NCBI GenBank assembly: GCA_022072415.1 | Contig: JAJVHW010000063.1 | Coordinates: 12,358-76,357, forward strand | Source of the DNA: Planctomycetota bacterium | Lineage (GTDB): Bacteria; Planctomycetota; JAJSAM01; JAJVHW01 | Length of the DNA stretch: 64,000 bases | Direction of reading: 5' to 3' | Notes under the pieces: model-generated | What the model was told of the DNA's origin: nothing | Seen by the model: the letters and a program-made list of their open reading frames with translations, nothing else | Databases searched by the model: none | Translations under genes and position numbers: made by a program | Shown here: positions 1 to 64,000 of the stretch, piece after piece | Position numbering within the stretch: position 1 is the first letter of the stretch | Layout: each line of letters starts with the position of its first letter

Positions 1-3000
1 CCGCTCGTCCGCACGTTCACGTTCGTCCCGGGCACAACGCAGGTGCTGACCGACATGGAGCCGGGCGGCGCCACGTGGACGTCGTCCTACGACGCGGCGG
101 GGAACCTCGTGTCGCTGACCGGTCCCGCGATCCTCACGCCCGGGGGCGCGGAGAACCCCGTCACGACCTACTCGTACGACGCGCTGAACCGCCTCGTCCG
201 CACCGTGCATCCGGACGGAGCCGAGGACGCGTACAAGTACGGGAAGGGCAAGGTCCGCCGCGATCTCGTGGTGGAGAAGATCCTCGACGCCGCGGCGGGC
301 GACGACCCCGTAACCGGCCGCCCGCGCGTCCGACACTCCACGCGATACAGGTACGACTCCGCGGGCAACGTGACGCGAATCGACGAGGGCCGCGGGGCGA
401 AGGTCCGCACGTTCGCGTGGGACGCGTGGGGCGCCGTCTCGTCGGTCGGCCTCGTGCCGACGGGGTCGGTCACGTTCGAGTACGACGCAGACGGGAACCC
501 GGTCCGCACCGAGCGGCCGCTCGCGGGGCCCGGCGGCCGCATCGGCTCGGGCGTCGCCGTGACGGAGGCGGACTACGACGATTTCGGGCTGCGCACCGCG
601 GCGCGCGTCGAGGACGGCTTCGGCGGCGTGCGCGAGACGGTCTACGAGTACCATCACGGACATCTCCGCCCGTCGCGGATCGTCGCGGACGCGGAGATGC
701 GGATCGAGTACGACGTGCGCGGCCGGGAGACGCGCCGGACCGAGGGGTTCGGAACGCCCGAACAGCGCGAGTTCACCACGACGTGGAGCGACCACGACGG
801 TCCGGCCGACGAGGGCTGGGCCGGCCTCGAGCGGACGACCTTCGAGTACGACGCCCACGGACGCCTCGCGGCCACCGTGCACCCGAACGGCACGCGCGCC
901 GAGACCGCGTACGACGCCGCGGGCCGGCGCGCGTCCGAGACCGAGACGTCGGGAGGGCTCGACCGCTCGCGCACGCGGTTCGAGTACGACGCCGCGGGGA
1001 ACGTGGTGGAGATCGAGCGCGACCGGTTCGTCGCGGGCGGCGGGGTGACGGCCGTCGAGACGTGGACGAAGCGGCGCACGCTGCGCGGCGCGCTGGCCGA
1101 GGAGGTGGACTCCCGAGGGTGCTTGATGCGGTTCGTCCACGACGGTCTCGGCCGCGTCGTGCGGTCCGAGGACCCGTCGCTCGATCTCGCCACGGAGGTC
1201 GTGCACGCGCCCGGCGGCGGCGTGGCGACGCACCGCACGGTGCGAGGCGGCTCCACTCCCTCGCCGGTCGTGCGCGAGACGTCGATGGAGTACGACGCCG
1301 CGGGCCGCGTCGTCCGGATCGACGACGCCGACGGCGCGACGACGCGCCTCGCGTACGACGCCGCGGGCCGCATCGCGCAGACGCGCCTGCCGGGCGGCGC
1401 GGTCGTGGACCGCACATTCGACGGTGACGGGAACGTGGTCGGCGAGACGCAGTCCGCGGGCGGGGCCGCGCTCGAGTCGGCGTTCGAGTGGGGCGCGGAC
1501 GGCCGCCTCGCCGGGCAGTCCGCGGCCGACGGGCGCACGATCGCCTACGGCCGCGACGCGCACGGGAACGTCACGTCGGCGTCCACCGCCGGAACGGTGA
1601 CGGGCGCGTGGACCTACGACGCCGCGGGACGCGTGACCTCGTCGGTCTCCGGCGCAGGCGCCCCCGTCCTCTACGGGTACGGCCCCGAAGGCACGCTCGC
1701 CGTCGTGACCGCGTCCGGAGGAACCCAGACCTTCGCCTGGGACCCGCTCGACCGGCTGGCCGTGGCGACCGACACCGTCGGGACCACGGTCACCGTGGTG
1801 AAGTCGTGGGACTCGCTCGGGAACGAGCTCTCCGACCTGCAGGACGGCGCGGGGGTGCTCCGCGAGTTCGGGAACGGCGGACGCACGTCGCGGGTCTCCG
1901 TGCCGGGAGGCCGCACGTACGACATCGAGCGCGACGCCGTCGGGCGCGTCACGTCGGTGACGGCCGCCGGAGTGACCACGGACTACGAGTACGTCCCCGG
2001 AACCCGCGCCGTGGCGCGGCGGACGCATCCGCGCATGACGTCGGAGTTCGGGCACGACGGGCGGCTCCGCCGCACGAGCGCCGAGCACACGACGGCCGAG
2101 GGCGTGGACAGCCGGTGGGACGCGACCTGGGGCGAGCGGGGGTTCATCGAGACCCACCTGCGCGAGAGCGGAGCCGGCGAGGAGCGCACCTACGACGCGT
2201 TCGGCCGGATGACGGCGAGCCGCGTGACGGGAGCGGGCGGCGCGGACCCGCTCGACACGGAGATCGAGTACGGCGGCCCCGAGGACCGCCCGACGGCGAT
2301 CGTCACCAGCACCGACGCGATCGGGAAGGGGCCGTTCCGCAGCCACTCCGTGCCGCTCTCGTTCGACGCGCGGGGCGCGCTCGTCTCCGCCGGCTCGTCG
2401 AACTTCACGTACGACGCGTCGCTCCGCGCCGCCGACTGGTTCGAGAACCGCCCCGCGTACGACGCCGGGCGCCGGCTGGTCGCGTACGACCCGTTCGGCC
2501 GCGTCGGGTCCGTCACGGTGGACGGCGGACCCGTGCTCGCCACGTACCGCTACGACGCCCTCGGGCGGCCCGTCCTCGCCGTGGAGCAGGAGTTCACCGG
2601 ACTGACGAACCTCACGCGACGTCGCGTGTTCGACGGCTGCAGGATCGTGCAGGAGCTCTCTCCGCCGGCGCTCCCCGGATTCGACCTTTACTACGATCCG
2701 GACTACGCGGGCCGCGGGCACACGGGTTCCGGCTTCGCCGACTCGTTCTCGACCACCTATCTCTGGCAGGACGACGCGACGGGCGCCCCGCGGCAGCTCT
2801 ACAACGCCACCCCCGCGACGGGAACGCTCCAGGAGCGCTACGACCGCACCGACGCGTGGGGTCAGCGCCACTTCCAGACGAACGGCGGCGCCGACTTCCG
2901 CGGCGCGCCGAGCCTCCAGAGCGCGGCGAACCTGCCGGGCTACGCGTCGAGCTACGCGACGGGCCTCGTCTTCGGGTGGAGCGGGCCGACGCGCGACCCC

Positions 3001-3936
3001 TTCCTGCCGCGGCCCCTCGGCCCCGACGGCATCCCGCCGATCGGACCGCCCGGCCCCGCGCCGGGACCGAACGGCCCGCCGCCGTACCACCCGGAACCGG
3101 GAAGGGTCGGCTGGCTGATCCAGCCCGTCCCCGACGACGGCGCCGACGCCGTCATCTGCGGCGCCCTGCTCTCCGATCTCCGCGACGCGCTGGAGATCAT
3201 GCGCCGCGCCGAGCAGCGCGCGTTCGAGTGCAACAACCGCCTGCAGTCCACGCTCGACGAGCTCGCGCGGCTCGGCCTCGCGATCGAGGAGTACAACCGC
3301 CGGCGCGACGAGCTCCGCGACGCCCTCGCCGCGCAGGTCGGGAACCTGGAGTCGTTCAAGGCCCTCGACCAGGCCGTGGACACGGGACTCCTGCTCGCGG
3401 GCGGGATCGGCGCCGTCACGAAGGTGGCGAAGGCGGGGGCCGTCGCGGCGGAGATCGCGCAGCAGGCGGCGGCGACCGGCTCCAGGATCACCCGGAGGAT
3501 CGGCGACGCGGTGGGCGCCCGGCTGGTCGGCGATGCCGTCACCGACGCCGCGGCGTCGGCGGCCGGCGAGGGCCTGAAGGCGGCCGGCGCGGAGCAGTTC
3601 GGCGACGGGCTGAGCTTCCTCGGGTCGGTCGCGCTCGCGGGCTACGAGCTCGCGCAGGGCCAGTCGGTCGAGGCGCGCGCCGCGCAGCTCGAGGCCGACG
3701 CGCTGGCCGCCGAGCTCGGATCCGCGCTCTCGCGGAGCGACGTGAAGGCGGGCCTGCAGGACGTGCGCATGCTCCTCGACTACAAGCAGTACCTGCGCGA
3801 CGGGATCGACGGACTCTGCGCCGAGTTCGAGGACGCCCTGGCTGCGGCCCAGCCGTGGATCGACGCCGCGTTCGAGAAGGCCGAGCAGGAGTTCCGCGAC
3901 CTGAAGGACCAGGTCGAGGCGCGGATCGGGAAGTGA
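1..3936 (+). CDS. RHS/YD-repeat protein, 5' end cut by the window edge. The C-terminal ~315 aa are non-repeat: a Pro-rich linker followed by an Ala/Gly-rich helical, coiled-coil-like domain.
   Basis: The frame of ORF 43..3936 is open from nt 1 (PLVRTFTFVPGTTQ precedes the GTG at 43). It carries dozens of YD-repeat units (YDAAGN, YDALNRL, YRYDSAGNV, YDAHGRL, FEYDAAGNVV, YGRDAHGNV). Third positions are almost all G/C. Confidence 0.85.
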   Translation, partial: PLVRTFTFVPGTTQVLTDMEPGGATWTSSYDAAGNLVSLTGPAILTPGGAENPVTTYSYDALNRLVRTVHPDGAEDAYKYGKGKVRRDLVVEKILDAAAGDDPVTGRPRVRHSTRYRYDSAGNVTRIDEGRGAKVRTFAWDAWGAVSSVGLVPTGSVTFEYDADGNPVRTERPLAGPGGRIGSGVAVTEADYDDFGLRTAARVEDGFGGVRETVYEYHHGHLRPSRIVADAEMRIEYDVRGRETRRTEGFGTPEQREFTTTWSDHDGPADEGWAGLERTTFEYDAHGRLAATVHPNGTRAETAYDAAGRRASETETSGGLDRSRTRFEYDAAGNVVEIERDRFVAGGGVTAVETWTKRRTLRGALAEEVDSRGCLMRFVHDGLGRVVRSEDPSLDLATEVVHAPGGGVATHRTVRGGSTPSPVVRETSMEYDAAGRVVRIDDADGATTRLAYDAAGRIAQTRLPGGAVVDRTFDGDGNVVGETQSAGGAALESAFEWGADGRLAGQSAADGRTIAYGRDAHGNVTSASTAGTVTGAWTYDAAGRVTSSVSGAGAPVLYGYGPEGTLAVVTASGGTQTFAWDPLDRLAVATDTVGTTVTVVKSWDSLGNELSDLQDGAGVLREFGNGGRTSRVSVPGGRTYDIERDAVGRVTSVTAAGVTTDYEYVPGTRAVARRTHPRMTSEFGHDGRLRRTSAEHTTAEGVDSRWDATWGERGFIETHLRESGAGEERTYDAFGRMTASRVTGAGGADPLDTEIEYGGPEDRPTAIVTSTDAIGKGPFRSHSVPLSFDARGALVSAGSSNFTYDASLRAADWFENRPAYDAGRRLVAYDPFGRVGSVTVDGGPVLATYRYDALGRPVLAVEQEFTGLTNLTRRRVFDGCRIVQELSPPALPGFDLYYDPDYAGRGHTGSGFADSFSTTYLWQDDATGAPRQLYNATPATGTLQERYDRTDAWGQRHFQTNGGADFRGAPSLQSAANLPGYASSYATGLVFGWSGPTRDPFLPRPLGPDGIPPIGPPGPAPGPNGPPPYHPEPGRVGWLIQPVPDDGADAVICGALLSDLRDALEIMRRAEQRAFECNNRLQSTLDELARLGLAIEEYNRRRDELRDALAAQVGNLESFKALDQAVDTGLLLAGGIGAVTKVAKAGAVAAEIAQQAAATGSRITRRIGDAVGARLVGDAVTDAAASAAGEGLKAAGAEQFGDGLSFLGSVALAGYELAQGQSVEARAAQLEADALAAELGSALSRSDVKAGLQDVRMLLDYKQYLRDGIDGLCAEFEDALAAAQPWIDAAFEKAEQEFRDLKDQVEARIGK

Positions 3937-4015
3937 CGCAGGGGCGTCGCGGCGATCCGCGCGCGATCCATCCCGGCGCCGGCGGGCCTCGCCGATCCCC
4001 GCGCGAAGACTCGGC

Positions 4016-5089
4016 TCACTTCACGCCGCGCACCACGAACGGGGGCACGGAGCCGTCGATCGTGCGCGGCTTCCCGCCGGCGGCGGTGCGGGCGGCGAAG
4101 AGCGCGTCGGAGCGGCGCTTCAGGTTCCCGAGGGAGCTCCGCAGCGCGGCGCGCACGTCGTCCTCGCCGTCGGGGACGGAGTCGAGGTCGAAGCCGAAGA
4201 CGCGGACGCAGCACAGCGCGACGAACGCGCCGGAGGGGTCGCGCACGGGCAGGAACACGTCCTGGCCCGCCATGAAGTCGAAGTCCTTCGACGGCGACCA
4301 GATGTCGCAGACGAGGTTCCCGTCGCCGCCGACGCGGTTCACGATGCGGAGGTCGCACGAGTAGGTCGAGTAGGGGAACGGAAGGTCCTGCTCGAAGAAC
4401 ATGCGCGACGCGGTGAACGCGCGCGCCGACGCGTCCTTCCCGCGCACGTAGCTCCCCTTCACGCCGTGGATGCGCTCGTACGACGCGCCCACGTGCTTCG
4501 GATACGCGGTGTAGTCGTTCTCCGCCTCCTTCACGGCGTCGAGGTCGGCGAAGAGGAGCGCGGCCGCCTGCTGGAGCATCGGTCGCCCGCCGTCGATGCG
4601 CGTCCAGGGCTCCTTCTTCTCTCCGTCGCCGCGGAACGCCGCGCCGGTGAGGATCCCGTCCTCGTCGCCGTCCTTCGCCGGGTTCCACGAGCTTCCGACG
4701 AGCACCCGCTCGCGGCAGAGCTGCGAGATCTCCGGCCCGAACGCGCGCCACGCCGCGTCGTCGGCGCGGAGCGCCGCGAGCACGGCGTCGGGATCGGGCG
4801 ACGAACGGACCGCCTGCACCGCGCCCGCGAACGAGCGGAACCTCGGGTCGGCCGCGCCGGGGCGCGCGGCGATCGCTTCGCGCATGCGCCGCAGGAGGTC
4901 CGCCGGGCGGCGCGCCTCCGGCAGCGTCTCGTCGGTGCGGACGTCCGGCACGCGCCAGCGCGGATCGAGGCAGCCGACCGCGTCGGCCCACGTCCCGTGG
5001 CGCCCCGGGTCGATCTCGGGCTCGTCGCCGCCGTTCGCGCCGCCGATCGCGGCGGCGAGGACCAGGCAGGCGGCGGCGCGGCGGAGCAT
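4016..5089 (-). CDS. Hypothetical secreted protein (357 aa)
   Basis: ORF 4016..5161. I place the start at the internal ATG ending at 5089, where MLRRAAACLVLAAAIGGANG looks like a signal peptide. Residue composition is diverse and GC3 is high. No family recognised. Confidence 0.55.
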   Translation of the reverse strand: MLRRAAACLVLAAAIGGANGGDEPEIDPGRHGTWADAVGCLDPRWRVPDVRTDETLPEARRPADLLRRMREAIAARPGAADPRFRSFAGAVQAVRSSPDPDAVLAALRADDAAWRAFGPEISQLCRERVLVGSSWNPAKDGDEDGILTGAAFRGDGEKKEPWTRIDGGRPMLQQAAALLFADLDAVKEAENDYTAYPKHVGASYERIHGVKGSYVRGKDASARAFTASRMFFEQDLPFPYSTYSCDLRIVNRVGGDGNLVCDIWSPSKDFDFMAGQDVFLPVRDPSGAFVALCCVRVFGFDLDSVPDGEDDVRAALRSSLGNLKRRSDALFAARTAAGGKPRTIDGSVPPFVVRGVK

Positions 5090-5151
5090 CCGGGCAGTAT
5101 CGCCGGGACCGCCGGGGTCAGGAATGGCCTTGGCCCCGTCCGGGCGCTTAT

Positions 5152-5382
5152 CCCGGATCATTCACGAAGGTTCGCGCCTGGCCGAGCCCGCGGGCGCGCT
5201 GCTGCGTCGGAGCCCTTGACCGACTTGCCGAAGTCGCTCTGCGGTCTCCTCCTTGCATCGCATCCCGCGGATCTCGGCCAGGACAGTCCGTCGCCGGGCG
5301 ACCGTCGGCGGAATCGACGTACAGTGCAGGCAGTCCGCGAGTTGAAGGCCGTTTTCGCGCGAACCCTCGTGAATGATCCGGG
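5152..5382. repeat. Pair of 26-nt inverted repeats (25/26 identical) bracketing 179 bp. Could be MITE-like or a large regulatory palindrome.
   Basis: 5152..5177 is cccggatcattcacgaaggttcgcgc. The reverse complement of 5357..5382 is cccggatcattcacgagggttcgcgc. The flanking tta/taa extend the match. A further 9-nt inverted pair is ctggccgag (5178..5186) and ctcggccag (5273..5281). The element lies between the divergent starts at 5089 (-) and 5413 (+). Confidence 0.7.
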
Positions 5383-5412
5383 CTAATCTCCCCCCTTCCA
5401 CGGAGGACACCC

Positions 5413-6906
5413 ATGATTCGCACGGGATTCACGCGCACGGCAGCCGCCGCGGCGCTCTTCATGTCGATCACCGCCGCCCCGCTCGCGCTCCACGCGGACG
5501 AGAGCGAGAAGCCGGGCGAGACGAAGGCCGAGGAGGCCAGGCCCGAGCCGAAGAAGGAGCCGAAGACCACGACGGTGACGAAGGGCGCGTTCTCCGTGGT
5601 CCTCGAGCTGAACGGCACGCTCGACGCGAAGCGCCAGTGGGACCTCGAGGTGGACACGGAGTCGTGGGGCGGCGAGCTCGAGGTGATCGAGGCCGCGCAG
5701 CCCGGGCCGGTGAAGAAGGGCGACGTCGTCGCCCGCTTCAAGACCGACAAGATCGACGATGCGCTCGCCGCCGCCGAGCGCGACCTCCTGTCGGCGAAGG
5801 CCGGGTTCCGCAAGCAGCAGGAGGAGGCGAAGCGCGCCGACGAGGCGCTGGCGCTCGGACTGCGCAAGGCCGAGGCCGACGCCGTGAACGCCGCGAACCA
5901 GCTGAAGCGCTGGCAGGAGTTCGAGAAGGAGTTCCGACTTCAGGAGGCCGACTACCGCATGCAGGTCCAGAAGGACAACTTCGTGGACCAGATGGAGGAG
6001 CTGACCCAGCTCGAGAAGATGTACAAGGCCGACGAGCTGACCGAGGAGACCGAGGACATCGTCCTCAAGCGCACGCAGCGCCAGATCGAGCGGCTGAAGA
6101 AGCAGATGGCTTGGAACGAGCGCCGCGACCGGGCATGGCGCGAGCTCGACTATGCCCGCGAGGGCGAGAACATCGAGGCCGCCGCGAAGCGCGCCGCGAT
6201 GGATCTCGAGCGGGCGAAGGAAGCCGCGCGCGCCGCGGAGGTCACCGGCAAGGTGGACCTGGAGAAGGCGAAGATCGCCCTGGAGAAGCAGGAGGAGAAC
6301 CTCGCGAAGCTGCGGCGGGACCGGGAGAAGTTCGTCCTGAAGTCGCCGGAGGACGGGATGCTCGTCCGCGGCGCGCTCTCGCGCGGCAAGTGGTCGGGGC
6401 TCGAGGAGCCGTCCGCGACGCTGAAGCCCGAGGGCAAGGTCAAGCCGAAGACGACGCTCTTCACGGTCGTCCGCGGCGGGGACGTGTTCGTCCGCACGCA
6501 GGTGAACGAGTCGGCGATGCTCACCGTCAACGAGGGCCAGAGCGCGTCCGTCACCGCGAACGCGCTCCCGAAGCAGCCGATCCCCGGGAAGGTCTCCCGC
6601 GTCGCGCGCTTCTCGGCCGGCGAGAACTACGACGTGTTCGTCGAGGTCCCGAACGCCGACGCGCGGCTCTTCCCGGGCTACGGCGTGAAGGTGAAGGTCA
6701 CGACCGTCGAGAATTCCGACGCCCTGACCGTGCCCGCGGGCGCGGTGGAGAAGGACGGCGAGAAGCGGTTCGTCCACGTGTGGACCGGCGAGAAGTCCGA
6801 GCGCCGCGAGGTCGAGTGCGGCGAGACGTCGCAGGGCCGCACGGAGATCGTGAAGGGCGCGTCCGAGGGCGAGAAGGTCCTCGAGTCGGCGCCGAAGCAG
6901 AAGTGA
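5413..6906 (+). CDS. HlyD-family / RND-type periplasmic adaptor (membrane-fusion protein)
   Basis: N-terminal signal peptide (MIRTGFTRTAAAAALFMSITAAPLALHA). A long E/K/A/L-rich coiled-coil hairpin in the middle is flanked by beta-rich segments (GDVVARF, VFVRTQVNE, GQSASVTA, IPGKVSRV, KVKVTTVE), as in MFP adaptors. GGAGG lies 6 nt upstream of the ATG. Confidence 0.8.
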   Translation: MIRTGFTRTAAAAALFMSITAAPLALHADESEKPGETKAEEARPEPKKEPKTTTVTKGAFSVVLELNGTLDAKRQWDLEVDTESWGGELEVIEAAQPGPVKKGDVVARFKTDKIDDALAAAERDLLSAKAGFRKQQEEAKRADEALALGLRKAEADAVNAANQLKRWQEFEKEFRLQEADYRMQVQKDNFVDQMEELTQLEKMYKADELTEETEDIVLKRTQRQIERLKKQMAWNERRDRAWRELDYAREGENIEAAAKRAAMDLERAKEAARAAEVTGKVDLEKAKIALEKQEENLAKLRRDREKFVLKSPEDGMLVRGALSRGKWSGLEEPSATLKPEGKVKPKTTLFTVVRGGDVFVRTQVNESAMLTVNEGQSASVTANALPKQPIPGKVSRVARFSAGENYDVFVEVPNADARLFPGYGVKVKVTTVENSDALTVPAGAVEKDGEKRFVHVWTGEKSERREVECGETSQGRTEIVKGASEGEKVLESAPKQK

Positions 6907-6913
6907 GGCCGTC

Positions 6914-8107
6914 GTGAACCTCCGCCGGATCCTCCCGTTCTCGCTCTGCGCCGCCGCGGTCGCCGCGGCGATCGCGGCCTCGCCGTGGGGCGCCGGGCCG
7001 TCGTCGTCGCAGGCCGAGGAGAAGAAGCCCGCCGCTCCGGCGGAGACGCCCGCCCCCGACGTCGCCGCGGCCATCCGCCGCGGCGCCGAGTACCTCGTCA
7101 AAGCGCAGAAGAAGGACGGGTCGTGGGGCTCCCCCGCGAGCAACCTCTACGACATCTACGCGCCCGAACCGGGCGCTTACTACGCGTTCCGCGGCGGCGC
7201 GTCGGCGCTGGCGCTCTCCGCGCTGATCGAGTGCGGGGACAAGGACCCGGCGATCCGCGAGATGGCCGCCGAGGCCGTCCGCAAGGGCACCGACTTCATG
7301 ATGGCCACGGTGGACGTGCGCCGCGCGACCGTGGACGCGCTCTACAACATCTGGGGCAACGCGTACGGCGTTCACGCCCTCGCCCGCGCCCACGCGCGCG
7401 AGACGGACGAGGGGCGGAGGAAGCTCCTCCGCGAGGCGATGGGCCGCGGCGTCGCCGCGCTCCGCCGGTACCAGTACGCCGAGGGCGGCTGGGGCTACTA
7501 CGACTTCGACACGCACACGCAGCAGCCGGGGCTCGGCGCCACGTCGTTCACCACGGCGACCGCGCTCGTGGCCCTCAAGGCCGCGCGCGAGCAGGGCGTG
7601 GAGTTCCCCGACGGCGTCTGGAAGGACGCGCTGAAGTTCACGGAGTTCCTGCGCAAGCCCGACAACTCGTTCGCGTACAGCTTCGATCACCGCTACTGGC
7701 CGCAGGGCGGCATCAACAAGATCAAGGGGAGCCTCGCGCGCACGCCGGCGTGCCTCCGCGCGATCGACCTGTGGGGCGGGAAGGTGACCGAGGCGCACGT
7801 CGTGACCGCGCTCGACAACCTCGAGAAGGAGGACCGCTTCCTCCGGATCGCCCGCAAGTACCCGCAGCCGCACGAAAGCTGGTACCAGAACTCCGGCTAC
7901 TTCTGCTTCTACGGGTACTACTACGCGAGCCTCCTGTTCCCGCGCGTGACCGATCCCGCGCGCCTCGCGAAGGCGAAGGCGCACTTCGCGAGGATCCTCG
8001 CGCCGCTCCAGGAGGAGGACGGCTCCTTCTGGGACTACCAGCTCTACGGGTACCACAAGGCGTACGGCACGGGGTACGTGCTGCTCGCGCTGAACGCGTG
8101 CCGGTGA
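6914..8107 (+). CDS. Secreted prenyltransferase / squalene-oxidase-repeat (terpenoid-cyclase-like alpha/alpha toroid) protein
   Basis: Signal peptide present. Recurrent motifs KKDGSWGS, AEGGWGYYDF and EEDGSFWDYQ are typical of this repeat family. The GTG start lies 7 nt after the upstream stop. Confidence 0.7.
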   Translation: MNLRRILPFSLCAAAVAAAIAASPWGAGPSSSQAEEKKPAAPAETPAPDVAAAIRRGAEYLVKAQKKDGSWGSPASNLYDIYAPEPGAYYAFRGGASALALSALIECGDKDPAIREMAAEAVRKGTDFMMATVDVRRATVDALYNIWGNAYGVHALARAHARETDEGRRKLLREAMGRGVAALRRYQYAEGGWGYYDFDTHTQQPGLGATSFTTATALVALKAAREQGVEFPDGVWKDALKFTEFLRKPDNSFAYSFDHRYWPQGGINKIKGSLARTPACLRAIDLWGGKVTEAHVVTALDNLEKEDRFLRIARKYPQPHESWYQNSGYFCFYGYYYASLLFPRVTDPARLAKAKAHFARILAPLQEEDGSFWDYQLYGYHKAYGTGYVLLALNACR

Positions 8108-9471
8108 TGCGCCGCGCCGTGGCCGCTCTCGCGCTGCTGGCCGCGTCCGCGGCCGCGGAGGAGCCGGAGGGGCCGGTGCCCGCGAAGGCCCCGCTCGTCT
8201 TCGTGCGCGTGAACGAGCAGGGCGCCGAGGAGTGGCTCCGCGTCCGCGACGGCGCGACCGTCATCCGCGTCCCCGCCGGCGACTACATGAAGCGACCCTA
8301 CGAGGGCACCGTCGCGTCGGCCGATCCGAAGCCGGTGCCCGTCGGGTCGTACCTCGTGGACAAGCACGAGGTGACGAACGCGCAGTTCGCGGCGTTCCTC
8401 GAATCGCGACCCGAGTCCGCGTCGGCGGTGCGCCGCGATCTCCCGGGGCTCGAGCAGGTTCCCGATCCTTCGGGCACGCCGACTCGCGACCGTCCGATGG
8501 TCTGGCGCGCCACGCCGGGTCTGGAGCGGCATCCCGTCACGTCGGTCAGCGCCCACGGCATGCTCGCCTACGCGACGTGGGCCGGCGCGCGGCTCCCGTC
8601 GCAGATCGAGTGGGAGAAGGCCGCCGGCGGCGCCGAGGGGAAGCTCTACCCCTGGGGCGACGACGCGCCGACCGCGTCGCACGCGAACTTCGGGAGCCCC
8701 GCGCCGCGCGGCGCCGAGCCCGTCGGCTCGCGCCCCGCGGGCGCGTCGCCCTTCGGCTGCCTCGACATGGCGGGGAACGCCTACGAGCGGGTCATGGTCC
8801 CCGGCCGCGACGGACAGCTCCGCCCCGTGATGATCAAGGGCGGCTCGTGGCTCTCGCCGCATCCGCTCAACCTGCGCGTCCTCGACCTGTGCATGCAGCC
8901 GATGGAAGCCGCCGAGCGGAGCGTCGGCTTCCGCTGCGCGATGGACGACCCGGAGCCGACGCGCGCGCCGAGGAAGGCCGACACGCCGAAGCGTCTGCGC
9001 CTCGCCCGGAACTTCGACGCGGCGGTGAAGGAGGCGGCGGAGCGGAAGGTCCCGCTCTTCCTCTCGCTCCTCCACGACACCTGCGGCCAGTGCGACCGCA
9101 CCCGCGCGCAGCTCTTCACCGATCCGCGCTTCGTCGCGTACTGCAACGACCGCATGGTCGTCGTCGTCGGCCAGGTCCCCGGCGACGCGCTCGGCGAACC
9201 GCACCCGCCGTCGCCCGGCGCCGGCGCGTGCCCGCTCCTCCCCGGCCTCACGTGCGCCGAGCACGAAGACCTCTACGCCCGCGGCCTCGCCGTCGTCGGC
9301 ACGTTCCAGGTGAGCCCCGGCAACTTCGTGCTCGATCCCCGTCGAACGGCGACCGGCGCCGGCGCCGCCGCCGTCCTGGTCCCGGAGCCGAAGCTCCCCA
9401 AGTGGGGCGATGCCGTGGACGCCTACCTCGCGGCGTTCGAGTCCGCGGCGAAGGCGATGGCGGGGGAGTAG
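8107..9471 (+). CDS. FGE-sulfatase (SUMF1/EgtB-type) domain protein fused to a C-terminal thioredoxin-like domain
   Basis: Signal peptide MRRAVAALALLAASAAA. FGE-fold motifs: YLVDKHEVTNAQFAAFL, HPVTSVSAHGMLAYATWAGARLPSQIEWEKAAGG, LYPWGD, GNAYERV, IKGGSWL, VGFRCA. The C-terminus has VPLFLSLLHDTCGQCD (CxxC). The ATG overlaps the upstream stop (TGATG). This is the internal start of ORF 6985..9471. Confidence 0.8.
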   Translation: MRRAVAALALLAASAAAEEPEGPVPAKAPLVFVRVNEQGAEEWLRVRDGATVIRVPAGDYMKRPYEGTVASADPKPVPVGSYLVDKHEVTNAQFAAFLESRPESASAVRRDLPGLEQVPDPSGTPTRDRPMVWRATPGLERHPVTSVSAHGMLAYATWAGARLPSQIEWEKAAGGAEGKLYPWGDDAPTASHANFGSPAPRGAEPVGSRPAGASPFGCLDMAGNAYERVMVPGRDGQLRPVMIKGGSWLSPHPLNLRVLDLCMQPMEAAERSVGFRCAMDDPEPTRAPRKADTPKRLRLARNFDAAVKEAAERKVPLFLSLLHDTCGQCDRTRAQLFTDPRFVAYCNDRMVVVVGQVPGDALGEPHPPSPGAGACPLLPGLTCAEHEDLYARGLAVVGTFQVSPGNFVLDPRRTATGAGAAAVLVPEPKLPKWGDAVDAYLAAFESAAKAMAGE

Positions 9472-9523
9472 GTCCGCCGCGACGGCGCGCGGGAGTCCAG
9501 GCCGCGTCGCACCGCGGGAGCTT

Positions 9524-11731
9524 CTACTTCGGCAGCGTCCTCACGGCGGCGATCCGCTCCAGGACGAACGCCGCTGCGGAGCCCGAGTCGGCGGAGACGG
9601 CCGACAGCGCGGGACGCGCGCCGTCGTCGATCGACACCGGGAAGACCGTCTGCGGCTTCCTCCGCCCGGCGGTGTTCACGTAGAGGATCTCGATCCACGT
9701 GCGCGAGGCCATCGCCTCGCGAAGCAGGTCGGCGAGCGCGCCCGGGGCGGGAGTCTGCCACGGAGGTCCGGCTTCGCCCGGCTGCGGCGGAGCGGGGGGT
9801 GCCGGCCGCGCCGCGTCCGGAGGTGCCTTCGACGCCGGCTTCGCCGGCGCTGCCGCCTGCGCGGGCGCGTTCCGGGAAGGTCCGGGACCCGAGGCCGCGA
9901 CTCTGCGCTTCGGCACCGGGCCGCCGAGGGCATCCGCGAGCCCGTCTCTCGCAGCCTCGAGCTGGAACAGGATGTCGTCGTCGTCCAACTCCTCGAGATC
10001 GTCGAGTTCGTCCGGTCCGAGCATTCCGACGAGGACGCGGAGCACGATGTCGTCCGAGACGATCTCGTGGACCCGGGGCCAGCGCACCTCCGGGCTCTCG
10101 GCGGGTGCCCTCCGGCGCGCGGTCCGCCCGCCTGCCGCCGGCTTCTTCGGCTTCGGCTGGGCGATGGCGGCCGAGACCGCGTCCTCGATGCGGCGGCGCA
10201 CGTTTCTCGCGAGATCGGCCGCGCCGGACCTGTCGCCCGGGCCGCCGCGGACACGCGTCGCGGCAGGGGCGGCCGTACCGTGGCCGCGCTTCTCCGCCTC
10301 TCGCACGACCTCGCGCAGCGCCGATTCGGCGAACGCGAAGACGCCCGGCGCGATCTCCCGCTCGAAGTGGCGATGCGCACGCAGGAACGCCCTCTGCTCC
10401 TCCGACTCCGCCACGATCACCGCGCCCTTCCACGCGATCATCGGAGCGCTCGATCGCGCCCACCCGCGCAGGGTCGCGGCGACGTTCTCGGGGACCGGAC
10501 CGGCGCTCCGGGACGCGAGGAGCGCGACAGGGTCGCCCGCCCCTGCGGCGACGGCCGTGCCCCGGGCCATCGACTCGCGCGAGATCCGGAACGTGGCGAC
10601 GCGGTCGAACCGCGCCAGCGACGCCACCGCCGAGAGGCGGGCCACGTCCGCGGGCGGCGTGTCCTCCGGCACGAGGACGTCGTAGTTCGGCTGGACGATC
10701 CAGCGGCCGTCCGCCGCCGCGGCGGACGGCGCGATCGCGTACCTCGGGTCCTCGGCGTCGCCGCCCGCGGTCACGAGCCCCATCATGTGCAGTTCGCGGA
10801 GCGCGTGCATGAGTTCACGCGGCCTCGGCTTCGTCGTGCGGCCGTACGAGAACCCGGCGGCCTCGGCCCGATGCAGGTCGCCCAGCATCTCCGCGATCCG
10901 GTCCGGCGTCGCGGCCTCGCCGGGGGTCGCCCGCTCGATCCGCGTCAGGGCGGCGAGCATGCGCGCCGACTCGTCGAACTCACCGTTGTCGTGATGGAAG
11001 GATGCAAGCGCCAAGTCGTGGTCCGACGCTCCGAGGGCGCGGTCGAGCGACGAGAAGTCGGTCGTGAGTGCCCGGTCGTGGCGCGATGCGTCGACGTGCA
11101 GCACCCTGAGGTCCTCGAGAATGGAGACCACGCGGGCAAGCGCAGGGCGGGGGACGACGTCGAACCCGTGCGCCTTCTCCGTCTTGTCGTGCCACGCGGC
11201 GTAGATCTGCCCGTCCCCCCGCACGCGCACGGGCAGGTGCGAGGCGAGCGCTGCCACGCAGCCGAGGAGGAAACCCCACCGCGCGGGCGGGACCGTGCCC
11301 GGAGCCGCCGAGAATCGGGAGAACGCGCCCGGGAGGAGCGCGGGTCCCGTGCCGGGCGGAAGTTCCCAGTCCCATGCCGTGCCGGACACCCAGCCGGCGG
11401 CCGTCAGCGCCCTCCGCGCGCCGTCGATCCGCGCGTAGTTCCAGCCGAGCGACCTCGCCAGCAGTTCGTGCGGGGCGTCGCTCCATGAAGAGTCTCCCGC
11501 CGCGGCCTTCGCCAGCGCGAGGTCCCGGGCGTCCTCCGGCAGCGCGGCGAACGCCTGCCGGACCCGGGCCCCGTCCGCCAGCGCGGCCGCCAGATCGTCC
11601 GGGTGCGGACCCCTGTCCCGCGGGTGATGCACCCCGAGCGACGCGGCAAGTCGGCCGGCCGCCGACTTCTCCATCGCCGCCTGCCACGCGCGCACGGCCG
11701 CGACCGTCACTCCGGCTGCGAGCGCGGTCAC
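9524..11731 (-). CDS. Helicase-associated protein, partner of bacterial XPB (similar arrangement to the mycobacterial XPB neighbour)
   Basis: This is the 3' part of the 1347-aa ORF 9524..13567. Only this part has a non-shadow composition. A GTG at 11731 overlaps the XPB stop (GTGA). An alternative ATG (MEKSAAG) lies a little downstream. It contains the acidic stretch DELDDLEELDDDDILFQLE and a Pro/Ala-rich linker. Confidence 0.6.
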   Translation of the reverse strand: MTALAAGVTVAAVRAWQAAMEKSAAGRLAASLGVHHPRDRGPHPDDLAAALADGARVRQAFAALPEDARDLALAKAAAGDSSWSDAPHELLARSLGWNYARIDGARRALTAAGWVSGTAWDWELPPGTGPALLPGAFSRFSAAPGTVPPARWGFLLGCVAALASHLPVRVRGDGQIYAAWHDKTEKAHGFDVVPRPALARVVSILEDLRVLHVDASRHDRALTTDFSSLDRALGASDHDLALASFHHDNGEFDESARMLAALTRIERATPGEAATPDRIAEMLGDLHRAEAAGFSYGRTTKPRPRELMHALRELHMMGLVTAGGDAEDPRYAIAPSAAAADGRWIVQPNYDVLVPEDTPPADVARLSAVASLARFDRVATFRISRESMARGTAVAAGAGDPVALLASRSAGPVPENVAATLRGWARSSAPMIAWKGAVIVAESEEQRAFLRAHRHFEREIAPGVFAFAESALREVVREAEKRGHGTAAPAATRVRGGPGDRSGAADLARNVRRRIEDAVSAAIAQPKPKKPAAGGRTARRRAPAESPEVRWPRVHEIVSDDIVLRVLVGMLGPDELDDLEELDDDDILFQLEAARDGLADALGGPVPKRRVAASGPGPSRNAPAQAAAPAKPASKAPPDAARPAPPAPPQPGEAGPPWQTPAPGALADLLREAMASRTWIEILYVNTAGRRKPQTVFPVSIDDGARPALSAVSADSGSAAAFVLERIAAVRTLPK

Positions 11732-13392
11732 GAGGCCGCCTCCGCCGCCGGCGTCCACTCCTCCACGCGGTACCGGTAGCCCTGCTCGGCGAGGAACCGC
11801 TGACGGCGCATGGCGTAGTCTTCCTCGATCGTGTCCTTCGACACCACGGTGTAGAAGAGCGCCTTCTCCTGCTTCGGGCGGAGGATCCGCCCGAGCCGCT
11901 GCGCCTCCTCCTGGCGCGATCCGTACGTGCCCGCGACCTCGATCGCGACCGACGCCGTGGGCAGGTCCAGCGCGAACGACCCGACGCGGGACATCACGAG
12001 CGCCGGAATCTCGCCGCGCCGGAAGCGCTCGTAGATCGCCGCGCGTGCTTCGGACGGAACCTCGCCGCAGACGAACGGGGCGCCGATCCGTTCCGCGATC
12101 CGGCGCAGCTGCGAGATGTAGGTGCCCATCACCAGCGCCTGGCGGTCCGGGTGCCGCGCGAGGAGCGACGTGACCGCCGCGTCCTTCGCGACGCACTCCG
12201 ACGCGATGCGGAACCGCTCCGGCGGTTCGGCGTTCGAGTAGAGGAGGCGCGTCGTGTCGTCCATCGCCACGCGGACCTCCGCGCACTCTGCCTCCGCGAT
12301 GAAGCTCTGCCGCTCGAGCGCCTTCCAGGGCACGTCGTACCGCTTGGGCCCGATCAGAGCGAACACGTCGTCCTCCCGCCCGTCCTCCCGGAGCAGCGTG
12401 GCCGTGAGCCCGAGTCGCCGCACGGCCTGGATCGACGCCGTGGCGCGGAACACGGGCGCGGGGAGCAGGTGGACCTCGTCGTAGATCACGAGTCCGAAGG
12501 ACCGCGACTGGAACAACGAGAGATGCGGGAACTGGCCGCCCCGCCGGTGCGTGAGCACCGAGTAGGTGGCCACCGTGACGGGGCGCACTTCCTTCCTGGC
12601 GCCGGTGTAGACGCCCACCGCGTCGGCGGGCAGGTCGGTCCGCTCGCGGAACTCGCGCACCCACTGCTCCACCGCGGCGTCGCTCGTGGCGAGGACCAGG
12701 GTGTTCGTGCCGACCCGCGCGGCCGCGGCGATTCCCACCGCGGTCTTCCCCGCGCCGCACGGGAGCACGATGACGCCGTGTCCGCCGGTCGCGCCGTCGG
12801 CCGGCGCGAAGCATGCCGCCGCGGCGCGCTGGTATGCGCGGAGCGAGAACGTGTCGTCGTCGCGCACCGTGAACCGCAGCGGCTCCCCCGCGCCGAAGCC
12901 CGCCGCATCCTCCACGGGGTATCCGAGCTTCACGAGCGCCCACTTCACGTCGCCGCGATGAAGCGGGTCCACGCCGAACGCGCGATCGCCGTCGCGTCCC
13001 GTCAGGAACTTCGCGGCCTTCGGCGACGCTGCCACCTCGGTCGCGAGCAGCGGGTCCGAAACGACCAGGCGCAGCCCGTCGCCCTGCCGATCGAGGCGCA
13101 GCCGCCCGTACCGCGAGCACCATGCGTCGATGTTCGCGACCACGTTCTGGGGGATGCCCCAGCGCGACCACCGCCCGAGGTCGATCTTCACGTCGTCCGC
13201 GCCGCGCCCCATCGCCAGGGCGTTCCACACGGAGATGGCCGACAGCCGGTAGGTGTGGACGTGCTCCGGCGCCGACACGACCTCCGCGTACGGCGCAAGC
13301 GCCTCCCGCGCCTCGTCGTGGAGGGGGTGGTGCGCGTCGAGCAGGATCGACCCGTCGGCCTGGATGACGACCGGATGGTCTGCCGTGAACAT
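11728..13392 (-). CDS. XPB/ERCC3/RAD25-like SF2 DNA helicase
   Basis: Walker A VLPCGAGKT, DEVH box (VIYDEVHLL), LGLTATLLRED, a C-terminal helicase lobe (MSRVGSFALDLP) and motif VI (QEEAQRLGRILRP). The N-terminal domain and overall size match bacterial XPB. Confidence 0.9.
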   Translation of the reverse strand: MFTADHPVVIQADGSILLDAHHPLHDEAREALAPYAEVVSAPEHVHTYRLSAISVWNALAMGRGADDVKIDLGRWSRWGIPQNVVANIDAWCSRYGRLRLDRQGDGLRLVVSDPLLATEVAASPKAAKFLTGRDGDRAFGVDPLHRGDVKWALVKLGYPVEDAAGFGAGEPLRFTVRDDDTFSLRAYQRAAAACFAPADGATGGHGVIVLPCGAGKTAVGIAAAARVGTNTLVLATSDAAVEQWVREFRERTDLPADAVGVYTGARKEVRPVTVATYSVLTHRRGGQFPHLSLFQSRSFGLVIYDEVHLLPAPVFRATASIQAVRRLGLTATLLREDGREDDVFALIGPKRYDVPWKALERQSFIAEAECAEVRVAMDDTTRLLYSNAEPPERFRIASECVAKDAAVTSLLARHPDRQALVMGTYISQLRRIAERIGAPFVCGEVPSEARAAIYERFRRGEIPALVMSRVGSFALDLPTASVAIEVAGTYGSRQEEAQRLGRILRPKQEKALFYTVVSKDTIEEDYAMRRQRFLAEQGYRYRVEEWTPAAEAAS

Positions 13393-13454
13393 GATCCGCG
13401 AATGATCGCCGACGCGGGGGACACGGGGACGCGGCGCCAGCGCCTGCCCCCGCG

Positions 13455-13626
13455 GTGGGGCAGCACCCGGGAGCCGCGACGACGATCACCCTGCCGTTCC
13501 GCGAGGACGCGTCCGCCGCTCTGCGCCGCTCGCCGGAGGCGTTCGCAGCGGAGATGCGACTCGCCACGATCGACCGGTGCCGACAGGGTGTCGTCGCCCG
13601 GGGACGCGCGGCGTTGCTGGACCGGC
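13455..13626 (+). pseudogene. Possible truncated UPF0175-type antitoxin fragment
   Basis: ITLPFREDASAALRRSPEAFAAEMRLATIDRCRQGVVARGRAALL resembles the first half of UPF0175 proteins. High GC3 is lost after about 13626, where many A/T third positions appear. No partner toxin is visible. Confidence 0.25.
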
Positions 13627-13811
13627 TTGCGCACCCCGACGCCTCACGCGGCAGAGCTCAAGGCGCTCGAAGGCGACGATCCGGATCGCGTCCCCGCTGG
13701 GCCCGTGGTGCGTCGCGCATCGACGCCGGGATAGACTGCTCATCCCAATCGCAGCTCGCGGGACACGACCGAGTCGGCCGCCGTGAGACTGCCCGACGTC
13801 ACTGGAGACGG

Positions 13812-14003
13812 ATGGAGCGGGTCTACCTCCCGGGGTTGCACGGACTGCGGTTCTTCGCCGCCCCCGCAGTCGTCGTGCATCACGTCGAACAGTTCAAGAA
13901 GGCGGCGATGCTCCCGCACGGATTCCGGAACCCGTGGATCTTCGGAGTCGGCTCGGCGGCCGTGACGTGGTTGTTCGCGCTGAGCGGATTCCTCATCACC
14001 TAT
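13812..14003 (+). pseudogene. N-terminal fragment (64 aa) of an acyltransferase-3 (OafA-like) membrane protein
   Basis: MERVYLPGLHGLRFFAAPAVVVHH...AAVTWLFALSGFLITY matches the first two TM segments of acyltransferase family 3. Similarity and coding bias end after FLITY, and the remaining ~300 aa are absent. Confidence 0.5.
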
Positions 14004-14208
14004 CGCCGCCGCGTCCGCCAGTTGGATCTTGATCGAGCGGCCGATCCTCCGCTGGAAGTCGTGGTTCACCGTGGTGCCGTCCGGCCCCGCGACCGGGCGG
14101 CCATGAGTTCGTCGAGCTCGGACCGGACAGGCGCGGCTCGAACCCGACTGCCCGACGCGGCGATGGCGCCCGCGCGCCGCGCTGACCGGCGCTGCCGTCA
14201 TCCGAAAC

Positions 14209-15063
14209 TCAAAGCAGCCGCTTCCTCACCGCCGCGGACAGCACGTCCACGGTGAGGACGAGGGCCATCACGGCGACGAGGTAGGTCGCGAAGGCGCGGT
14301 AGTCGAACCAGTCGAGGGAGTCCTTCAGGTGGCGGCCGATGCCGCCGGCGCCGACGATGCCGAGGACGGCGGCCTCGCGGACGTTCACCTCGAATCGGTA
14401 GAGCGTGTACGAGGCGAGCGGGGCGCGGCACTGGGGGAGGGCTCCCCACACGAAGATGCGGAACGGCGACGCGCCGGCGGCGCGGAGGGCCTCGAGCGGG
14501 CGCGTGTCGGCGTGGTCGAGCGCGGTCGCGTAGAGGCGCGAGAGGACGCCGCCGGTGTGGAGGCCGATCGCGACGGCGCCGGGGAACGGGCCGATGCGGA
14601 GGAGGACGATCAGGAGCATCGCCCAGACGAGGTACGGCACGGTGCGGAGGCCGTTCGCGAGCAGCCGCGCGGACTGGTGCATCGTCCACGCGAAGGCGCG
14701 GGACGGGAACGGGCGGTCGTCGTCCACGAGCGGCCCCTCGACGTGGAGCACGCGCGACGCCCACGGGAGGAGCGCCACGCCGATCACCGCGCCGATGGCC
14801 GTGCCGACGAGCGAGATCGCGAACGTCTCCCACGCGCCGCGCGCGGCGTTCGCCAGCGCCGCCGACGAGAGGTCGAATCCGCGGAGCTTCGCGCACCACG
14901 CGCCGAGCGCGTCGAGCCCCTCGCCGGTGAAGAGGCGGAACGGATCGAAGCCGAGCCGCACCGCCGAGAGGACGACGCCCGCGACGATGGCCGCCGAGAG
15001 CGCGAGCGCGGCCCACGGGACGGGGCGGCGGGGGACGGACGCGGAAGGCGCGCCCGCGCTCAC
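14209..15063 (-). CDS. phnE: Phosphonate ABC transporter permease
   Basis: PhnE-like sequence: LRTVPYLVWAMLLIVLLRIGPFPGAVAIGLHTGGVLSRLY, LEALRAAGASPFRIFVWGALPQ, EAAVLGIVGAGGIG. The GTG start overlaps the upstream stop (GTGA at 15060..15063). Confidence 0.85.
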   Translation of the reverse strand: MSAGAPSASVPRRPVPWAALALSAAIVAGVVLSAVRLGFDPFRLFTGEGLDALGAWCAKLRGFDLSSAALANAARGAWETFAISLVGTAIGAVIGVALLPWASRVLHVEGPLVDDDRPFPSRAFAWTMHQSARLLANGLRTVPYLVWAMLLIVLLRIGPFPGAVAIGLHTGGVLSRLYATALDHADTRPLEALRAAGASPFRIFVWGALPQCRAPLASYTLYRFEVNVREAAVLGIVGAGGIGRHLKDSLDWFDYRAFATYLVAVMALVLTVDVLSAAVRKRLL

Positions 15064-15892
15064 GGGAACCTCCGCTTGATCTGGTCCGACACCGTCTCGA
15101 CGAACACCACGAGCCCCATCAGGAACAGCACCGCAGTGACCATCTCGCCGTAGGCGAGGTTCAGGTGCGACTCCTCGATCTGCTGCCCGAGCCCGCCCGC
15201 GCCGACCATGCCGAGGATCGCCCCCGCGCGGATCGCGCACTCGAAGCGGTAGGCCGAGTAGCCGACCATCTCGCCCGACGCGAGCGGCAGGATCCCGAAC
15301 GCGAAGCACGCGAACCGTCCGGCGCCCACGGTCTCGAGCGCGGTGACGGGCCGGGCGTTCACCGACTCGATCTGCTCGGAGTAGACCTTCGCGAGCATGC
15401 CGCCGTACGCGAGCCCGATCGCGAGCACCGCGGCCGACGGACCGAGCCCGTAGATCCGCACGAAGAGGAGCGCCCACACGAGTTCGGGAACGCTCCGGAG
15501 CACCGCGCCGGTCCCGCGCGCCGCGAAGTACGCCGCGGTGAGCCACGGACGCCGGGGAACGTCGCCGGTGACGAAGAGTGACCCCTGCATCACCGCGCGG
15601 CTCCCGAGGATCCCCAGCGGCAGCCCGATGACGACCGCCACGGCGGTGCCGCACGCCGCGATCGCGAGCGTGTCGAGCGCGAGCGACGCGAAGCGCGAGA
15701 GCAGTTCCGCGCCGCCGGCCGGCGGCCACGCGCGCGCCGCGAAGTCGGCGCCGTTCTCGCGCGCCATCGGCGAGAAGAACGCCCACGGCCTGAACTCGAC
15801 GGAGACGAGCGACGCCGCGCCGAGCAGCGCGAGAAGGCCCCACGACGCGAAGCGGAACGTCCGCCGGTCGCCGACGTGAAGCGCCTCCGCGT

Positions 15893-15896
<4 letters not shown>
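15060..15896 (-). CDS. phnE: Phosphonate ABC transporter permease (second copy)
   Basis: LRSVPELVWALLFVRIYGLGPSAAVLAIGLAYGGMLAKVY, ALETVGAGRFACFAFGILP, GAILGMVGAGGLG. The GTG start overlaps the phnC stop (GTGA at 15893..15896). Confidence 0.85.
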
Positions 15897-16747
<851 letters not shown>

Positions 16748-16748
16748 G

Positions 16749-17705
16749 TCAGTCCTTGAGCATCCCCGCGGCGCGGGCGGCCGCCTCGATGTCGGCCCAT
16801 CCGCCCTCGGGGCAGGCGACGTACTTCGACGCCTTGTGGCCGTCGAGCAGCGCCTTGTCCTCGGGCTTCGCCGGATCGAGCGACGTGAACGCCTTGGCGA
16901 CCGCCGCGCGGAGCCCCGCGGGCAGGTCCTTCCGCATCACCCAGCAGTAGTCCACGTACTCGGGCGTCGTGTGGAAGACCTCGCACTTGAGGGCCTTGTC
17001 GCCCTCCTTCGCCTTGCGCTTCTCCCACGAGAGGTAGTTGAGCGCGCCCGCCTCGACGGCGCCGTCGGCGACGAGGTCGATCGTCTCGTCGTGGTTCTTC
17101 GAGTGGTTCGTCTTCGCGAAGTCCTTCGCGGGGTCGAGGCCGGCCGTCATCAGGAAGAACCGGGGCATCAGGTGGCCCGACGTGGACGAGTTGCTGCCGA
17201 ACGTGAACGTCTTCCCCTTGAGGTCGGCGAGCGACGCGATGGCCGAGCCCTTCGGCTTGATGAAGACCGACTTGAACTTCAGGTCCTCGGCGCGGGTGGC
17301 GACGCGCTCCGCGTTCCCGCTGCTCTCGCGGATCGCCTGGACGGACGTGTAGCCGCCGTACCACACGAGCTCGAGCTGCTTCGACGCGAGGCCCGTGACG
17401 GACCCGTTGTAGTCCGTGACCGGCTGGTACTCGAACGGGATGCCCACGGTCTTCGTCAGGTGCGCGGCGAACGCCTCGTGGACCTTCTTCAGGTCCTCGG
17501 CCTTGCCGTCCGGGATGCACGTCATGCGCACCTTCGCCGGCCAGCTCGCGCGGTCGTCCCCGGCGGGCTTCGGCGCCTCGGAACCGCCGCCGGCGGGCGC
17601 CGGCTTGTCGCCGCATCCGGCGAGCGGGATCGCGGCGGCGAGCGTCAGGACGGCCGCGCTGAACGCGCGGCGGGTGATGGAAACGGACACAGTCACGAGC
17701 GACAT
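16749..17705 (-). CDS. phnD: Phosphonate/phosphite ABC substrate-binding lipoprotein
   Basis: Lipobox PLAGC. PhnD-like motifs LVWYGGYTSVQA and TFTFGSNSSTSGHLMPRFF. AAGGAGGAG lies 6 nt upstream of the ATG. Confidence 0.85.
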   Translation of the reverse strand: MSLVTVSVSITRRAFSAAVLTLAAAIPLAGCGDKPAPAGGGSEAPKPAGDDRASWPAKVRMTCIPDGKAEDLKKVHEAFAAHLTKTVGIPFEYQPVTDYNGSVTGLASKQLELVWYGGYTSVQAIRESSGNAERVATRAEDLKFKSVFIKPKGSAIASLADLKGKTFTFGSNSSTSGHLMPRFFLMTAGLDPAKDFAKTNHSKNHDETIDLVADGAVEAGALNYLSWEKRKAKEGDKALKCEVFHTTPEYVDYCWVMRKDLPAGLRAAVAKAFTSLDPAKPEDKALLDGHKASKYVACPEGGWADIEAAARAAGMLKD

Positions 17706-17999
17706 GGGTCTCTCCTCCTTGGAACAGTCCTTCGAACCAGGAACCGCCGACGGAGGGACCCGTCCCGCCCTTTCGCCCGGGCGGCGGGAGGAGCTTCGGT
17801 CCTCAGACGCGCGGGATCACGGCGAGCGCCCTCCGCACGGCACGCGTGCGGTGGCTGCTGCGGCCTCAGCCGTACCCGCGGGTGCGGGACGGGCAGATGC
17901 GCGGAGTGGTCACCGGGCCGACGATACCCGCCCCGCGGCGGCCCGGCCAATCCCTATCTGCCGCCGCGGCTGGGCCCACCGCAGGCCGCCCGCGCAGGC

Positions 18000-18398
18000 T
18001 CAGCCGTGGGCGTCCACGCGCACCTCGACCGCGTACCCCGCCCGCGCCCCGAAGACCCGCACGAACACCCGGTCGCAGAAATCGGCCACGTCGTGGTCCC
18101 GGGCGTCCCACGCGCCCAGGATCGCGTTCGAGCCGGGTTGCCACGACGACACGGACGCGCCCCGGGGCGGCGGCGCGCCGCGGCGGGGGAGTTCGTCGGC
18201 GGGGTCCTCGTCGAACGGCCAGGCGAGGTTCAGCTCGCCGTCGAGCCACTGGATCCAGACGTCGGGGTCGCCGCGGCCGTCGTCGCCGAGGAGTTCGAAC
18301 GTCACGAACTTCCGCCCGCCGGTCGGCCAGACCTCGCGGAGCCCGGCGAGCATGGCGTCGCGGGCGGCGGGGCGCGGTGCCGGACCGGAGCGGGGCAT
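18000..18398 (-). CDS. Hypothetical small protein (132 aa)
   Basis: This is the 3' part of ORF 18000..18899. It starts from MPRSGP (ATG ending at 18398; alternative MLAGL at 18353). Composition is ordinary (FVTFELLGDD, WIQWLDGELNLAWPFDEDP) and GC3 is high. No family recognised. Confidence 0.4.
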   Translation of the reverse strand: MPRSGPAPRPAARDAMLAGLREVWPTGGRKFVTFELLGDDGRGDPDVWIQWLDGELNLAWPFDEDPADELPRRGAPPPRGASVSSWQPGSNAILGAWDARDHDVADFCDRVFVRVFGARAGYAVEVRVDAHG

Positions 18399-18477
18399 GG
18401 CGGCAGGTTCGCGCGGCGGCCGGGGGGCGTGTCCGCGAAATCGGGCGCGGGGCGGGGCCGGGCGGGATGATGCGGGG

Positions 18478-18966
18478 ATGAGCACGAAGAGCACGTTCCG
18501 CGTCGCAGCCGTCGCCGCCCTCGCGGCGGTCGTGGTCGCCGCATCGCCCGGATGCGCGGGGTCGGGGCGCCCGTCGCGGGGACCGTCGGGAGGCGGGGCG
18601 CACGGGACCGACGGCGACGTCGTCCGCACCGGACCGTCGATGCAGGGCGGCGAGTCCGGCCCGGCGCCGCGCACGACGCCGCCGAACCCGAACTGGCCGC
18701 CCTCGACCGGCTCCGCCCCGTCGTCGAGCTCCAAGGAGAACGCGTACTCCGTCACGTACGTGCTCAAGGTGACGGGGATGAACTGCCCGATCCGCTGCGT
18801 CCGCGAGGTGCGCGAGATCCTCGAGCCGATCCCGGGCGTCCAGCAGGTCGTCATCGACCAGCCGACCGGCAAGGTCACCTGCCACTGCAACCCCGGCACC
18901 GACCCGCAGACCCTCGTCGCGGCGTTCGAGGGGCAGAAGTACTACGCCGCGAAGCTCGCCGACTAG
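18478..18966 (+). CDS. Lipoprotein with a C-terminal heavy-metal-associated (HMA)-like domain
   Basis: Internal ATG of ORF 17416..18966. Signal and lipobox AASPGC. The C-terminus YVLKVTGMNCPIRCVREVREILEPIPGVQQVVID...LVAAFEGQKYYAAKL follows the HMA ferredoxin-like pattern, but with CxxxC (CPIRC) instead of CxxC. Confidence 0.6.
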   Translation: MSTKSTFRVAAVAALAAVVVAASPGCAGSGRPSRGPSGGGAHGTDGDVVRTGPSMQGGESGPAPRTTPPNPNWPPSTGSAPSSSSKENAYSVTYVLKVTGMNCPIRCVREVREILEPIPGVQQVVIDQPTGKVTCHCNPGTDPQTLVAAFEGQKYYAAKLAD

Positions 18967-19029
18967 GCGTCGCTGGAGGCGTCCGGGGGGCCGCCCCGGT
19001 GTCCCCGTTCTCCCGTACCATCGGGGGCG

Positions 19030-19791
19030 ATGAAGAAGGGCCTCGGCCGCGGACTGGGCACGCTCGTGCCGCTGGAGCCCGTCGGCGCCGACGGCGACGC
19101 GCGGCTCGACGACGCCATCCGCCGCTCGGCGGGGCCGCCGGTGCTGTCGCTGTCCGGCGAGACGATCGACGACATCGTGCGGCAGACGCTCGCGCTGGCG
19201 CCGGTCGCGGATACGGCGGCGCGAGGCGCGCCCACGTCCACCACACCGACGTCCACCGCGGCGGCGCCGGTGCTCCGCTCGTCGGGCCGCGAGCCGGTCG
19301 CGTCCGCGCCCGACGCCGCGACTGACGGGATCCTCCCGTCCGCGGATATCGTGGCCGTTCCTCCCGAGGAGCCCGCCCCCGACGTGCGCCGCCGCGACGC
19401 GAACGACCCGCGCCAGTTCAGCCTGTTCGACGCCTCCTCGGCGCCGGGCGCGGTCTCCGAATCCGCCGCCCGGCCCGCGCCCGTGACGGCCCGCGTCGCG
19501 CCTGAGGTGGTGCCTGCCGTCACGCAAGCTGTGGCGCAAGCCGTGGCGCCAACCGTCCCGACCGTCGCTGCCCCGATCGACGACCCCGTCGTCTCCGACG
19601 TCTACCTCGACGACATGATCGTGTTCTCCGACCCCGCGCCCGAGCACGCCGAACCCGCCCCCGAACCCGCGCCGGCCCCGGTCGCCGTTCCCGCCGCCCC
19701 GCCGCCCGTGTCCCCGCGCGAGGACGCCGTCTTCCTCGACGACGACCTCTTCGTCGGCGGGATCGTCCTCCCCGACGTCGAACTCGAGTAG
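19030..19791 (+). CDS. Low-complexity Ala/Pro/Asp-rich protein with a ParB-N-terminus-like peptide
   Basis: The N-terminus MKKGLGRGLGTLVP resembles the conserved ParB N-terminal peptide. The rest is disordered and acidic. It contains QFSLF (19414..19428). GC3 is near saturation, which supports translation. Confidence 0.5.
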   Translation: MKKGLGRGLGTLVPLEPVGADGDARLDDAIRRSAGPPVLSLSGETIDDIVRQTLALAPVADTAARGAPTSTTPTSTAAAPVLRSSGREPVASAPDAATDGILPSADIVAVPPEEPAPDVRRRDANDPRQFSLFDASSAPGAVSESAARPAPVTARVAPEVVPAVTQAVAQAVAPTVPTVAAPIDDPVVSDVYLDDMIVFSDPAPEHAEPAPEPAPAPVAVPAAPPPVSPREDAVFLDDDLFVGGIVLPDVELE

Positions 19792-19882
19792 CCCGCAGGC
19801 TCGCGCCGCGCCGCTCCGGCCGCCCCGCGTCACCGAGGGGCCACATCGCCGCCCCGGCACACCCGTTGCGCCCCGTCGCGGC

Positions 19883-21469
19883 ATGATGCGACGCACACCG
19901 ATCCGCGCAGTCCTCCTCGCCGCCACCGGCGCAGCGGTCGTTCTCGCCGGAGACGCCGGCACCGCCGTCTCGGCCCCCCGGGACCGCGCGCGCAGCGCGT
20001 CCCCCGACGCCGCGCAGACGAAGCGTTTCGCGACCGGAGAGGTCCGCGACCGCGGCGGAGCCGCCCGCTCGCGAGGCGAACAGCCCGACCGCCGACGCGG
20101 CGGCGCCGCCGCGCGGAGCGGCCGTGAACGGAGCGAGGACCTGCGCCCCCGCGCGATCTTCGGCGCCGACGACCGCTTCCCCGTCCTCGACCCCACCGCG
20201 TATCCGTACGCGGCCGTCTGCAAGGTGTTCGCCGAGTTCCCGTACGGCGACGTCCTCGAGGGGAGCGCGATCCTCGTGAGCGAGCGGCACGCGCTCACCG
20301 CGGGGCACGTGATCCACGACGCCGCGCTCGGCGGCTTCGCGGAGCGGGTCACGGTGATCCCCGCCTACGACTTCGGCGACGCGCCGTTCGGCTCGTTCGA
20401 GGCCGCCGACGTCACCGCCTTCACCGGATGGACCCGCGACCGCGACTTCGACTGGGACGTCGCGCTCCTCGCGCTCGACGGCGACCCCGGCTACGACACT
20501 GGATGGCTCGGCTTCGGCGCGTACGCCGACACGACCCTCGCCGGCGCGACCGTCCACACCGCCGGCTACCCCGCGGACCGCGACGCCGGACGCGCCATGT
20601 GGGGCGCGAGCGGCATCGCCGAGTCGGTCCTCCCGGGCCAGGTCCAGTTCCGCGGCGCGCTCGACGCGGCCCGCGGCCAGAGCGGGAGCGGACTGTGGCT
20701 CCGGTTCAGCGACGGACGCTACGTCGCCGGGATCGTGTCGAGCGAGACCTCGACCTGGAACCGCGCCACCCGCATCACCGAGCCGATGTTCGACGCGCTC
20801 GCGGCGTGGATGGACGAGGAACTCCTCCCCGACTTCCGCCCCGTGTCGGTCGGCGCGCTGCCGGCCGAGGTGTTCGCGCCGCACGCGGCGACGATCCCGG
20901 TCGCCGTCGTCAACGAGGGCGCCGCGCCGGCCTCGACCGACGTCGCGCTCTTCGCCCGCGACGGGCTCTACGCGCGCACCGAGATCGGCCGCGCCCGCGT
21001 CCACGTGCCGGCGGGATCGACGGTCACCGCGTACGTCCAGGCGAACGTGCGTCCGGCGCTCGCCGGAGCCTCGTACGACCTCGTCGCCGAGGTGAACCCC
21101 GAGGACGAGGTCGCCGAGTCGGAGACCGCCGACGACGCGATCGCGGGACGCGAGTTCGCGGTGATGCCCGACTTCGCGCTGCTCGCGCCGTTCGCGACCG
21201 CGTACCGCTCGATGGAGCCCGGTGCGATCGACCGCTTCGTCCTCGACGTGCCCGCCGGCGCGTCGTTGCTCCGCCTCGTGCTGACAGGCGCGTTCGACGC
21301 CGCCGCCGAGGTCCGCCGCCCCGACGGCTCGACCGAGCTCCTCGTCTCGGGCCGTCGGAACGCCGTCGCCGAGTTCGCGCCGGCACCCGGCCGCTGGGAG
21401 ATCGACCTCCGCCGTCCTCTCGACGGCACCCGCATCCGCACCGCCCGGCTCCGGGCGGTCGTCCGATGA
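19883..21469 (+). CDS. Secreted trypsin-like (S1, glutamyl-endopeptidase/V8-like) serine protease with C-terminal beta-sandwich domains
   Basis: Signal peptide present. Catalytic triad contexts are LTAGHV (His), DVALLAL (Asp) and GQSGSGLW (Ser). The C-terminal halves resemble CARDB and pre-peptidase C-terminal-type domains. Confidence 0.8.
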   Translation: MMRRTPIRAVLLAATGAAVVLAGDAGTAVSAPRDRARSASPDAAQTKRFATGEVRDRGGAARSRGEQPDRRRGGAAARSGRERSEDLRPRAIFGADDRFPVLDPTAYPYAAVCKVFAEFPYGDVLEGSAILVSERHALTAGHVIHDAALGGFAERVTVIPAYDFGDAPFGSFEAADVTAFTGWTRDRDFDWDVALLALDGDPGYDTGWLGFGAYADTTLAGATVHTAGYPADRDAGRAMWGASGIAESVLPGQVQFRGALDAARGQSGSGLWLRFSDGRYVAGIVSSETSTWNRATRITEPMFDALAAWMDEELLPDFRPVSVGALPAEVFAPHAATIPVAVVNEGAAPASTDVALFARDGLYARTEIGRARVHVPAGSTVTAYVQANVRPALAGASYDLVAEVNPEDEVAESETADDAIAGREFAVMPDFALLAPFATAYRSMEPGAIDRFVLDVPAGASLLRLVLTGAFDAAAEVRRPDGSTELLVSGRRNAVAEFAPAPGRWEIDLRRPLDGTRIRTARLRAVVR

Positions 21470-21540
21470 CGCGGCGTCGCTGACCTCGGGCCCTCGAAAC
21501 GGAGCCGCCGTTCTCTCAAGTCGAGAGAGGCGGCTTCCCG

Positions 21541-23355
21541 ATGTTGCGGGCGATGGGTCACTGCACACGCTGCGGACACTGGGCCGGACGGCACGACGAA
21601 CCGTGCCCCCACTGCGGCGTCGGCCCCGCCATGAAGTCGGCCGACACCGCCGCGCCGACGTCCCGCGTCATCGCCGAGATCGATGCCGCGATCGACGCCA
21701 TCGCGCGCCCGACCGCCGCCGAGGCGCCCAAGCGCCCCAGCGTGTCGCCCGCCGTGTCGAAGTGGATGACCGAGCTCGAGCAGTCGCCGATCTTCCGCGA
21801 CGTCTCGAACCCCCGCACCGCGGCGCTCGCGCGCGCCGCCGAGTCTCCGCCGCTCCGCACTGCCGAGCCCCTCGACCGCGTCGTGGACGCGGACACCGCC
21901 ACCGGCGACATCCCCGAGAACGTCCTCACCTTCGACGAGGTGGCCGCGACCGAGGCGCAGGCGGCGCCCCCCGTGCTCGAGCCCGCGCCGGACTCCGGCC
22001 CGGTGCTCGAGCCGATGTCCGCCGACGACTCCGAGGCACCGGTGCTCCGGCCCGTCGAGTTCGCCGACGACGACGAATCGCCCGACACGACCGCCGACAT
22101 CGAGCCCGTGGTCGCCGTCACGTCGTCGTGCGACATCGCGAGCGCCCCGCGCCGCGAGGAGCCGATCGCGCACGTGCTCGTCACGTTCTCGCCGGCCGGT
22201 CCGCCGGTCATCGACCCGAAGGCGGGTCCCGTCGCGCACGTGATCCTGGCGCTCGACGTGTCGGGCAGCATGAACCGCGCCGACAAGTACCCGCTCCTCA
22301 CGCAGGCGCTCTCCGAGATGCTCTACGACCTGAAGCGCCCCGGCGCGCCGGACGTGCTGCTCTCGGTGGTGCTCTTCGCGTACGGCGCGGAGACCGTCCT
22401 CCGCGACGTGCCCGCGTCGAAGCTCGATCCGCGAGAGGTGCTGCGGAAGATCGACCAGAGCAAGCTCCGCTTCGGCCGCTACACCGACGTCGTCGGCGCG
22501 CTGGGCCGCGCCGGGAGGATCGCGTACGACGCGGTCAGGACGAACAAGGCGATGCCGGTCCGCATCTTCCTGCTGACCGACGGCCGCCCGCAGGACATGG
22601 AGGGCGCGCGCGCCGTCGTCGAGCGCATCCGCAAGATGCCCGTGGACGTGGACGGCTTCGCGTTCGGGGTGGACGCCGACGTCGGCGCGCTCCAGGAACT
22701 CGTCTCCGGCGGCCGCGGCGGCACGGTGAAGCAGATCCGCTCCGACACGATCGTCGAGGCGTTCGGCCGCATCCCCGAGGCCGCGGCGCGCGTCGTCGCG
22801 AGCAAGGCCATCGTGGACGTGGAGCTCGCGCCGGGCGTGGTCGGCGGGTCCGTGTGGCGCTACCGCCCCGGCCGTCACCGCTTCACCGACGCGTTCGCCG
22901 GAGGTCCGCGGTTCACGACCGATCTCGGCACGCTCGAGGCCGGACGCACGTACTCGATGCTCCTCCAGGTCCGCCTGCCCGAGGCCAGGGGCGACGAGTC
23001 GCCCGTCGGCCGCGTGACGGTCCGCATCCCCGGATGGGGCGGCCCGCGCACGTTCGAGGCGCACCTCGCCGTGGGCCGTCACGAGGGCGGCGCCACGCAC
23101 TCGCTCGAGGGCGAGGCCGCGACGGCCCGCGACGTCCTCGCCGCGATGGGCGACGCCGACCCCAGGGAGCAGCTCCGCGCGCTGAAGATCCGCCGCCAGA
23201 TCTACGCCGCCGAGCGCCGCGACCCCGAGATCATCGCAGTCATCTCGCGCGCGATCGCCGAGCTCGAGGAGAAGGGCACCCTCGCCGCCCTCTCCGGCTC
23301 CGACCAGGCCGCGCTGATGTCGCACACGTGCACGATGACGATCAGCCGGAAGTAG
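21541..23355 (+). CDS. Zinc-ribbon / von Willebrand factor A (vWA) domain protein
   Basis: N-terminal CTRCGHWAGRHDEPCPHCG (CxxC...CxxC). A long acidic linker follows. vWA domain with MIDAS LALDVSGSM, VVLFAYGAE and IFLLTDGRP. A C-terminal beta-rich domain is also present. Confidence 0.8.
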   Translation: MLRAMGHCTRCGHWAGRHDEPCPHCGVGPAMKSADTAAPTSRVIAEIDAAIDAIARPTAAEAPKRPSVSPAVSKWMTELEQSPIFRDVSNPRTAALARAAESPPLRTAEPLDRVVDADTATGDIPENVLTFDEVAATEAQAAPPVLEPAPDSGPVLEPMSADDSEAPVLRPVEFADDDESPDTTADIEPVVAVTSSCDIASAPRREEPIAHVLVTFSPAGPPVIDPKAGPVAHVILALDVSGSMNRADKYPLLTQALSEMLYDLKRPGAPDVLLSVVLFAYGAETVLRDVPASKLDPREVLRKIDQSKLRFGRYTDVVGALGRAGRIAYDAVRTNKAMPVRIFLLTDGRPQDMEGARAVVERIRKMPVDVDGFAFGVDADVGALQELVSGGRGGTVKQIRSDTIVEAFGRIPEAAARVVASKAIVDVELAPGVVGGSVWRYRPGRHRFTDAFAGGPRFTTDLGTLEAGRTYSMLLQVRLPEARGDESPVGRVTVRIPGWGGPRTFEAHLAVGRHEGGATHSLEGEAATARDVLAAMGDADPREQLRALKIRRQIYAAERRDPEIIAVISRAIAELEEKGTLAALSGSDQAALMSHTCTMTISRK

Positions 23356-23435
23356 CGGCACGCGTCCTCGCCGGGCGCGCTTGCCCGGCGAATTCGTGCG
23401 CATCGTCGGCGCGCGGGCGGAGTTAGGCTCCGCCG

Positions 23436-24923
23436 ATGGCCGCAGCGCGTCCGAAGGTCGAGCCGCTGACGGATGCCGACCTCTCGGAGGACCTGACGGG
23501 CGCCGTGGACGCCGCCGGCCGCCGTACCGGATGGTGGAGCACGCCCCAGGGGCCCGACGGCGCCACGATGTCCGTCCCGTTCGTGGAGGGCCGCGCGCAC
23601 GGCGTGTCCGTCGTGAGGCGGGCCGACGGCGCTCCGGTGGCCGAGTGGACGTGGGTCGAAGGCGTGGCCCACGGGCCGCATCGAATCTGGCATGCCACTT
23701 CGCGGCTCGCCGAAGATCACACGTTCGAGAACGGGTTCATGGCCGGCGTCTCGCGCAGCTTCGACGAGGAAGGACGGCTGTTCGCGGAGCGGGAGATGCA
23801 AGCGGGCCTGGCGCACGGGAAGGAGCGTCTCTACCTTCCGGACGGCACGCTGTTCGGCGTTCGCGAGTACGCGAACGGGCTGCCGCACGGCCGCGACGTG
23901 ATGTTCGACGGCCAGGGGCGGACCACCCACGAGCGGACACACTTCCACGGGACGCCCGACGGCGACGAGCGGTTGGGCCCGCTGCGCGCGACGTGGCGGC
24001 ACGGAGCGCTGATCCGCTCAGACTTCCGGTTCATCGACGAAGTCGGCGCGCCGGCGCCGACGCCGTTCCTGCGGATCCTCTTCGCGGCCTTCGTCGTCGC
24101 GGTCCTCGCATGGCACACGCCGGGGCTCACTGCGACCCTTCTCGGGATCGGGGCGGCGATCTGGATCCACGAAGCCGGACACGCCGCCGCCGCACGCCGC
24201 GCGGGAATCCCCGTCGCGTTCCTGCGCGTCGGCTTCGGGCCTCTCGTCGCGCGGTGGATGCGCGGGAACCGCGTCACCGAACTCCGCCTGGTGCCGATCT
24301 TCGGCTTCGTCGCGCCCACGCAGGTTCGGCCCTCGGCGATGCCGCTCGTCTCCGCCGCGATCCGCGGCGAGCCCGAGCCGCGCGGCGTCCGCGTGGATCC
24401 CGACGAGGCTCCGGAACCCGCATCCGAGCGCGCGCCGCCGCTGCGCCGCCTGACGTACGAACTCGGCGGCGTGGCCGCGAACCTGCTCACGGCGTTCGTC
24501 GCGCGCTGGTTGTCGCACGACCCGGGAGACCCGGTGGCCGCGGCGGCGTGGTGCGGACGGATGGCGCTGCGCATGCTCGCGGCGGTCCCCGCGGCGCTCG
24601 CGTCGCTCTTCGACTTCTCGGCGTGGGTCGGCGGGCAGGACGGGCTGCTCGCCGCGGGCGACGCCGAGGTGACGTCGTTCGGCATCGCCGTCCAGATGTT
24701 CGGGGTCGTGTCCCTCATCCTCTTCTCGTTCAACCTCGCGCCGATTCCTCCGCTCGACGGGTACAGGGCGCTCCTCTCCCTCTTCGAGGCGGCGACGGGA
24801 CGCCGTCCGCCCGAAGCCGCGACGAAGTGGATGCAACGGATCGGCGTCGCCCTGTTCGCGCTGCTTGCCGTGGGCGGCCTCTGGCACATGGGCAGAGACC
24901 TGTTCAACGTGCTCACGAAGTGA
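23436..24923 (+). CDS. MORN-variant-repeat (YwqK-like) domain fused to an M50 site-2 metalloprotease
   Basis: The N-terminal ~190 aa carry repeated G-x-HG units (EGRAHGVSV, EGVAHGPHRIW, AGLAHGKERLY, NGLPHGRDVMF). The TM region contains HEAGH (24168..24182) and the NLAPIPPLDGY motif of the M50/S2P family. Confidence 0.8.
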   Translation: MAAARPKVEPLTDADLSEDLTGAVDAAGRRTGWWSTPQGPDGATMSVPFVEGRAHGVSVVRRADGAPVAEWTWVEGVAHGPHRIWHATSRLAEDHTFENGFMAGVSRSFDEEGRLFAEREMQAGLAHGKERLYLPDGTLFGVREYANGLPHGRDVMFDGQGRTTHERTHFHGTPDGDERLGPLRATWRHGALIRSDFRFIDEVGAPAPTPFLRILFAAFVVAVLAWHTPGLTATLLGIGAAIWIHEAGHAAAARRAGIPVAFLRVGFGPLVARWMRGNRVTELRLVPIFGFVAPTQVRPSAMPLVSAAIRGEPEPRGVRVDPDEAPEPASERAPPLRRLTYELGGVAANLLTAFVARWLSHDPGDPVAAAAWCGRMALRMLAAVPAALASLFDFSAWVGGQDGLLAAGDAEVTSFGIAVQMFGVVSLILFSFNLAPIPPLDGYRALLSLFEAATGRRPPEAATKWMQRIGVALFALLAVGGLWHMGRDLFNVLTK

Positions 24924-24926
24924 CGT

Positions 24927-25829
24927 TCACCTCAGATCGTCGAGCGTCGCCGGCCAGTCGTCCTTCAGGAGCCGCGAGAGCGCGCGGTCGCGGAGGATCC
25001 GCCCCTCGGTCTGGCACCACGGGCAGTAGTTGGCCTCGCGCTCGCCCGACACGATGCGCTGCACCGGCGCGCCGCACGCCGGGCACGGCAGCCCGCGCCG
25101 CCCGTGGACGGCCATGCCGTCGCGGAACGCCGTGACCTTGCGGGGGATGCCGCCCTCGGCCGACGCCGCCTCGCGAAGCCGCGCCGTCCACTCGCCGAGC
25201 ACCTCCGGGATCGCGGCGACGAAGCGCGTCCACTCCTCGCCGCTGAGCTGAGACGTGCGCCGCATGGGCGAGAGCCGCGCGCGGTGGAGGATCTCGTCGG
25301 AGTACGCGTTCCCGATCCCGGCGACGATCCGCCCGTCGGTGAGCGCGCGCTTCAGCGTGTGATCGCGGGCGGCGAGCGACGCGCGGAGGGCGGCCGCGCC
25401 GCAGGTCATCGGATCGACGCCGCCGGGGTCGAGCGCAGCAAGCGCCGAGTCGCCGCGGACGACGTGCACGGAGGCGCGCCGCGTGGAGCCCGCCTCCGTG
25501 AGGACGAGCGCCTCCGCGGGGAAGTCGAGGGCGAGCAGGCCGATCCGTCCCGGCCCGGACGCCCCGCGCTTCGCGAGCTGGAACCGCCCCGCAAGCATGA
25601 GATGGAACGCGGCGTGGAGACGCTCCGCCGCGCCGCCCTCGGTCGTCATCACGATCCGCTTCGCCCTCCGCGCGAAGCCCGTCACCCGTCTCTGTTCGAG
25701 CGCGCGGATCGGCGGGTCCACCGTGCGGACGGTGAAGACGCTCCGCACGCGCACCGAATCGACGGGCTCGCCGGCGAACCGCAGCGTGAGCCGCTCCGCG
25801 TACACCTGGAGGTCGGGGATCTCGGGCAC
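24927..25829 (-). CDS. Fpg/Nei-family DNA glycosylase / AP lyase
   Basis: N-terminus MPEIPDLQ (catalytic Pro2/Glu3). H2TH segment LTDGRIVAGIGNAYSDEILHRARLSP. C-terminal zinc finger CPACGAPVQRIVSGEREANYCPWCQ. Confidence 0.85.
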   Translation of the reverse strand: MPEIPDLQVYAERLTLRFAGEPVDSVRVRSVFTVRTVDPPIRALEQRRVTGFARRAKRIVMTTEGGAAERLHAAFHLMLAGRFQLAKRGASGPGRIGLLALDFPAEALVLTEAGSTRRASVHVVRGDSALAALDPGGVDPMTCGAAALRASLAARDHTLKRALTDGRIVAGIGNAYSDEILHRARLSPMRRTSQLSGEEWTRFVAAIPEVLGEWTARLREAASAEGGIPRKVTAFRDGMAVHGRRGLPCPACGAPVQRIVSGEREANYCPWCQTEGRILRDRALSRLLKDDWPATLDDLR

Positions 25830-25874
25830 GGCACGACGCTACGCCCCGCCCGCCGCGCGGCCGAAATAGGAGGC

Positions 25875-27479
25875 ATGGACCCGCGGCCCGCCGAACGCAC
25901 CGGACCGAGCGCGCGCGTGGCGGCAGCCGCGGTCGCGGTCGTCGCCGTGTTCGCGCACGTGTGGAGCCTCGGCGGCGGGTTCCTCAACTGGGACGACAAC
26001 GAGTACGTCACCGGGAACGCGGAACTGCGGCTCCCGGCCGGCGACGCGGCCGCGCGGATCGCGACGACCCACCTGATCGGCAACTGGAACCCGCTCCAGC
26101 GGTGGACGTACCTCGCGGAGTGGAAGCTCTTCGGCGATGCGCCGCTCGCGTTCCGCGCGACGAACCTGGCGCTTCACGCCGCGTGCGCGGTGCTCGCGTT
26201 CCTCGTCCTCGATGCGTGGCTGCGCGGGAAGCTCCGCACTCCGGCGGGCGCGCGATGGACCGCGCTGATCGGCGCCGCGGCGTTCGCGGCGCACCCGGCG
26301 AACGTCGAGAACGTGTCGTGGATCTCGGAGCGGAAGTCGCTCCTCGCCGCCTTGTTCGGGCTCGCGTCGGCGTGGGCGTGGCTCCGGGCCGACGGCCGCA
26401 CGGGACTCCGCGCCGCGTCGCTCGCGCTGTTCGGAGTCGGCATGCTCGGGAAGACGAGCATCGTCGTGCTCCCTGCGCTGCTCGTGCTTCTCGACCTCTC
26501 CCGTAGCCGCCGCCCGGCGTGGGTGTGGATGTGCGGATTCGCCGCGGTCGCGGCGGGGCCCGCGTGGATGCAGATCTCGGCTGCGAGGAGCGCCATCCAA
26601 CCGCTCCACGGCGGCTCGCCGGCGGCGCACGCGGCGACCGTGCTCGGCGTGCTGCCCGGCTATGCCGCCCAGATCGTGCTGCCGGTGGGGCTCGCGCCGC
26701 GGCATCTCGTCGATCCGGTCACGTCGGGCGCGGACATGCGGCCGTGGGCCGGCCTCGCGCTGCTCGCCGCGTGCGTCGTCGCGACCGTGCGGTCGTTCCG
26801 CGGCGCGCGCGTCGCGATGGTCGCGATCCCGTGGACGATCGCGGTGCTGCTCGTCACGCTGGTCGTGCCGATCCCGATCCTGCGCGCGGACCGGTACCTC
26901 TACCTCGCGCTCCCGTTCGCGGCGGCGGCCGTCGCGGCGTGCGCGGTCGGGGCGGCGGATCGGCGGGGGAGCGGCGTCACGGCGCGGTTCGTCGGCGTCG
27001 CGGCCGTTGTCGTGGTCGCGCTCGGCGCGGCCTCCGCGTCGTACGCGCGGGTCTGGCGGAGTTCCGTGGATCTCTGGCTCCATCAGCTCTCGAAGCACCC
27101 GACCGACGCGCGGGCGTGGTTCTCGCTCGGCAGCGCGTACGGCGAAGCCGGCCGGAACGCGGAGTGCCGCGCCGCGTACGGCGAGGTGCTGCGGCTCGAT
27201 CCGCAGCGGCGGGAGCCGTTCACGCGGCACGCGATCGACGGGATCGCATGGCTCGACCTCGCGGAGGGCCGCGCGGCCGACGTGGAGCGCGGTGCCGCGG
27301 CGAGGGTCGCGGCGGACCCGAGCGACGCGCCGGCGTGGTTGCTCCTCGCGGGGGCGCAGGAGACGCAGGGCCGCATCGAGTCCGCCGCGATGACGTGGAT
27401 CGCGGCGTCCGCAGCGTGCCCGGGCGACCCCGAGATCGCCGCGAACGCGGCGGCGTTCACGGAGCGACGCAGGAAGTGA
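25875..27479 (+). CDS. Polytopic membrane protein with C-terminal TPR repeats (PMT/ArnT-like glycosyltransferase-type architecture)
   Basis: Internal ATG of ORF 25104..27479, preceded by AGGAGG. The N-terminus has FLNWDDNEYV, and ~10 hydrophobic segments follow. C-terminal TPRs: AWFSLGSAYGEAGRNAECRAAYGEVLRLDP, AWLLLAGAQETQGR. Confidence 0.75.
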   Translation: MDPRPAERTGPSARVAAAAVAVVAVFAHVWSLGGGFLNWDDNEYVTGNAELRLPAGDAAARIATTHLIGNWNPLQRWTYLAEWKLFGDAPLAFRATNLALHAACAVLAFLVLDAWLRGKLRTPAGARWTALIGAAAFAAHPANVENVSWISERKSLLAALFGLASAWAWLRADGRTGLRAASLALFGVGMLGKTSIVVLPALLVLLDLSRSRRPAWVWMCGFAAVAAGPAWMQISAARSAIQPLHGGSPAAHAATVLGVLPGYAAQIVLPVGLAPRHLVDPVTSGADMRPWAGLALLAACVVATVRSFRGARVAMVAIPWTIAVLLVTLVVPIPILRADRYLYLALPFAAAAVAACAVGAADRRGSGVTARFVGVAAVVVVALGAASASYARVWRSSVDLWLHQLSKHPTDARAWFSLGSAYGEAGRNAECRAAYGEVLRLDPQRREPFTRHAIDGIAWLDLAEGRAADVERGAAARVAADPSDAPAWLLLAGAQETQGRIESAAMTWIAASAACPGDPEIAANAAAFTERRRK

Positions 27480-27714
27480 CGCGGCGACCCGGATCGCGTT
27501 CCGGGTCTCCTCGAACGACGCACGGCGTGCGTGAACGCTGGGTTCGGGACGCGCGGCTCGAACCTCCCGCGGCTCCGGCGCTCACCGGAGATCGTCGGGA
27601 GTCCCAGCGTCCGTCGGGTCGATGCCGTCGGCGTCCGTCGCGACGCGCACCGTCCATCACCGCGGCAGGAGGCTCTCGTCTCCTCCGCGCGGACCCGGCG
27701 CCTCGAGCGTCCCG

Positions 27715-29001
27715 CTACCCCGCCGCGAGCTTCGCCACCCGCGCGTCGACGTCCGCATCGCTCGCGCGGCCGCGCAGCACGTCGTCCACCACGCGCGCCA
27801 CCTCGCGGAACTCCGCCTCGCCGAGTCCGCGCGTCGTCATCGCGGGCGTGCCGAGCCGGATGCCGCTCGGCTTCGTGGCGGGGCGCGTGTCGAACGGGAT
27901 CAGGTTCTTGTTCGCGTAGATCCGCCGCCGCGCGAGGCGCTCCTGGGCTTCCGCGCCGTCGAGCACGCCGCCGAGGTCCACGAGGAGGAGATGGTTGTCC
28001 GTCCCGCCGGTCACCAGCCGCCAGCCGCGCGCGCTGAGTTCCTCGCCGAGGACCCGCGCGTTCGCGAGCACCCGCTCCTGGTACGCGCGGAAGCTCGGCT
28101 GGAGGCCCTCGTGGAACGCCACGGCCTTCCCCGCGATCTCGTGCTCGAGCGGACCGCCCTGGAGGCCCGGGAACACGGCCGAGTCCACGGCCTTCTGGTG
28201 CTCGCCGCGGCAGAAGACGAGCCCTCCGCGCGGGCCGCGGAGCGTCTTGTGCGTGGTCGTCGTCACGAAGTCCGCGTGCCCGAACGGGGTCGGGTGGAGC
28301 CCCGCGGCGACGAGCCCCGCGATGTGCGCGATGTCCGCGTGGAGCAGCGCGCCGACCGATCGCGCGATCTCGCCGAACTTCGAGAAGTCGATCGTGCGCG
28401 GATAGGCCGACGCGCCGGCCACGATGAGCCGCGGCGTCATCTCGCGCGCCTGCCCGAGGATCGCGTCGTAGTCGAGGCGGTCGCTCGACTGCGAGAGCGA
28501 GTAGAACGCGGCCTTGTAGAGCTTCCCCGACTGGTTCAGGCGGAAGCCGTGCGAGAGGTGCCCGCCCTGGTTCAGGTCGAGCGCGAGGATCGTGTCGCCG
28601 GGCTTCAGCGCGGCGAGGTACACGGCGAGGTTCGCCTGCGTCCCCGAGTGCGGCTGCACGTTCACGTGGTAGTCGGTCGAGAAGAGGGCCTGCGCGCGCT
28701 TCTGCGCGAGCGCCTCGACCTGGTCCGCGACCTCGCAGCCGGAGTAGTACCGGCGTCCCGGCGTGCCCTCTGCGTACTTGTTCGTGAGCACCGAACCGAC
28801 CGCCTCGCGCACCGCGGCCGAGGCGATGTTCTCCGACGCGATGAGCTGGAGCCCGAGCGTCTGGCGGCGGTCCTCGTCGCGGACGAGCGCGGCGACCTCG
28901 GGGTCGATCTCCGCGAGCGGCTTGGCGCGCGGGCAGGAACCGGACGACGTGCAGGAGGCCGCGCCGTCGGACTGCGCGGAGTGCGGGTGAAGTGCGGTCA
29001 T
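27715..29001 (-). CDS. glyA: Serine hydroxymethyltransferase
   Basis: LIASENIAS, TNKYAEGTPGRRYYSGCE and TTTTHKTLRGPRGG (PLP-lysine motif). The start is placed at MTALHPH (ATG ending at 29001). The longer 490-aa ORF N-terminus is Arg/Pro shadow. Confidence 0.95.
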   Translation of the reverse strand: MTALHPHSAQSDGAASCTSSGSCPRAKPLAEIDPEVAALVRDEDRRQTLGLQLIASENIASAAVREAVGSVLTNKYAEGTPGRRYYSGCEVADQVEALAQKRAQALFSTDYHVNVQPHSGTQANLAVYLAALKPGDTILALDLNQGGHLSHGFRLNQSGKLYKAAFYSLSQSSDRLDYDAILGQAREMTPRLIVAGASAYPRTIDFSKFGEIARSVGALLHADIAHIAGLVAAGLHPTPFGHADFVTTTTHKTLRGPRGGLVFCRGEHQKAVDSAVFPGLQGGPLEHEIAGKAVAFHEGLQPSFRAYQERVLANARVLGEELSARGWRLVTGGTDNHLLLVDLGGVLDGAEAQERLARRRIYANKNLIPFDTRPATKPSGIRLGTPAMTTRGLGEAEFREVARVVDDVLRGRASDADVDARVAKLAAG

Positions 29002-29051
29002 GGAACGCGCATCGTCGCGCGGGGGCGGCCCGCGGCGGGTAGGATTTCGAC

Positions 29052-29669
29052 GTGCAGCCCGCCGCCCCGCGCACTGTCTGCCGCCGAACCGCGCTCTCGC
29101 GGGCACTCCGGGGCGCGTGCCCGGCGTGCGGTGGGTCCCGCGTGTTCCCGGGAGGGGACGCGCCGCCGCCCGGCGCGTCGGCCGCATCGCGCGCGTGGCT
29201 CCGGCTCGCCGCGGCGTTCCGCCACGCGTCCGCGTGTCCCGCGTGCGGATGGAAGTTCGACCGCGGACCCGGCCACTGGGTGGGCGGGAACGAGATCAAC
29301 CTGCTCGTCACGTACCCCGTGTCGGTCGCCGCGTTCGCGGCTCCCGCCGTCGCGATCGGCCCGAGCTTCTGGACGGCCGCGGTCGGCGGCGTCGTCGCGC
29401 TGCTGCTCGGATTCGCCGTGCACCGGCCGTCGCGGTGCCTCTTCTTCGCGATGGACTACCTGGTCGACCCCGACGACGCATCGCCGTCCGGTCCGCCGGG
29501 CGGCTTCGACAGCGACGCGCCGCCGCCGCGCCGCGACCCGCCGCCGCCGGGAGGAGTCCGCATCGCGCTCCCGATCCCGACGCCCGCGCCGGCGGGCGAC
29601 GTGGAGCGGGTCCGCATCCCTGCGCCATCCGCGCCGCCGGAGCCCGTTCCCGGCGGCCGGTCCTTCTGA
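29052..29669 (+). CDS. DUF983-like zinc-ribbon membrane protein with a Pro-rich tail
   Basis: Two CPACG motifs (CPACGGSRVF ... CPACGWKFDRGPG) are followed by two TM segments, as in DUF983. The C-terminus is Pro-rich. Confidence 0.5.
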   Translation: MQPAAPRTVCRRTALSRALRGACPACGGSRVFPGGDAPPPGASAASRAWLRLAAAFRHASACPACGWKFDRGPGHWVGGNEINLLVTYPVSVAAFAAPAVAIGPSFWTAAVGGVVALLLGFAVHRPSRCLFFAMDYLVDPDDASPSGPPGGFDSDAPPPRRDPPPPGGVRIALPIPTPAPAGDVERVRIPAPSAPPEPVPGGRSF

Positions 29670-29729
29670 GGCCGCGCCGGTCCTGGGCGCCGCCCGCAGA
29701 CGGAGCGCGTGCGAGCCGCCGCCCCCCGG

Positions 29730-30983
29730 TCAGAACCTCCACATCACGATGAACTGCCAACTGTCCTCGATCGGCACCTGGTGCACCACGCCGCCCTGCG
29801 GACGGTCCATCCACTTCACGTAGTGGATCATGAAGTCCACGTTCTGCGTGACCGCCGCGGTCACGCCGCCGAGGTACATGACGCTCCGCGCGCCCGGGTC
29901 GTGCAGCGTCGCCGCCGTGCGGTGCCCGTACACCTGGATCGGCCCCATCTGGTACGACGCGCCGATCGTCGTCTCGGTTCGCTCGTCGCTCGGCCCGCCC
30001 GAGAGATAGTGCGGGTTCCCGCGCACGCCGGTCTCTCGCGCGAGCTCGCCGAACACGCGGAGGGGCCCGGTCACGTACGCCGCGTCGATCGCCGCCGCCT
30101 TCGTGTGCTCGTCGTGGATGCCGTCGCGCTCGATCTCGCCGTACTGCGCCGACAGCCCGAGCTGCACGACCTCGCCCGCGCAGATCGTGCGCGTCGCCAG
30201 CGCGCGGAGGTTGATCGTCGTGTCCTCCTCCTCGTGCGGGTTCCACTCCGGGTCCGCGAAGGGGAACGAGCCGTTCACGCGGTCCTCGTCCACGAACACC
30301 TGCGTGAACGCGTCGATCTTCGTGCGCTCATCCCACTGGTACGTCTTCTCGAGCGACACGCCGCGGTCCGGGTCGAACTTCTGCCCGTTGTAGTAGCCGA
30401 TCGTGCCCCACCAGCTCGTGTCCCAGTCGAAGCCGAAGCGCTTCCAGATCTGCCCCGCCTTGAGCCGGCCCCAGTCGGTGTCGATCCACGCGTAGAGTTC
30501 CCAGAACCACGCGGTGTGGTTGATGAACGGACGGAACCTGTCGTCGTGGTCGCGGAAGCGGAACTCCGCGTGGAGGCCCATCTTCGTGCCGTCGTCGGCC
30601 GTGATCTCCGGGTCGAGCAGCGCCGCGTAGAGCAGCGTCCCGCGCGCCTCCTCGCGGCCGTAGATGAAGTTCCGCCGGTGCTCGCGGTTCATGTGCCAGA
30701 CGTGGATCGCGTAGAGCGAGAGCGGGATGCCTGTGTCCTTCTTCCACTTCTGGAACGCCGCCGACGCGTCGTCCACGAACGTGTCCTCGAAGAGCACCGC
30801 GCGCTTCGGCGGACCGGCGGGCGCCTCCGTCTGGACGACCGCGGCCGCGGCCTCCTCGCGCGCGGGGGCTGCGTCGTCGGCGAACGCCGGCGTTGCCTCT
30901 GCGCCGAGCGCGGCGAGCGCCGCGAACGCCGCGACGGCCATGGCACGGCCCGCCGCAACGCCCGTTGCGTGATGGAATCGCAT
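29730..30983 (-). CDS. Putative outer-membrane beta-barrel porin
   Basis: Start at MRFHH (ATG ending at 30983). Signal peptide ...AALGAEA. The pattern is aromatic-rich and alternating, and the C-terminal residue is Phe (FIVMWRF). Confidence 0.55.
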   Translation of the reverse strand: MRFHHATGVAAGRAMAVAAFAALAALGAEATPAFADDAAPAREEAAAAVVQTEAPAGPPKRAVLFEDTFVDDASAAFQKWKKDTGIPLSLYAIHVWHMNREHRRNFIYGREEARGTLLYAALLDPEITADDGTKMGLHAEFRFRDHDDRFRPFINHTAWFWELYAWIDTDWGRLKAGQIWKRFGFDWDTSWWGTIGYYNGQKFDPDRGVSLEKTYQWDERTKIDAFTQVFVDEDRVNGSFPFADPEWNPHEEEDTTINLRALATRTICAGEVVQLGLSAQYGEIERDGIHDEHTKAAAIDAAYVTGPLRVFGELARETGVRGNPHYLSGGPSDERTETTIGASYQMGPIQVYGHRTAATLHDPGARSVMYLGGVTAAVTQNVDFMIHYVKWMDRPQGGVVHQVPIEDSWQFIVMWRF

Positions 30984-31171
30984 GAGACCCTCCCGTCGGC
31001 CCTGCGCCCCTCGTGCCCGCGGCCCCGGAGCTCCGCGTGCGGCGCACGGCCGTGTATGCGACCGATTGTGCGCCCCGCTCGGAGCCCAAGTCAACGGCGG
31101 AACCCCGACATTCCGGGCCGGAGCGGCATCCCCGGAGGCGCGCGGGCGCGCAGTCGCCTACACTTTCGCCC

Positions 31172-32512
<1,341 letters not shown>

Positions 32513-32611
32513 TCGAGCGAGCGACCGGGCGCCCCTGCCGCACGCCCGACCGCACCCGGAAGTTCGGCGTTCCCGCCCCTCGCCCTATCCTCGCCCCTCT
32601 GCGCTGGAAGC

Positions 32612-32688
32612 GTCCCCGTAGCTCAGTTGGATAGAGCACCGGTTTCCTAAACCGGGGGTCGGCAGTTCGAATCTGCCCGGGGATACCA
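32612..32688 (+). tRNA. tRNA-Arg (anticodon CCT), CCA encoded
   Basis: The cloverleaf reads directly. Acceptor GTCCCCG/CGGGGAT. D arm GCTC-AGTTGGATA-GAGC. Anticodon stem CCGGT/ACCGG with loop TTCCTAA. Variable loop GGGTC. T arm GGCAG-TTCGAAT-CTGCC. Discriminator A plus CCA. Confidence 0.9.
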
Positions 32689-32804
32689 GCGTCGGGCCGA
32701 TGGGATGCATGCGCTCGAGCGGCCGGGATCGGCCGGCGGAGATCGCGGGCCGTGACGCGGTGTGGTAGCTTGCGGGCACGAGGTTCACCACGAGCAACGC
32801 AACG

Positions 32805-33530
32805 ATGATGCGGGTCGAGAAGTACGCGGCCATCGAGGATGCGCGGGACGTGCCGGCGTACGGCGTGGCGGAGGCGGCGGCCTACCTGCAGATCCCGCCG
32901 ACCACGCTCCGATCGTGGGTCGTGGGGCGCCGGTACCCGGTGCGCGGCGGGAGCCGCCGGTTCGAGCCGCTGATCCGCCCTGCCGGCCGCGACCGCGTGC
33001 TGCTCCTCTCGTTCTTCAACCTCGTCGAGGCGCATGTACTCGACGCGATCCGTCACGTATACCGCATCGACGTGCGTGCTGTGCGCAACGCAATCGACTT
33101 CCTCGAGAAGCGCTTCCACTCCAGGCATCCGCTCGCCGACCGGCCGTTCCTGACCGACGGCAAGGACTTGTTCATCAAGGAACTCGGCCGGCTGATCGCC
33201 GTGTCCGCTGCCGGCCAGACCGCGATGCGGGACGTTCTGGAGGCGCACCTTCGCCGGATCGAGCGCGATGCGGAGGGAGTCGCCGCAGGCCTCTGCCTCT
33301 TCACGCGCGGAGGTCCGCGCACGGCGGATTCGCCGCGGGTGGTGATCGTCGATCCGCGCGTCCACTTCGGCCGGCCGGTGCTCGCCGGCACCGGGATACC
33401 GACGGCGGTGATCGCGGAGCGGTTCAAGGCCGGAGAGTCGATCGAGGAGCTGGTCGCCGACTACGGGCGGAGCGCCGCCGAGATCCAGGAGGCGCTGCGG
33501 TGTGAGCAGTCCGCCCGCGACGCCGCCTGA
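32805..33530 (+). CDS. DUF433-domain antitoxin-like protein with a long N-terminal HTH-like extension (VapB45-type)
   Basis: The C-terminus VHFGRPVLAGTGIPTAVIAERFKAGESIEELVADYGRSAAEIQEALR is the DUF433 pattern. The N-terminus has VPAYGVAEAAAYLQIPPTTLRSWV (HTH-like). It overlaps the next gene by 29 nt. Confidence 0.7.
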   Translation: MMRVEKYAAIEDARDVPAYGVAEAAAYLQIPPTTLRSWVVGRRYPVRGGSRRFEPLIRPAGRDRVLLLSFFNLVEAHVLDAIRHVYRIDVRAVRNAIDFLEKRFHSRHPLADRPFLTDGKDLFIKELGRLIAVSAAGQTAMRDVLEAHLRRIERDAEGVAAGLCLFTRGGPRTADSPRVVIVDPRVHFGRPVLAGTGIPTAVIAERFKAGESIEELVADYGRSAAEIQEALRCEQSARDAA

Positions 33531-33960
33531 CGAGCCGACGTTCTGCATCGACGAGGCGCTGGGAGGCCGGGTCGTCTCCGACGCGCTCGGCAGGGCAGGG
33601 TTTCACGTCGAGCGACTGATCGACCACCATCCGCCAGGCACGGAGGACGCCGTCTGGCTTGCTGACATCGGCCGGCGCGGGTGGATCGTCCTGACCAAGG
33701 TCACGCGCATGCGGTTCCGGCCTACGGAGCAGCTTGCGATCGTGAGGCACGGCGTCCGCGCATTCGCTCTGACCGGCGGCAACATGAGGGCGGCCGAGAT
33801 GGCGGCAGTGTTCCTCGTCGCGATGCCGGCGATGCGGCGGCTGCTGGCGAAGACCCCTCACCCGTTCGTCGCCGCTCTCACGAGAAGCGGCACCGTAGCG
33901 CTCGTCTACCCGAAGTCGACCGGTTCGGCGGCTCCCGCCGGGAGTCCCCGCGACCCGTAG
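33502..33960 (+). CDS. PIN-like (DUF5615 / VapC45-type) toxin-like protein
   Basis: FCIDEALGGRVVSDALGRAGFHVERL ... DAVWLADIGRRGWIVLTKVTRMRFRP follows the pattern of PIN-like partners of DUF433 proteins. GTG start. Confidence 0.6.
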   Translation: MSSPPATPPDEPTFCIDEALGGRVVSDALGRAGFHVERLIDHHPPGTEDAVWLADIGRRGWIVLTKVTRMRFRPTEQLAIVRHGVRAFALTGGNMRAAEMAAVFLVAMPAMRRLLAKTPHPFVAALTRSGTVALVYPKSTGSAAPAGSPRDP

Positions 33961-33969
33961 CCTTCGCAG

Positions 33970-35733
33970 ATGCCCGACCCGCGCCCGATCCCGCCGTCCC
34001 GTGCCGACATCGAAACCGCCGCCGGCAGGCGGAGCTTCGAGCGGGGGCTCGACTACTTCGAGACCGAGCGGGTCGCGTCGCTCGAACCGGCGGGGGACGG
34101 AGTCCGCGCGATCGTCGTCGGGCAGTCGGCGTACGAGGTGACCGTGTCGAGGCGCGACGACGGACTGCGCGGCGACTGCACGTGCCCGGTGGGGTCCGAC
34201 GCCGCGTTCTGCAAGCACTGTGTCGCTGCGGCGCTCGCGTGGATCGACGGGGCGTGGGGCGTGTCGGAGAGCCGGCGGGACGGACATGCGGGCATCGAGG
34301 CGTACGTCCGCGCGCTGCCGCACGAGCGCCTCGTCAAGTACGTGCTCACACTCGCGATCGAGGACGACCGCGTGCGAAAGGACCTCGAGTGCCGGGCGGA
34401 AGCCGCAGCCACGGCCGAGTCGGCCGCGCAGCCGGACGTGAAGCGGCAGAAGAGGGCCCTCTCCCGCGCGATCCGACCGAACGGGTTCGTCGACTACCAC
34501 GAAGCGCACGAGTACACGCGCGGCGTGGAGCGCGCGATCGACTCGATCGACACCGTGCTCGCCGCGGGCGCGGCCGGCGCCGCGGTGGAACTCGCCGAGC
34601 ACGCGCTCACGCTCTGCGAGGAGGCGATCGGCTCGATGGACGATTCTTCCGGGGAGATGGGATCGATCCTCCGCCGCCTGGAGGCGCTGCACCACTCCGC
34701 GTGCGTGGCGGCGCGCCCGGACCCGGCGGCTCTTGCGCGGCGCCTCCATGACTGGCGGTTGCGGACCGGGTACGACGTCTTCCACCACTTCCCCCTGCAG
34801 TACGCCGACGTGCTCGGCCCCGCCGGACTCGCCGTGGCGGAGTCGCTCCTCCGCGAAGCGTGGGAGCGGCTGCCCGCCCTGCGACCCGGGGCGGACTCGA
34901 GAGAGCGGTGGGGCGAGCGGTACAAGCTCCAGAGCGGAATGGAGGAGTTCGCGACGCTCTCGGGAGACACGGACCGGCTGGTCGCCGTGATGCAGAAGGA
35001 CCTCTCGGTGCCGTACAACTTCACGCGCATCGCCGACGTGCTGCGCCGCGCCGGGCGGACCGCCGACGCCATCGCGTGGTGCGAGCGGTGCCGGACCGAG
35101 CTCGAGAACGAGCGCCACGATCCGCGCCTGATCGAACTCCTCGCCGCCCTCTACGCGGAGTCCGGCCGCGCCGAAGACGGGCTGGGTCTCCTCTGGCGGG
35201 CGTTCGACGAGAAGCCGGGTGCCGCCGAGTACGGGCGGTTCCGCGAGCACGCGACGGCCGCGAAGGCGTGGCCTGCGTGGCGGGACCGGGCCATCGCGCG
35301 CCTCGAGCGGCAGGTCCGCGAACGCTGCCGGAAGGACGGTTCGCCGCGGGCGGGAGAACGGCACTGGGACGCATCGTCGGCGCGCGACACGCTGGTGCGT
35401 GCGCTCCTCGGCGAGGGTCGGCGCGACGCCGCATGGAGGGTGGCGCACGAGGGAGAGTGCGGGGAGGGCATCTGGACCGAACTCGCGGCGTCGCGCGAGT
35501 CCGACGATCCGGCCGGCGCCATCGAAGCATGGGGGCGCGTCCTGGCACCGCTCCTCGCCCACGCCAGCCCGTCGACCTATCTGCGCGCGGCCCAACTCGT
35601 GGCCCGCGTGCGCGGACTCCATGCCCGCGCGTCCGGAGCCGACGCCGCCGCGCAGTACGTCGCCGGCGTCCGCGAGGCATGCAAGCGAAGGTCGAGATTC
35701 CTGAAGGAACTCGACGCGGCGCTCCGGCGGTGA
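33970..35733 (+). CDS. SWIM zinc-finger protein with a long alpha-helical C-terminal region
   Basis: SWIM motif CTCPVGSDAAFCKHCVAAAL (CxC...CxH) sits near the N-terminus after a beta-rich segment. A ~480-aa helical region follows. The start lies 9 nt after the upstream stop. Confidence 0.75.
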   Translation: MPDPRPIPPSRADIETAAGRRSFERGLDYFETERVASLEPAGDGVRAIVVGQSAYEVTVSRRDDGLRGDCTCPVGSDAAFCKHCVAAALAWIDGAWGVSESRRDGHAGIEAYVRALPHERLVKYVLTLAIEDDRVRKDLECRAEAAATAESAAQPDVKRQKRALSRAIRPNGFVDYHEAHEYTRGVERAIDSIDTVLAAGAAGAAVELAEHALTLCEEAIGSMDDSSGEMGSILRRLEALHHSACVAARPDPAALARRLHDWRLRTGYDVFHHFPLQYADVLGPAGLAVAESLLREAWERLPALRPGADSRERWGERYKLQSGMEEFATLSGDTDRLVAVMQKDLSVPYNFTRIADVLRRAGRTADAIAWCERCRTELENERHDPRLIELLAALYAESGRAEDGLGLLWRAFDEKPGAAEYGRFREHATAAKAWPAWRDRAIARLERQVRERCRKDGSPRAGERHWDASSARDTLVRALLGEGRRDAAWRVAHEGECGEGIWTELAASRESDDPAGAIEAWGRVLAPLLAHASPSTYLRAAQLVARVRGLHARASGADAAAQYVAGVREACKRRSRFLKELDAALRR

Positions 35734-35867
35734 CGGATACGCGTCGAACCAGGCCTCTCTGATTCGCTGGACGCTTCGAAGGCGCCCCCGCGCGACCTCC
35801 CGCCGCGCGTGTTGACGCGGCGGCGGATACAGCGCTTGGAGAGCGCCAGATAGGGTGTCGCTGCCGG

Positions 35868-36125
35868 TCAGCACCGGACCGTCTCCACGAGCGCGTCCAG
35901 CGCGGCCCGGGCGCGCTCGTCGGTCTCGTCGCGCAGGCTGAGCCGCAGCGAGAGCGGGTCCACGATGTCGCTCTCGGTCAGAAGGAGCGGGTCGTACGCC
36001 CACGCCTCGACCACGGTTGCCGGCTCATCGTCGGGTGCGCCGTCGAGCACCGCCCGACTCGCGAGCGCATGACTCAGCGCGCGTCGGCCGACCGAGACGG
36101 TCCTCGCGCGCGGCTCACCGAGCAT
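35868..36125 (-). pseudogene. Small ORF or gene remnant (85 aa), possibly the C-terminal piece of an AbiEi-like antitoxin
   Basis: GC3 is high in this frame. The open frame is closed by a stop only 11 codons upstream of the ATG. The tail DIVDPLSLRLSLRDETDERARAALDALVE is reminiscent of AbiEi-family C-termini, a weak recollection from memory. Confidence 0.3.
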
Positions 36126-36252
36126 CGCCTTCCGCGCGAGCGCGGTCAGCCCCGCGTCGAGGGCGGTCCGATGCGCCTCTGGTCACCGGGTTCAATACTG
36201 CGGCGCCCGTTTCCGTGCGTCGTCCGCTCGCGGAAGAGGGGATCATCGCGAG

Positions 36253-37170
36253 ATGTCCGAGCAGCGCCCAGGTGCGGGGCCGATCGACCTTCAATGGCTT
36301 CGCAACCGATTCGCCAGCCTGAACCGCTCGCGCGACGGGCCCGAACTTGCGCCACACAAGCCGCTCGCGCTGCTGGCGGCGTTGGGGAACGCGCAGCGGG
36401 GCGACCGCTCGATCCGGTTCAACGAACTAGGCCACACTCTGCGTCGCCTGATCCATTCGTTCGGTGGCGCGCACTGGGACAGCGGAAACGTGCGCGATCC
36501 GATCTGGAGGCTGCAGACCGACGGGATCTGGCAGGTGTCCGACGTGCATCGGATCGAGATGGAGGCGAGCAAGCGCCGGCCGAGCGTGGTGTCGTTGCGC
36601 CACGTGAATCCGGAGACGTACTTCACGACCGAGGTCGTCGATGCGTTTCGCAGCCATCCCGAGTGGATCGCGGTGCTCGCGCGAGACCTTCTCGATGCGA
36701 ACTTCTCGCCGTCGCTGCACGCTGCCATCGCGCACGCTGCAGGCATCGTGCTGGCGCCGCACCGCGTCAGCCGAACCGCGCTCGCCCGCGATGCGAAGTT
36801 CCGGAATGTGGTCCTGGACGCCTACGGGTCGCGATGCGCGATCTGCGGATACGACGATCAGCTCGGTGGCGATCCTCTCGCCCTCGAGGCGGCGCACGTC
36901 CAGTGGCACTGCGCGGGCGGCCCTTCGACTCTCGCCAACGGACTCTGCCTCTGTGCGATCCATCACGTCGCGTTCGACAGCGGCGCGCTGTGCATCTCGA
37001 CCGAGCGCGTGGTCGTGGTGTCCGCCGACGTGAAGTCCGGCGCGAGAGGGTCGGCCACGCTCGCCGGATTCAGCGGTCGCCCCTTGGCATCCCCTCGCCA
37101 TGGCGATGCTGTTTCGCAAGGCTTCCTGGAGTGGCATCGGAAGGTTCGGTTCCGGGAACCGGCAGCCTGA
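36253..37170 (+). CDS. Phosphorothioate-DNA-sensing SBD-HNH type IV restriction endonuclease homologue (ScoMcrA/SprMcrA-like)
   Basis: N-terminus APHKPLALLAALGNAQRG...IRFNEL and DPIWRLQTDGIWQV (sulfur-binding-domain-type region). C-terminal HNH: CAICGYDDQLGGDPLALEAAHVQWHCAGGPSTLANGLCLCAIHHVAFDSG. It ends with FLEWHRKVRF, as in this family. Confidence 0.8.
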   Translation: MSEQRPGAGPIDLQWLRNRFASLNRSRDGPELAPHKPLALLAALGNAQRGDRSIRFNELGHTLRRLIHSFGGAHWDSGNVRDPIWRLQTDGIWQVSDVHRIEMEASKRRPSVVSLRHVNPETYFTTEVVDAFRSHPEWIAVLARDLLDANFSPSLHAAIAHAAGIVLAPHRVSRTALARDAKFRNVVLDAYGSRCAICGYDDQLGGDPLALEAAHVQWHCAGGPSTLANGLCLCAIHHVAFDSGALCISTERVVVVSADVKSGARGSATLAGFSGRPLASPRHGDAVSQGFLEWHRKVRFREPAA

Positions 37171-37248
37171 GCCGACGTCTCTCGTGCGATCGGCGCCGCA
37201 CGCGAGCGGATGGTCCCCGTCGCGGGCCGGGGAGGCGTCGGGCTGCCG

Positions 37249-38745
37249 TTACCCTCCGCGGAGTCTTCGCACGCGAACCACCTGGCGCGACACGTGGTCG
37301 CCGTTCAGGCCGCGCACGTCGAACACCGGAGCGTCGAAGCCGAGGATGCGCGACTCGACGAGCACGGCGGCGGAGATGGACGCGCCCGGCGGGGACGACC
37401 TGTGGGGCGCCGGCGGCGCGGCGGGGTCCGAGCCCCGGCCGATCTCGTAGACGCGCATCGAGCAATCCACCGGCGGCGGCTCGGGGAAGCCGGGCGGGCG
37501 GACGAAGCGGCGGGGGTTGGCTTCGTCCCAGCGACGGTCTGCTGCGTCGAGCGCTGCGTCGAGTTCGGCGGGGAGCGCCGTCGGGGCCGAGGCGAGCGCG
37601 TGCTCGCCCACGATCGTGATCGTGTCGCGGTCGCGCCGGACGAACGCGCCGTGGACCGCGCCGAAGTCGCCGACAAGCCGGGTGTGGGGGCCGAAGGGCG
37701 ACGGCCAGTCGGGGAGCGGGGGGAGCGGGATGGCGGCGATCGGGGTGTTCGCCGACGTCTGCGGGATCCGGGGCCCCTGCGGTTGCATGCGGATCGCCAT
37801 GCGCATCGCGAGGATGCCGTCTTCGAACGACGTCTCGGCGGTGATGCCCGGCGGTCCGTCCGGAGTGTCGAGGTCGCTGCTCTCCGATGTGTCGGGGCTC
37901 GGCGGCGGGGGCGGATGCCGCAGCAACCGCTCGACCTCGCGCCGCACTGCGGCGACGGCTTCGTCCCGCGTCGCGCCCAACCCGACCGCGCGTCCGGTCC
38001 ACCCGTCGGCCGCGACCCAGCGCGCCTCCGGGGGGATCGCCACTCCGAAGAGCGCCATGCGGAACGCAAGGAGTGCGCAGTTCCACGCGCCGAGCGGGCC
38101 GCCGGGAAGCCGTACCGGCATGAGGAGCCGCCCGGGACCGTGCCGTGTCGTGTCCACGGATGCGACGAACCCCGCCAGCAGTTCCATCGGAGCCGCGCTT
38201 CGAGCGGCGAGCGCCGGGATCACGCCGGCAAGCGCCTCGCGGGGCGGGGAACTCGACGACGTCTCGAACCACCGGCCGTCGCCGCCGTACCGGACCGCCA
38301 CCTCCTGCCTCCCGTCGCGGAGCTCGAGCCGTCCCGGCCCGAGTCCGCGGAGTCGCGGCGCGACGCCCGGACGCGGAGGGATCTCCACGTACACGCCCGG
38401 CACGCTCGTGAGCGCGGGTGACGGCCCGTCCGGTCCGCCGCGGACGACGGTTGCGATCGGCCACGGCGCGAACCACCCGCTTCCGCGGCCGCCCATGCCG
38501 GAGATGCCCTCGGCCTCGCCGCCGTCGTGCGCAGCGTCCGCGGCCTCGCACCGGTAGAGCGTGCGCGCCTGAACCTCGCCTTCCGGCGACGTCCACGTCT
38601 GCACCCACGCCGTCGCTCCCATTGCATCGGCCGCCATCTCGAACATCATCTCCGCATGCACGCGCGTCGCGGCCGCGTCGCGGATCGCGAACGCGGAGCG
38701 GAACTCGTCGTCCGTCGGAAACGTGGGGCGCGGAGATGACGTCAT
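37249..38745 (-). CDS. Hypothetical protein (498 aa), no recognisable domain
   Basis: Long ORF with ordinary composition (W/F/M/D/E present) and high GC3. A Pro-rich linker sits in the middle. No motif recognised. Confidence 0.45.
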   Translation of the reverse strand: MTSSPRPTFPTDDEFRSAFAIRDAAATRVHAEMMFEMAADAMGATAWVQTWTSPEGEVQARTLYRCEAADAAHDGGEAEGISGMGGRGSGWFAPWPIATVVRGGPDGPSPALTSVPGVYVEIPPRPGVAPRLRGLGPGRLELRDGRQEVAVRYGGDGRWFETSSSSPPREALAGVIPALAARSAAPMELLAGFVASVDTTRHGPGRLLMPVRLPGGPLGAWNCALLAFRMALFGVAIPPEARWVAADGWTGRAVGLGATRDEAVAAVRREVERLLRHPPPPPSPDTSESSDLDTPDGPPGITAETSFEDGILAMRMAIRMQPQGPRIPQTSANTPIAAIPLPPLPDWPSPFGPHTRLVGDFGAVHGAFVRRDRDTITIVGEHALASAPTALPAELDAALDAADRRWDEANPRRFVRPPGFPEPPPVDCSMRVYEIGRGSDPAAPPAPHRSSPPGASISAAVLVESRILGFDAPVFDVRGLNGDHVSRQVVRVRRLRGG

Positions 38746-38790
38746 GGCCGGGATCCTACGGGAACGTCGCGCCGGCGGCGCCTCGGCCGT

Positions 38791-40302
38791 TCACCGCACT
38801 CGCGCCGGCGCAACGGCGAATGCGGTCGCACCGGCGGCTTCGCACGTTTCGAGCAGCGCGCCGGACGTCTCGAGTGCGGCGCGGACGGAGTCGCGCGTGG
38901 CGTGGTCCTCGCGGCCTGCGATCGCGAAGACGAGCCAGACGCGCGGGGCCGGCGCGGCGGAGCGGAGGGCGGTGAGGACGGCGGCGGCGTCTTCGGGGGG
39001 TGCGGAGAAGGTGCGCAGTTCGAGCGAGGCGGCGGCGGGGATGCGCGCGGCGTAGTAGCGATAGACCTGGAGGGCGGTCGGGGTGGCGATGACGCAGTCG
39101 CCGGAGCGGGCGGCGCGGGCGATGTCGGCGACGAGGGTGCGGATGTCCTGCTTCGCCGGGGGACGGACGGCCGTGTAGAGGGCCTTCGCGGCGTTCGGGA
39201 GGAGCACCGCGGCGATGAGGACGAGGGCGGCGGCGCGGCGGAGGCGCGTGCCGCGGAGGGCGTCGGCGAACAGAAAGCCGGAGAGAGCGGCGACGGCGGG
39301 TGCGGCGAAGTAGAGGTGGCGGTGGGCGAACGGGTACTGCTGGAGCGCGGAGGCAGCGAGGGCGAGAGCGACGGGGCCGGCCAGGAGGACCCAGGCGGCG
39401 CGCCGGTCCGGTGCGGGGGCGAGCGAGGAGCGGGCGCGAGATCCGCGGAGCGCTTCCACCGCGAGCACGGCGACGGCAGCAGTGGCGACGGCGGAGACGA
39501 TCGCGCCGTCGGGCGGGGCGACGAGCGCGCCGAACGCGTCCGGAAGGTGCGATGCGAGCCATCCGGGGATCGAGACCGGGTCGTGGATGGGGACGAAGTC
39601 GCGGATCCACCACGCGCGCATGGGGCCGGGCGGCGTCATCTGCGGGAGGACGATGCCGTGGAGCACCGACGCGGAGACCAGCCACGGGAGTCCGACCGCG
39701 GCGGCGTCACGGACGCGCACGCCTGGCGCCCCTGCGATCCAGCGCGCGGCTAGGATCGGGAGGACGACGAACGACGCGGGGAAGGAGAGCCACGGCGCGA
39801 CTGCGCAGGCCGCGGCGAGCGCGAAGGTGCGGCGGCCGGTCGTCGCGCGGTTGGCGAGGAGGAGGAGCGCCGAGCAGGCGAGGACGTCCGATGCGTAGTG
39901 CTTCTCGAGCGCCGTGTAGTCGATCATCCGCCAAGCGGTCGCGAGGATCGCCGTGGCGACGAGGCCCGCCGCCGGCTCGAGCACGCGACGGGTCCACGAG
40001 GCGAAGAGGACGAGCGCGCCGCATCCGGCGGCGAAGGGCACGGCGCGGAGCGCGGTCTCGCCGTCGCCGAGCAGCGTCGTCGCGATCTTGACGAGGAGGA
40101 GATGGAGCGGCGGGGCGGCCTGGACGTACTCGAGCGGGCGGAGGAGGTCGCCGAACCCGCGCTCGGTGACGTTCAGAGCGAGGGCGTCGGTGTAGAGCGA
40201 GGGGTTCCACGCGAGGCGCACGGCGCGGAATGCCATCCCGGCCGCCACGATCGCGTGAAGGATGCGGACGTGGCGCGGCGTCCAGCCCGAGTCGTTCGTC
40301 AT
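38791..40302 (-). CDS. Polytopic membrane glycosyltransferase-like protein (ArnT/GT39-like)
   Basis: Start at MTNDSGW (ATG ending at 40302) within the 882-aa ORF. About 11 hydrophobic segments are followed by a soluble C-terminal domain. The pattern resembles dolichyl-phosphate-mannose/ArnT-type transferases. Confidence 0.65.
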   Translation of the reverse strand: MTNDSGWTPRHVRILHAIVAAGMAFRAVRLAWNPSLYTDALALNVTERGFGDLLRPLEYVQAAPPLHLLLVKIATTLLGDGETALRAVPFAAGCGALVLFASWTRRVLEPAAGLVATAILATAWRMIDYTALEKHYASDVLACSALLLLANRATTGRRTFALAAACAVAPWLSFPASFVVLPILAARWIAGAPGVRVRDAAAVGLPWLVSASVLHGIVLPQMTPPGPMRAWWIRDFVPIHDPVSIPGWLASHLPDAFGALVAPPDGAIVSAVATAAVAVLAVEALRGSRARSSLAPAPDRRAAWVLLAGPVALALAASALQQYPFAHRHLYFAAPAVAALSGFLFADALRGTRLRRAAALVLIAAVLLPNAAKALYTAVRPPAKQDIRTLVADIARAARSGDCVIATPTALQVYRYYAARIPAAASLELRTFSAPPEDAAAVLTALRSAAPAPRVWLVFAIAGREDHATRDSVRAALETSGALLETCEAAGATAFAVAPARVR

Positions 40303-40678
40303 CGGATGAGAAGTCCTCGCTGCCTGTCTTCCGTCGCGGCAGAAGGCAGGTTCTACCCGAGGGACGCGTCGGCTGAGTGACGTCCCTTCGAGGTCGGCCG
40401 ACGGCCACGGCGGGCCTGTCCTCGACGCGGCAGACGTCGATCTCGCCGCCCGCGACGAGGTCCCCGGCGCCGGCTCGAACTCCGCCTGCGCGACCTGCCG
40501 GCCGGGACGTGCTGCGACCGGACGAGAAGAGCGTGGCACGGAGTGGTTGCCGAGGCGCCTGGAACCGAGCGGGGTGTGCGACGCGGCTGATGCGACGCGA
40601 CGCACGCTGCACACGGGGCGGTCCGAGGTGTAGAACCGGTGCGCACGTTGGACGCCGGAGATCTCCGGGAGGCGAGTC

Positions 40679-43600
40679 ATGAGCAAGGACCCCGCGAGGC
40701 AGATCGCCGAGAGCGCGCGGACGTTCACGGACCCGGCGGAGCGGGCGGCGTATCTCGACCGTGTGTGCCGCGGGATCGCGCGGCTGCGGGCGGACGTGGA
40801 GCGGCATCTGGCGGAGATGGACGCCGGGGGCGGGGGCGCGGCGGAGCCCGGGCCGGAACCGCCGGCGGACGAGCCGGTCGTCGCTCGACCCGCCGCGCCG
40901 CCCGTGACCGCGTCCGAGTCCGACACGACGGACAGCGCCCGCGACAGCGCGGCGGTCGACGTCGGCAACGAGAAGGCGGGGGACCGGATCGGGCGGTTCC
41001 TGCTCGTGAAGGAACTCGGCGAGGGCGGGTTCGGCACGGTGTGGAAGGCCGAGCAGGTGGAGCCGGTGAAGCGCACGGTGGCGCTGAAGATCATCAAGCT
41101 CGGGATGGACACCGAGCAGGTGGTCGCGCGCTTCGAGCAGGAGCGGCAGGCGCTCGCGCTGATGGACCACCCCAACGTGGCCCGCGTGATCGACGCGGGG
41201 GCGACGCGGACGGGGCGGCCGTACTTCGTGATGGACCTCGTCCAGGGCGTGCCGATCGGCGAGTTCTGCGATGCGGAGCGGCTGACCGTCGAGGCGCGGC
41301 TCGAGGTGTTCGCGCAAGTGTGCGCGGCGGTGCAGCACGCGCACATGAAGGGGATCATCCACCGCGATCTGAAGCCGTCGAACGTGCTCGTCACGAAGCG
41401 CGACGGGAAGCCGCACGCGACGGTGATCGACTTCGGCATCGCGAAGGCGACGTCGTCGAAGCTGACCGACAGGTCGCTCGTGACGGAGGCCTACCAGGTC
41501 ATCGGGACGCTCCAGTACATGAGCCCCGAGCAGTCGCAGGCGTCGCCGGACATCGACACGCGGACCGACGTGTACTCGCTCGGGATCATCCTCTACGAAC
41601 TGCTCACGGGGACGACGCCGTACGACACGGACACGTTCCAGCGGGCCGTGCTGTCGGACATCCTGCGGATGATCGGCGACGTCGATGCGCCTCCGCCGTC
41701 GGCGAAGATCACGGAGTCGCGCGATGCGCTGCCGTCGCTCGCGGACTCGCGGAGCATCGACGTGAAGCGCCTCGCGTCGTCGCTCCGCGGCGAGCTCGAC
41801 TGGATCGTGCTGAAGTCGATCGAGAAGGACCGCGCGCGGCGATACGAGTCGGCCGAAGCGTTCGCGGCGGACATCCGGCGGTACCTGGCGGGCGAGGAGG
41901 TGAGCGCGGCGCCGCCGAGCGCCACGTACAGGCTGCGGAAGTTCGTGCGGCGGAACAAGGGGCCCGTGGCGGCGGCGGCGGCGGTCGCGGCGGCGCTCGT
42001 GGCGGGGATCGTCGGCTTCGCGTGGCAGGCGGGAGTGGCGAAGCACGAGCGCGACGAGGCGGTGAAGGCGAGGAAGGCGGAGGAGGCGGAACGCAAGCGG
42101 GCGCAGGCGGTCGCCGACTTCATGGACTCGACCTTCAAGGGGCTCGACCCGAGCGCGGACGACGCGACGTCCGGGTCGCTCAAGGAACGGCTCGTCGCGC
42201 GGCTCGAGCAGATGTCCGGCGAGTTCTCGAAGCTCGACGCCGATCCGCTCGCCCGCGCGCGGATCGAGGAGACGTTCGGGAGCACGATGGCGGGGCTCGG
42301 CGCCGTCGAGAAGGCGGCTGCGGCGTACGAGGGCGCGCTCGCCATCCGAAGGCGCGTCCTCGGCGAGGAGGCGAACGAAACCGAGCAGACCGCGCTCTCG
42401 CTGGCGTTCATGCTTCGTCACGCGGGCCGGTTCGACGACGCGATGCAGCTCGTCACGGGCGTCCGCGACCGGCGTCTCGCGCGGGGGCCGCTCACCGACG
42501 ACCAGTGGATCGAGATCGACGAGGCGCTCGGCGTGATCCATGGATCCGCCGGACGCGCCGCGGACGCGACGCCGCACGTCGAGGCCGTCGTCCGGCGGCG
42601 CCAGGCGAAGGGCGGACCGGACACGGAGGAACTCCTCCTCGCGCTGCACAATCTCGGCGTCAACTACCGCGAGACCGGGAAGGTGGAAGACGCAGTCCGC
42701 GTGCTCGCCGACGCGCACGCCCGGCGGATCGCGCTCGGCGGCGAGGCGTCGGCGAACACCCTGCTCACCGCCAACAGCCTGGCCGTGGCGCTCGCGGCCG
42801 CCGGGAGGAGAGACGAATCGGCGAAGCTCTCGGAGTCCGTGCGCGACCGCGTCGCGCGGCGGTACCCGCCGGAGCATCCGCTCGCGCTCCACGCGAACTG
42901 CAACTACGCCGCGAGCCTCGTTGCGCTCGGCCGCGTCGACGACGCGGTCAAGCTCGTCGAGGAGCAGGTCGCGCGCGCGACGGCTCGCCACGGCTCCGAG
43001 GCGTCGGTGACGGTGCAGGTGCGGTGGGCGCTCGTCACCGTGTACGCGGAGGCGAAGCGCACGAAGGACGCGCTCGCGATCCTCGAGGAAATCGTTCCTC
43101 AGATGACGCGGGTCTGGGGCGCGGATCACGAGACCGTGCAGCGGGCGCGCGACGGTCTGCTGCGGTACAGCGTCGAGCACGGGCGCGACGAGCGGGCCCG
43201 CGCGATCCTCGAGTCGGAACTCGCGCGGCTCTCGGCCGACCCCGGGTCCGGCGGCGCGGACGGGAAGTCGGCCGTCCGGATCCGCGCGGAGCTCGCGCGG
43301 AACCTCGTCTACACGGGGAAGCCCGACGAGGCGTTGCGGAAGCTGACCGAGATGGCGCCGATCGTCGAGTCGGTCCTCGGACCGAAGGACTCGGCCTACT
43401 CGGCGGTCCTCCACGACATCGGTTGGGTCCACTTCACGGCGGAGCGGCCGAAGGAGGCGATCGAGGCGCTCGACCGCGCGTGGAAGGCGGCCGTCGCGGC
43501 CGCCGGGCCCGACTCCGAGGCCGCGATCCGGTCCCATCACGCGCTCGGCTCCGCGCACTGGCTCGCGCAGGACTTCCCGAAGGCGGTCGCGATCCTGTCC

Positions 43601-44653
43601 GAAGCGCTCGAGCGCGCCGCGCGCGGGCTCGGGAAGGACCACGAGGAGACGCTCCTGACTTCGCTCGACCTCGGAGTGAACCTGCTCATGACCGAGCGGA
43701 AGGAGGAGTTCCTCGCGCTCATGTCGGAGTGGCTGCCCCGCGCGTGGAGGGTCCTCGGGCACGGGAACGAGATGGTCGTGCAGGTGACCGACGCCTTCGG
43801 CGCCGCGAGCGCGGAGGCCGATCGGCACGCCGATGCCGCGGCCGCCATGGAGTTCCTCGCCGCGGCGACCGCCGCCCAGCTCGGACCCGACGCACCCGAC
43901 GCGCTCCGCCTCGGCGGGAACGCGGCTACGAGCTGGTGGAAGGCCGGGCGGCTCGACAAGTCGCTCCCCATGTTCGAGAGCCTGGTGCCGCGGTTCCGCA
44001 GGGAGCTGGGCGAGTCGTCGCCCGAGTTCCTGATGGCGCTCGCGAATCTCGGCGTGAACCTCCGCGACGCGAAGCGGGCCGAGGAGTCGCTCGCGGCGTT
44101 CGAAGAGGCGACGCGGCTGGCGAAGGCCGCAGGCCCGGAGGCGGCGAGCGTGGTGTCGTTCGCGACGGGCGAGTACGCGCGGACGCTCGTCCGGCTCGGC
44201 CGGAAGGACGAGGCGGTCGCGCTCATGCAGGACGTCGTCGCGGGCGTGCGGAAGCGCGCGCCTGCGGGCGGATTGGCCCTGTCGAACGAGTTCGGCGCCG
44301 TGGCGCCCGTCCTGATCGACGCCGAGATGTGGGAGGTCGCGGAGCCCGTCCTCCGCGAGATGGTCGCGATCCGCGAGAAGCTGGCGCCCGGGCTCTGGAA
44401 CCACTGGAACGCGCGGGCGCTGCTCGGCGAGGCGCTGATGGGGCAGAAGCGGTGGGCCGAGGCGGAGCCCTTCGTCGTCTCCGGTTACGAGGGGCTCGCC
44501 GCGCGCGAGAACGCGATCCCCGGCGCCGCCGCGCACTGGCTCCCCGCGGCGCGGGAGCGCGTCCTCCGGTTCTACGCCGCGTGGGACGCAGCCGAGCCCG
44601 GGAAGGGGCACGACGTGAAGCTCGCGGAGTGGAAGGCGAAGCTCGGGAAGTGA
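40679..44653 (+). CDS. Ser/Thr protein kinase with a TM segment and a very long TPR region
   Basis: Kinase motifs GEGGFGTVWKA, VALKIIK, HRDLKPSNVLV, DFGIAK, GTLQYMSPEQ. A TM segment (PVAAAAAVAAALVAGIVGFAW) is followed by ~850 aa of TPR-like repeats. GGGAGG lies 6 nt upstream of the ATG. Confidence 0.9.
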   Translation: MSKDPARQIAESARTFTDPAERAAYLDRVCRGIARLRADVERHLAEMDAGGGGAAEPGPEPPADEPVVARPAAPPVTASESDTTDSARDSAAVDVGNEKAGDRIGRFLLVKELGEGGFGTVWKAEQVEPVKRTVALKIIKLGMDTEQVVARFEQERQALALMDHPNVARVIDAGATRTGRPYFVMDLVQGVPIGEFCDAERLTVEARLEVFAQVCAAVQHAHMKGIIHRDLKPSNVLVTKRDGKPHATVIDFGIAKATSSKLTDRSLVTEAYQVIGTLQYMSPEQSQASPDIDTRTDVYSLGIILYELLTGTTPYDTDTFQRAVLSDILRMIGDVDAPPPSAKITESRDALPSLADSRSIDVKRLASSLRGELDWIVLKSIEKDRARRYESAEAFAADIRRYLAGEEVSAAPPSATYRLRKFVRRNKGPVAAAAAVAAALVAGIVGFAWQAGVAKHERDEAVKARKAEEAERKRAQAVADFMDSTFKGLDPSADDATSGSLKERLVARLEQMSGEFSKLDADPLARARIEETFGSTMAGLGAVEKAAAAYEGALAIRRRVLGEEANETEQTALSLAFMLRHAGRFDDAMQLVTGVRDRRLARGPLTDDQWIEIDEALGVIHGSAGRAADATPHVEAVVRRRQAKGGPDTEELLLALHNLGVNYRETGKVEDAVRVLADAHARRIALGGEASANTLLTANSLAVALAAAGRRDESAKLSESVRDRVARRYPPEHPLALHANCNYAASLVALGRVDDAVKLVEEQVARATARHGSEASVTVQVRWALVTVYAEAKRTKDALAILEEIVPQMTRVWGADHETVQRARDGLLRYSVEHGRDERARAILESELARLSADPGSGGADGKSAVRIRAELARNLVYTGKPDEALRKLTEMAPIVESVLGPKDSAYSAVLHDIGWVHFTAERPKEAIEALDRAWKAAVAAAGPDSEAAIRSHHALGSAHWLAQDFPKAVAILSEALERAARGLGKDHEETLLTSLDLGVNLLMTERKEEFLALMSEWLPRAWRVLGHGNEMVVQVTDAFGAASAEADRHADAAAAMEFLAAATAAQLGPDAPDALRLGGNAATSWWKAGRLDKSLPMFESLVPRFRRELGESSPEFLMALANLGVNLRDAKRAEESLAAFEEATRLAKAAGPEAASVVSFATGEYARTLVRLGRKDEAVALMQDVVAGVRKRAPAGGLALSNEFGAVAPVLIDAEMWEVAEPVLREMVAIREKLAPGLWNHWNARALLGEALMGQKRWAEAEPFVVSGYEGLAARENAIPGAAAHWLPAARERVLRFYAAWDAAEPGKGHDVKLAEWKAKLGK

Positions 44654-44714
44654 CGGCGCGGCCGGACTGCTGTTGACTCCGCCGCCGCCGCAGGCGGACC
44701 ATGGGCCCATCGCA

Positions 44715-44738
44715 TCCGCGCGGGGGGGCCCGCGCGGA
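44715..44738 (+). terminator. Perfect 10-bp GC hairpin (tccgcgcggg-gggg-cccgcgcgga). Either a terminator of the kinase gene or a 5'-UTR structure of the next gene.
   Basis: Read directly. It lies 62 nt after the kinase stop and ends 2 nt before the GGAAGGGAG Shine-Dalgarno sequence of the TrpB2 gene. No U-tract follows. Confidence 0.4.
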
Positions 44739-44754
44739 GCGGAAGGGAGCCGAC

Positions 44755-46125
44755 ATGGCCGCGCGGAACAACTTCATGCTCGACGAGAGCCGGGTGCCGA
44801 AGGCCTGGTACAACATCAACGCCGACATGCCCGTCGCGCGCGAGCCGGTGCTCCACCCGGGCACCATGAAGCCGGTGACGCCGGACTTCCTGAGCGTGAT
44901 GTTCCCCATGAGCATCCTGCAGCAGGAGATGTCGGCCGAGCGCTGGGTCGAGATCCCCGAGCCCGTGCGCGAGGCGTACCGCCTCTGGCGCCCGACGCCG
45001 CTGATCCGCGCGGTGCGCCTCGAGAAGGCGCTCGACACGCCGGCGCACATCTACTTCAAGTACGAGGGCGTGTCGCCCGTCGGGTCGCACAAGCCGAACA
45101 CCGCGGTCGCGCAGGTCTTCTTCAACAAGGAGGCCGGGTCGAAGGCGCTCGTCACCGAGACCGGCGCCGGCCAGTGGGGCTCCGCCATGGCGATGGCGTG
45201 CGCCTTCTACGACATGCCGTGCGAGATCTTCATGGTGAAGTGCAGCTTCGACCAGAAGCCGTACCGGCGCATGATCATCGAGAACTACGGAGCGACCGTG
45301 TACTCGAGCCCGACCGTCCGCACGTACGCCGGCCGCGCCGAACGCGAGCGGAATCCGGACTCGGACGGCGTGCTCGGGCTCGCGATCTCCGAGGCGATGG
45401 AGACCGTGGCCACGAGCGGCGGCCTGAAGAAGTACGCGCCGGGCTCGTGCCTCAACTACGTGCTGATGCACCAGACGGTGATCGGCATCGAGGCGCTCGA
45501 GCAGATGGAGATGGCCGGCGAGTACCCGGACATGGTGATCGGCTGCGCCGGAGGCGGGTCGAGCTTCGGCGGGATCGCGTACCCGTTCGTCCACCGCAAC
45601 CTGACGCAGGGGAAGAAGACGCGGATCATCGCGGTCGAGCCCGCGTCGTGCCCGTCGATGACGAAGGGCCGCTACGCCTTCGACTACGCCGACCTCGCGT
45701 GCAGCGGGCCCATCGTGAAGATGCACACGCTCGGGCACTCGTTCATCCCGCCGGGCATCCACGCGGGCGGGATGCGCTACCACGGCATGGCGCCGAGCGT
45801 CAGCGCGCTCGTCCACAACGGGGACATCGAGGCGCGGGCGGTCGGGGAGCTCGAGACGTTCGCCGCGGCGGTGCAGTTCGCGCGGACGCAGGGGATCATC
45901 CCGGCGCCGGAGAGCGCGCACGCGATCCGCGTGGCGATCGACGAGGCGCTCGAGTGCAAGCGGCGCGGGGAGAAGAAGGTGATCGTCTTCAACCTGACGG
46001 GCCACGGGCACTTCGACATGGAAGCGTACGACGACTACCACAACGGGCGGATCCACGAGACGGAGCTGTCGGACACGGACCTCCAGGCCGCGCTGGCGCA
46101 GTTGCCGCTCGTGCCGTCGGAGTAG
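44755..46125 (+). CDS. TrpB2-type tryptophan-synthase-beta-like PLP enzyme
   Basis: IYFKYEGVSPVGSHKPN (PLP lysine), TETGAGQWGSAMA, GCAGGGSSFGG. Length and N-terminus (NFMLDESRVPKAWYN) are typical of TrpB2. The start is at the second ATG, which has an SD. No trpA lies nearby. Confidence 0.9.
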   Translation: MAARNNFMLDESRVPKAWYNINADMPVAREPVLHPGTMKPVTPDFLSVMFPMSILQQEMSAERWVEIPEPVREAYRLWRPTPLIRAVRLEKALDTPAHIYFKYEGVSPVGSHKPNTAVAQVFFNKEAGSKALVTETGAGQWGSAMAMACAFYDMPCEIFMVKCSFDQKPYRRMIIENYGATVYSSPTVRTYAGRAERERNPDSDGVLGLAISEAMETVATSGGLKKYAPGSCLNYVLMHQTVIGIEALEQMEMAGEYPDMVIGCAGGGSSFGGIAYPFVHRNLTQGKKTRIIAVEPASCPSMTKGRYAFDYADLACSGPIVKMHTLGHSFIPPGIHAGGMRYHGMAPSVSALVHNGDIEARAVGELETFAAAVQFARTQGIIPAPESAHAIRVAIDEALECKRRGEKKVIVFNLTGHGHFDMEAYDDYHNGRIHETELSDTDLQAALAQLPLVPSE

Positions 46126-46143
46126 CGGACGGGACGAGAGCAT

Positions 46144-46180
46144 CCGGAGCGGACGGCGCGCTTCACGCCGTCCGCTCCGG
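46144..46180. terminator. Perfect 15-bp inverted repeat with a 7-nt loop between convergent genes, likely a bidirectional terminator
   Basis: ccggagcggacggcg (46144..46158), loop cgcttca, then cgccgtccgctccgg (46166..46180). It sits between stops at 46125 (+) and 46190 (-). No U-tract on either side. Confidence 0.6.
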
Positions 46181-46189
46181 CGGAGGAGA

Positions 46190-46654
46190 CTACTTCTTCT
46201 TCTTCGCCGGCTTCTTCGCCGCGGGCTTCTTCGTCGGCGTGTACTTCGGCGGCGTGATGTTGTTCCAGATGTCGCGGTAGACCTTCCACTCGCCGGTCGG
46301 CTGGCGGCGGTAGACGAGGATCCCCTTGCAGTTCCAGTGGATCGTCTTGCCCTTGCCGCTGCGCGGGATGTCCGTCGCGATGTCGTGCCCCTCGTCGAAG
46401 CCCCACTCGCCGCAGACGTGGTTCGCCTTGATGATCTTCGTCCAGTGGGTCTTGTACTCGGCGAAGTAGCCCGCGACGGCGGCGCGGAGCTGCTTCCAGC
46501 CCACGGTCTGCGGCGCGTCCGGCGGCATCTGCGCGGCCTCCGGGTCGTACATCGCCATCACGAGGTCGGTGTCGTTCGAGTTGATCGCCGCCTCGTACGC
46601 CTTGTGGGCGGCTTCGAGGCCGGGATCGAGGACCGGCTTCATCTTCTTCGCCAT
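46190..46654 (-). CDS. NTF2-like (SnoaL/DUF4440-type) protein with a Lys-rich C-terminal tail
   Basis: AINSNDTDLVMAMYDPEAAQMPPD ... GKTIHWNCKGILVYRRQPTGEWKVYRDIWN follows the NTF2-like pattern. The tail is PPKYTPTKKPAAKKPAKKKK. GGAGGG lies 7 nt upstream of the ATG. Confidence 0.65.
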   Translation of the reverse strand: MAKKMKPVLDPGLEAAHKAYEAAINSNDTDLVMAMYDPEAAQMPPDAPQTVGWKQLRAAVAGYFAEYKTHWTKIIKANHVCGEWGFDEGHDIATDIPRSGKGKTIHWNCKGILVYRRQPTGEWKVYRDIWNNITPPKYTPTKKPAAKKPAKKKK

Positions 46655-46724
46655 GAGAGAGACCCTCCGTTCTTGGGAAGGGAGGATGCTACGTGGGCCG
46701 CGAGCGGCGGCGGATGCCCAAAGT

Positions 46725-49700
46725 TCAGAGAGACGCGAGAAGCGACCGCGCCTCGGTCACGTCCTTCGTCCCCGCGCCCTCGGTGAACCACGCGCACACC
46801 GGCTCGAGCACCTCGCGGGCGCCCGCCGCGTCGCCGCGGTCCCGGAGCAGCTCCGCGAGCGTCGTGGCGGCGCGGAGCTCCCAGGACTTCGTCCCGTGCC
46901 GCCGCGCGGTGTCCACGGCCGCGCGGAGCTGCGCCTCGCCCTCGGCCGTCCGCCCCTGCCGCGAGAGCACCCAGCCCTTCAGCCGCAGGATCTCCGGGAG
47001 CCAGATCCGTTCCTGGTACGCCGGGCGCTCGATCTGCTCGAGGCACTCCTCGATGAGCCCCGCCGCGCCCGCGAGGTCGCCCTGCATGGCCGTCGCCTGC
47101 GCGAGCGCCGACTTCAGGAAGGGGACGCGCACGCGTCCGCCGACGCCCGTCCACGCGTCGATCGTGCGGCGCAGGTCCGCCGCCGCTTCGCGGACGCGCC
47201 CGGAGTGGAGCTTCTCGAACGCCGCGAGCTGCGGGATCGACACCTGGTACATGAAGGCGATGCCCTGGTCGCGCGCCATGCGGTCGAGGTCCTCGACGCG
47301 CTTGCGCAGCGGCTCCGCCTCGCGGCGGTACGCCCATGCGTAGGACCCGAACGTGAGCGACCAGACGAGGTTGAACGCGTGGCCGACCTTCCGCGCGTGC
47401 GCCTCCGCGCCGCGGCTGACCTCGAGCGCCGTGTCGGGGCGGCCCTCCATCCAGATCCACTGGTGCGAGTACACCTCGACGAAGTTCCGGAGGTCGTGGC
47501 CCGTGAGCCGGATCCACCGCTCGGCGCGCGACGCGTCGTAGAGCGAGAGCACGCGGTCGGCGTGCGCGCGCGCCTTCGGGAGGTCGGCGAGGAAGAAGTT
47601 CGACACCATCGCGGCCGCGGGGCCGAACAGGCGGAGGTCCGGATCGTCGGCCGCGGCGCACGCGGCGAGGAGCTCGTCCGCGTAGGGCTGCGAGTCGGCG
47701 ATGCGGCCCTGCGTGATCGTGTTGGTCCACATCCACCAGAGCCCGAGGATGTGCTGCTGCGCGTTGCCGCGTCCGCGGGCGAGCCGCAGGATCGCCTCGG
47801 TGTTGACGCCGATCTCCTGCGCCGCCCAACCGCGGAGCCCCGCGTGCGCCGCGTTGAGCTGCTCGCGGATCGAGAGCTCGAGCGCGTCGCGGTCGCCCGA
47901 GGGGGGCACCTGGCCGATCAGGCGGAGCGCCGCCGAGAGGTGGGCCACCGCTTCCTGCAGCGCGACGCGCGCGATCGCGAGGGTTCCCGCCTGCCGCCAG
48001 AGCGGGATCGCCGAGTCCACGTTCCCGGCCTGCGTGTGGTGGTGCGCGACGCGTTCGGGGCGCCCGGTGACCTGCGCCGCGAACGTCGTCTCGAGCGCGT
48101 GGGCGAGCTGCGCGTGGAGCTGCTGGCGGCGGCTCTTCAGGAGGAGGTCGTAGGCCGCGTCCTGCACCAGCGCGTGCTTGAAGGTGTAGACGGCGTCCGG
48201 CGCCTCGCCGCGGCGGGTGATGAGACCGGACTCGAGGAGCCGCGCGAGCCCCGCGTCGAGGTCGCCGCCGCGGAAGGACGACACCGCGGCGAGGAGGTCG
48301 TGCGGGAACTCGCGGCCGATGCACGCGCCGAGCTGCGCGATCTCCTTCACCGCGCCGAGGCGGTCGAGGCGGGCGGCGAGCGAGTCCTTGAGCGACGTGG
48401 GCACGGCCAGCGTCGGGAGCGGCGCGTCGAGCGTCCACCGCCCGTCCTTCAGCGAGAGGAGGCCCGACTCGAGCACGGACTTCGTGAGCTCCTCGACGAA
48501 GAGCGGCACGCCGTCGGTGTGCGACACGATGTGCGCGAGCACCTCGGGCGGCAGTTCGCGCCCGCCGGTCACGCCGGCCACGATCGCGGCGACGCTTCCC
48601 CTCTCGAGGCGCGAGAGCCCGATCGTGCTCACGTGCGACTGTCCGCTCCACGGGACCGCGTACTCGGGGCGGTGCGTCGCGAGCACCATCACCGGAAGGT
48701 CCCGGATGCGCGGCACGAGCGCGTCGAGGAGCTCCTGGCTCGTCGGGTCGAGCCAGTGGAGGTCCTCGAAGACGACGAGGACGGGTTCCGTGCGCGCGCG
48801 GCCGACGACCTGCGCGGCGAGCGCCTCGAGCGTGCGCTCCTTCCGCTTCTGCGGCGGGAGCTGGATCGGCGGATACCCGTCCGTCGGGAGCGAGAGGAGC
48901 GCGGCGAGGAACGGCGCCGCCGCGGCGACCTGGGCCGGAGTCCCGACGAGCGACGCCTCGAGCTTCGCGAGCCGCTGCGCGGGGGTGTCGTCGCGCGCGA
49001 AACCGGCCGCCGTCTCGCACTGCTCGACGAACGGGTAGAGCGCCGAGTGCAGGTGGTAGGGCGAGCACTGGTAGCGGAGCTCCGCGTGCGGCTCGACGAT
49101 ACGCTCGCGGAGCCCGTGGGACAGGCGCGACTTCCCGATCCCGGCCTCGCCGCCGACGCAGACGACCTGGCCCTCGCCGTCCTTCGCGCGGCGCCAGCGG
49201 TCGTGGAGGAGCGTGATCTCCTCCTCGCGGCCGATCATGCCTGCAAGGTCGCCTCCGGCCTGCGCCGCGTCGAACCGTCCGCCGGTGCGGCGGACTCCGT
49301 CCACGCGGAAGACGGACACCGGATCCGCGAACCCCTTCAGGCGGTGCTCGCCGAGGTCGGACAGCGCGAACGCGTTGCGGACGAGGCGCCGCGTGGAGGG
49401 GCCGATCACGACCTCGTCGGTCCCGGCGAGCGCCTGGAGCCGTGCGGCGAGGTTCGGCGCCTCGCCGACCGCGAGACGCGCCTCCGTGGTCCCGCCTTCG
49501 GACGCGTCGCCCACGACGACGGCGCCGGTGGCGAGCCCGATCCGCACCGCGAGCGGCCGTGCCGCGCGGATCGTCTTCACCGCCTGCACCATCTCGAGCG
49601 CCGCGCGCACGCCGCGCTCGGCGTTGTCCTCGTGCGCCGCCGGCCAGCCGAAGTAGACCATCAGCCCGTCGCCGAGGTACTGCGCGACGTGCCCGTCGTA

Positions 49701-50096
49701 GCGCGTCACCACGTCGCCGCAGGCCTTGCGGTACTTCTGGATCAGGTCGCGGAGCTCCTCGGGGTCGAGTTCCGCCGCGAGCGCGGTGGAACCGACGAGG
49801 TCGCAGAACATCACGGTGAGCTGGCGGCGCTCGCCGACGGGCTGCACCGCGGCGGTGTCCGGCGCGGACGGCGCGGCGGGGGCCGCCGACTTCGGAGCGC
49901 GGAGCGCCTCGATCGCGACCGCGAGGCGGCGGCGGGGGCCGATCGGAAGCCCGAGGCGGTCGAGGTCCGCGTCGGTCAGGTGCGGGAGGTCCTCGAGCGT
50001 GATCTCGTTGTCCGCGAACACGGCGGCGTGCTTCTCGAGCCCCGCCTTCTGCAGCCACGCGGCCAGTCTGCCGTCGCCGTCGCCACCGTCGCTCAC
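46725..50096 (-). CDS. SAM (sterile alpha motif) domain / class III adenylate-guanylate cyclase / AAA-STAND ATPase / TPR multidomain protein
   Basis: SAM-like N-terminus: LAAWLQKAGLEKHAAVFADNEITLEDLPHLTDADLDRLGLPIGPRRRL. Cyclase: RRQLTVMFCDLVGST, GDGLMVYFG, RIGLATGAVVVGD, GEAPNLAARLQ. P-loop GEAGIGKS. Long TPR-like C-terminus. The GTG start overlaps the upstream stop (GTGA at 50093..50096). Confidence 0.9.
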   Translation of the reverse strand: MSDGGDGDGRLAAWLQKAGLEKHAAVFADNEITLEDLPHLTDADLDRLGLPIGPRRRLAVAIEALRAPKSAAPAAPSAPDTAAVQPVGERRQLTVMFCDLVGSTALAAELDPEELRDLIQKYRKACGDVVTRYDGHVAQYLGDGLMVYFGWPAAHEDNAERGVRAALEMVQAVKTIRAARPLAVRIGLATGAVVVGDASEGGTTEARLAVGEAPNLAARLQALAGTDEVVIGPSTRRLVRNAFALSDLGEHRLKGFADPVSVFRVDGVRRTGGRFDAAQAGGDLAGMIGREEEITLLHDRWRRAKDGEGQVVCVGGEAGIGKSRLSHGLRERIVEPHAELRYQCSPYHLHSALYPFVEQCETAAGFARDDTPAQRLAKLEASLVGTPAQVAAAAPFLAALLSLPTDGYPPIQLPPQKRKERTLEALAAQVVGRARTEPVLVVFEDLHWLDPTSQELLDALVPRIRDLPVMVLATHRPEYAVPWSGQSHVSTIGLSRLERGSVAAIVAGVTGGRELPPEVLAHIVSHTDGVPLFVEELTKSVLESGLLSLKDGRWTLDAPLPTLAVPTSLKDSLAARLDRLGAVKEIAQLGACIGREFPHDLLAAVSSFRGGDLDAGLARLLESGLITRRGEAPDAVYTFKHALVQDAAYDLLLKSRRQQLHAQLAHALETTFAAQVTGRPERVAHHHTQAGNVDSAIPLWRQAGTLAIARVALQEAVAHLSAALRLIGQVPPSGDRDALELSIREQLNAAHAGLRGWAAQEIGVNTEAILRLARGRGNAQQHILGLWWMWTNTITQGRIADSQPYADELLAACAAADDPDLRLFGPAAAMVSNFFLADLPKARAHADRVLSLYDASRAERWIRLTGHDLRNFVEVYSHQWIWMEGRPDTALEVSRGAEAHARKVGHAFNLVWSLTFGSYAWAYRREAEPLRKRVEDLDRMARDQGIAFMYQVSIPQLAAFEKLHSGRVREAAADLRRTIDAWTGVGGRVRVPFLKSALAQATAMQGDLAGAAGLIEECLEQIERPAYQERIWLPEILRLKGWVLSRQGRTAEGEAQLRAAVDTARRHGTKSWELRAATTLAELLRDRGDAAGAREVLEPVCAWFTEGAGTKDVTEARSLLASL

Positions 50097-51535
50097 GGGC
50101 CGAGCCTAGCCGAGGCGGCGGTCGCGGCGCTTCGATTCGCGCCGGCCACGAGGAGTCCGCGTCCGGCGAGCCACTCGACGAGCGCGAACGCCGCGCGCGA
50201 AGGCATCCGCGACGCCCACTGCTGCGCGAGGGCGAGGGGCGCGGCGTCGCCCCGGACGGAGCGGAGGAGCGGCGCGAGCTCGTGGCCCGCGAGGAACGCG
50301 ACCGGCTCGTCGAGCGCGGGATGCGAGACGGCGGCGCGCGAGGAGACGAAGTCGGCGTCGAGGCAGGGGATCTCGGGGAACGAGCACTCGGAGGAGACGG
50401 CGAGTTCGGCGTGCGACGACCAGTCGACCGGAACGCGATGCGGCTCTTCGAGCGGAGCCGTCGCGGCGCGCGCCGTCCAGAACGGACCCGTCCGGCCCGC
50501 CGCGGCATAGTGCGATCCGGCCCACGCCGCGTGACGGTCGTACGCCGAGAGCAGCGCGCTCCGATGGAACGACTCCGCGAGACCGGAGCGCTCCGGGCGG
50601 CGAAGGAGCGTGTTCACGACGACCGCGCCGGACACCGCGGACTGGATCGCCCGCTGCACGCCGCTCGAGGCGAGCGGGTCGAGGGCGAGCGCGGCGTCGC
50701 CCACGCGGATGTGGTGCGTCGAGACCGGATCGCCGGCGAGCCGCGGCGTCGCGTCGGACGCGCGCACCGGACCGTCCTGCACGAGACCTTCGCAGCCTTC
50801 GAAGAGGCGCGAACCGCTCATCAGCGCGCGGAAGCGGTCCTCGGGCGACGTTCCGCGCGGCGCGGCGTCCCTGTCGGCGAAGACGAGCGTGTTGTAGGTG
50901 CCGTCGGGGATCGGCACGCCCCAGCGCCAGCCGTGCTCTGCCGCCTCGATGCGCGGCGCGTCGGGAAGCCGCGCTCCGCGCCAGTACGCGAAGAGCGCGA
51001 CGGTGGGGGCGCCCTCGCGGAGCGGCGCGACGGACGTCGGCGACGACCGCCCGCCCGCGAACGCGACGAAGCGCGCGGAGATTTCGGTGCGACCGCCGGC
51101 ATGGTCCGCGGCGACGCGCCATCCGCAGTCGGCTCGCGTCGGGGCCGGGGCCGGGGCCCTCGCCGCCGCCGGCTGGAGCACGCGCACTCCGCACGACCGC
51201 GCATGGTCGAGCAGCAGGGCGTCGAACCGCCCGCGGTCGACGAGGAGGCCGCCGTCGCCCGACGGCGCGTCGCGGCGGACGGGAGACGACGTCCACTCGA
51301 CGTCCACGCGCGGCGCGGCCGGGAACCCGGCGGCCTCGACCGCGGCGCGGGCGCCCGATGCCTCGAGGAGCGGGAGCACTCCGGGCGTGAGCGACTCGCC
51401 GACGTGGCGGCGCGGAAAGCCGTCGCGCTCGACGAGGCACACGTCGTGCCCGAGCTGCGCGAGGCGCGCCGCGAGCGTGGCGCCCGCGGGGCCGCCGCCG
51501 ATCACCACGACGTCTGCGCGGACTTCCTCCGTCAT
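50093..51535 (-). CDS. FAD-dependent oxidoreductase of the LodB / flavin-halogenase-like class with a C-terminal PqqD-like extension
   Basis: Start at MTEEVRAD (ATG ending at 51535). Dinucleotide fold VVVIGGGPAGATLAARLAQLGHDVCLVE. GWRWGVPIP (WxWxIP-like) and GDAALALDPLASSGV. The last ~110 aa (…VAFLAGHELAPLLRSV…ALVEWLAGRGLLV) resemble a PqqD/RRE winged helix. Confidence 0.75.
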   Translation of the reverse strand: MTEEVRADVVVIGGGPAGATLAARLAQLGHDVCLVERDGFPRRHVGESLTPGVLPLLEASGARAAVEAAGFPAAPRVDVEWTSSPVRRDAPSGDGGLLVDRGRFDALLLDHARSCGVRVLQPAAARAPAPAPTRADCGWRVAADHAGGRTEISARFVAFAGGRSSPTSVAPLREGAPTVALFAYWRGARLPDAPRIEAAEHGWRWGVPIPDGTYNTLVFADRDAAPRGTSPEDRFRALMSGSRLFEGCEGLVQDGPVRASDATPRLAGDPVSTHHIRVGDAALALDPLASSGVQRAIQSAVSGAVVVNTLLRRPERSGLAESFHRSALLSAYDRHAAWAGSHYAAAGRTGPFWTARAATAPLEEPHRVPVDWSSHAELAVSSECSFPEIPCLDADFVSSRAAVSHPALDEPVAFLAGHELAPLLRSVRGDAAPLALAQQWASRMPSRAAFALVEWLAGRGLLVAGANRSAATAASARLGP

Positions 51536-51542
51536 CGGCGGC

Positions 51543-52922
51543 TCAGCCCGTCCCGATGCGCTCCGCCGCCGGCGCCGCCTCCTCGAACCGGCGGCGCGGC
51601 AGCCGCAGGTAGACCTCGAGGCAGTGGTGGAGCCAGCCGCGGATGTAGTCGCACGCGGGGCGCCCGCGACGGATCGCCTCGTGGTGGCAGCCGCCGCCGC
51701 ACATGTAGCGCGCCCAGCAGCTCGCGCACGGCTCCTGGCGGTGGACGTGGCGGTCGGTGAGCCACGCGATCTGGCGGCCGCGGTCCACGCCGCCCGCGAC
51801 GCTTCCCATCGCGCCGCCCGAGTCGCCGACGAACCGGTGGCACGCCGACAGCTCTCCGTCGGCCGACACGCCGAGGTACCCCGCCCCCGCGCCGCATGGA
51901 TACGGCCGGTGCGTGCCCTTCTCGATCTCGCGGAGCGCATTGACGAGGTTCGCGAACGGGAAGCGCTCGCCGCGGGCGGTGCGCCGCTCGTACTCGCGGC
52001 CGCATCCGATCATCTCGCCGAGCATCGTCTCGAGGTCGGCCGCCTGCATCTCGCCGTTCCCGCCGGAGGACGCGAGCATCGGCGAGAACCCGACGCTGTA
52101 GAATCCCTCCGCGACGAACTCGCGGAGCGTCTCGCGCAGACCGAGGTTCCGCGGCGTGACGGTGACGCGCGCCGAGACCTGCATCTTCCGCTGCCGCGCG
52201 AGGAGCGGCCGCACGTTCGCGAGGATCCGGTCGTAGCTCCCGCGCCCCCGGCGGTCGGGGCGGAGCAGGTCGTGGACCGCCCGCGGACCGTCGAGGCTGA
52301 CCGTCACGGCGAACCCGTGCTCCTCGAAGAAGTCGCCGTCGTCCGCGGTGAGCAGCGTGCCGTTCGTGGTGATCGAGAACGAGACGTTCACGCCGCGCCG
52401 CTCTCCCAGCTCCTTCGCGTGGAGCGTCGCCGCGCGGAGCACGTCGCGCGCGACGAGCGGCTCGCCGCCGAGGAACGCGAGCGTGGTCCGCGCGCCGGGC
52501 TCCGCGCGGCCGACGAGCATCTCGACCGAGCGGAGCGCCGTCTCGACCGGCATGCTCTTCGCCGGGCCGCCGAAGTCGCCCTGCTGCGCGTAGCAGTAGC
52601 CGCAGCCGAGGTTGCACTTCTGCGCGACGGCGAGCGAGAGCGCGTGGACCGGCGGCGGGTCGAGCGGCGTGTCGTCGATCCGCGGCGGGCCCGCGAGCCC
52701 GGCGGCGGCGAGCACGGCGCCGATCTCCTCGCCCGTCGTCGCGGCGCGGAGCCGCGCGACGAGCGCCGGGTCCGCGTCGAAGAGCTGCGAGCCGTCGGCC
52801 GCGAGGAGGCTCCACCCGGACGCCGCGCGGAGAAGGTGGAAGCGCGGGTCCCGCGGGGCCGACGCCTCCATGCACCTGCGCGCCTCGGCGCGGAGGTCCT
52901 CCTCCTGCGCGGCCGCCGTCAC
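51543..52922 (-). CDS. Radical SAM / SPASM-domain enzyme
   Basis: CNLGCGYCY (Cys codons at 52614..52616, 52602..52604 and 52593..52595), GGEPL, SITTNGTLL. The C-terminal Cys-rich SPASM region is YPCGAG...CHRF...CASCWARYMCGGGCHHE. I take the GTG at 52922, which overlaps the upstream stop (GTGA) and has GAGG upstream. An alternative ATG lies at 52871. Confidence 0.85.
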   Translation of the reverse strand: MTAAAQEEDLRAEARRCMEASAPRDPRFHLLRAASGWSLLAADGSQLFDADPALVARLRAATTGEEIGAVLAAAGLAGPPRIDDTPLDPPPVHALSLAVAQKCNLGCGYCYAQQGDFGGPAKSMPVETALRSVEMLVGRAEPGARTTLAFLGGEPLVARDVLRAATLHAKELGERRGVNVSFSITTNGTLLTADDGDFFEEHGFAVTVSLDGPRAVHDLLRPDRRGRGSYDRILANVRPLLARQRKMQVSARVTVTPRNLGLRETLREFVAEGFYSVGFSPMLASSGGNGEMQAADLETMLGEMIGCGREYERRTARGERFPFANLVNALREIEKGTHRPYPCGAGAGYLGVSADGELSACHRFVGDSGGAMGSVAGGVDRGRQIAWLTDRHVHRQEPCASCWARYMCGGGCHHEAIRRGRPACDYIRGWLHHCLEVYLRLPRRRFEEAAPAAERIGTG

Positions 52923-55222
52923 TTCGCCTCGCCGGGCGCGTCGCGTCCGCGGAGCTGCACGCGGAGCCACTTCTCCCAGTCGTGGAAGAGCCGGTCGTAG
53001 TCCACGAGCCGCGCGTCCATGTAGTCGTCCGGCACGTACTTGCCCGACCGCTCGATCTGCATCCAGTTGTCGCCGGTGCTGCGGCCTTCGCGCGTGACCT
53101 CGACGTTCACGAAGTCGGGCCGCGCCGACGCCCAGTAGTAGCAGGAGCACTCGCGGTAGTCGTTCTGCCACGGCGAGCAGAGCCCCTGCGTGAGCTCTCC
53201 CGGCTGCGCGAGCGCGCGCGAGATCACGACCGTGCCCGGCTCGAAGAACGGTCGCACGGTCAGCTCGACGCTGATGCTCGTCTTCTCGTTCCAGGGAGTC
53301 GGGACGTACCACTCCTCGGCGGCGCTGAAGTCGCAGACGACCTTCTTGCCGACGCTCTTCCAGAGCAGGTGCGCGAGCGCGTTCGACCACTCGAGTGGCG
53401 CGAGCCCGTGCGGGTTCCCCTCGTAGGGGACGGTCGCGGAGTCGTCCGGATCGAGCGTGTTCGGGCCGCGCATCACCGCGGTCGTGGGGATCCCCCCGAT
53501 CCGCTGCAGGCGGTGGCGGTGGAGACGCTTCAGCGCCGGGCGGTCGGACTCGACGTCCACCACCAGGCTGTCGTACTCGCGGAGCACGAGCCCCTCGAGC
53601 ATCCGGCGCCAGACCGCGCGGAAGTCCACTTCGAGCCCCGGGCAGCAGTTGGAGATCGACGTCTCGATCCGGGAGCTGACGGGGTTCCCCGCGGCGGCGT
53701 AGTGGAGCTGCGCGCTGCGGTTCCGCGGCGTGAGCGCGGGGGCGGCGGGCGCCTTCGGCTCCGCGGACGAGGTCGGATCGATCGGCCCCTCGAAGGGCTG
53801 CGCCCGCGCGGCCTTGCCGATCGTGTCGATCATGCGGTAGGTGAGCGCGAGATAGTTGTTGTCGCCGCCGATCATGAGCGCCGGCATCTTGCGGCGCCCG
53901 GCGTCGGTGTAGTCGGCCGCCTCCTCGGGCCGCCGGAGCAGCCGTGCGAACCACGGCGCGGCGCCGCTCCGGAGCGCCGTGTAGACCTGCTGGTGGAGCG
54001 CGAGCACCGCCGCCGTGTCGGCCGTCTCCGGCGACATGATGGGCCGGCCGGGCCGCTGCGTGTCGGCCGCCTCCTCGTAGGGCATCGTGTCGAACAGCAG
54101 CGCGGGGCGGCCGTCCACGTCGTTCCCGTTCATGACCTCGACGTTGAGGAAGCGCACGGTCTCGAACGCGCGGCGGACGATGTCCTCGGCGCGCGCGCGC
54201 GTGACCTCGGGCGGTTCGTCGGCGGGCACCTCGGGGCCGAAGAGGACCTGGTCGAGGTCGTCGGCGAGCGTCCGCACGAAGAGCGAATCGGGGATCACCA
54301 TGGGCGGACCCGACGTGACGCGCGCCGCCGCGGAGAGCCCCTTTCCGCGCAGCCGCACCTCGACGATCCCGTCGCACGTGTCGTCGAGGAACCCGCGGCT
54401 CTTCGCCGCGTTGCCGTAGAGCCACGGCGGCGCCGGCGGGACGATCGCGAAGAGCGACGGGGGAAGCGTGTCGTTCCAGTACTCGCGCGGCTTGCCGGGG
54501 AACTCGTCGCTGTCGATGGCCGGCGGGACCTCGAAGCCGGGCCAATTGCCCTTGCCGTAGACGCGGAGTTCCGGCGGCGGGACGTACTGCCCCGGATCGT
54601 CGAACTCGACGGGCTTCTTCGGACCGTAGATGAGCCCCGTCGCGGGCGTGAAGCGGAGGCGCAGCCCGGGGAAGCGCTCGTTCGGGCGGATGAACCGCAC
54701 GCTGCCGAAGCCGACCTTGCCGTCCTTCACGAAGTGCGGGCAATGCCCGTCGAGCGCGACCGGATCGTGGTGGCGGAACCAGCCCGTCTTCGCGGTGACG
54801 GTGTCCTCCTCGTCTCCCGTGCGGCGCGCGACCTTGCGGTTGGCGACGTGGACGCTCCACTCGACGTCCGCGAGAGACAGCCCGTTCTCGTCGAGCAGAT
54901 CCTCCGTGAGCGGGACCAGATCGCCGTCCGGCTGCGAACCCGCCGCCGGATCGAGGACCGCGAACACCTCGAGGAACGGCGCCACGCGGCGGAACTTCCC
55001 GTCGTCCTTGAACGCGATCTCCGCGGGCACGAACGACTCGCGGATCTCGCCGGTCGCGTCGTCCACGACGAGCGTCTCCGCGGGGACGATCCGGCGGAAC
55101 CCGGTCGGGTCCGCGGGGTCGTCCTCGAGCGTGTAGTTGTCCATCATCCGGGGCGACGAGCCCTGCCGCCCGATCGCCAGAGGCGGGAGGATGCGGAGTT
55201 CGCGGATCCTGCGGGCCTTCAT
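52919..55222 (-). CDS. LodA-like protein (homologue of cysteine-tryptophylquinone L-lysine epsilon-oxidase / glycine oxidase GoxA family)
   Basis: Start MKARRIRELRILPPLAIGRQGSS (compare LodA HPSIGVARLGN). VEWSVHVANRKVA (compare IEWTVHLANKKAA). FLDDTCDGIVEV (compare WYDDISDGSVTC). ISNCCPGLEVDF (compare IGNCVGLPMCPGIEMTW). LCSPWQNDYRECSCYYWASARPD (compare ACPWQADFFNC...YWWPPQSP). The comparison uses the Marinomonas LodA sequence as I remember it. ATGA overlap with the upstream gene. Confidence 0.75.
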   Translation of the reverse strand: MKARRIRELRILPPLAIGRQGSSPRMMDNYTLEDDPADPTGFRRIVPAETLVVDDATGEIRESFVPAEIAFKDDGKFRRVAPFLEVFAVLDPAAGSQPDGDLVPLTEDLLDENGLSLADVEWSVHVANRKVARRTGDEEDTVTAKTGWFRHHDPVALDGHCPHFVKDGKVGFGSVRFIRPNERFPGLRLRFTPATGLIYGPKKPVEFDDPGQYVPPPELRVYGKGNWPGFEVPPAIDSDEFPGKPREYWNDTLPPSLFAIVPPAPPWLYGNAAKSRGFLDDTCDGIVEVRLRGKGLSAAARVTSGPPMVIPDSLFVRTLADDLDQVLFGPEVPADEPPEVTRARAEDIVRRAFETVRFLNVEVMNGNDVDGRPALLFDTMPYEEAADTQRPGRPIMSPETADTAAVLALHQQVYTALRSGAAPWFARLLRRPEEAADYTDAGRRKMPALMIGGDNNYLALTYRMIDTIGKAARAQPFEGPIDPTSSAEPKAPAAPALTPRNRSAQLHYAAAGNPVSSRIETSISNCCPGLEVDFRAVWRRMLEGLVLREYDSLVVDVESDRPALKRLHRHRLQRIGGIPTTAVMRGPNTLDPDDSATVPYEGNPHGLAPLEWSNALAHLLWKSVGKKVVCDFSAAEEWYVPTPWNEKTSISVELTVRPFFEPGTVVISRALAQPGELTQGLCSPWQNDYRECSCYYWASARPDFVNVEVTREGRSTGDNWMQIERSGKYVPDDYMDARLVDYDRLFHDWEKWLRVQLRGRDAPGEAK

Positions 55223-56673
55223 CGGCGCACCCCCTCGCGGCCGGCTCCGAGGCCGGCGAGCACACGGTCGATCCACTCGATCCCCTGCGAGTCCACGGCC
55301 TGCATCACGGTCAGCGCGCGCGCCGAGTCCGGGGCGCGGTCGGCGCGGAGGAGGTCGGCGCAGAGGGACGTCGATTCGCGGAGCAGCTCGCGGTGGAACA
55401 CCCAGCAGTCGGCGTCCGACTCGGGCAGCACGAGCGTGTACGGCATCTCGAACGGCGGCCCCGCGCGCCGCGGATCCGCGCGGTCCGCCGTGAGCGGCGA
55501 ACGCACGAGGATCCCCGCGCACGTCTTCATGTTGTACATCTCGCCGAAGATGCGGTGGAGCACCATGCCGCGCAGCCGCCGCGACGCGGCGCCCGAGTCG
55601 CCGCCGGAGAGGCGGAACCAGAACGTCATCCACATGAGCGCCATGCGGTAGCGCAGGTTGAAGAGCTGCGCCCACGAGCGCGAGGTCTCGGACTCGATCC
55701 ACGAGTGGCGAGGCGACCGGCGCAGGTCCGGGTTCGCGGTGGGGTTCGCGGCCACGTCGCGCGCGTACGCCCACGGCTTCCGCGCCGCGTCGCGCGCCTC
55801 GATGCCGCGCCAGATCTCGGCGAAGCGGTCGAAGTGCGAGGGCTCGTCGCCGGAGTCGACGTTCGCCGCGGCGAGATGGGGCGCCTCGCCCTGCGCGGCG
55901 ATCTGGCGGAGCCCCGCGAGCGCGTCGGTGCGGGTCGCCATCTGCGCCACCACCACGGTCGCCTTGCGATCCTCCATGGCCACCGCGTCGCGGCCGTACG
56001 GCCGGCGGAGCTTCGGATCGAGGGAGGGATTCGCCAGCGTCGCCGCGGTCTCGGGCATGTACCCCTTGCCCCACTCGGCGAACGAGGCCTGCGCGCCGTA
56101 CGTTCCCGCGCGGAACGTCTCGTCGGGGATCCGCGACTCGTCGCCCACCAGTTCGATCAGCTTCTCGTAGAGCGTGCCGACGTGGTGGACGCGGCCCGCC
56201 GACTCCGGGACCTTCAGGCGCCGCACCACCGCGTTCGCCACCCGCACGTCCTCGGCCGAGGCGTCGGACGGCATCTCCGGGGGCATCTCCGCGTAGACGT
56301 AGCGCGTGATGGTCTCCATGTCGAGCGCGCGGAGCTGGAACGGGAACGGGAAGTAGTCCGTGTCGAACGGGATGTTGCGCCGGTTGAAGCAGACGGGTCC
56401 GCCGACGAGCGTGAGGAGATTCTGCACGCTGACGAGGTGCCCCATCTCCTCGCGGGCGATCGTGAGCAGCATGTCCTGCCACCGCCGGACCTCGTGCCGC
56501 TTCGCGGCCGGGACCTGGTCGCCGCCCAGCGAGTACGCCGCGAAGAGGTACTGGACGAGCTGCGCGTGCTCGATCTCGGCGCCGATGCCGAGGAGCATGC
56601 AGAGATAGTCGCGCCACGACATGCCCGGCGCCCTGTCCGGATGGGACGAGGGCTTGACTGCGGATCGTTTCAC
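55219..56673 (-). CDS. Ferritin-like domain protein (Pfam Ferritin-like family, the VioB/RebD-type domain)
   Basis: GAEIEHAQLVQYLFAAYSL ... LTIAREEMGHLVSVQNLLTLVGGP ... FPFPFQLRAL ... RYVYAEMP matches the two-helix E..H / EE..H signature of this family. GTG start at 56673, alternative ATG at 56622. Confidence 0.7.
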   Translation of the reverse strand: MKRSAVKPSSHPDRAPGMSWRDYLCMLLGIGAEIEHAQLVQYLFAAYSLGGDQVPAAKRHEVRRWQDMLLTIAREEMGHLVSVQNLLTLVGGPVCFNRRNIPFDTDYFPFPFQLRALDMETITRYVYAEMPPEMPSDASAEDVRVANAVVRRLKVPESAGRVHHVGTLYEKLIELVGDESRIPDETFRAGTYGAQASFAEWGKGYMPETAATLANPSLDPKLRRPYGRDAVAMEDRKATVVVAQMATRTDALAGLRQIAAQGEAPHLAAANVDSGDEPSHFDRFAEIWRGIEARDAARKPWAYARDVAANPTANPDLRRSPRHSWIESETSRSWAQLFNLRYRMALMWMTFWFRLSGGDSGAASRRLRGMVLHRIFGEMYNMKTCAGILVRSPLTADRADPRRAGPPFEMPYTLVLPESDADCWVFHRELLRESTSLCADLLRADRAPDSARALTVMQAVDSQGIEWIDRVLAGLGAGREGVRR

Positions 56674-56765
56674 GTGATGGCCCTCCCGGCCGCATCGAGG
56701 CAGAACCGCGAGTCTACGCAGGTCGCAGCGCCCGTTTCAAAGGGCGTTCCCAGTATCATCCGCGC

Positions 56766-64000: not shown

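Follow-up and report, generated by a model that had tools for sequence, protein, structure and literature searches.

A probable mosaic islet of defence and toxin–antitoxin genes beside the tRNA-Arg(CCT) gene of an uncultured planctomycete

Introduction

The DUF433–PIN_10 gene pair is known as a toxin–antitoxin (TA) pair found in defence islands (Makarova et al., 2009, PMC2701414; Matelska et al., 2017, PMC5499597), while SBD-HNH proteins of the ScoMcrA/SprMcrA type constitute phosphorothioate-dependent type IV restriction endonucleases (Liu et al., 2018, PMC6224610), and PDC-S62 belongs to the candidate set of Payne et al. (2024, bioRxiv 10.1101/2024.01.29.577857). Genes resembling all three lie close together 3' of a tRNA gene on a 77-kb contig of an uncultured Planctomycetia MAG, within the window, by which we mean the whole 64,000-nt stretch of DNA that was analysed. 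We assign roughly two chances in three to the reading that positions 32689–38745, possibly to 40302, constitute a mosaic, partly decayed defence/TA islet at a tRNA-Arg(CCT) hotspot; the stretch has the look of eroded cargo from mobile elements for which this tRNA is a recurrent target in related bacteria. The locus is of an ordinary kind save for one uncharacterised phage-linked protein family.

Gene content of the tRNA flank

ARAGORN returned tRNA-Arg(CCT) as the single tRNA of the window, which gene, with one genome match, is also the sole copy in the MAG. The gene order proposed 3' of it in a sequence-only reading—a DUF433/PIN pair, a SWIM gene, a remnant, an SBD-HNH gene and a 498-aa gene—was upheld by GC3 frame analysis and family scans (Table 1). 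PADLOC matched two of the six ORFs, namely the SWIM-DUF6880 gene (as the candidate PDC-S62) and the HNH gene. In weighing the islet we counted in its favour the five consecutive mobilome-type genes plus relic, with PADLOC matches for two, and against it the fact that only two of six ORFs match a defence catalogue, PDC-S62 being a mere candidate.

Table 1. Features at and 3' of the tRNA gene, in window coordinates.
Feature	Position	Strand	Evidence or remark
tRNA-Arg(CCT)	32612..32688	+	77 nt, CCA encoded; anchor of the proposed hotspot
HTH_66+DUF433 antitoxin-like protein, 241 aa	32805..33530	+	Pfam DUF433 1.5e-12, HTH_66 3.8e-6
PIN_10 (Mut7-C-group PIN-like) toxin-like protein, 152 aa	33502..33960	+	Pfam PIN_10 2.9e-15
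SWIM zinc finger + DUF6880 helical protein, 587 aa	33970..35733	+	Pfam DUF6880 1.5e-17, SWIM 3.6e-4
Gene relic, 104 codons stop to stop (ATG ORF 35868–36125)	35868..36182	-	tblastn, GC3 frame
SBD-HNH type IV restriction endonuclease, phosphorothioated-DNA-dependent, 305 aa	36253..37170	+	NF045808
498-aa protein, uncharacterised mobilome-associated family	37249..38745	-	Homologues, two alignments
PMT_2-like polytopic membrane (glycosyltransferase-39-like) protein, 503 aa	38791..40302	-	Pfam PMT_2 2.1e-4, below cut-off

The antitoxin-like protein (gene GC3 0.893) is a full-length homologue of Mycobacterium tuberculosis Rv2018 (VapB45), and the PIN_10 gene overlaps its gene by 29 nt; the pair would represent a DNA-binding antitoxin and an RNase-like toxin of the VapB45/VapC45 type. 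Codon 67 of PIN_10 (33700–33702, GTC), however, specifies Val where the alignments place the Asp of the LTKD motif in 11 of 11 homologues compared, and because this conserved catalytic-motif Asp is lost (D67V) the toxin is probably catalytically dead. DUF433 is present in 10 of 150 phylum genomes, and the two-gene cassette is kept at three other loci, with the partner truncated at a fourth.

The PDC-S62 match of the SWIM-DUF6880 protein (1.1e-31) spans residues 11–579 and positions 11–556 of the 566 in that single-gene phage defence profile. The closest homologues found were at most 39% identical and are solo genes in varying contexts; three of 150 phylum genomes encode the protein, and, among three homologue contexts, one lies near RES and HNH_2 genes and another near an nSTAND gene and an integrase fragment. 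We would describe it as a putative solo scaffold protein and PDC-S62 candidate. The common strand and tight spacing (the overlap, then a 9-nt gap), together with the candidate status of the SWIM gene, could be read as a single three-component defence system in which the SWIM protein serves the DUF433–PIN_10 pair as sensor or effector partner, but that reading is the least probable of those weighed here: no SWIM gene follows the pair at the three loci with full-length PIN_10 or at the one with a truncated partner, none of the three SWIM-DUF6880 contexts has a DUF433 or PIN neighbour, the toxin lacks its conserved Asp, and the trio recurs at none of the loci examined in other genomes. The DUF433/PIN genes on the one hand and the SWIM gene on the other are separate, independent modules and do not form a single operon-system.

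The relic (frame GC3 0.884) corresponds to the C-terminal ~95 aa of a family of ~300–330-aa HTH (MarR_2-like) proteins, MarR_2 having been detected in a full-length homologue. A tblastn search of plasmids gave 24 records at 37–42% identity, each covering >89% of the relic, and the match sits at the 3' end of 333-aa and 296-aa CDSs. In the plasmid copies an overlapping partner gene comes next; in the relic both that partner and the N-terminal two thirds are absent. It may be a leftover of gene turnover. The truncated HTH gene and the D67V change were the signs of decay that we counted for the islet.

The HNH protein matched NCBIfam NF045808 over positions 3–284 of 284 at 251.1 bits (cut-off 180) and the ScoMcrA SBD structures 5zmm/5zmo at 9e-11, with further matches to Pfam HNH_2, to PADLOC HNH and mREase_IV and, as a precomputed assignment, to PF26340 DNA-SBD_ScoMcrA. 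Its architecture is of the short, SprMcrA-like kind, in which the SBD would recognise phosphorothioate-modified foreign DNA and the HNH domain would cut that DNA. The full-length protein occurs in 3 of 150 phylum genomes.

The 498-aa gene is intact, 23 of 23 family-invariant residues being kept, and its product comprises two domains (~1–290 and ~300–498) separated by a Pro-rich linker. The term "orphan" earlier applied to it proved mistaken: five of the 16 other genomes from the order have homologues, three of them in multiple copies, and the family forms 22 clusters at 90% identity and about 243 at 50%. Nothing in Pfam, PHROG, PADLOC or NCBIfam matched the protein, and its confident AF2 model (pLDDT 79.7, pTM 0.79) found no Foldseek match at E<=0.001 in PDB or BFVD. 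Members are seen in prophages, in TA/defence islets, beside tRNAs and in chromosomal contexts, the family being one that moves with prophages and TA/defence islets. The copy that adjoins the tRNA in the relative G004 does not group with it as a sister; a shared ancestry of the arrangement is thus at most putative, and this we counted against the islet.

The same family invites the interpretation of the stretch as a prophage remnant, with the 498-aa and restriction genes as morons surviving the loss of structural and integrase genes: one homologue lies between the portal and TerL genes of a prophage, in a >10-kb repeat at five contig ends, another member adjoins tail genes, and the HNH protein matches several PHROGs of unknown function. 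We nevertheless hold this to be very improbable, in that no phage structural, replication or lysis gene occurs in 32689–40302, the family is also found in non-phage TA/defence islets and chromosomal contexts, and the TA pair and the SWIM gene each travel on their own.

Beyond the 498-aa gene, 45 nt upstream on the same strand, the PMT_2-like gene (GC3 0.917) has best phylum homologues at most 36% identical and no homologue in the three family genomes sampled. It is possibly one more accessory gene, being accessory-like as well, which makes 38745 an uncertain right-hand limit for the islet.

Base composition and integration signals

The suggestion, made by eye, that parts of the stretch (for example 36360–36600) are richer in A/T and less saturated in GC3 than the flanks was borne out only weakly. 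The GC content of 32689–38745 is 0.720 versus a genome-window mean of 0.720 (SD 0.031), and its tetranucleotide distance lies at the 54th percentile; a mild GC3 deficit was nonetheless present, all six ORFs falling below the genome median (11th–43rd percentile) and the seven flank genes checked lying at the 48th–99th. The HNH gene is the most deviant (GC3 0.814, 11th percentile), and its segment departs mildly in GC (0.682, 11th percentile) and tetranucleotide distance (top 8%). On the balance sheet of the islet, the position of six of six ORFs under the median, with flank genes about it or higher, was entered in favour, and the genome-average bulk GC and tetranucleotide usage was entered against.

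The whole 77-kb contig gave no signal for a tyrosine or serine recombinase, integrase, resolvase or transposase, and blastn-short did not detect a second tRNA 3' end (attR). The best match from a permissive local alignment (22 of 30 identities) falls within an intact kinase ORF and was reached by 7% of null regions in a genome null. The absences of an integrase and of a convincing direct repeat, both remarked on earlier from the sequence, were corroborated, and the lack of integrase, resolvase, transposase and attR alike we counted against the islet.

The tRNA flank in related genomes

The relatives carry orthologous tRNAs at 80–94% identity to tRNA-Arg(CCT). In all nine genomes compared, namely that of the window and those of eight relatives spread over two families of the order, the 6 kb on the 3' side of the tRNA are poorer in GC and GC3 than the 6 kb on its 5' side, and each of the five relatives annotated gene by gene has a different defence, TA or IS cargo in its 3' flank. 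In G010, three direct copies of the tRNA 3' 49–51 nt surround inserts of 3.0 kb and 1.1 kb with an rve transposase, and in G002 a 50-nt piece of the tRNA 3' half recurs 2636 bp away at 98% identity. The flank of G006 has a PDC-S26 PD-(D/E)XK nuclease at a distance of 151 nt, and that of G005 a GmrSD_N/NsnA-like gene; in G004 a homologue of the 498-aa gene and an MTase-HNH fusion precede zwf and pgl. Pooled 3' flanks also contain AbiEii, UPF0175, DUF433, N6_N4_Mtase and IstB.

The nearest available genomes come from different genera, and conserved gene order is worn away to either side of the tRNA, both of which facts were entered against the islet; the homologue of gene 19619–21469, which gene is 11 kb from the tRNA in the window, lies 1–3 kb from it in three relatives (G002, G006 and G007). 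A patchy distribution is not in itself a mark of an island, because a 5'-side control gene (29730–31094) is even more lineage-specific, with homologues in 0 of 150 phylum genomes. The patchy spread of the HNH (3), SWIM (3) and DUF433 (10) genes among the 150 was counted for the islet, and the frequency of lineage-specific genes outside the stretch, as with the control gene, against it.

These latter observations could also fit an ordinary stretch of planctomycete chromosome that happens to adjoin a tRNA, in genomes full of lineage-specific genes and scattered TA and restriction genes with little conserved synteny; the bulk composition indistinguishable from that of the genome, the displaced 5' synteny and the missing integrase and att sites speak for this reading too. 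We consider such an absence of any island unlikely, given the GC-poorer 3' flank in every genome compared, the defence, TA and IS genes of the five relatives, the tRNA-half repeats in two of them, the GC3 of six of six ORFs under the median versus none of seven flank genes clearly under it, and the presence of a relic gene and a decayed toxin.

An old, integrase-less island in the tRNA flank with abundant TA and restriction functions, as the sequence-only reading proposed, is the best explanation by the evidence of the relatives, although the composition of the window itself gives it no support; as judged from sequence comparison, the case appears to draw mainly on the relatives' 3'-flank GC, varied cargo and tRNA-half repeats. 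The tRNA behaves as a hotspot in the relatives, and integrative elements may repeatedly use the tRNA-Arg(CCT) 3' flank in this planctomycete order; the cargo would have arrived by site-specific integration at that tRNA, with later loss of integrase and attR, and its modules might act in phage defence.

Comparison with known systems

With VapB45/VapC45 (Rv2018/Rv2019) the pair shares an antitoxin of equal length (241 aa) and the same wHTH+DUF433 architecture, aligning nearly full length with PDB 5af3 (1.1e-18, residues 13–231), and a PIN_10 gene directly downstream and overlapping; the putative toxin differs in its Val for the LTKD Asp kept in all 11 homologues. The SWIM-DUF6880 protein fits the PDC-S62 profile end to end as a single gene in variable, often defence-rich surroundings, whereas its low identity to any homologue found and the candidate standing of PDC-S62 set it apart.

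Like the ScoMcrA/SprMcrA type, the SBD-HNH protein has the full-length above-cut-off NF045808 match and an intact HNH_2 domain, in a host with no detectable dndC or dndD; its SBD aligns to ScoMcrA residues 109–279 and keeps the equivalents of H116, R117 (Lys here, as in most homologues) and P165. It differs from ScoMcrA as a short two-domain form without the SRA domain, and in having Asp for Y164 and Arg for A168, which positions are variable and specificity-linked.

Compared with tRNA-linked genomic or defence islands, finally, the stretch lacks an integrase, an attR and a compositional anomaly of its own, and is of only ~4.5–7.6 kb and of putative mobility, in a MAG without a close relative; it resembles them, however, in abutting a tRNA 3' end, in its TA, type IV restriction and defence-candidate cargo, in its gene decay, in the differing cargo at the same tRNA between related genomes, and in the att-like repeats of the tRNA 3' half in two relatives.

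Gene content and limits of the islet

The stretch immediately 3' of a tRNA-Arg(CCT) gene (32689-38745, possibly extending to 40302) is in our judgment a mosaic, partly decayed defence/toxin-antitoxin (TA) islet that has lost its integrase and att sites and occupies a conserved integration hotspot at this tRNA, which reading we hold at a probability of about 0.7. The metagenome-assembled genome (MAG) comprises 3.86 Mb in 174 contigs, with a GC content of 72.1%, and is 76% complete. Because the raw ORF lists were mostly noise at 72% GC, the genes were called by a frame analysis of third-position GC; and the coding frames together with the family matches returned the same genes 3' of the tRNA that had been listed in an earlier inspection of the sequence without database searches (hereafter, the sequence-only reading).

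Features at and around the tRNA-Arg(CCT) gene (window positions)
Feature	Position	Strand	Size	Remarks
cNMP-binding Ser/Thr kinase	31013-32512			left neighbour
tRNA-Arg(CCT)	32612-32688			sole tRNA in the window (ARAGORN), sole copy in the MAG
HTH_66 + DUF433	32805-33530	+	241 aa	
PIN_10	33502-33960	+	152 aa	
SWIM + DUF6880	33970-35733	+	587 aa	
Relic	35868-36182	-	104 codons	no family
HNH_2 (SBD-HNH)	36253-37170	+	305 aa	
498-aa gene	37249-38745	-	498 aa	no family
PMT_2-like	38791-40302	-	503 aa	weak PMT_2 match
Ser/Thr kinase-TPR	40679-44653	+		

The cargo begins at the 3' end of the tRNA, which stops at 32688, the first gene starting at 32805. The right boundary is uncertain because the PMT_2-like gene is also lineage-restricted; that gene, encoding a membrane protein, lies on the same strand as the 498-aa gene across a 45-nt gap (38746-38790). 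Co-transcription of the two is possible; in the other contexts of the 498-aa family that we examined no PMT_2-like partner stood beside it, and a scan for promoters and terminators detected none. A 454-aa gene on the minus strand 5' of the tRNA (29730-31094) has a strong coding signal (GC3 of 0.93); it matched no Pfam domain, homologues were absent from the 150 Planctomycetota genomes sampled, and it is a true lineage-specific ORFan.

The tRNA-Arg(CCT) flank in relatives

The strongest evidence for an island comes from the flanks of relatives. The nearest genomes compared belong to other genera of the same family, and the tRNA-Arg(CCT) loci were gathered from eight relatives in two families of the order. 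Pooled, their 3' flanks contained N6_N4 methylase, PDDEXK_4, GmrSD_N, DUF433, UPF0175, AbiEii, rve, and IstB genes; and the five relatives annotated individually, related at the family or order level, carried different cargo at the same tRNA site. A PDC-S26 nuclease lies 151 nt from the tRNA in one relative's genome (G006), a GmrSD_N/NsnA-like gene occupies the 3' flank in a second (G005), and an MTase-HNH fusion that of a third (G004). In another relative, G010, the flank contains an rve transposase, and the final 49-51 nt of the tRNA recur twice in direct orientation, at +3.0 kb and at +4.1 kb. The three copies in this genome (1824-1892, 4808-4876, and 5947-6015 of locus L010, on contig G010:C51) extend from the anticodon stem to the CCA, are tandem and direct, and bracket a 3.0-kb insert with the rve transposase and a further insert of 1.1 kb, a pattern that tandem site-specific integrations classically leave behind. 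The T-arm of the middle copy is diverged, as though it came from a different element. In the relative G002, a 50-nt repeat of 98% identity is situated 2.6 kb from the tRNA.

In nine out of nine genomes, the window's included, the 6-kb 3' flank was poorer in GC and GC3 than the 5' flank of equal length, the deficit being 1.9-9.3 GC points among the genomes with enough 5' sequence and 2.7-12 GC3 points. Here the deficit amounts to 1.9 GC points and 5 GC3 points, of which the GC difference ties with that of one relative as the smallest, a value consistent with cargo that is old and has ameliorated, or with donors close to the host in GC.

The synteny of the 5' side is eroded too: a homologue of the gene at 19619-21469 (+) lies 1-3 kb 5' of the tRNA-Arg(CCT) in three family members (loci L047, L049, and L050) versus 11 kb here, so that six genes (21484-32512) have been interposed or rearranged on that side as well. 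When the intergenic DNA was aligned against that of G004, where the tRNA abuts a homologue of the 498-aa gene, no insertion junctions could be placed, the sequences being too diverged and the scores within the shuffle range. A metagenome scan with the left-flank kinase gene gave nothing above 45% identity and thus no close relative, and two Logan contigs from the sister samples SRR10609167 and SRR10609164 carried the same arrangement at 99.97-100% identity. One of these contigs (SRR10609167_8440, 100% identical) ends at position 32632, 21 nt into the tRNA, which end could be a strain-variable junction, or merely tRNA sequence common to species in the metagenome.

Integrase, attachment sites, and composition

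Profile searches for Phage_integrase (PF00589) and Resolvase (PF00239) found none on the window's contig, the MAG containing 18 and 3 matches, respectively, elsewhere. A blastn-short search of the window and genome for a repeat of the tRNA 3' end (attR) returned nothing longer than 12 nt, and the best match in a degenerate attR search, with 22/30 identities, fell within an intact ORF, 7% of null regions giving a match as good. Neither attR search rose above chance. Both impressions of the sequence-only reading, that there was no integrase and no convincing direct repeat of the tRNA end, hold.

Its by-eye perception of A/T-richer parts with less saturated GC3 fared less well. The bulk of the stretch has the average composition of the genome, with a GC of 0.720 (mean of the genome windows 0.720, SD 0.031) and a tetranucleotide distance at the 54th percentile. 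What stands, weakly, is the HNH segment, the one part to deviate, and that mildly (GC of 0.682 and GC3 of 0.814, both at the 11th percentile; tetranucleotide distance among the top 8%), together with the GC3 of the ORFs: all six within the stretch are below the genome median (11th-43rd percentile), the seven flanking genes being at the 48th-99th percentile. For all six to lie below the median has a probability by chance of about 1 in 64, which is a hint and not proof.

Patchy distribution as an island marker was discarded because the 5' control gene (29730-31094) occurs in 0 of the 150 phylum genomes, so that patchiness is not specific to the stretch. The main rival explanation is that we are dealing with ordinary variable chromosome, to which the average bulk composition, the lack of an integrase and of an attR, and the eroded 5' synteny can all be accommodated; with the flanks of the relatives weighing on the side of the islet, we regard that explanation as unlikely.

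A VapBC45-type pair with a probably inactive toxin

The 241-aa protein, in which Pfam recognizes HTH_66 and DUF433, aligned nearly end to end with PDB 5af3 (residues 13-231, 1.1e-18), which entry is the M. tuberculosis Rv2018, of the same length (241 aa). Rv2018 has been named VapB45, a DUF433-containing antitoxin to a PIN_10 toxin (PMC5499597), and wHTH-COG2442/DUF433 fusions adjoining PIN genes had earlier been predicted as TA systems (PMC2701414). Here the HTH-DUF433 and PIN_10 genes overlap by 29 nt; and at three loci pulled for comparison (L012, L059, L060) a DUF433 gene is directly followed by a PIN_10 gene, the partner being truncated at a fourth (L061), with no SWIM gene at any of the four. 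The pair is accordingly a conserved cassette. The PIN_10 protein retains D17 and D49, and at position 67 has a Val (GTC, not GAC), so that LTKV replaces an LTKD motif whose Asp is present in 11 of 11 PIN_10 homologues, up to 74% identical to the protein here. This Asp is presumed to be catalytic because VapC PIN domains have an analogous acidic motif, T-x-D, in which circumstance V67 should cripple the catalysis; and because the PIN_10 is probably crippled, the pair has the look of a module in decay whose antitoxin has been retained.

The SWIM-DUF6880 protein and the adjacent relic

The SWIM-DUF6880 protein (residues 11-579) matched the PADLOC profile PDC-S62 from end to end (positions 11-556 of 566; 1.1e-31), the PDC candidate class being that of Payne et al. 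2024. Among 5.8 billion proteins the best homologues had at most 39% identity and came from metagenomes, Streptomyces, Solirubrobacterales, Acidimicrobiia, and other sources; and 3 of the 150 sampled Planctomycetota genomes contained one. In three contexts inspected the gene stood solo, once with RES and HNH_2 genes in the vicinity and once with nSTAND, integrase-fragment, and ThiF/E2 genes. On a soil metagenome contig (L035, 3343-7785), a homologue is located two genes from an HNH_2 protein and beside a RES-toxin gene, which neighbourhood is reminiscent of that in the window. Among the papers searched, none names PDC-S62 or DUF6880, and phage protection by PDC-S62 is a candidate function only.

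The coding remnant noticed in the sequence-only reading is indeed the C-terminal part of an HTH-protein gene, corresponding to the last 95 or so residues of proteins of about 300-333 aa (37-42% identity, 24 plasmid records) from alpha- and gammaproteobacterial plasmids; in the plasmids inspected, the gene of the HTH protein is followed by an overlapping partner gene. The full-length plasmid homologue has a MarR_2 HTH as its only domain, and the partner has no Pfam or PADLOC match. An identity as the AbiEi antitoxin of a type IV AbiEi/AbiEii TA system found no support, the homologue having MarR_2 only and neither gene matching AbiE or PADLOC. The missing N-terminal two thirds would fall on the HNH gene, and the partner on the end of the SWIM gene. 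The relic is direct evidence of gene turnover.

The SBD-HNH restriction gene

The type IV restriction homologue was correctly recognized as such in the sequence-only reading: the protein matched NCBIfam NF045808, "phosphorothioated DNA-binding restriction endonuclease", over its full length (251.1 bits with a cut-off of 180; model positions 3-284 of 284). The N-terminal half aligns with the sulfur-binding domain of ScoMcrA (5zmm/5zmo, 9e-11), in which H116, R117 (a Lys in most homologues), and P165 are the three most conserved residues of the sulfur cavity (Liu et al., PMC6224610). Those cavity residues are kept here (H-K-P...P), with PHKPL opposite LHRPV and RDPIW opposite RYPFW of 5zmm; whereas at the variable positions Y164 and A168 of ScoMcrA the present protein has Asp and Arg, the Y164 position being conserved in only 7 of 23 homologues (PMC6224610). 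The HNH motif is intact (Pfam HNH_2, 5.3e-9, residues 195-248; CAIC...EAAHV...ANGLCLCAIHH), and full-length homologues with 39-41% identity occur in 3 of the 150 phylum genomes. A search of the 76%-complete MAG for DndC (TIGR03183) and DndD (TIGR03185) gave no match, and the lack of detectable dnd genes would suit a modification-dependent enzyme in an unmodified host.

The 498-aa family

The 498-aa protein, taken for an orphan in the sequence-only reading, proved not to be one: 5 of the 16 other genomes of the order contain homologues, G001 having several copies, G004 two, and G010 three; and HMMER, run in full over 1.84 billion representatives, yielded 243 clusters at 50% identity (E ≤ 0.001), a word-indexed search giving 22. 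With respect to function, sequence and profile searches of Pfam, NCBIfam, PADLOC, PHROGs, and the PDB returned nothing, and 0 of ten remote members with different N-termini had a Pfam domain. An AlphaFold2 model built from 27 sequences was confident (pLDDT 79.7, pTM 0.79), and Foldseek found no match to it in the PDB or BFVD at E ≤ 0.001.

The window's copy keeps every invariant residue, and its branch is long (0.95, the median being 0.24). In the tree it is not sister to the copy of G004, whose 3' end is 262 nt from the tRNA-Arg(CCT), beside the MTase-HNH fusion; for which reason the tRNA adjacency common to the two cannot be read as orthology. That the adjacency in G004 represented an orthologous empty site was likewise ruled out, the family being multicopy and mobile and the copies not sister.

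The contexts of the family are those of mobile DNA. In G001 a member lies between prophage portal and TerL genes, and at locus L046 one adjoins tail genes; at L045 the neighbours are HicB, PIN/PhD, an SNF2-SWIM helicase, and an AEP primase; and at L029 and L033 the member starts just past a tRNA-Asp(GTC) and has either AbiEi_2 and MORC-like ATPase genes or an integrase in its vicinity. At L033 (4126-7889; another Planctomycetota MAG), the region just upstream of that tRNA encodes a group II intron reverse transcriptase/maturase as well as a tyrosine integrase. G001 is a planctomycete MAG of four contigs, in which a prophage segment of more than 10 kb (L014, G001:C2:878000-896000; also L015-L018), with capsid, ClpP protease, portal, TerL, TerS, and DNA methylase genes, recurs with 100% identity at five contig ends, which implies at least three copies. 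The TerL there, of 965 aa, has a LAGLIDADG/Hom_end homing-endonuclease insert that looks like an intein.

A broader proposal may be ventured, though we consider it somewhat doubtful: that this is an undescribed family with a new fold, occurring as a prophage moron and in tRNA-adjacent TA/defence islets and acting in phage-host conflict through defence, superinfection exclusion, or anti-defence; and that the 3' flank of tRNA-Arg(CCT) is an order-wide defence hotspot. If this were true, the hotspot could be used for the discovery of new systems.

Significance and relation to known systems

To our knowledge, almost no phages or defence systems have been characterised in the Planctomycetota, for which reason a fixed genomic address would be valuable for harvesting candidate systems; and tRNA-Arg(CCT) appears to be such a recurrent landing site, receiving different immunity genes in different members of a planctomycete order that has been little studied. 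Of further interest are the likely inactivation of a toxin with retention of its antitoxin, a planctomycete example of a predicted phosphorothioate-sensing restriction enzyme in a host with no detectable dnd genes, and an uncharacterised protein family with no structural match that accompanies prophages and defence islets. Small and situated beside a tRNA, the defence/TA islet is in itself ordinary; the 498-aa, mobilome-linked family is its only uncharacterised element, the other modules being of known kinds: a VapBC45-type TA pair, an SBD-HNH type IV restriction enzyme, and a PDC-S62 candidate.

Follow-up and report, generated by a model that had tools for sequence, protein, structure and literature searches.

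An apparently undescribed, widespread bacterial gene cassette pairing a LodA/GoxA-fold protein with QHNDH-type cofactor-building enzymes and a ferritin-like partner

Results and discussion

Does a planctomycetotal gene cluster in which a LodA-like gene stands among ferritin-like, radical SAM/SPASM and flavoprotein genes represent an expanded LodA system, and which enzymes would build its cofactor? The locus lies in a window of 64,000 nucleotides, the whole stretch of DNA analyzed here. Third-position GC (0.91-0.97) and direct reading placed four minus-strand genes exactly where a preliminary description had put them: those for a ferritin-like protein (55219..56673), a 767-aa protein (52919..55222), a radical SAM/SPASM enzyme (51543..52922) and a flavoprotein (50093..51535). 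The junctions reported there were read directly as well, namely an ATGA overlap between the ferritin-like and 767-aa genes (55219..55222), a GTGA overlap between the 767-aa and radical SAM genes (52919..52922) and a 7-nt gap before the flavoprotein gene (TGA-gccgccg-ATG, 51536..51542). The proposed unit of four genes is thus real in its members and junctions, but a fifth coupled gene had been missed (46725..50096, minus strand), whose GTG start overlaps the flavoprotein stop codon (GTGA, 50093..50096). Its 1123-aa product comprises, according to Pfam, a SAM domain, a class III nucleotide cyclase, an AAA_16 (STAND) ATPase and TPR repeats, and scored 531.7 bits against TIGR03903, under the cutoff of 705.75. 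The only promoter-like match in 45900..57000 (chance expectation 0.2) was a sigma-70-like candidate upstream of the ferritin-like gene (56711..56740, minus strand, TTGAAA-18-TAGACT), a consensus match only; terminator-like sites were absent from the same interval. Two accessory genes lie nearby and also occur in the window's subclade, one for a SnoaL/DUF4440-like small protein (Pfam; 46190..46654, minus strand) and one for a TrpB-like PLP enzyme (44701..46125, plus strand; NF009057, 677 bits, cutoff 366). They accompany the cassette in 26/83 (L001-L003 among them) and 18/83 loci, respectively, of the survey described below.

A survey of gene neighborhoods recovered the same gene order in 83 loci from other genomes, so the arrangement is not due to chance. 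The four-gene core is conserved: in 80 loci the ferritin-like gene immediately preceded the LodA-like gene, 78 had the radical SAM gene and 72 the flavoprotein gene, with the shortfalls of the first two mostly explained by contig ends. The cyclase gene was found in 68 loci and is absent from a clade with a split LodA-like gene. At one locus (L070), adjacent maturase genes were absent, which speaks against the CTQ reading given below. Genomes of at least 268 species, drawn from many phyla, carry the cassette, and the 767-aa protein has more than 1,100 homologues (55-62% identity, across phyla), of which all named ones are termed 'hypothetical'. We found no description of the cassette in the literature searched. 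As far as could be found, the claim that this gene set is undescribed therefore stands, and the cassette is a real, conserved and expanded LodA-related one.

The predicted structure of the 767-aa protein, a putative quinoprotein, was confident overall (AlphaFold2, pTM 0.81). Foldseek searches of the PDB returned only LodA and GoxA as significant matches (E 9e-9 to 1e-6; next-best match, E 0.35), with low TM-scores of 0.23-0.31 to both. Moreover, the family profile has four collinear blocks in common with GoxA (6BYW) and LodA (3WEU), and the blocks IxPPLxIxRxG, WxVxVANxK and DDxCDG of the N-terminal half are common to GoxA. The earlier view of a LodA-like protein that keeps the LodA blocks was hence right as to the blocks, but not as to curated profiles: the protein scored 19 bits against LodA_N (cutoff 26.3), 20.6 bits against LodA_C (cutoff 25) and 14 bits against NF038172 (cutoff 600). 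As every curated LodA/GoxA threshold was missed, membership of that family was rejected; judging by sequence, the protein is a distant LodA/GoxA relative.

The assignment of the gene downstream as radical SAM/SPASM was corroborated by profile searches. The 459-aa enzyme carries a CxxxCxxC motif at C103-C110 (52593..52616) and SPASM cysteines at C343, C361, C399, C402, C408, C412 and C424. Its best NCBIfam model was QhpD (TIGR03906, 303.7 bits; cutoff of 453 not reached), followed by the ranthipeptide maturase PapB (242 bits), and this order recurred for three orthologues, QhpD thus ranking first in 4/4 proteins tested including that of the window. QhpD is the thioether-forming maturase of quinohemoprotein amine dehydrogenase (QHNDH). 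The best PDB match was the thioether-forming SCIFF maturase CteB (5WGG, 5.9e-49). This enzyme is the most conserved partner: identity exceeds 50% at almost every locus and is 60-72% at most of them. Its N-terminal substrate-binding region is divergent. The 480-aa flavoprotein, in contrast, had been taken for LodB-like. It reached only 96.9 bits against LodB and 88.8 bits against GoxB (cutoff 400 each) but passed the QhpG cutoff (NF049967, 305.9 bits against 240), as did 4/4 orthologues tested, and its best PDB match was the 'peptidyl tryptophan dihydroxylase' QhpG (7CTQ, 7.9e-36). A LodB-type flavoprotein was therefore rejected in favor of a QhpG-type FAD monooxygenase of the peptidyl-tryptophan dihydroxylase family. 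Taken together, the QhpG-type flavoprotein and a radical SAM enzyme nearest to QhpD make up the QHNDH maturation pair.

Which protein would these enzymes act on? The 767-aa protein consists of a LodA_N-like N-half (residues 1-476; 53795..55222, minus strand) and a C-terminal module (residues 498-767, start approximate; 52922..53731, minus strand), and in related clades the two halves come apart. Stand-alone N-halves exist (e.g., P0147, 463 aa), as do stand-alone C-modules (P0221, 214 aa; P0264, 132 aa). In the split clade, the C-module has a gene to itself, which is translationally coupled and directly precedes the radical SAM gene; at locus L086, for instance, the N-half forms its own ORF (8607..9995) and the C-module gene (9992..10804) overlaps the gene before it in ATGA and the gene after it in GTGA. 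Since the split-off gene abuts the radical SAM gene, no conserved small ORF was present in or around 124 cassettes and the ferritin-like protein lacks an invariant cysteine, we propose the C-module as cofactor carrier and maturase substrate.

Within the C-module, a core motif C682-x5-D688-x3-C692-x-C694-xx-W697-x5-D703 (53114..53179, minus strand) was found in 123/123 copies (window and fetched loci), bar the final Asp in one. D688 and C692 align with D512 and C516 of LodA and with the PWQSDxxSC block of GoxA, and hhalign placed W697 on the second Trp of the GoxA/LodA 'WW' site (E 1.7e-4, at a probability of only 50%). We thus predict C692/W697, both within CSPWQNDYRECSCYYW, as the cysteine tryptophylquinone (CTQ) pair. 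C682, C694, E691 and D703 are invariant in the cassette family and absent from GoxA and LodA, and are candidate thioether residues. The preliminary description had located the relevant motifs correctly (C526/C527 at 53642..53647; S683-W697 at 53132..53176) and its Trp-containing segment does hold W697, but its choice of a cysteine in NCCPGLE (N525-E531; 53630..53650, minus strand) was rejected: no alignment placed this motif at the CTQ cysteine position, and it is C692 of D688-x3-C692 that aligns with LodA C516. C526, which is invariant while C527 is not, may instead be a candidate for another Cys-to-acidic crosslink. A scan of module cores against 18,950 NCBIfam models suggested a weak match specifically to the two known CTQ carriers: only QhpC (19/20) and LodA (15/20) recurred, all under curated thresholds with a best E of about 1e-3, and in a Pfam scan the clearly spurious Ig_NUP210 scored as well as QhpC.

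The first gene of the cassette indeed encodes a ferritin-like protein (PF12902, 96.5 bits, cutoff 22.3) of 484 aa (GTG start at 56673) or 467 aa (ATG start at 56622). Its AlphaFold2 model (pTM 0.85) best matched ferritin-like and diiron-carboxylate folds in the PDB, bacterioferritins and Mn catalase, and E16, E18, E58, E59, H62, E112, E246, H263 and E361 (counted from M18) are invariant. The same domain is common to the C-terminal third of VioB, whose model TIGR04492 was matched weakly (20 against a threshold of 1250). The ferritin-like domain also occurs fused to the N-half (P0162, P0166, P0181, P0204) and, in P0214, to a LodA-like protein of full length; fusions in both orders were observed.

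Three other explanations were weighed. C526, C682, C692 and C694, the four invariant cysteines of the C-module, could equally be metal ligands. The Cys-rich site would then coordinate a metal ion or Fe-S cluster instead of forming CTQ, the maturases would act on a small molecule or another target, and both the LodA-like and the ferritin-like protein would serve as metalloenzymes in some other pathway. The CxC pair, the conserved Glu and His of the ferritin-like partner and the sub-threshold likeness to CTQ carriers fit this explanation. AlphaFold2 confidence is low (pLDDT < 50) at residues 680-707 and 525-530, exactly the two most conserved motifs, as it also is at metal sites; the same would be expected if crosslinks are needed for folding. 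We nevertheless consider a metal site unlikely, because the alignments put D688, C692 and W697 on the catalytic Asp, CTQ Cys and CTQ Trp of LodA/GoxA, the flavoprotein belongs to the only family known to hydroxylate peptidyl tryptophan for CTQ, thioether formation in proteins or peptides is common to all the closest relatives of the radical SAM enzyme, and the split-off C-module gene abuts the gene of that enzyme.

Short peptides are the usual substrates of radical SAM/SPASM maturases, which speaks against their action on an internal stretch of a protein as long as 767 aa. As a second alternative, the maturases might modify an unrecognized RiPP precursor, or the cluster might make a tryptophan- or indole-derived metabolite for which the LodA-like and VioB-domain proteins served as tailoring or oxidase-coupling enzymes. 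In line with this, the radical SAM enzyme scores well against ranthipeptide and SCIFF maturases, PF12902 is shared with VioB, 18-26/83 loci have TrpB-like and SnoaL-like genes beside the cassette, and the cyclase protein resembles a TOMM-associated kinase/cyclase family. The 124 cassettes, however, yielded no conserved small ORF, and within the operon the genes adjoin too tightly to accommodate one; both accessory genes are absent from most loci, and the VioB score is far under threshold. A small-molecule product downstream of a quinoprotein would also fit the CTQ explanation. We regard a RiPP or metabolite cluster as rather improbable. An ordinary LodA/GoxA-type amino-acid oxidase with a LodB-type flavoprotein and unrelated radical SAM and ferritin-like passengers is very improbable: LodB, GoxB and QhpG are homologous (PMC7876137) and PF12902 genes have been noted beside fungal lodA-like genes (PMC4417212), but the radical SAM gene is the most conserved partner and overlaps its neighbors' stop/start codons, the QhpG score is three times the LodB score, all LodA/GoxA thresholds are missed, and the extra invariant Cys, Asp and Glu are specific to this 767-aa family.

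Conclusions

On balance, the cassette probably encodes a quinoprotein of a new CTQ-type class, matured by a hybrid route and obligately partnered by a ferritin-like protein. Gene content, homologies, conservation, split and fused forms and the residue alignment are demonstrated; the chemical steps, substrate and complex formation that we infer from them would be as follows. A previously uncharacterized quinoprotein complex would stay in the cytoplasm, its catalytic protein of LodA/GoxA fold being composed of the N-half and a C-module with a compact site. The QhpD-like enzyme would first introduce one or more Cys-to-Asp/Glu thioether crosslinks into the C-module (candidates: C682, C694 and C526, paired with D688, E691, D703, E531 or D533). 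The QhpG-type flavoprotein would then dihydroxylate W697, and C692 would join the oxidized indole to give CTQ at a position homologous to the LodA/GoxA cofactor. The ferritin-like protein would be an obligate subunit, probably a dimetal redox partner that takes electrons from the reduced quinone or processes the product (imine, aldehyde or H2O2), much as in VioB, RebD and StaD, where the related domain works on the output of an amino-acid oxidase. The cyclase-STAND-TPR protein would tie the system to cyclic-nucleotide signaling in most lineages.

The core motif resembles QhpC (C27-x5-D33-x3-C37-x3-C41-x-W43-x5-D49) in order and spacing. C27 and its pairing with Asp33 are reportedly described in the QHNDH structure papers. 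QhpC contains the CTQ pair Cys37/Trp43, a Cys41-Asp49 thioether and Asp33 (PMC7876137). By the three maturation steps proposed, the cofactor would thus be made by QHNDH-type machinery in a LodA-type scaffold, and this combination in an apparently undescribed cassette suggests a new class of CTQ-using enzymes.

Organisation of the gene cassette

In the window, which has a GC content of ~73%, a third-position GC of 0.91–0.97 singled out four consecutive genes on the minus strand. They encode a ferritin-like protein (55219..56673, 484 aa), a LodA-like protein (52919..55222, 767 aa), a radical SAM/SPASM enzyme (51543..52922, 459 aa) and a flavoprotein (50093..51535, 480 aa). Direct reading of the sequence bore out the junctions given in the preliminary description, namely ATGA at 55219..55222, GTGA at 52919..52922 and a 7-nt gap at 51536..51542. 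The coordinates of the proposed four-gene unit stood as well, but a fifth gene had been overlooked. This gene (46725..50096, minus strand) encodes a 1123-aa SAM domain-cyclase-STAND-TPR protein, and its GTG start overlaps the flavoprotein stop codon (GTGA, 50093..50096). A scan of 11 kb revealed a single sigma-70-like promoter match, located just 5′ of the first gene (56740..56711), and no terminator-like site inside the unit. An alternative to GTG 56673 as the start of the ferritin-like gene is ATG 56622, a near-identical database protein being 467 aa long, although the GTG has the better upstream sequence (GGGAGGG).

Just past the fifth gene, we observed genes for a small SnoaL/DUF4440-like protein (46190..46654, minus strand) and a TrpB-like PLP enzyme (44701..46125, plus strand; NF009057, 677 bits). 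It may be speculated that the latter hints at tryptophan or indole chemistry. A divergent ORF of 1089 aa (56766..60035, plus strand) exhibited a strong coding signal (third-position GC 0.97) and had no Pfam, NCBIfam or PADLOC match; it was rejected as a part of the system because it adjoins the cassette in none of 83 other loci. The flanks look like ordinary chromosome, with genes for an XPB/ERCC3-like helicase (11728..13485, minus strand), a DUF6880 protein (33961..35733, plus strand), an M50 peptidase (23427..24923, plus strand) and serine hydroxymethyltransferase (27715..29295, minus strand), and none of the scanned ORFs encoded a QHNDH subunit. Two ORFs overlapping on opposite strands (24924..27479, plus; 24927..25838, minus) both showed high third-position GC (0.87 and 0.94, respectively).

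A distant relative of the LodA/GoxA fold

A hypothetical protein of a Planctomycetes metagenome-assembled genome has the same sequence as the 767-aa protein. Membership in the LodA/GoxA family was defined as a score above the curated cutoffs of Pfam LodA_N and LodA_C or NCBIfam NF038172 and NF038173. The protein scored below them, with 20.6 vs. 25 bits for LodA_C, 19 vs. 26.3 for LodA_N and 14.4 vs. 600 for NF038172. A stand-alone homologue of its C-terminal module (P0264) just exceeded the LodA_C cutoff (26.4 vs. 25). Single-sequence searches of the PDB with the 767-aa and the ferritin-like proteins retrieved nothing, so that profiles were needed. A profile built from 37 family sequences detected four collinear blocks in GoxA and LodA (IxPPLxIxRxG, WxVxVANxK, DDxCDG and PGxLTxxxxPWQxDxxxC). 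Furthermore, when an AlphaFold2 model of the protein (pTM 0.81) was compared with the PDB by Foldseek, only LodA (3WEU, 2YMW) and GoxA (6BYW and others) were matched, with E-values of 9e-9 to 1e-6 at a probability of 1.0 and low TM-scores (0.23–0.31), while the next match followed at an E-value of 0.35. The sub-threshold scores together with the exclusive fold match mark the protein as a distant LodA/GoxA-fold relative outside the curated family. The designation as LodA-like was thus sustained for fold and collinear blocks, but not for curated family membership, where all cutoffs were failed. The pLDDT of the otherwise well-predicted model dropped below 50 exactly at residues 525–530 and 680–707, the most conserved stretches of the protein.

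The predicted cofactor site

The CTQ cysteine had originally been sought in an NCCPGLE motif. Alignments contradicted this placement and pointed to C692 instead: LodA EPGDLTKRMACPWQADFFNC and GoxA TPGDLTKWMGIPWQSDAASC align with QPGELTQGLCSPWQNDYREC of the 767-aa protein, which equates D688 with the catalytic aspartate D512 of LodA and C692 with its CTQ cysteine C516. C692 lies four residues after the conserved Asp as in PWQxDxxxC, and D688 and C692 also match the PWQSDxxSC block of GoxA. Both residues were invariant in 123/123 copies. A search seeded with PDB-derived LodA/GoxA fragments yielded partial proteins only, which still covered the Cys–Trp region. In the C-terminal fragments of LodA/GoxA, the CTQ tryptophan resides in a conserved 'P.P.WW[AP]..P' site, at a distance from the cysteine of 15 residues in GoxA-like sequences and 65 residues in LodA, where the pair is C516/W581 (PMC4417212). 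Alignment of the module to the fragments by hhalign placed W697 (YYWASARPD) on the second tryptophan (SWWAANLPV) with a 10-residue deletion (E 1.7e-4, probability 50%). Taken together, the D688/C692 and W697 alignments predict C692/W697 as the CTQ pair, five residues apart.

Every one of the 123 copies carried C-x5-D-x3-C-x-C-xx-W-x5-D, except that the final Asp was missing from one, which is probably frameshifted or truncated. GoxA and LodA lack equivalents of C682, C694, E691 and D703, and the C-module contains four invariant cysteines in total (C526, C682, C692 and C694). A set of 20 varied module cores was compared with 18,950 models of NCBIfam. Recurrent matches came from two families alone: QhpC, with 19 of the 20 cores and a lowest E-value of 0.0024, and LodA, with 15 cores and a lowest E-value of 0.0011. 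The QhpC model NF037958 reached ~14 bits and hence remained sub-threshold (cutoff 50). In the corresponding Pfam scan, QhpC (PF08992) was matched by 10 of the 20 cores, yet 16 of them matched a spurious Ig family at comparable E-values. We took the QhpC match as a lead and not as a proof; the Pfam result alone did not convince, and the NCBIfam scan was the cleaner one. The statistics lend weak but specific support to a likeness of the core to QhpC and LodA.

Radical SAM enzyme and flavoprotein

The flavoprotein had been assumed to be of the LodB type. This assignment had to be revised, as the protein scored 305.9 bits with the QhpG model NF049967 (cutoff 240), but far below the cutoff of 400 bits with LodB (96.9) and GoxB (88.8). 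Its best PDB match was QhpG (7CTQ, 'peptidyl tryptophan dihydroxylase', 7.9e-36). Four of four orthologues likewise exceeded the QhpG cutoff (273–326 bits), as did all five sequences when the copy in the window is included. For the radical SAM enzyme, the best NCBIfam model was QhpD (TIGR03906; 303.7 bits and up to 329 in orthologues, below the cutoff of 453), followed by PapB ranthipeptide (242 bits) and SCIFF maturases, and the best PDB match was the thioether-forming CteB (5WGG, 5.9e-49). The same rankings were obtained for the four flavoprotein and three radical SAM orthologues from other loci, including a metagenomic clade with split genes. These best matches indicate that the accessory pair corresponds to the maturation pair of quinohemoprotein amine dehydrogenase (QHNDH) and not to LodB plus an unrelated insert. 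The cassette flavoproteins exceed the curated QhpG equivalog cutoff though the cassette lacks genes for QHNDH subunits; with five of five sequences above it, homology annotation with NF049967 would probably name them QhpG.

Ferritin-like and cyclase proteins

The ferritin-like protein carries a PF12902 domain (96.5 bits, cutoff 22.3). With the VioB model TIGR04492 it scored 20.1 bits (cutoff 1250), the match lying in the C-terminal third of the model, at positions of about 596–945. Its AlphaFold2 model (pTM 0.85) resembles ferritin-like diiron-carboxylate proteins, bacterioferritins and Mn catalase. We found invariant Glu and His residues, including an EEMGH (ExxH) helix, but no invariant cysteine in this protein.

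The fifth protein combines a SAM domain with a class III nucleotide cyclase, an AAA_16 (STAND) ATPase and TPR repeats. Its match to the TOMM kinase/cyclase model TIGR03903 (531.7 bits vs. 705.75) begins at model position 269; the kinase domain is absent and the SAM domain takes its place. A 1339-aa Ser/Thr protein kinase with long TPR arrays (FxSxx-COOH-system TPR-like, 214 bits, sub-threshold) is encoded at 40634..44653 on the plus strand; this kinase and the cyclase-STAND protein, encoded by separate genes, jointly contain the domain set of the TOMM kinase/cyclase fusion family. Assignment of the cassette to a defence system was rejected, since the PADLOC matches were confined to generic similarity to viperin and Pycsar-cyclase domains.

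Distribution and modular forms

More than 1,100 proteins from various phyla are homologous to the 767-aa protein at 55–62% identity; those with a name are all 'hypothetical'. When one genome per species was scanned for the pattern, the cassette was confirmed in at least 268 species, with hosts including Acidobacteriota, Verrucomicrobiota, Gemmatimonadota, Alpha- and Gammaproteobacteria, Myxococcota and Planctomycetota. Among the cultured hosts are Bradyrhizobium iriomotense NBRC 102520, Taklimakanibacter albus, Rhodobaculum claviforme, Nitrincola sp. and Catenovulum sediminis. Among 83 loci, the ferritin-like gene was found in 80, directly upstream, and the radical SAM gene, the most conserved partner (>50% identity in nearly all loci and 60–72% in most), in 78. 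The flavoprotein was present in 72 and the cyclase-STAND protein in 68 loci, while SnoaL-like (26/83) and TrpB-like PLP proteins (18/83) were less frequent. Absences of the ferritin-like and radical SAM genes mostly reflected contig ends, with one real exception. In this Gemmatimonadetes locus (L070, 9995..12373), the ferritin-like and LodA-like genes are present, the radical SAM, flavoprotein and cyclase genes are not adjacent, and a gene of about 1000–1100 aa is located downstream instead of the maturases.

An exhaustive profile search (E up to 1e-3) revealed 1,309 cluster representatives, among them proteins that correspond to separate parts of the LodA-like protein. We observed stand-alone N-halves (e.g., P0147, 463 aa, profile positions 2–474), stand-alone C-modules (P0221, 214 aa; P0264, 132 aa), fusions of the ferritin-like protein to the N-half (e.g., P0162, 1039 aa) and, in P0214, a complete LodA-like protein that carries a ferritin-like domain at its C-terminus. 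In the split clade, the ferritin-like gene is followed by the genes for N-half, C-module, radical SAM enzyme and flavoprotein; N-half and C-module lie on two overlapping genes, and the cyclase gene is missing. For instance, locus L086 encodes the N-half at 8607..9995, the C-module at 9992..10804 and the radical SAM enzyme at 10801..12201, while N-half and C-module are fused in L104. From the split and fused forms we conclude that ferritin-like protein, N-half, C-module, radical SAM enzyme and flavoprotein make up the core system and that the C-module is an autonomous unit encoded beside the radical SAM gene. The ferritin-like fusions argue for a physical partnership of the ferritin-like protein with the LodA-like protein. 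A 2062-aa protein (P0189) contains Rieske_3 and molybdopterin-oxidoreductase domains followed by a region resembling the LodA N-half at residues 1496–1937.

Proposed maturation and alternative explanations

We propose that a QhpD-like enzyme could install Cys-to-Asp/Glu thioethers in the C-module and that a QhpG-type enzyme would dihydroxylate W697. C692 might then be linked to the dihydroxylated W697, giving CTQ at the position homologous to LodA. The C-module is favoured as the substrate because no conserved small ORF was found in or near 124 cassettes, because the ferritin-like protein has no invariant cysteines and because the split-off module gene abuts the radical SAM gene. As signal peptide, protease and exporter are all missing, the enzyme is probably cytoplasmic. 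The ferritin-like partner may be a dimetal subunit for redox reactions or for product processing; this idea is speculative and draws on the analogy of the VioB/RebD/StaD domain, which works downstream of an amino-acid oxidase.

In its widest form, which we put forward tentatively, as possible but short of probable, this reading describes a fourth class of tryptophylquinone enzymes and an evolutionary link between the two CTQ lineages. The cofactor module of a LodA-fold enzyme would behave like the QhpC gamma subunit, and the radical SAM enzyme would act on this protein module instead of a peptide and crosslink it into a cage of thioethers before the QhpG-type flavoprotein makes CTQ from C692 and W697. 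The enzyme would form a cytoplasmic complex with a VioB-related dimetal ferritin-like subunit, and a tryptophan- or amine-derived product might feed the STAND-type nucleotide cyclase.

The most serious rival, a metal or Fe–S site in place of CTQ, we regard as unlikely. Likewise unlikely, in our estimation, is a RiPP or small-molecule cluster, as no precursor gene was found in or around the 124 cassettes: a conserved ORF of 18–130 aa outside the known genes was not detected, and clustering of small ORFs yielded only antisense or alternate-frame shadows of known genes, though very short or fast-evolving peptides could escape such a search. That an ordinary LodA/LodB system merely carries passenger genes is very improbable given the strict conservation and coupling of the radical SAM gene and the QhpG identity of the flavoprotein.

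Relation to described quinoproteins

According to a 2025 review, CTQ occurs in three enzymes only, namely QHNDH, LodA and GoxA (PMC11951088). QHNDH and LodA/GoxA follow two routes of CTQ biogenesis that appear unrelated. A 2015 survey of LodA-like genes (BLASTP, E below 1e-10) described two-gene units, and PF12902 neighbours in fungi only (PMC4417212); the cassette family is too divergent to have been detected there. The preliminary description knew of no LodA-family system with the four-component set, and our literature search agreed: the cassette was not described in the openly accessible literature on QhpG, PF12902, VioB with LodA, or CTQ with radical SAM enzymes. We infer a CTQ quinoprotein system with three new features: its maturation is hybrid, its architecture can be split or fused, and its partners are new. 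If confirmed, these would amount to a new, phylogenetically widespread quinoprotein class and to a radical SAM/SPASM maturase that acts on a large enzyme; they would also offer a reason why LodA-like and PF12902 genes travel together and render a shared origin of CTQ sites testable.

Comparison with known systems

To ranthipeptide and sactipeptide RiPP maturases such as PapB and the SCIFF maturase CteB, the radical SAM enzyme is strongly similar, having the radical-SAM core and a twin-cluster SPASM domain in common with them. However, no precursor peptide gene was found in the cassette, its likely substrate is a protein module, and its junctions are overlaps or a 7-nt gap, whereas RiPP clusters contain a precursor gene. 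The resemblance to the imine-dimer (chromopyrrolic acid) synthases VioB, RebD and StaD, which pair with the amino-acid oxidases VioA, RebO and StaO, consists in the homologous PF12902 domain, its pairing with an amino-acid-oxidase-like enzyme and, in some cassette loci, a TrpB-like gene nearby. In contrast to VioB (about 1000 aa), the ferritin-like protein comprises about 470 aa and only the PF12902 domain is common to both; no relation between the N-terminal part of VioB and the LodA N-half was detectable even at E-values up to 10. The oxidase partner would be quinone-dependent instead of FAD-dependent, and homologues of VioC, VioD and VioE or matching enzymes of the rebeccamycin pathway were not present.

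LodA and GoxA (Marinomonas and Pseudoalteromonas, with LodB and GoxB) share with the cassette protein the fold, the collinear blocks and a homologous flavoprotein in the operon, and a report on the fungal lodA-like genes of group V notes a PF12902 neighbour (PMC4417212). The cassette differs by a Cys–Trp spacing of 5 (15 in GoxA-like sequences, 65 in LodA), by the extra invariant residues C526, C682, C694, E691 and D703, and by a protein end about 70 residues past the motif. Its QhpG-type flavoprotein, obligate radical SAM/SPASM gene, splittable scaffold and cyclase-STAND gene set it further apart.

QHNDH shares a QhpG-family monooxygenase above the cutoff and a radical SAM/SPASM enzyme closest to QhpD. 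On the other hand, scores for the QhpD and QhpC models were below their cutoffs, the cassette carrier has no signal or leader peptide, and the dihaem subunit QhpA, QhpB, the protease QhpE and the exporter QhpF were all absent from the cassette genes and their neighbours in the window and in three further loci (L001–L003). The carrier is a module of 215–270 aa or a part of the 767-aa protein, whereas the QhpC peptide measures about 80–110 aa. In QhpC, C27 is paired with D33 in a thioether, and a third thioether connects Cys7 and Glu16. Its CTQ pair is Cys37/Trp43, a thioether joins Cys41 and Asp49, and Asp33 is catalytic (PMC7876137). The order Cys, Asp, Cys, Cys, Trp, Asp is common to QhpC and the C-module, with identical C-x5-D, D-x3-C and W-x5-D spacings. 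QhpC has four cysteines and the C-module four invariant ones, and in one clade the module is, like QhpC, a separate polypeptide encoded next to the radical SAM gene. In the cassette, the scaffold of one CTQ lineage is paired with maturases from the other, and the site has a likeness to both lineages.

Follow-up and report, generated by a model that had tools for sequence, protein, structure and literature searches.

A radical-SAM/SPASM gene lies between a gene for a LodA-like protein and a flavoprotein gene in the 64,000-nucleotide stretch of Planctomycetota DNA analyzed here (the window), which raises the question of what substrate this enzyme modifies and to what end. To our knowledge, there are just two routes to the cofactor cysteine tryptophylquinone (CTQ), those of quinohemoprotein amine dehydrogenase (QHNDH) and of LodA/GoxA. 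In QHNDH, the radical-SAM enzyme QhpD and the flavoprotein QhpG act on a small peptide subunit, whereas LodA/GoxA is a large oxidase matured by a flavoprotein alone. The locus described below joins a large LodA-type scaffold to maturases of the QHNDH type and to a residue pattern of the QHNDH type. Judged from its encoded proteins, it suggests a CTQ enzyme of a third kind that has not been described before.

Organization of the Cassette

The cassette consists of tightly packed minus-strand genes in the order A (ferritin-like), B, C, D and E (cyclase-STAND). A GC3 frame plot, the start codons and Pfam agree that gene C, at 51543-52922, encodes the radical-SAM/SPASM enzyme and sits between gene B (767 aa, 52919-55222, minus strand) and the flavoprotein gene D (480 aa, 50093-51535, minus strand), the arrangement given in a preliminary description of this DNA. 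A public gene call starts C at GTG 52922 (459 aa), so that it overlaps the stop codon of B as GTGA. A start at ATG 52871 (442 aa) fits the homologue N-termini M[E/S]ASAPR and is the probable one; with it, the B/C gap of 47 nt stated earlier holds. The 7-nt gap between C and D is also correct. The A/B and D/E junctions are overlaps of the form ATGA and GTGA, respectively.

Gene A (55219-56622, minus strand), whose stop forms the ATGA overlap with the start of B, encodes a ferritin-like protein of the PF12902 family (E 2.4e-27). Its conserved Glu and His residues are E58/E59-x2-H62, E112, E246, H263 and E361, while a conserved Cys was not found in A, and a PDB sequence search with A gave no match. 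We regard A as the probable partner subunit of B. The PF12902 domain is also found in VioB, and A has a weak match to TIGR04492. Gene E (46725-50096, minus strand), whose GTG start overlaps the stop of D, combines a SAM (sterile alpha motif) domain with a class III nucleotide cyclase, an AAA_16 (STAND) module and TPR repeats by Pfam and NCBIfam, and is presumed to be a regulator. Two accessory genes follow. A small SnoaL-like protein (46190-46654, minus strand) accompanies E at about 22 of 80 loci, and a TrpB-like PLP-dependent enzyme (44701-46125, plus strand; NF009057, 677 bits, cutoff 366) stands beside the cassette in 16 of 80. Across positions 44500-57200, the only sigma-70-like promoter match lies upstream of A (56711-56740, minus strand; a weak match to the consensus only), and no terminator-like site was found inside the cassette.

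The Proposed Maturases: A QhpD-Like Radical-SAM Enzyme and a QhpG-Type Flavoprotein

Pfam Radical_SAM matches C with an E-value of 3.5e-16, and the protein contains the CX3CX2C motif and all seven SPASM cysteines common to QhpD and ScfB. Residues C103/107/110 and C343/361/399/402/408/412/424 align with the cysteines of QhpD, so that the three sets of Fe-S cluster ligands that characterize this enzyme (CX3CX2C and a seven-Cys SPASM domain, for three [4Fe-4S] clusters) are all found in C. Of 64 NCBIfam models that match C, the QhpD model TIGR03906 scores highest, at 303.7 bits, which is under its equivalog cutoff of 453. PapB (242.1 bits, cutoff 340), SCIFF (215, cutoff 425) and the anaerobic sulfatase maturase anSME (90.4, cutoff 349) rank lower. 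The best PDB sequence match is CteB (5wgg). Identities in a plasmid tblastn search with C fall from 56-63% within its own family to 40-45% for an intermediate clade, 34-38% for annotated QhpD/PeaB and 28-29% for ScfB. The phylogenetic placement proposed in the preliminary description was carried out as an NJ tree, bootstrapped with Poisson and gamma distances, from which PapB and Nif11-type enzymes were left out. Every point estimate made the C-type clade (bootstrap 94-100%) the sister of QhpD, a pairing with bootstrap values of 50-86%, and anSME, 21.6% identical to C, formed the outgroup. C groups beside QhpD in this tree and far from the sulfatase maturases, the sisterhood with QhpD having moderate bootstrap only. 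The parallel to QhpD that had been drawn from the sequence alone is borne out in this sense. Genes for qhpA, qhpB and qhpC (PF08992) were found neither in the window nor in related loci when real qhp operons were compared.

The flavoprotein D scores 305.9 bits with the QhpG model NF049967 (peptidyl-tryptophan dihydroxylase family), above the cutoff of 240, its residues 9-456 covering the full profile (1-423 of 423), and its best PDB match is QhpG itself (7ctq, E 7.9e-36). The LodB and GoxB models give 96.9 and 88.8 bits, respectively, each against a cutoff of 400. By these scores D is an FAD monooxygenase of the QhpG type and not of the LodB type, so that both maturases, C and D, would follow the QHNDH route. 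The preliminary description was right in placing a flavoprotein next to C in the operon, but the LodB-type enzyme expected beside a LodA-like protein is not what is encoded. From its family membership and its adjacency to C and B, we infer that D would dihydroxylate the CTQ-precursor Trp in a thioether-cross-linked substrate held by C. The variants in Streptomyces and Nostoc have a shorter flavoprotein that falls under the QhpG cutoff (61 and 131 bits). Halogenases are among the flavoproteins related to D.

Protein B: A Remote Relative of LodA and GoxA

B has more than 1,100 homologues, all annotated as hypothetical. Its scores with LodA/GoxA models are all below the cutoffs (NF038172, 14.4 against 600; LodA_C, 20.6 against 25; LodA_N, 19 against 26.3; the Pfam entries are PF17990 and PF18417), and weak, sub-cutoff matches to LodA_N and LodA_C recur in 18 and 20, respectively, of 25 members of the B family. 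An hhalign comparison with a bona fide LodA/GoxA oxidase gave a probability of 90.8% (E 1.2e-6). An AF2 model of B built on 120 sequences reached a pLDDT of 86.9, and its 45 best Foldseek matches were all LodA or GoxA (probability 1.00, E 2e-9 to 3.5e-7), with the next match at E 0.37; the TM-scores of these matches are low, at 0.23-0.33. This model superseded one built on 25 sequences (pLDDT 54.6), whose Foldseek matches were meaningless. Fold and profile evidence together indicate that B is a remote LodA/GoxA relative, although by HMM cutoffs it is not a member of the LodA family. The earlier label of a LodA-type CTQ protein is corrected to that extent.

The active-site residues of the LodA/GoxA oxidases can be traced in B. 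D688, C692 and W697 align with D678, C682 and W697 of PlGoxA and, for the first two, with D512 and C516 of LodA, and all three are invariant. Like LodA and GoxA, B has an Asp at the active-site position, a Cys four residues further on at that of CTQ, and the (Y/W)WA surroundings of the CTQ Trp. These residues lie in the C-terminal part of the protein (about aa 497-767; 52922-53734, minus strand), which we call the cofactor module. It is a stand-alone ORF in Rhizobium and Mycetohabitans and is fused to the ferritin-like domain in Streptomyces and Nostoc; a search of representatives with the module returned 462 clusters in several architectures. From the fusions one would predict an association of A, the N-terminal part of B and the module. 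Where B is split, a motif module of 264 or 301 aa lies directly upstream of the radical-SAM gene.

A QhpC-Like Pattern of Cys, Asp and Trp Residues

Translation, invariance and alignment to QhpC and GoxA define a motif in the module, GELTQGLCSPWQNDYRECSCYYWASARPD (aa 675-703; 53114-53200, minus strand), in which the residues C682-x5-D688-x3-C692-x1-C694-x2-W697-x5-D703 stand out. In QhpC, the modified residues are known to be linked as C7-E16, C27-D33 and C41-D49, with C37-W43 as the CTQ pair (PMC8172795, PMC7876137). The counterpart of the B motif is C27-x5-D33-x3-C37-x3-C41-x1-W43-x5-D49, so that B reproduces each modified residue of the QhpC core with one single-residue indel. C694 and C41 are offset from each other by one or two positions. 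All 131 non-truncated representatives, comprising 91 sequence variants, retain the six residues. A search pattern defined after both sequences had been seen (C-x5-D-x3-C-x(1-3)-C-x(1-2)-W-x5-D) matched only B homologues and QhpC across 3.3 million six-frame residues, and B alone in the whole window. LodA and GoxA have just the Asp, Cys and Trp of the motif, lacking equivalents of C682, C694 and D703. D688, C692 and W697 are predicted to be the Asp, Cys and Trp of a CTQ site, and the motif is predicted to hold thioether pairs of Cys and Asp as well. This pattern and the ferritin-like partner A both go beyond the preliminary description.

The module contains exactly four universally invariant cysteines, as does QhpC. 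The fourth, C526, lies within another invariant element, NC(x)PGLExD (aa 525-533; 53624-53650, minus strand), which is kept in all three architectures and aligns with F582-H583-P-G-V-E587 of GoxA. The confidence of the AF2 model is low exactly at residues 693-703 and 527-529. C526 is possibly a third cross-link site.

Profile methods set the bounds of the comparison with QhpC. The PF08992 (QhpC) model did not match B, while a QhpC control scored 148.8 bits; an hhalign run of the module against QhpC was not significant (probability 2%, E 0.023); and the motif region, searched against the PDB with phmmer, matched LodA only, weakly. For these reasons, the claim is limited to a common residue pattern: homology of B to QhpC is without statistical support, and the likeness would be one of spacing and order of residues.

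Distribution and the Search for Another Substrate

A genome scan with the B sequence alone gave no relatives; the related loci came from a repeat of the scan with an alignment (A1). Sixty-nine of the loci had sufficient flanking sequence. All 69 contain A, while C occurs in 68, D in 66 and E in 62, so that the association of a radical-SAM gene with a LodA-like gene, first noted in this genome, is not unique to it. The loci span seven phyla, including Acidobacteriota, Verrucomicrobiota, Alpha- and Gammaproteobacteria, Gemmatimonadota and Myxococcota. The cassette is not rare, being carried by 268 species-level genomes and 462 clusters at 50% identity. A-B-C-D, usually with E, is a conserved operon. 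Each annotated public record that was examined labels the LodA-like protein B a "hypothetical protein". One locus (L067) has A and B with neither C nor D within 10 kb. Mycetohabitans also has a classical LodA/LodB pair, which comes without a radical-SAM gene and without equivalents of C682, C694 and D703.

The preliminary description had seen no small precursor ORF in the gaps of this locus, and a search across the related loci extends the observation: no conserved small-peptide ORF was found, and in the filtered search no ORF family occurred in more than 13 of 80 loci, those detected being antisense to flanking genes. An unfiltered pass was dominated by N-terminal extensions of A and B, and short ORFs may escape the blastp clustering that was used. 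On the strength of the filtered search, a precursor peptide was dropped as the main reading. Protein A was ruled out as the radical-SAM substrate for want of a conserved Cys.

Proposed Maturation and Alternative Explanations

Our main reading, to which we assign a probability of about 60%, is that A-B-C-D(-E) is an operon for a previously undescribed quinoprotein, in which C would install Cys-Asp thioethers of the QhpC type in B and D would hydroxylate W697. It was built on features that were computed directly: gene order and overlaps, the families to which C and D belong, B's fold, the invariance of the residue pattern, the synteny and the shuffling of domains. B would serve as the catalytic scaffold, a LodA/GoxA fold whose active-site loop has the QhpC arrangement of modified residues. 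The QhpD-like C would bind B or, where B is split, its separate C-terminal module, and form intramolecular thioethers from Cys sulfur to the Asp methylene by radical-SAM chemistry, the likely pairs being C682-D688 and C694-D703; C526 may give a third link. The QhpG-like D would then dihydroxylate the unmodified W697. Bonding of C692 to the oxidized indole would complete the cysteine tryptophylquinone, D688 being the conserved Asp of the active site. Mature B, complexed with the ferritin-like A, would oxidize an amine or an amino acid.

A more far-reaching version of this reading is tentative, and we consider it somewhat less than an even bet. It holds that B represents a third structural class of CTQ enzyme. 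The cofactor loop of this LodA/GoxA-fold protein would be caged, in the manner of the QHNDH gamma subunit, by thioethers between Cys and Asp that the radical-SAM enzyme installs, and the protein would work only when complexed with a ferritin-like subunit of the di-iron type. In evolution the family would then bridge the QhpC peptide and the LodA active-site loop, the two having a common origin, and a QhpD-type radical-SAM enzyme would mature a full-size enzyme in place of a peptide.

Several alternatives have to be weighed against the main reading. QhpD depends on a leader of 28 residues, carried by a peptide that is small and unfolded (PMC7876137). No leader is evident in B, and a folded protein of 767 aa would be an unusual substrate for a radical-SAM enzyme, which counts against C acting on B. 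Most SPASM maturases of this branch take short peptides, and C might act on a precursor encoded elsewhere or on a small ORF missed by the clustering, so that B, like LodA, would need just the flavoprotein for its maturation; the locus that retains A and B with no C and D nearby would fit. A peptide gene would not fit into the gaps of the cassette (7 nt, and either 47 nt or an overlap), however, and the lack of a widespread small ORF family, the restriction of the QhpC-like pattern to B within the window and the position of C as the best-conserved gene of the cassette, nearly always adjoining the motif module, make this explanation quite improbable. It is unlikely, to a lesser degree, that C does modify B but by chemistry other than that of QhpD, making the Cys692-Trp697 bond itself or other links, for instance from C526, with C682, C694 and D703 in a structural or metal-binding role. 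The radical-SAM/SPASM superfamily makes many kinds of cross-links and C stays under the QhpD cutoff; PMC7876137 leaves open how the Cys-Trp bond of QHNDH arises; and C526 with its NCxPGLExD element is likewise invariant and poorly modeled by AF2. Yet the nearest characterized relatives of C, namely QhpD, PapB and the SCIFF maturases, all make thioethers from Cys to non-alpha carbons, with Asp, Glu and similar residues as acceptors, and the Cys and Asp residues of B are spaced like the QhpC pairs.

The whole cassette could also be a small-molecule pathway, possibly tryptophan-derived, with C and D working on free metabolites and B an amino-acid oxidase that feeds a VioB-like ferritin-domain enzyme. 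The TrpB-like and SnoaL-like genes that accompany some loci, the occurrence of PF12902 in VioB and the halogenases among the relatives of D would suit such a pathway. These accessory genes are found in just 16-22 of 80 loci, however, D passes the cutoff of a peptidyl-Trp dihydroxylase family and C has the SPASM architecture of peptide maturases. The pathway also leaves the invariant six-residue pattern of B unexplained, and we consider it very unlikely. The chance that C makes formylglycine, as an enzyme of the anaerobic sulfatase maturase type, is next to nil. The SPASM enzyme anSME takes full-size proteins as substrates, and C does match anSME weakly, both in NCBIfam and in the PDB (4k36/4k37, E 5e-12). 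This identity was rejected on the scores and the tree position given above; the cassette is also without a sulfatase gene, and the C/S-x-P-x-R motif of sulfatases is absent from B, which reads CSPWQ and CCPGL in the stretches concerned.

If the main reading is correct, the cassette represents a new family of enzymes with a protein-derived cofactor and a tractable system in which to study how a QhpD-type enzyme recognizes a protein substrate that has no classical leader peptide. It would also link the two CTQ lineages in evolution and identify the PF12902 ferritin-like protein as a dedicated quinoprotein partner.

Comparison with Known Systems

C falls outside the family of anaerobic sulfatase maturases (TIGR03942). 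The ranthipeptide maturases PapB and SCIFF ScfB/CteB are the second- and third-best HMM matches of C and include, in CteB, its best solved structure. They make thioethers from Cys to non-alpha carbons (PMC8172795). The cassette differs from these systems (NF047865 for PapB, TIGR03974) in its sub-cutoff scores and in having no gene for a small, Cys-rich precursor.

QhpD/PeaB (TIGR03906) is both the best-scoring model and the nearest characterized relative of C. The two enzymes share CX3CX2C, the full seven-Cys SPASM domain and an N-terminal extension, and their genes adjoin those of a QhpG-type flavoprotein and of a polypeptide with C-x5-D-x3-C...C..W-x5-D. They are just 31-33% identical, however, and the cassette lacks qhpE and qhpF as well as qhpA, qhpB and qhpC. 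The presumed substrate of C is a 767-aa LodA-fold protein or a module of 260-300 aa, whereas that of QhpD is a leader-bearing peptide of 110 aa bound for the periplasm. D resembles QhpG (7CTQ) in matching its full profile above the cutoff, although its context is not a qhp operon. In QHNDH, QhpG acts as part of a ternary complex that also contains QhpD and the substrate in its cross-linked form (PMC7876137). QhpC (PF08992) and B are alike in the order and near-identical spacing of the core modified residues, in the four invariant cysteines and in the position of their genes next to a radical-SAM gene. B differs in having no 28-residue leader and in carrying the motif embedded in, or attached to, a large protein of the LodA or ferritin type.

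With LodA/GoxA, B shares the fold, a homologous N-terminal half and a flavoprotein gene in the operon. The common motifs are IxPPLxIxRxG, FDDxCDG, PG[LVI]E and PGxLTxxxxxPWQxDxxxC...(Y/W)WA, the last of which holds the CTQ Asp, Cys and Trp. A PF12902 ferritin-like neighbor has been reported for fungal LodA-like genes (PMC4417212), and a 2015 survey of LodA-like genes makes no mention of radical SAM. The Cys and Trp are 5 residues apart in B, 15 in GoxA and 65 in LodA, and B differs further in the additional invariant C682, C694 and D703 and in a similarity that stays under all HMM cutoffs. While a flavoprotein of the LodB/GoxB type is the sole dedicated maturase of LodA/GoxA, the cassette encodes a QhpG-type flavoprotein together with a radical-SAM enzyme.

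Gene Organization of the Cassette

Codon-position G+C plots and start-codon inspection resolve five consecutive minus-strand genes at 46.7–56.6 kb of the window, whose G+C content is ~73%. They encode a ferritin-like protein (A, 55219–56622, 467 aa), a LodA/GoxA-fold protein (B, 52919–55222, 767 aa), a radical SAM (rSAM)/SPASM enzyme (C, 51543–52871 or 51543–52922, 442 or 459 aa), a QhpG-type flavoprotein (D, 50093–51535, 480 aa), and a cyclase-STAND protein (E, 46725–50096, 1123 aa). ATGA and GTGA overlaps join A to B and D to E, respectively, and E is translationally coupled to D. With GTG 52922 as the start of C, B and C share a GTGA overlap; the alternative start at ATG 52871, which agrees with the N-termini of homologues (M[E/S]ASAPR), leaves 47 nt between them. 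The gap between C and D is 7 nt. The coordinates and gap sizes given for the rSAM gene in the preliminary description are thus correct. Weak evidence on transcription comes from the sole promoter-like match of the region, located upstream of A, and from a search for terminator-like sites, none of which was found inside the cassette.

The intergenic gaps are too small to hold a peptide gene. Across 80 related loci, no small-ORF family was common to more than 13, and those seen were antisense to flanking genes, in line with the earlier remark that the 47-nt and 7-nt gaps show no small precursor-peptide ORF.

The domains of E are SAM (here the sterile alpha motif), cyclase, AAA_16, and TPR; with the "TOMM system kinase/cyclase fusion" model the protein reaches 531 bits, under the cutoff. 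In a subset of loci, the window included, E travels with a SnoaL-like protein (46190–46654, minus strand, just beyond E) and a TrpB-like PLP enzyme (44701–46125, plus strand; NF009057, 677 bits). This block, of varying orientation, places the TrpB-like gene beside the cassette in 16 of the 80 loci and the SnoaL-like gene in about 22, perhaps a hint that the substrate is related to indole or tryptophan. On the other side, a divergently transcribed ORF of 1089 aa with a signal-peptide-like N-terminus (56766–60035, plus strand) matches nothing in Pfam or NCBIfam, and none of the 80 related loci has a homologue of it. A Ser/Thr protein kinase of 1324 aa with long TPR arrays (40679–44653, plus strand) and an 830-aa protein with eight carboxypeptidase-regulatory-like repeats (61403–63895, minus strand) flank the region without evident link to the cassette.

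Classification of the Putative Maturases and the Ferritin-Like Protein

C is a radical SAM enzyme (Pfam E 3.5e-16) carrying the CX3CX2C motif and all seven SPASM cysteines. Among its 64 NCBIfam matches the highest is QhpD (TIGR03906), the rSAM maturase of quinohemoprotein amine dehydrogenase (QHNDH), with 303.7 bits, under the cutoff of 453, followed by PapB (242), SCIFF maturase (215), Nif11 rSAM (213), and anSME (90). The closest solved structure is CteB. When plasmid records were searched by tblastn, C retrieved its own family (56–63% identity), then an intermediate clade (40–45%), annotated QhpD/PeaB (34–38%), ScfB (28–29%), and lastly CcpM, HxsB, GrrM, and anSME, each with fewer than 100 bits. 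In a neighbor-joining tree of 25 sequences, the C-type clade (bootstrap 94–100%) and QhpD (100%) are sisters in every point estimate; the bootstrap for this grouping is 50–86%, varying with the distance model, so that a sister relationship to QhpD appears moderately supported. Clustering with sulfatase maturases, which would have spoken against a QhpD-like role, was not seen, anSME being the outgroup of the tree.

D exceeds the equivalog cutoff of QhpG (305.9 vs 240) with the whole profile covered, whereas it reaches only 97 and 89 against LodB and GoxB, whose cutoffs are 400; its top PDB match is QhpG (7CTQ). Judged by these family matches, both putative maturases are of the QHNDH type. A is a PF12902 ferritin-like protein in which Glu and His residues are conserved; no conserved Cys was found in it.

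Protein B and its QhpC-Like Residue Pattern

An identical protein in a Planctomycetes MAG is annotated as "hypothetical," and none of the more than 1,100 homologues of B is named; NCBIfam release 20 contains no model for B. Pfam LodA_N and LodA_C matches are sub-cutoff, yet they recur in 18/25 and 20/25 family members. Profile searches of the PDB found GoxA and LodA weakly (E 0.04), via four collinear motifs, and hhalign of the N-terminal half against a bona fide LodA/GoxA-family oxidase of Mycetohabitans gave a probability of 90.8% (E 1.2e-6). An initial AF2 model based on 25 sequences could not be used, and one from a 120-sequence alignment (pLDDT 86.9, pTM 0.92) took its place. The best 45 Foldseek matches of this model in the PDB are all LodA/GoxA (E 2e-9 to 3.5e-7), the first match beyond them having an E of 0.37. 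Within the LodA/GoxA fold, B is a distant member, and by HMM criteria it lies outside the LodA family.

The γ subunit of QHNDH, QhpC, forms its cysteine tryptophylquinone (CTQ) from C37 and W43 and bears the thioethers C7–E16, C27–D33, and C41–D49 (PMC8172795; PMC7876137). In the QhpC read from a real qhp operon of Paracoccus kondratievae, these residues are C7, E16, C27, D33, C37, C41, W43, and D49 (mature numbering), with the spacing C27-x5-D33-x3-C37-x3-C41-x1-W43-x5-D49. The invariant motif of B, GELTQGLCSPWQNDYRECSCYYWASARPD (translation of 53114–53200, minus strand), reads C682-x5-D688-x3-C692-x1-C694-x2-W697-x5-D703, alike in residues and order with a single one-residue indel. D688, C692, and W697 of B align with the CTQ triad of GoxA (D678, C682, and W697; "PSWWAANLP"), and the CTQ-site residues also align with D512 and C516 of LodA. 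Equivalents of C682, C694, and D703 are absent from GoxA, from LodA, and from the LodA-type protein of Mycetohabitans.

The C-terminal module of B (about aa 497–767), searched against 1.84 billion representatives, matched 462 clusters; among the best 150 of these, all six motif residues are kept in 131 of the 131 non-truncated sequences, in 91 sequence contexts. Exactly four Cys (C526, C682, C692, and C694) are invariant in the module across all architectures, the same count as in QhpC. A regular expression fitting QhpC and B, defined after the fact, matched B homologues and QhpC alone in 3.3 million six-frame residues. One other loop aside, the low-confidence stretches of the AF2 model are 527–529 and 693–703. 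PF08992 does not match B. Comparison of the module with QhpC by hhalign gave a non-significant probability of 2%, the single alignment returned having the motif register. B is therefore proposed to work like QhpC on a motif-level parallel, and homology to QhpC is not claimed.

Conservation and Variant Loci

Scanning genomes with the B-family alignment yielded relatives in 268 species-representative genomes, and 80 loci were retained. Flanking sequence was sufficient at 69 of these; all 69 encode A, 68 encode C, 66 encode D, and 62 encode E, and C is the best-conserved cassette gene (54–72% identity). Given its presence in 68 of 69 loci, the rSAM gene beside a LodA homologue is not peculiar to this genome, a possibility held against the original proposal. 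The hosts comprise Acidobacteriota, Verrucomicrobiota, Alpha- and Gammaproteobacteria, Gemmatimonadota, Myxococcota, and Planctomycetota, and the common order is A-B-C-D-E, with D-A-B-C in Acidobacteriaceae. The sole fully flanked locus with A and B and without rSAM, flavoprotein, and E (all absent within 10 kb) is that of a Gemmatimonadetes MAG (L067, 8648–12361), where a gene of about 1000–1100 aa lies downstream of A/B instead.

B is split in Rhizobium leguminosarum pRL9b4 and Mycetohabitans endofungorum, where the motif module is an ORF of its own (264 or 301 aa) directly upstream of the rSAM gene. A fusion protein in Streptomyces sp. NBC_00073 and Nostoc sp. UHCC 0926, whose systems fall within the intermediate rSAM clade, carries the module N-terminal to the ferritin-like domain, with the LodA_N-like part encoded separately. 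In every architecture, the top models are QhpD for the rSAM enzyme and QhpG for the flavoprotein. On account of these gene fusions, A, the N-terminal part of B, and the module are predicted to form one complex.

In the Rhizobium locus (L082; 3317–6046, minus; 12334–13815, plus; 14857–16230, minus), the ferritin-like domain makes up the C-terminal portion of a 910-aa protein whose N-terminal region is rich in repeats. A tyrosinase gene comes after that of the flavoprotein, and an S8 subtilisin-type peptidase, the class of QhpE, is encoded 3 kb away. The Streptomyces plasmid (L083, 5148–6416), a ferritin-fusion variant, has two extra hypothetical genes before the LodA_N-like gene, one a candidate DyP-type peroxidase by eye (GFHDGVSNL).

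The cultured fungal endosymbiont M. endofungorum offers a natural side-by-side comparison: on plasmid NZ_CP132742.1, two systems (L085, 5132–11873; L086, 2005–5066) lie ~5 kb apart, a LodA/GoxA oxidase with its LodB-like flavoprotein versus the split-B cassette with rSAM and QhpG-like genes. The classical LodA/LodB-type pair has no rSAM gene, which is consistent with a link between the rSAM enzyme and the additional Cys/Asp residues.

Proposed Maturation and Comparison with Known Systems

In the proposed route, C would make the thioethers C682–D688 and C694–D703 and perhaps also a third from C526. D would dihydroxylate W697, and C692 would join the oxidized indole to give CTQ. Together with A, B could then oxidize some amine or amino acid. 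The suggestion that the neighboring LodA-like protein is the rSAM substrate, by a hybrid route, drew support from every computational test available. We judge QHNDH-like maturation of B to be probable, at about 0.6; our main reservations are that the parallel with QhpC is one of motifs, that the sister support for QhpD is only moderate, and that the chemistry is deduced computationally.

Full-text literature searches found no paper treating LodA-like proteins together with radical SAM, or QhpD-type maturation together with ferritin-like proteins. A 2015 survey of LodA-like genes reports lodB-like flavoproteins only, nowhere mentions radical SAM, and notes a PF12902 neighbor for fungal genes (PMC4417212). 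The CTQ routes in a 2025 review are those of QHNDH and LodA/GoxA only. Beside these systems, the cassette is a new and widespread combination of known component families.

Follow-up and report, generated by a model that had tools for sequence, protein, structure and literature searches.

A ferritin-like gene (gene A) overlaps a LodA-like gene (gene B) in the window, the whole stretch of 64,000 nucleotides of Planctomycetota contig JAJVHW010000063.1 that was analysed, and the pairing raises the question of what a ferritin-like protein does beside a presumed oxidase. The reading favoured here, with somewhat better than even confidence, is that protein A is a ferritin-like, probably di-metal, subunit of a hitherto undescribed quinoprotein of the cysteine tryptophylquinone (CTQ) type, built by the cassette A-B-C-D and often a fifth gene, E (Table 1).

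Table 1. Features of the locus, in positions of the window
Feature	Positions	Strand	Basis
Gene A, ferritin-like (PF12902) protein, 484 aa	55219..56673	minus	ORF, translation, GC3 frame analysis, Pfam
ATGA stop/start overlap, gene A/gene B	55219..55222	minus	read from sequence
Gene B, 767-aa remote LodA/GoxA-fold protein, presumed quinoprotein	52919..55222	minus	translation, Foldseek, family profile
Putative cofactor-site motif CSPWQNDYRECSCYYWASARPD, C682..D703 of B	53114..53179	minus	invariant residues in homologues; GoxA/LodA/QhpC comparison
Gene C, QhpD-like radical SAM/SPASM enzyme	51543..52922	minus	Pfam Radical_SAM, NCBIfam
Gene D, QhpG-like FAD monooxygenase (LodB/GoxB relative)	50093..51535	minus	NCBIfam, Pfam
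Gene E, SAM domain - class III nucleotide cyclase - AAA_16 - TPR, 1123 aa	46725..50096	minus	Pfam, NCBIfam
Gene F, SnoaL/NTF2-like protein, 154 aa	46190..46654	minus	Pfam SnoaL_2

The ferritin-like protein A

Gene A was read from a GTG codon at 56673 (484 aa), with GGGAGGG 8 nt 5' of it. The closest database copy of its product (P0001, 99% identical) has the internal ATG at 56622 as its annotated start and comprises 467 aa, so that the start is either 56673 or 56622. GC3 is 0.95 in the gene A frame. GC3 frame analysis shows that two long overlapping ORFs, 52919..56695 and 56670..59459, do not use the coding frame across this stretch, and they were rejected there as spurious.

The product matches the Pfam family Ferritin-like (PF12902) over model positions 4-219 of 221 (E 2.7e-27) with 96.5 bits, above the gathering threshold of 22.3 bits. 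Both helices on which the initial annotation had based the same family assignment, EIEHAQLVQYLFAAYSL and AREEMGHLVSVQNLL, are present in the translation, and the assignment stands. More than 1000 full-length homologues were found by database search. The AF2 model of the protein (pLDDT 83.5) contains long helix pairs, and Foldseek matched it first to 3hl1 and then to ferritins, Dps and bacterioferritins, each with a probability of 1.00. As modelled, protein A has a ferritin fold and fits a ferritin-like four-helix bundle. The top match (E 8e-3, TM 0.58 on the target) is CC_0557 of Caulobacter vibrioides, a structural-genomics 'ferritin-like protein' without assigned function and with 289 aa, whereas protein A has 467-484 aa; CC_0557 was not detected in a PDB sequence search with protein A and its profile.

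The resemblance of the fold to ferritins and bacterioferritins would suit a conventional ferritin or Dps for iron storage, or a gene without relation to gene B that lies beside it by the coincidence of a compact genome. Against an ordinary ferritin stand the length of protein A, its long insertions and the large family-specific C-terminal half over which conservation extends, and a PDB sequence search with protein A at E up to 1 matched no ferritin.

Counted from Met18, the residues E18, E59-x-x-H62, E112, E246 and H263 are kept in every divergent PF12902 form aligned, even at ~20% identity. E18 and E59xxH62 align with the E/ExxH ligands of bacterioferritin; H19 and E260, which belong to apparent ExxH pairs, are not universal. 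The four Glu and two His conserved among PF12902 forms suggest a putative di-metal carboxylate/His site in protein A.

Gene B, the downstream genes and their conservation

The TGA stop codon of gene A (55221..55219) overlaps the ATG of gene B (55222..55220). Protein B has a 100% identical counterpart in a Planctomycetes MAG, annotated as 'hypothetical protein', and its relatives carry the label 'hypothetical' in RefSeq. It scores under the threshold of every LodA and GoxA model in Pfam (LodA_N 19.0 bits vs 26.3, LodA_C 20.6 bits vs 25) and NCBIfam (LodA 14.4 bits vs 600, and GoxA). Among solved structures, LodA alone was matched by the B model in Foldseek (3weu, 3wev and 2ymw at E 6.5e-10 to 1.6e-8, the lowest value being that of 3weu; next match E 0.6), and with the B family profile four patches in colinear order were matched in GoxA and LodA. 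Protein B is a remote relative of LodA by sequence but a clear LodA match by predicted fold. The overlap and this fold bear out the initial annotation, in which gene A was translationally coupled to a LodA-like gene.

The near-invariant motif CSPWQNDYRECSCYYWASARPD occurs once in the window, inside B only, and lies downstream of gene A in 70 of 71 loci. C682, D688, C692, C694, W697 and D703 of B are invariant in 29 homologues. D688 and C692 align with D678 and C682 of GoxA and with the D-x3-C of LodA (PWQADFFNC patch), and both structural features expected of B, the LodA fold (Foldseek) and the conserved Asp-x3-Cys (alignment), are present. The whole motif, C-x5-D-x3-C-x-C-x2-W-x5-D, parallels in its spacing C27-x5-D33-x3-C37-x3-C41-x-W43-x5-D49 of QhpC, of which C27-D33-C37...W43-D49 form the thioether-braced CTQ core (PMC7876137). 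At the level of residue spacing, the Cys, Asp and Trp of the B motif mirror this core. Comparison with QhpC would make W697 the candidate cofactor Trp, with W720 as the alternative; in the AF2 model of B it is the motif itself that is poorly predicted (pLDDT <50 for residues 680-742).

Gene C starts at GTG 52922, in a GTGA overlap with the gene B stop, or at ATG 52871. The best NCBIfam match of its product is QhpD (TIGR03906) with 303.8 bits, under the cutoff of 453, and identity to Paracoccus QhpD is 37.7%. Protein D scores 305.9 bits with NCBIfam QhpG (NF049967), above the cutoff of 240, compared with 96.9 for LodB and 88.8 for GoxB; its Pfam domains are Trp_halogenase and FAD_binding_3. Judged by sequence, C and D match the maturases of quinohemoprotein amine dehydrogenase (QHNDH) best. 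Six Cys are invariant in protein B and none in protein A, so that B is the likely target of the radical-SAM enzyme. Paracoccus QhpA, QhpB, QhpC and QhpE had no tblastn match in the window, and thus no haem partner is on hand. The initial annotation mentioned neither the QhpD-like and QhpG-like continuation of the operon nor the QhpC-like motif in B.

Gene E, whose GTG overlaps the gene D stop, encodes a protein that scores 531.7 bits with the NCBIfam TOMM kinase/cyclase-like model, under its cutoff. Gene F co-occurs with an E subtype at least 54% identical. In P0266 the A-type part is preceded by an extra N-terminal region of 147 residues, NTF2/SnoaL-like by eye.

The genes A-B-C-D, often followed by E, are a widely conserved bacterial cassette. 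Among genome loci with enough sequence, gene B follows gene A in 70 of 71, gene C follows in 63 of 66 and gene D in 60 of 66; gene E is a frequent fifth member (43 of 62). Genes A and B overlap by 4 nt in 44 of 73 loci and by any length in 55 of 73. Gene order is kept across phyla, among them Gemmatimonadota, Acidobacteriota, Verrucomicrobiota, Actinomycetota, Myxococcota, Bacteroidota and Pseudomonadota. One locus of Sorangium sp. So ce1000 is an exception, with an A homologue but without B, C and D. More divergent PF12902 proteins adjoin a split LodA-like gene, a radical-SAM gene and a QhpG-like gene on plasmids of Rhizobium, Bradyrhizobium and Mycetohabitans, and variant clusters with additional oxidative enzymes encode a tyrosinase, a DyP peroxidase and a VCPO-like protein. 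Across the cassette loci compared, no further biosynthetic or tailoring gene is kept with the cassette. Gene A is the first gene of a cassette hitherto undescribed in bacteria; the only earlier record of the pairing that was found is a fungal one from 2015.

Fusions and the role of protein A

Nostoc sp. UHCC 0302 has two fusions, one of a PF12902 domain with the middle section of B and one of the motif-bearing C-terminal section of B with a second PF12902 domain. In P0334 and P0374, one of which lies in the chromosome-sized (10.8-Mb) record CP036432.1, A is fused to residues 6-474 of B (E 6.5e-83 and 1.3e-78), and each fusion is followed by a ~260-aa protein with the motif and then by radical-SAM and FAD genes. 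Often B is encoded as two separate polypeptides, one of which, of ~260 aa, then carries the motif.

The fusions argue that A and B form one enzyme. The initial annotation had raised co-occurrence with LodA homologues beyond this locus, which proved near-obligate and extends to fusions; together, co-occurrence in many phyla and fusions effectively refute the reading of A as an ordinary ferritin or chance neighbour, which is hardly credible. The QhpD-like and QhpG-like genes, the QhpC-like motif and the fusions point to a stably associated subunit of a CTQ-type enzyme, not to a free downstream pathway enzyme. What the fusions show is association, and a product-handling, peroxide-handling or purely structural role of A fits them equally well.

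For the subunit reading the following course is proposed. The LodA-fold protein B would carry the cofactor in a loop whose Cys, Asp and Trp are arranged as in QhpC, the QHNDH small subunit. The QhpD-like enzyme C would first install Cys-to-Asp thioether braces, probably C682-D688 and C694-D703, the QhpG-like flavoprotein D would then hydroxylate W697, and C692 would finally cross-link to W697 to give cysteine tryptophylquinone. Protein A, made in step with B, would bind the N-terminal two-thirds of B. In the favoured view its carboxylate/His metal site would act as redox partner of the quinone, passing electrons from the reduced cofactor to O2, and it may also drive the final oxidations by which the cofactor is completed. 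In related systems the di-haem proteins QhpA and MauG perform this task.

Maturation could also be the sole task of protein A, as a di-metal oxidase that acts after QhpG-type dihydroxylation on the Cys-Trp cross-link and the quinol-to-quinone oxidation, without a role in turnover, comparable to MauG for TTQ. The product of QhpG is dihydroxy-Trp and not the quinone, and the finishing of QHNDH needs further factors (PMC7876137); for this step a review table gives QhpG and QhpA (PMC11951088). In the cassette, which is without a haem protein, the putative O2-activating site of A could take this place. Permanent PF12902-B fusions in several lineages, however, are more readily explained by a subunit in stoichiometric amounts than by a maturase that acts transiently, and the maturation of LodA and GoxA requires no comparable factor, so that a role in maturation only is considered rather unlikely.

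In the initial annotation protein A was of the VioB/RebD type. In the manner of the ferritin-like portion of VioB, RebD and StaD, it would then capture a reactive imine or aldehyde from B and couple or convert it, yielding a specific metabolite and not H2O2. VioA/B, RebO/D and StaO/D each combine an amino-acid oxidase with a PF12902-containing imine-coupling enzyme (PMC10851217), and the best SWISS-MODEL template reported for VioB is 3hl1 (PMC9705886), also the top match of the A model. Residues 59-95 of A match positions 660-696 of the NCBIfam VioB model (TIGR04492) at E 1.1e-4. Tight coupling and fusion of A and B would suit the channelling of an unstable product, and the tyrosinase, DyP peroxidase and VCPO-like protein of variant clusters are in line with such processing. 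The VioB match, however, is local (37 residues) and reaches 20.1 bits against an equivalog cutoff of 1250, and A is about half as long (484 aa vs ~1000 aa). Membership in the VioB/RebD/StaD family was therefore rejected: the ferritin-like domain alone is common to both, and of the proposed relationship a distant link through this domain is retained. In addition, CPA synthases are described as haem enzymes (PMC10851217), whereas A shows a carboxylate/His pattern, and other biosynthetic or tailoring genes are not conserved with the cassette. VioB-like imine coupling by A is considered unlikely.

Ferritin-like di-metal proteins include peroxidases and catalases, and A might protect the cell as a rubrerythrin-like or Mn-catalase-like partner that destroys the H2O2 of a cytoplasmic LodA-type oxidase. 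LodA and GoxA release H2O2 (PMC4417212), and reading the N-termini of A and B by eye gave no obvious signal peptide. This role is very improbable, as Pfam at E up to 1 gave no match of A, even sub-threshold, to the rubrerythrin or Mn-catalase families, and conservation spans the C-terminal half that is specific to the A family.

Extending the preferred reading of A as a subunit, we tentatively suggest that the cassette may represent a fourth tryptophylquinone class, in which a LodA fold with a QhpD-type thioether-braced, QhpG-hydroxylated CTQ is complexed with a di-iron ferritin-like subunit, and PF12902 is a general partner module. If so, such a 'quino-di-iron' enzyme would link the oxidation of amines to a metal site that activates O2, and its cofactor subunit of ~260 aa would sometimes be separate. 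That PF12902 occurs in VioB, RebD and StaD and beside fungal lodA-like genes would be explained if the domain generally served amine or amino-acid oxidases as a partner.

Comparison with known systems

With LodA and GoxA, protein B shares the LodA fold, the N-terminal I-x-P-x-I-G-x-x-G patch, the DDxCDG patch and, at the cofactor, the PWQxD-x3-C patch, and a LodB/GoxB-related flavoprotein gene likewise lies downstream, although protein D is nearer to QhpG than to LodB. The cassette differs in its radical-SAM and ferritin-like genes as obligate components, in further Cys and Asp residues that are invariant and flank the cofactor Cys of B, in the distance from the candidate Trp to the cofactor Cys (5 residues in B, 15 in GoxA, 65 in LodA) and in the frequent splitting of B into two polypeptides.

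VioB, RebD and StaD (haem chromopyrrolic-acid or IPA-imine dimer synthases) have in common with A the Pfam domain, the 3hl1 template and an amino-acid-oxidase partner. They are multi-domain haem enzymes of ~1000 aa, their partner oxidases VioA, RebO and StaO are flavoproteins, whereas the partner of A is a presumed quinoprotein, and their systems are without the radical-SAM or QhpG-type maturases of the cassette.

The fungal 'group V' lodA-like clusters of Campillo-Brocal et al. 2015 (PMC4417212) have, as in the cassette, a PF12902 gene beside lodA-like and lodB-like genes. That record concerns five fungal genes, noted in passing with no function proposed, and is silent on bacteria, a radical-SAM or QhpG-like gene, a QhpC-like motif and fusions.

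QHNDH (QhpA/B/C with QhpD, QhpE, QhpF and QhpG) resembles the cassette in its maturases, with C matching the QhpD model best and D above the QhpG cutoff, and the separate ~260-aa motif protein of split variants recalls a gamma subunit. In contrast, the cassette is without di-haem QhpA, beta-propeller QhpB, the QhpE protease, a dedicated exporter and the 28-residue leader. Its motif sits in a 767-aa LodA-fold protein and not in a small, leader-bearing QhpC, the system appears cytoplasmic, and ferritin-like protein A occupies the place expected for a redox partner. The cassette appears to make a new kind of quinone-cofactor enzyme that combines features of LodA/GoxA and of quinohemoprotein amine dehydrogenase, in which protein A looks like a built-in metal-binding partner subunit.

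Gene A and its operon

The ferritin-like gene A heads a conserved cassette of four to six genes, which seems to combine the LodA/GoxA system with that of quinohemoprotein amine dehydrogenase (QHNDH) and to add a metal subunit to them. In the window, which has a G+C content of 73%, genes A to F form one minus-strand operon, defined by GC3 phasing together with family searches. The coordinates are summarized in the table.

Features of the operon and its neighbourhood (window coordinates)
Feature	Coordinates	Strand	Description
A, ferritin-like	56673..55219	minus	GTG start, 484 aa, PF12902
B, LodA-fold	55222..52919	minus	767 aa, predicted structure
C, radical SAM/SPASM	52922/52871..51543	minus	NCBIfam
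D, FAD monooxygenase	51535..50093	minus	NCBIfam QhpG
E, SAM-domain / class III nucleotide-cyclase / AAA_16 / TPR	50096..46725	minus	1123 aa; GTG overlaps stop of D
F, SnoaL/NTF2-like	46190-46654	minus	
Divergent neighbour 5' of A	56819..60035	plus	1072 aa, GC3 0.96, strong coding signal
Beyond cassette	40679-44653	plus	1324 aa; Ser/Thr kinase with TPR-like repeats (by eye)
Beyond cassette	44701-46125	plus	474 aa; PLP-dependent enzyme (Pfam PALP)

The frame of A has a GC3 of 0.95, the codon-position G+C signature of a genuine gene. The initial annotation had placed its product in the Ferritin-like family, and Pfam agrees (PF12902, 96.5 bits, E 2.7e-27), with no second family on A at E values up to 1; both helices quoted in that annotation are present in the translation. 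A GGGAGGG box lies 8 nt 5' of the GTG, and the closest database copy is annotated as starting at an internal ATG (56622), so that the start of A is either 56673 or 56622. The TGA stop of A overlaps the ATG of B (ATGA), which bears out the translational coupling noted earlier. A minus-strand ORF at 56670..59459, whose stop overlaps the GTG of A (GTGA), was rejected as spurious due to its wrong GC3 and its R/E/P-rich translation, which leaves A as the gene that opens the operon. The ORF 52919..56695 is out of phase by GC3 across the A stretch and spurious there. Many A homologues begin with a short basic M-R-x-R-x-x-R-H-L before the conserved K-P-x-x-M-x-W-R-D-Y-L, as seen in the aligned N-termini; A of the window lacks this basic extension. 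The divergent neighbour gave no match in Pfam, NCBIfam or PADLOC and is not kept beside the cassette in other loci, and there is no sign that the two plus-strand genes beyond the cassette are members of it.

Single-sequence searches of the PDB delivered no match to A or B, and PADLOC no defence-system match to either; its viperin and Pycsar matches for C and E stem from the general homology among radical-SAM enzymes and among cyclases. A profile of A matched only a bacterioferritin in the PDB, and marginally. The AlphaFold2 (AF2) model of A is helical (pLDDT 83.5), with the ferritin-like protein 3hl1 as its best PDB match, followed by ferritins, Dps and bacterioferritins. An alignment of A-type proteins with PF12902 domains from Nostoc, Rhizobium and Bradyrhizobium, all three about 20% identical to A, shows E18, E59-x-x-H62, E112, E246 (in QGE), H263, R266, F267 and Y325 to be universal (numbering from Met18). 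In a bacterioferritin-like PDB entry the helix-A Glu and the helix-B ExxH align to E18 and E59xxH62. Four Glu and two His are usual in a di-iron or di-manganese carboxylate site, and the conserved Glu and His residues of A are likely to represent a putative di-metal site.

Among NCBIfam models C scores best with QhpD (303.8 bits, under the equivalog cutoff of 453), the maturase forming the Cys-to-Asp/Glu thioethers of QHNDH. D scores above the QhpG equivalog cutoff (305.9 versus 240) and far lower on LodB (96.9) and GoxB (88.8). QhpA, QhpB, QhpC and QhpE were not detected in the window. E resembles the NCBIfam 'TOMM system kinase/cyclase fusion' model at 531.7 bits, below its cutoff; with its start overlapping the stop of D and its presence in 43 of 62 related loci, it may be a STAND-type or cNMP regulator dedicated to the cassette. 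F travels with an E subtype at least 54% identical (loci L001, L013, L015, L019, L024 and others). D and E are separated in L001 by genes for a metallophosphoesterase and a cNMP-binding kinase, and the A-family protein P0266 carries before its A-type part an extra N-terminal region of 147 residues that is NTF2-like by eye.

The LodA-fold protein and its putative cofactor motif

B-type proteins are labelled 'hypothetical' in RefSeq. By sequence the LodA match of B lies below threshold, but its predicted structure matches LodA crystal structures alone (E 6.5e-10; next match E 0.6), and four colinear patches of the B-family profile match both GoxA and LodA. B is better conserved than A, with 57-62% identity across phyla. 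Its most conserved stretch is C682-S-P-W-Q-N-D688-Y-R-E-C692-S-C694-Y-Y-W697-A-S-A-R-P-D703, in which the six Cys/Asp/Trp residues C682, D688, C692, C694, W697 and D703 are invariant. This 22-residue motif was found in all 70 motif-bearing loci with S/A and Y/F changes only, never on the opposite strand of these loci, and once in the window. D688 and C692 align to the catalytic Asp (D678) and the cysteine tryptophylquinone (CTQ) Cys (C682) of GoxA, and to the D-x3-C of LodA.

The mature core of QhpC, taken as reference from a Paracoccus plasmid, reads C27-QPMEA-D33-LYG-C37-ADP-C41-W-W43-PAQVA-D49. In QhpC, CTQ is formed from C37 and W43, a thioether joins C41 to D49, and the active-site Asp is D33 (PMC7876137). 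The spacings C-x5-D, D-x3-C and W-x5-D are common to B and QhpC; the C-C-W segment alone differs (x1, x2 in B versus x3, x1 in QhpC). In QHNDH structures C27 and D33 of QhpC form a second thioether. With these matching spacings, B carries a QhpC-like layout within a LodA fold, adjoining relatives of both QhpC-maturing enzymes. There are six invariant Cys in B and none in A, so that B is the likely substrate of the radical SAM enzyme. The most conserved segment of B is also that of lowest AF2 confidence (residues 680-742, window 53014-53182, minus strand; pLDDT below 50, 27-34), as would be expected if crosslinks set its shape.

Distribution, fusions and variant architectures

Full-length homologues of A number more than 1000, with identities of 40-54%, and none bears a name beyond 'ferritin-like'. 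A library of 50%-identity clusters contains 312 that match A at E values up to 1e-30 and 2054 at up to 1e-3, and with one genome per species relatives occur in no fewer than 434 of 185,579 species. The best 80 loci originate from Gemmatimonadota, Acidobacteriota, Verrucomicrobiota, Actinomycetota, Myxococcota, Bacteroidota, Alpha- and Gammaproteobacteria and others, and include the genera Streptomyces, Saccharothrix, Kitasatospora, Sorangium, Cystobacter and Pedobacter.

Among loci with enough downstream sequence, 70 of 71 have the B motif no more than 3.5 kb downstream of A, 63 of 66 continue with C and 60 of 66 with D, and 43 of 62 include E. The A stop and B start share a 4-nt overlap in 44 of 73 loci, overlap in some form in 55 and lie within 30 nt in 68. 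Locus L046 (Sorangium sp. So ce1000, 10001-11317) is the sole one of the 71 without B, C and D near its A homologue, which is 41% identical. Metagenome contigs of Vicinamibacterales and Methylobacteriaceae keep the same gene order. In a plasmid collection a close B homologue occurs in 13 records, with a canonical A directly upstream in nine; the other four (R. leguminosarum, two Bradyrhizobium barranii and Mesorhizobium sp. AR10) show no A match at E 1e-5. Three of these four, the Rhizobium leguminosarum and B. barranii plasmids, encode a protein of 909-915 aa with a strong PF12902 domain at its C-terminal end (R. leguminosarum: 174.5 bits), whose gene is divergent and adjoins a split LodA-like gene, a radical SAM gene and a QhpG-like gene; this arrangement was read on the R. 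leguminosarum and one of the two B. barranii plasmids. Co-occurrence with a LodA-like gene beyond the window locus, on which the link proposed in the initial annotation depended, is thus decisively established by the 70 of 71 loci together with the plasmid and metagenome loci.

Several independent A-B gene fusions were found. In Nostoc sp. UHCC 0302 one protein joins PF12902 (136.6 bits) to a central part of B (residues 252-468; E 9e-13), and a second, following a radical SAM gene, combines a C-terminal B part bearing CSPWQYDFRDCGCFYWAASKPD (E 7e-18) with another PF12902 domain. In P0334 (1011 aa) and P0374 (1032 aa) A is followed by residues 6-474 of B (E 6.5e-83 and 1.3e-78), and downstream of each lie a motif-bearing protein of 257-268 aa, a radical SAM gene and a FAD gene; both were retained, being sequences independent of each other, with P0374 located in CP036432.1, a record of chromosome size (10.8 Mb). 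A further apparent fusion, P0283, has a garbled tail and was excluded as a likely frameshift artefact. Split forms of B occur in Mycetohabitans, actinomycetes and rhizobia, with an N-terminal protein of about 480-570 aa and a motif-bearing C-terminal one of about 260-300 aa. The case for A and B acting as one enzyme is made most strongly by the fusions.

Other architectures include PF12902 in one protein with a BNR/Ycf48-like propeller plus a FlgD Ig-like domain on rhizobial plasmids (L087:3317-6046, L090:3703-6450) and an N-terminal extension of about 450 residues before the A-type part in P0387. Differing extra oxidative enzymes were observed in variant cassettes: a DyP-type peroxidase in Nostoc (L089:12477-14009), a tyrosinase in Rhizobium (L087:12334-13815) and a protein with a vanadium-chloroperoxidase-like domain in CP036432.1 (L092:5231-6979).

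Proposed function and comparison with known systems

The cassette is real and reaches beyond the initial observation; the biochemical roles of its members are predicted. The best-supported reading makes A a subunit, ferritin-like and probably di-metal, of a new quinoprotein of the CTQ type. C would place thioether braces on the cofactor loop of B and D would hydroxylate its Trp, after which the Cys-Trp link and the quinone would form. Bound to the N-terminal part of B, A would be the redox partner of the quinone, taking electrons and passing them to O2, and may also supply the oxidant for the final maturation steps. The redox-partner or late-oxidant role is filled by QhpA and MauG in related systems (PMC7876137; PMC11951088); the chemistry given to A is inferred. 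The same genomic facts fit an A acting in maturation only, an A disposing of peroxide, and an A handling products in a VioB-like manner, as initially proposed for an imine or aldehyde from the LodA-like partner.

If confirmed, the subunit reading would add a new class of protein-derived-cofactor enzymes encoded in the genomes of at least 434 species, including cultured strains, relate the QhpC core to the LodA/GoxA cofactor loop, give the large uncharacterised PF12902 family its first functional context and offer a lead on the role of the ferritin-like part in VioB, RebD and StaD. The frequent link to a cyclase/STAND-type regulator also hints at an unrecognised physiological role.

No description of the bacterial cassette was found in the literature on LodA-like, radical SAM, ferritin-like, CTQ, QhpG and QhpD combinations; the one earlier record found of a PF12902/lodA-like pairing is a passing remark of 2015 on fungal clusters (PMC4417212). 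A 2025 review recognises three CTQ enzymes, QHNDH, LodA and GoxA, and treats them as having two separate maturation routes (PMC11951088). The cassette differs from both in uniting the two routes in one system, together with a probable metal protein found in neither. VioB, RebD and StaD, synthases of about 1000 aa that contain haem, couple imines from flavin Trp oxidases (PMC10851217). The 484-aa A, labelled 'VioB/RebD-type' in the initial annotation, is not a member of this group, scoring 20.1 bits versus a cutoff of 1250 for the VioB model, with 37 residues matched. The parallel drawn there is real as a pattern and hypothetical as a mechanism: the VioB, RebD and StaD pairs and the cassette have in common an amino-acid oxidase, or a homologue of one, beside a PF12902 protein.
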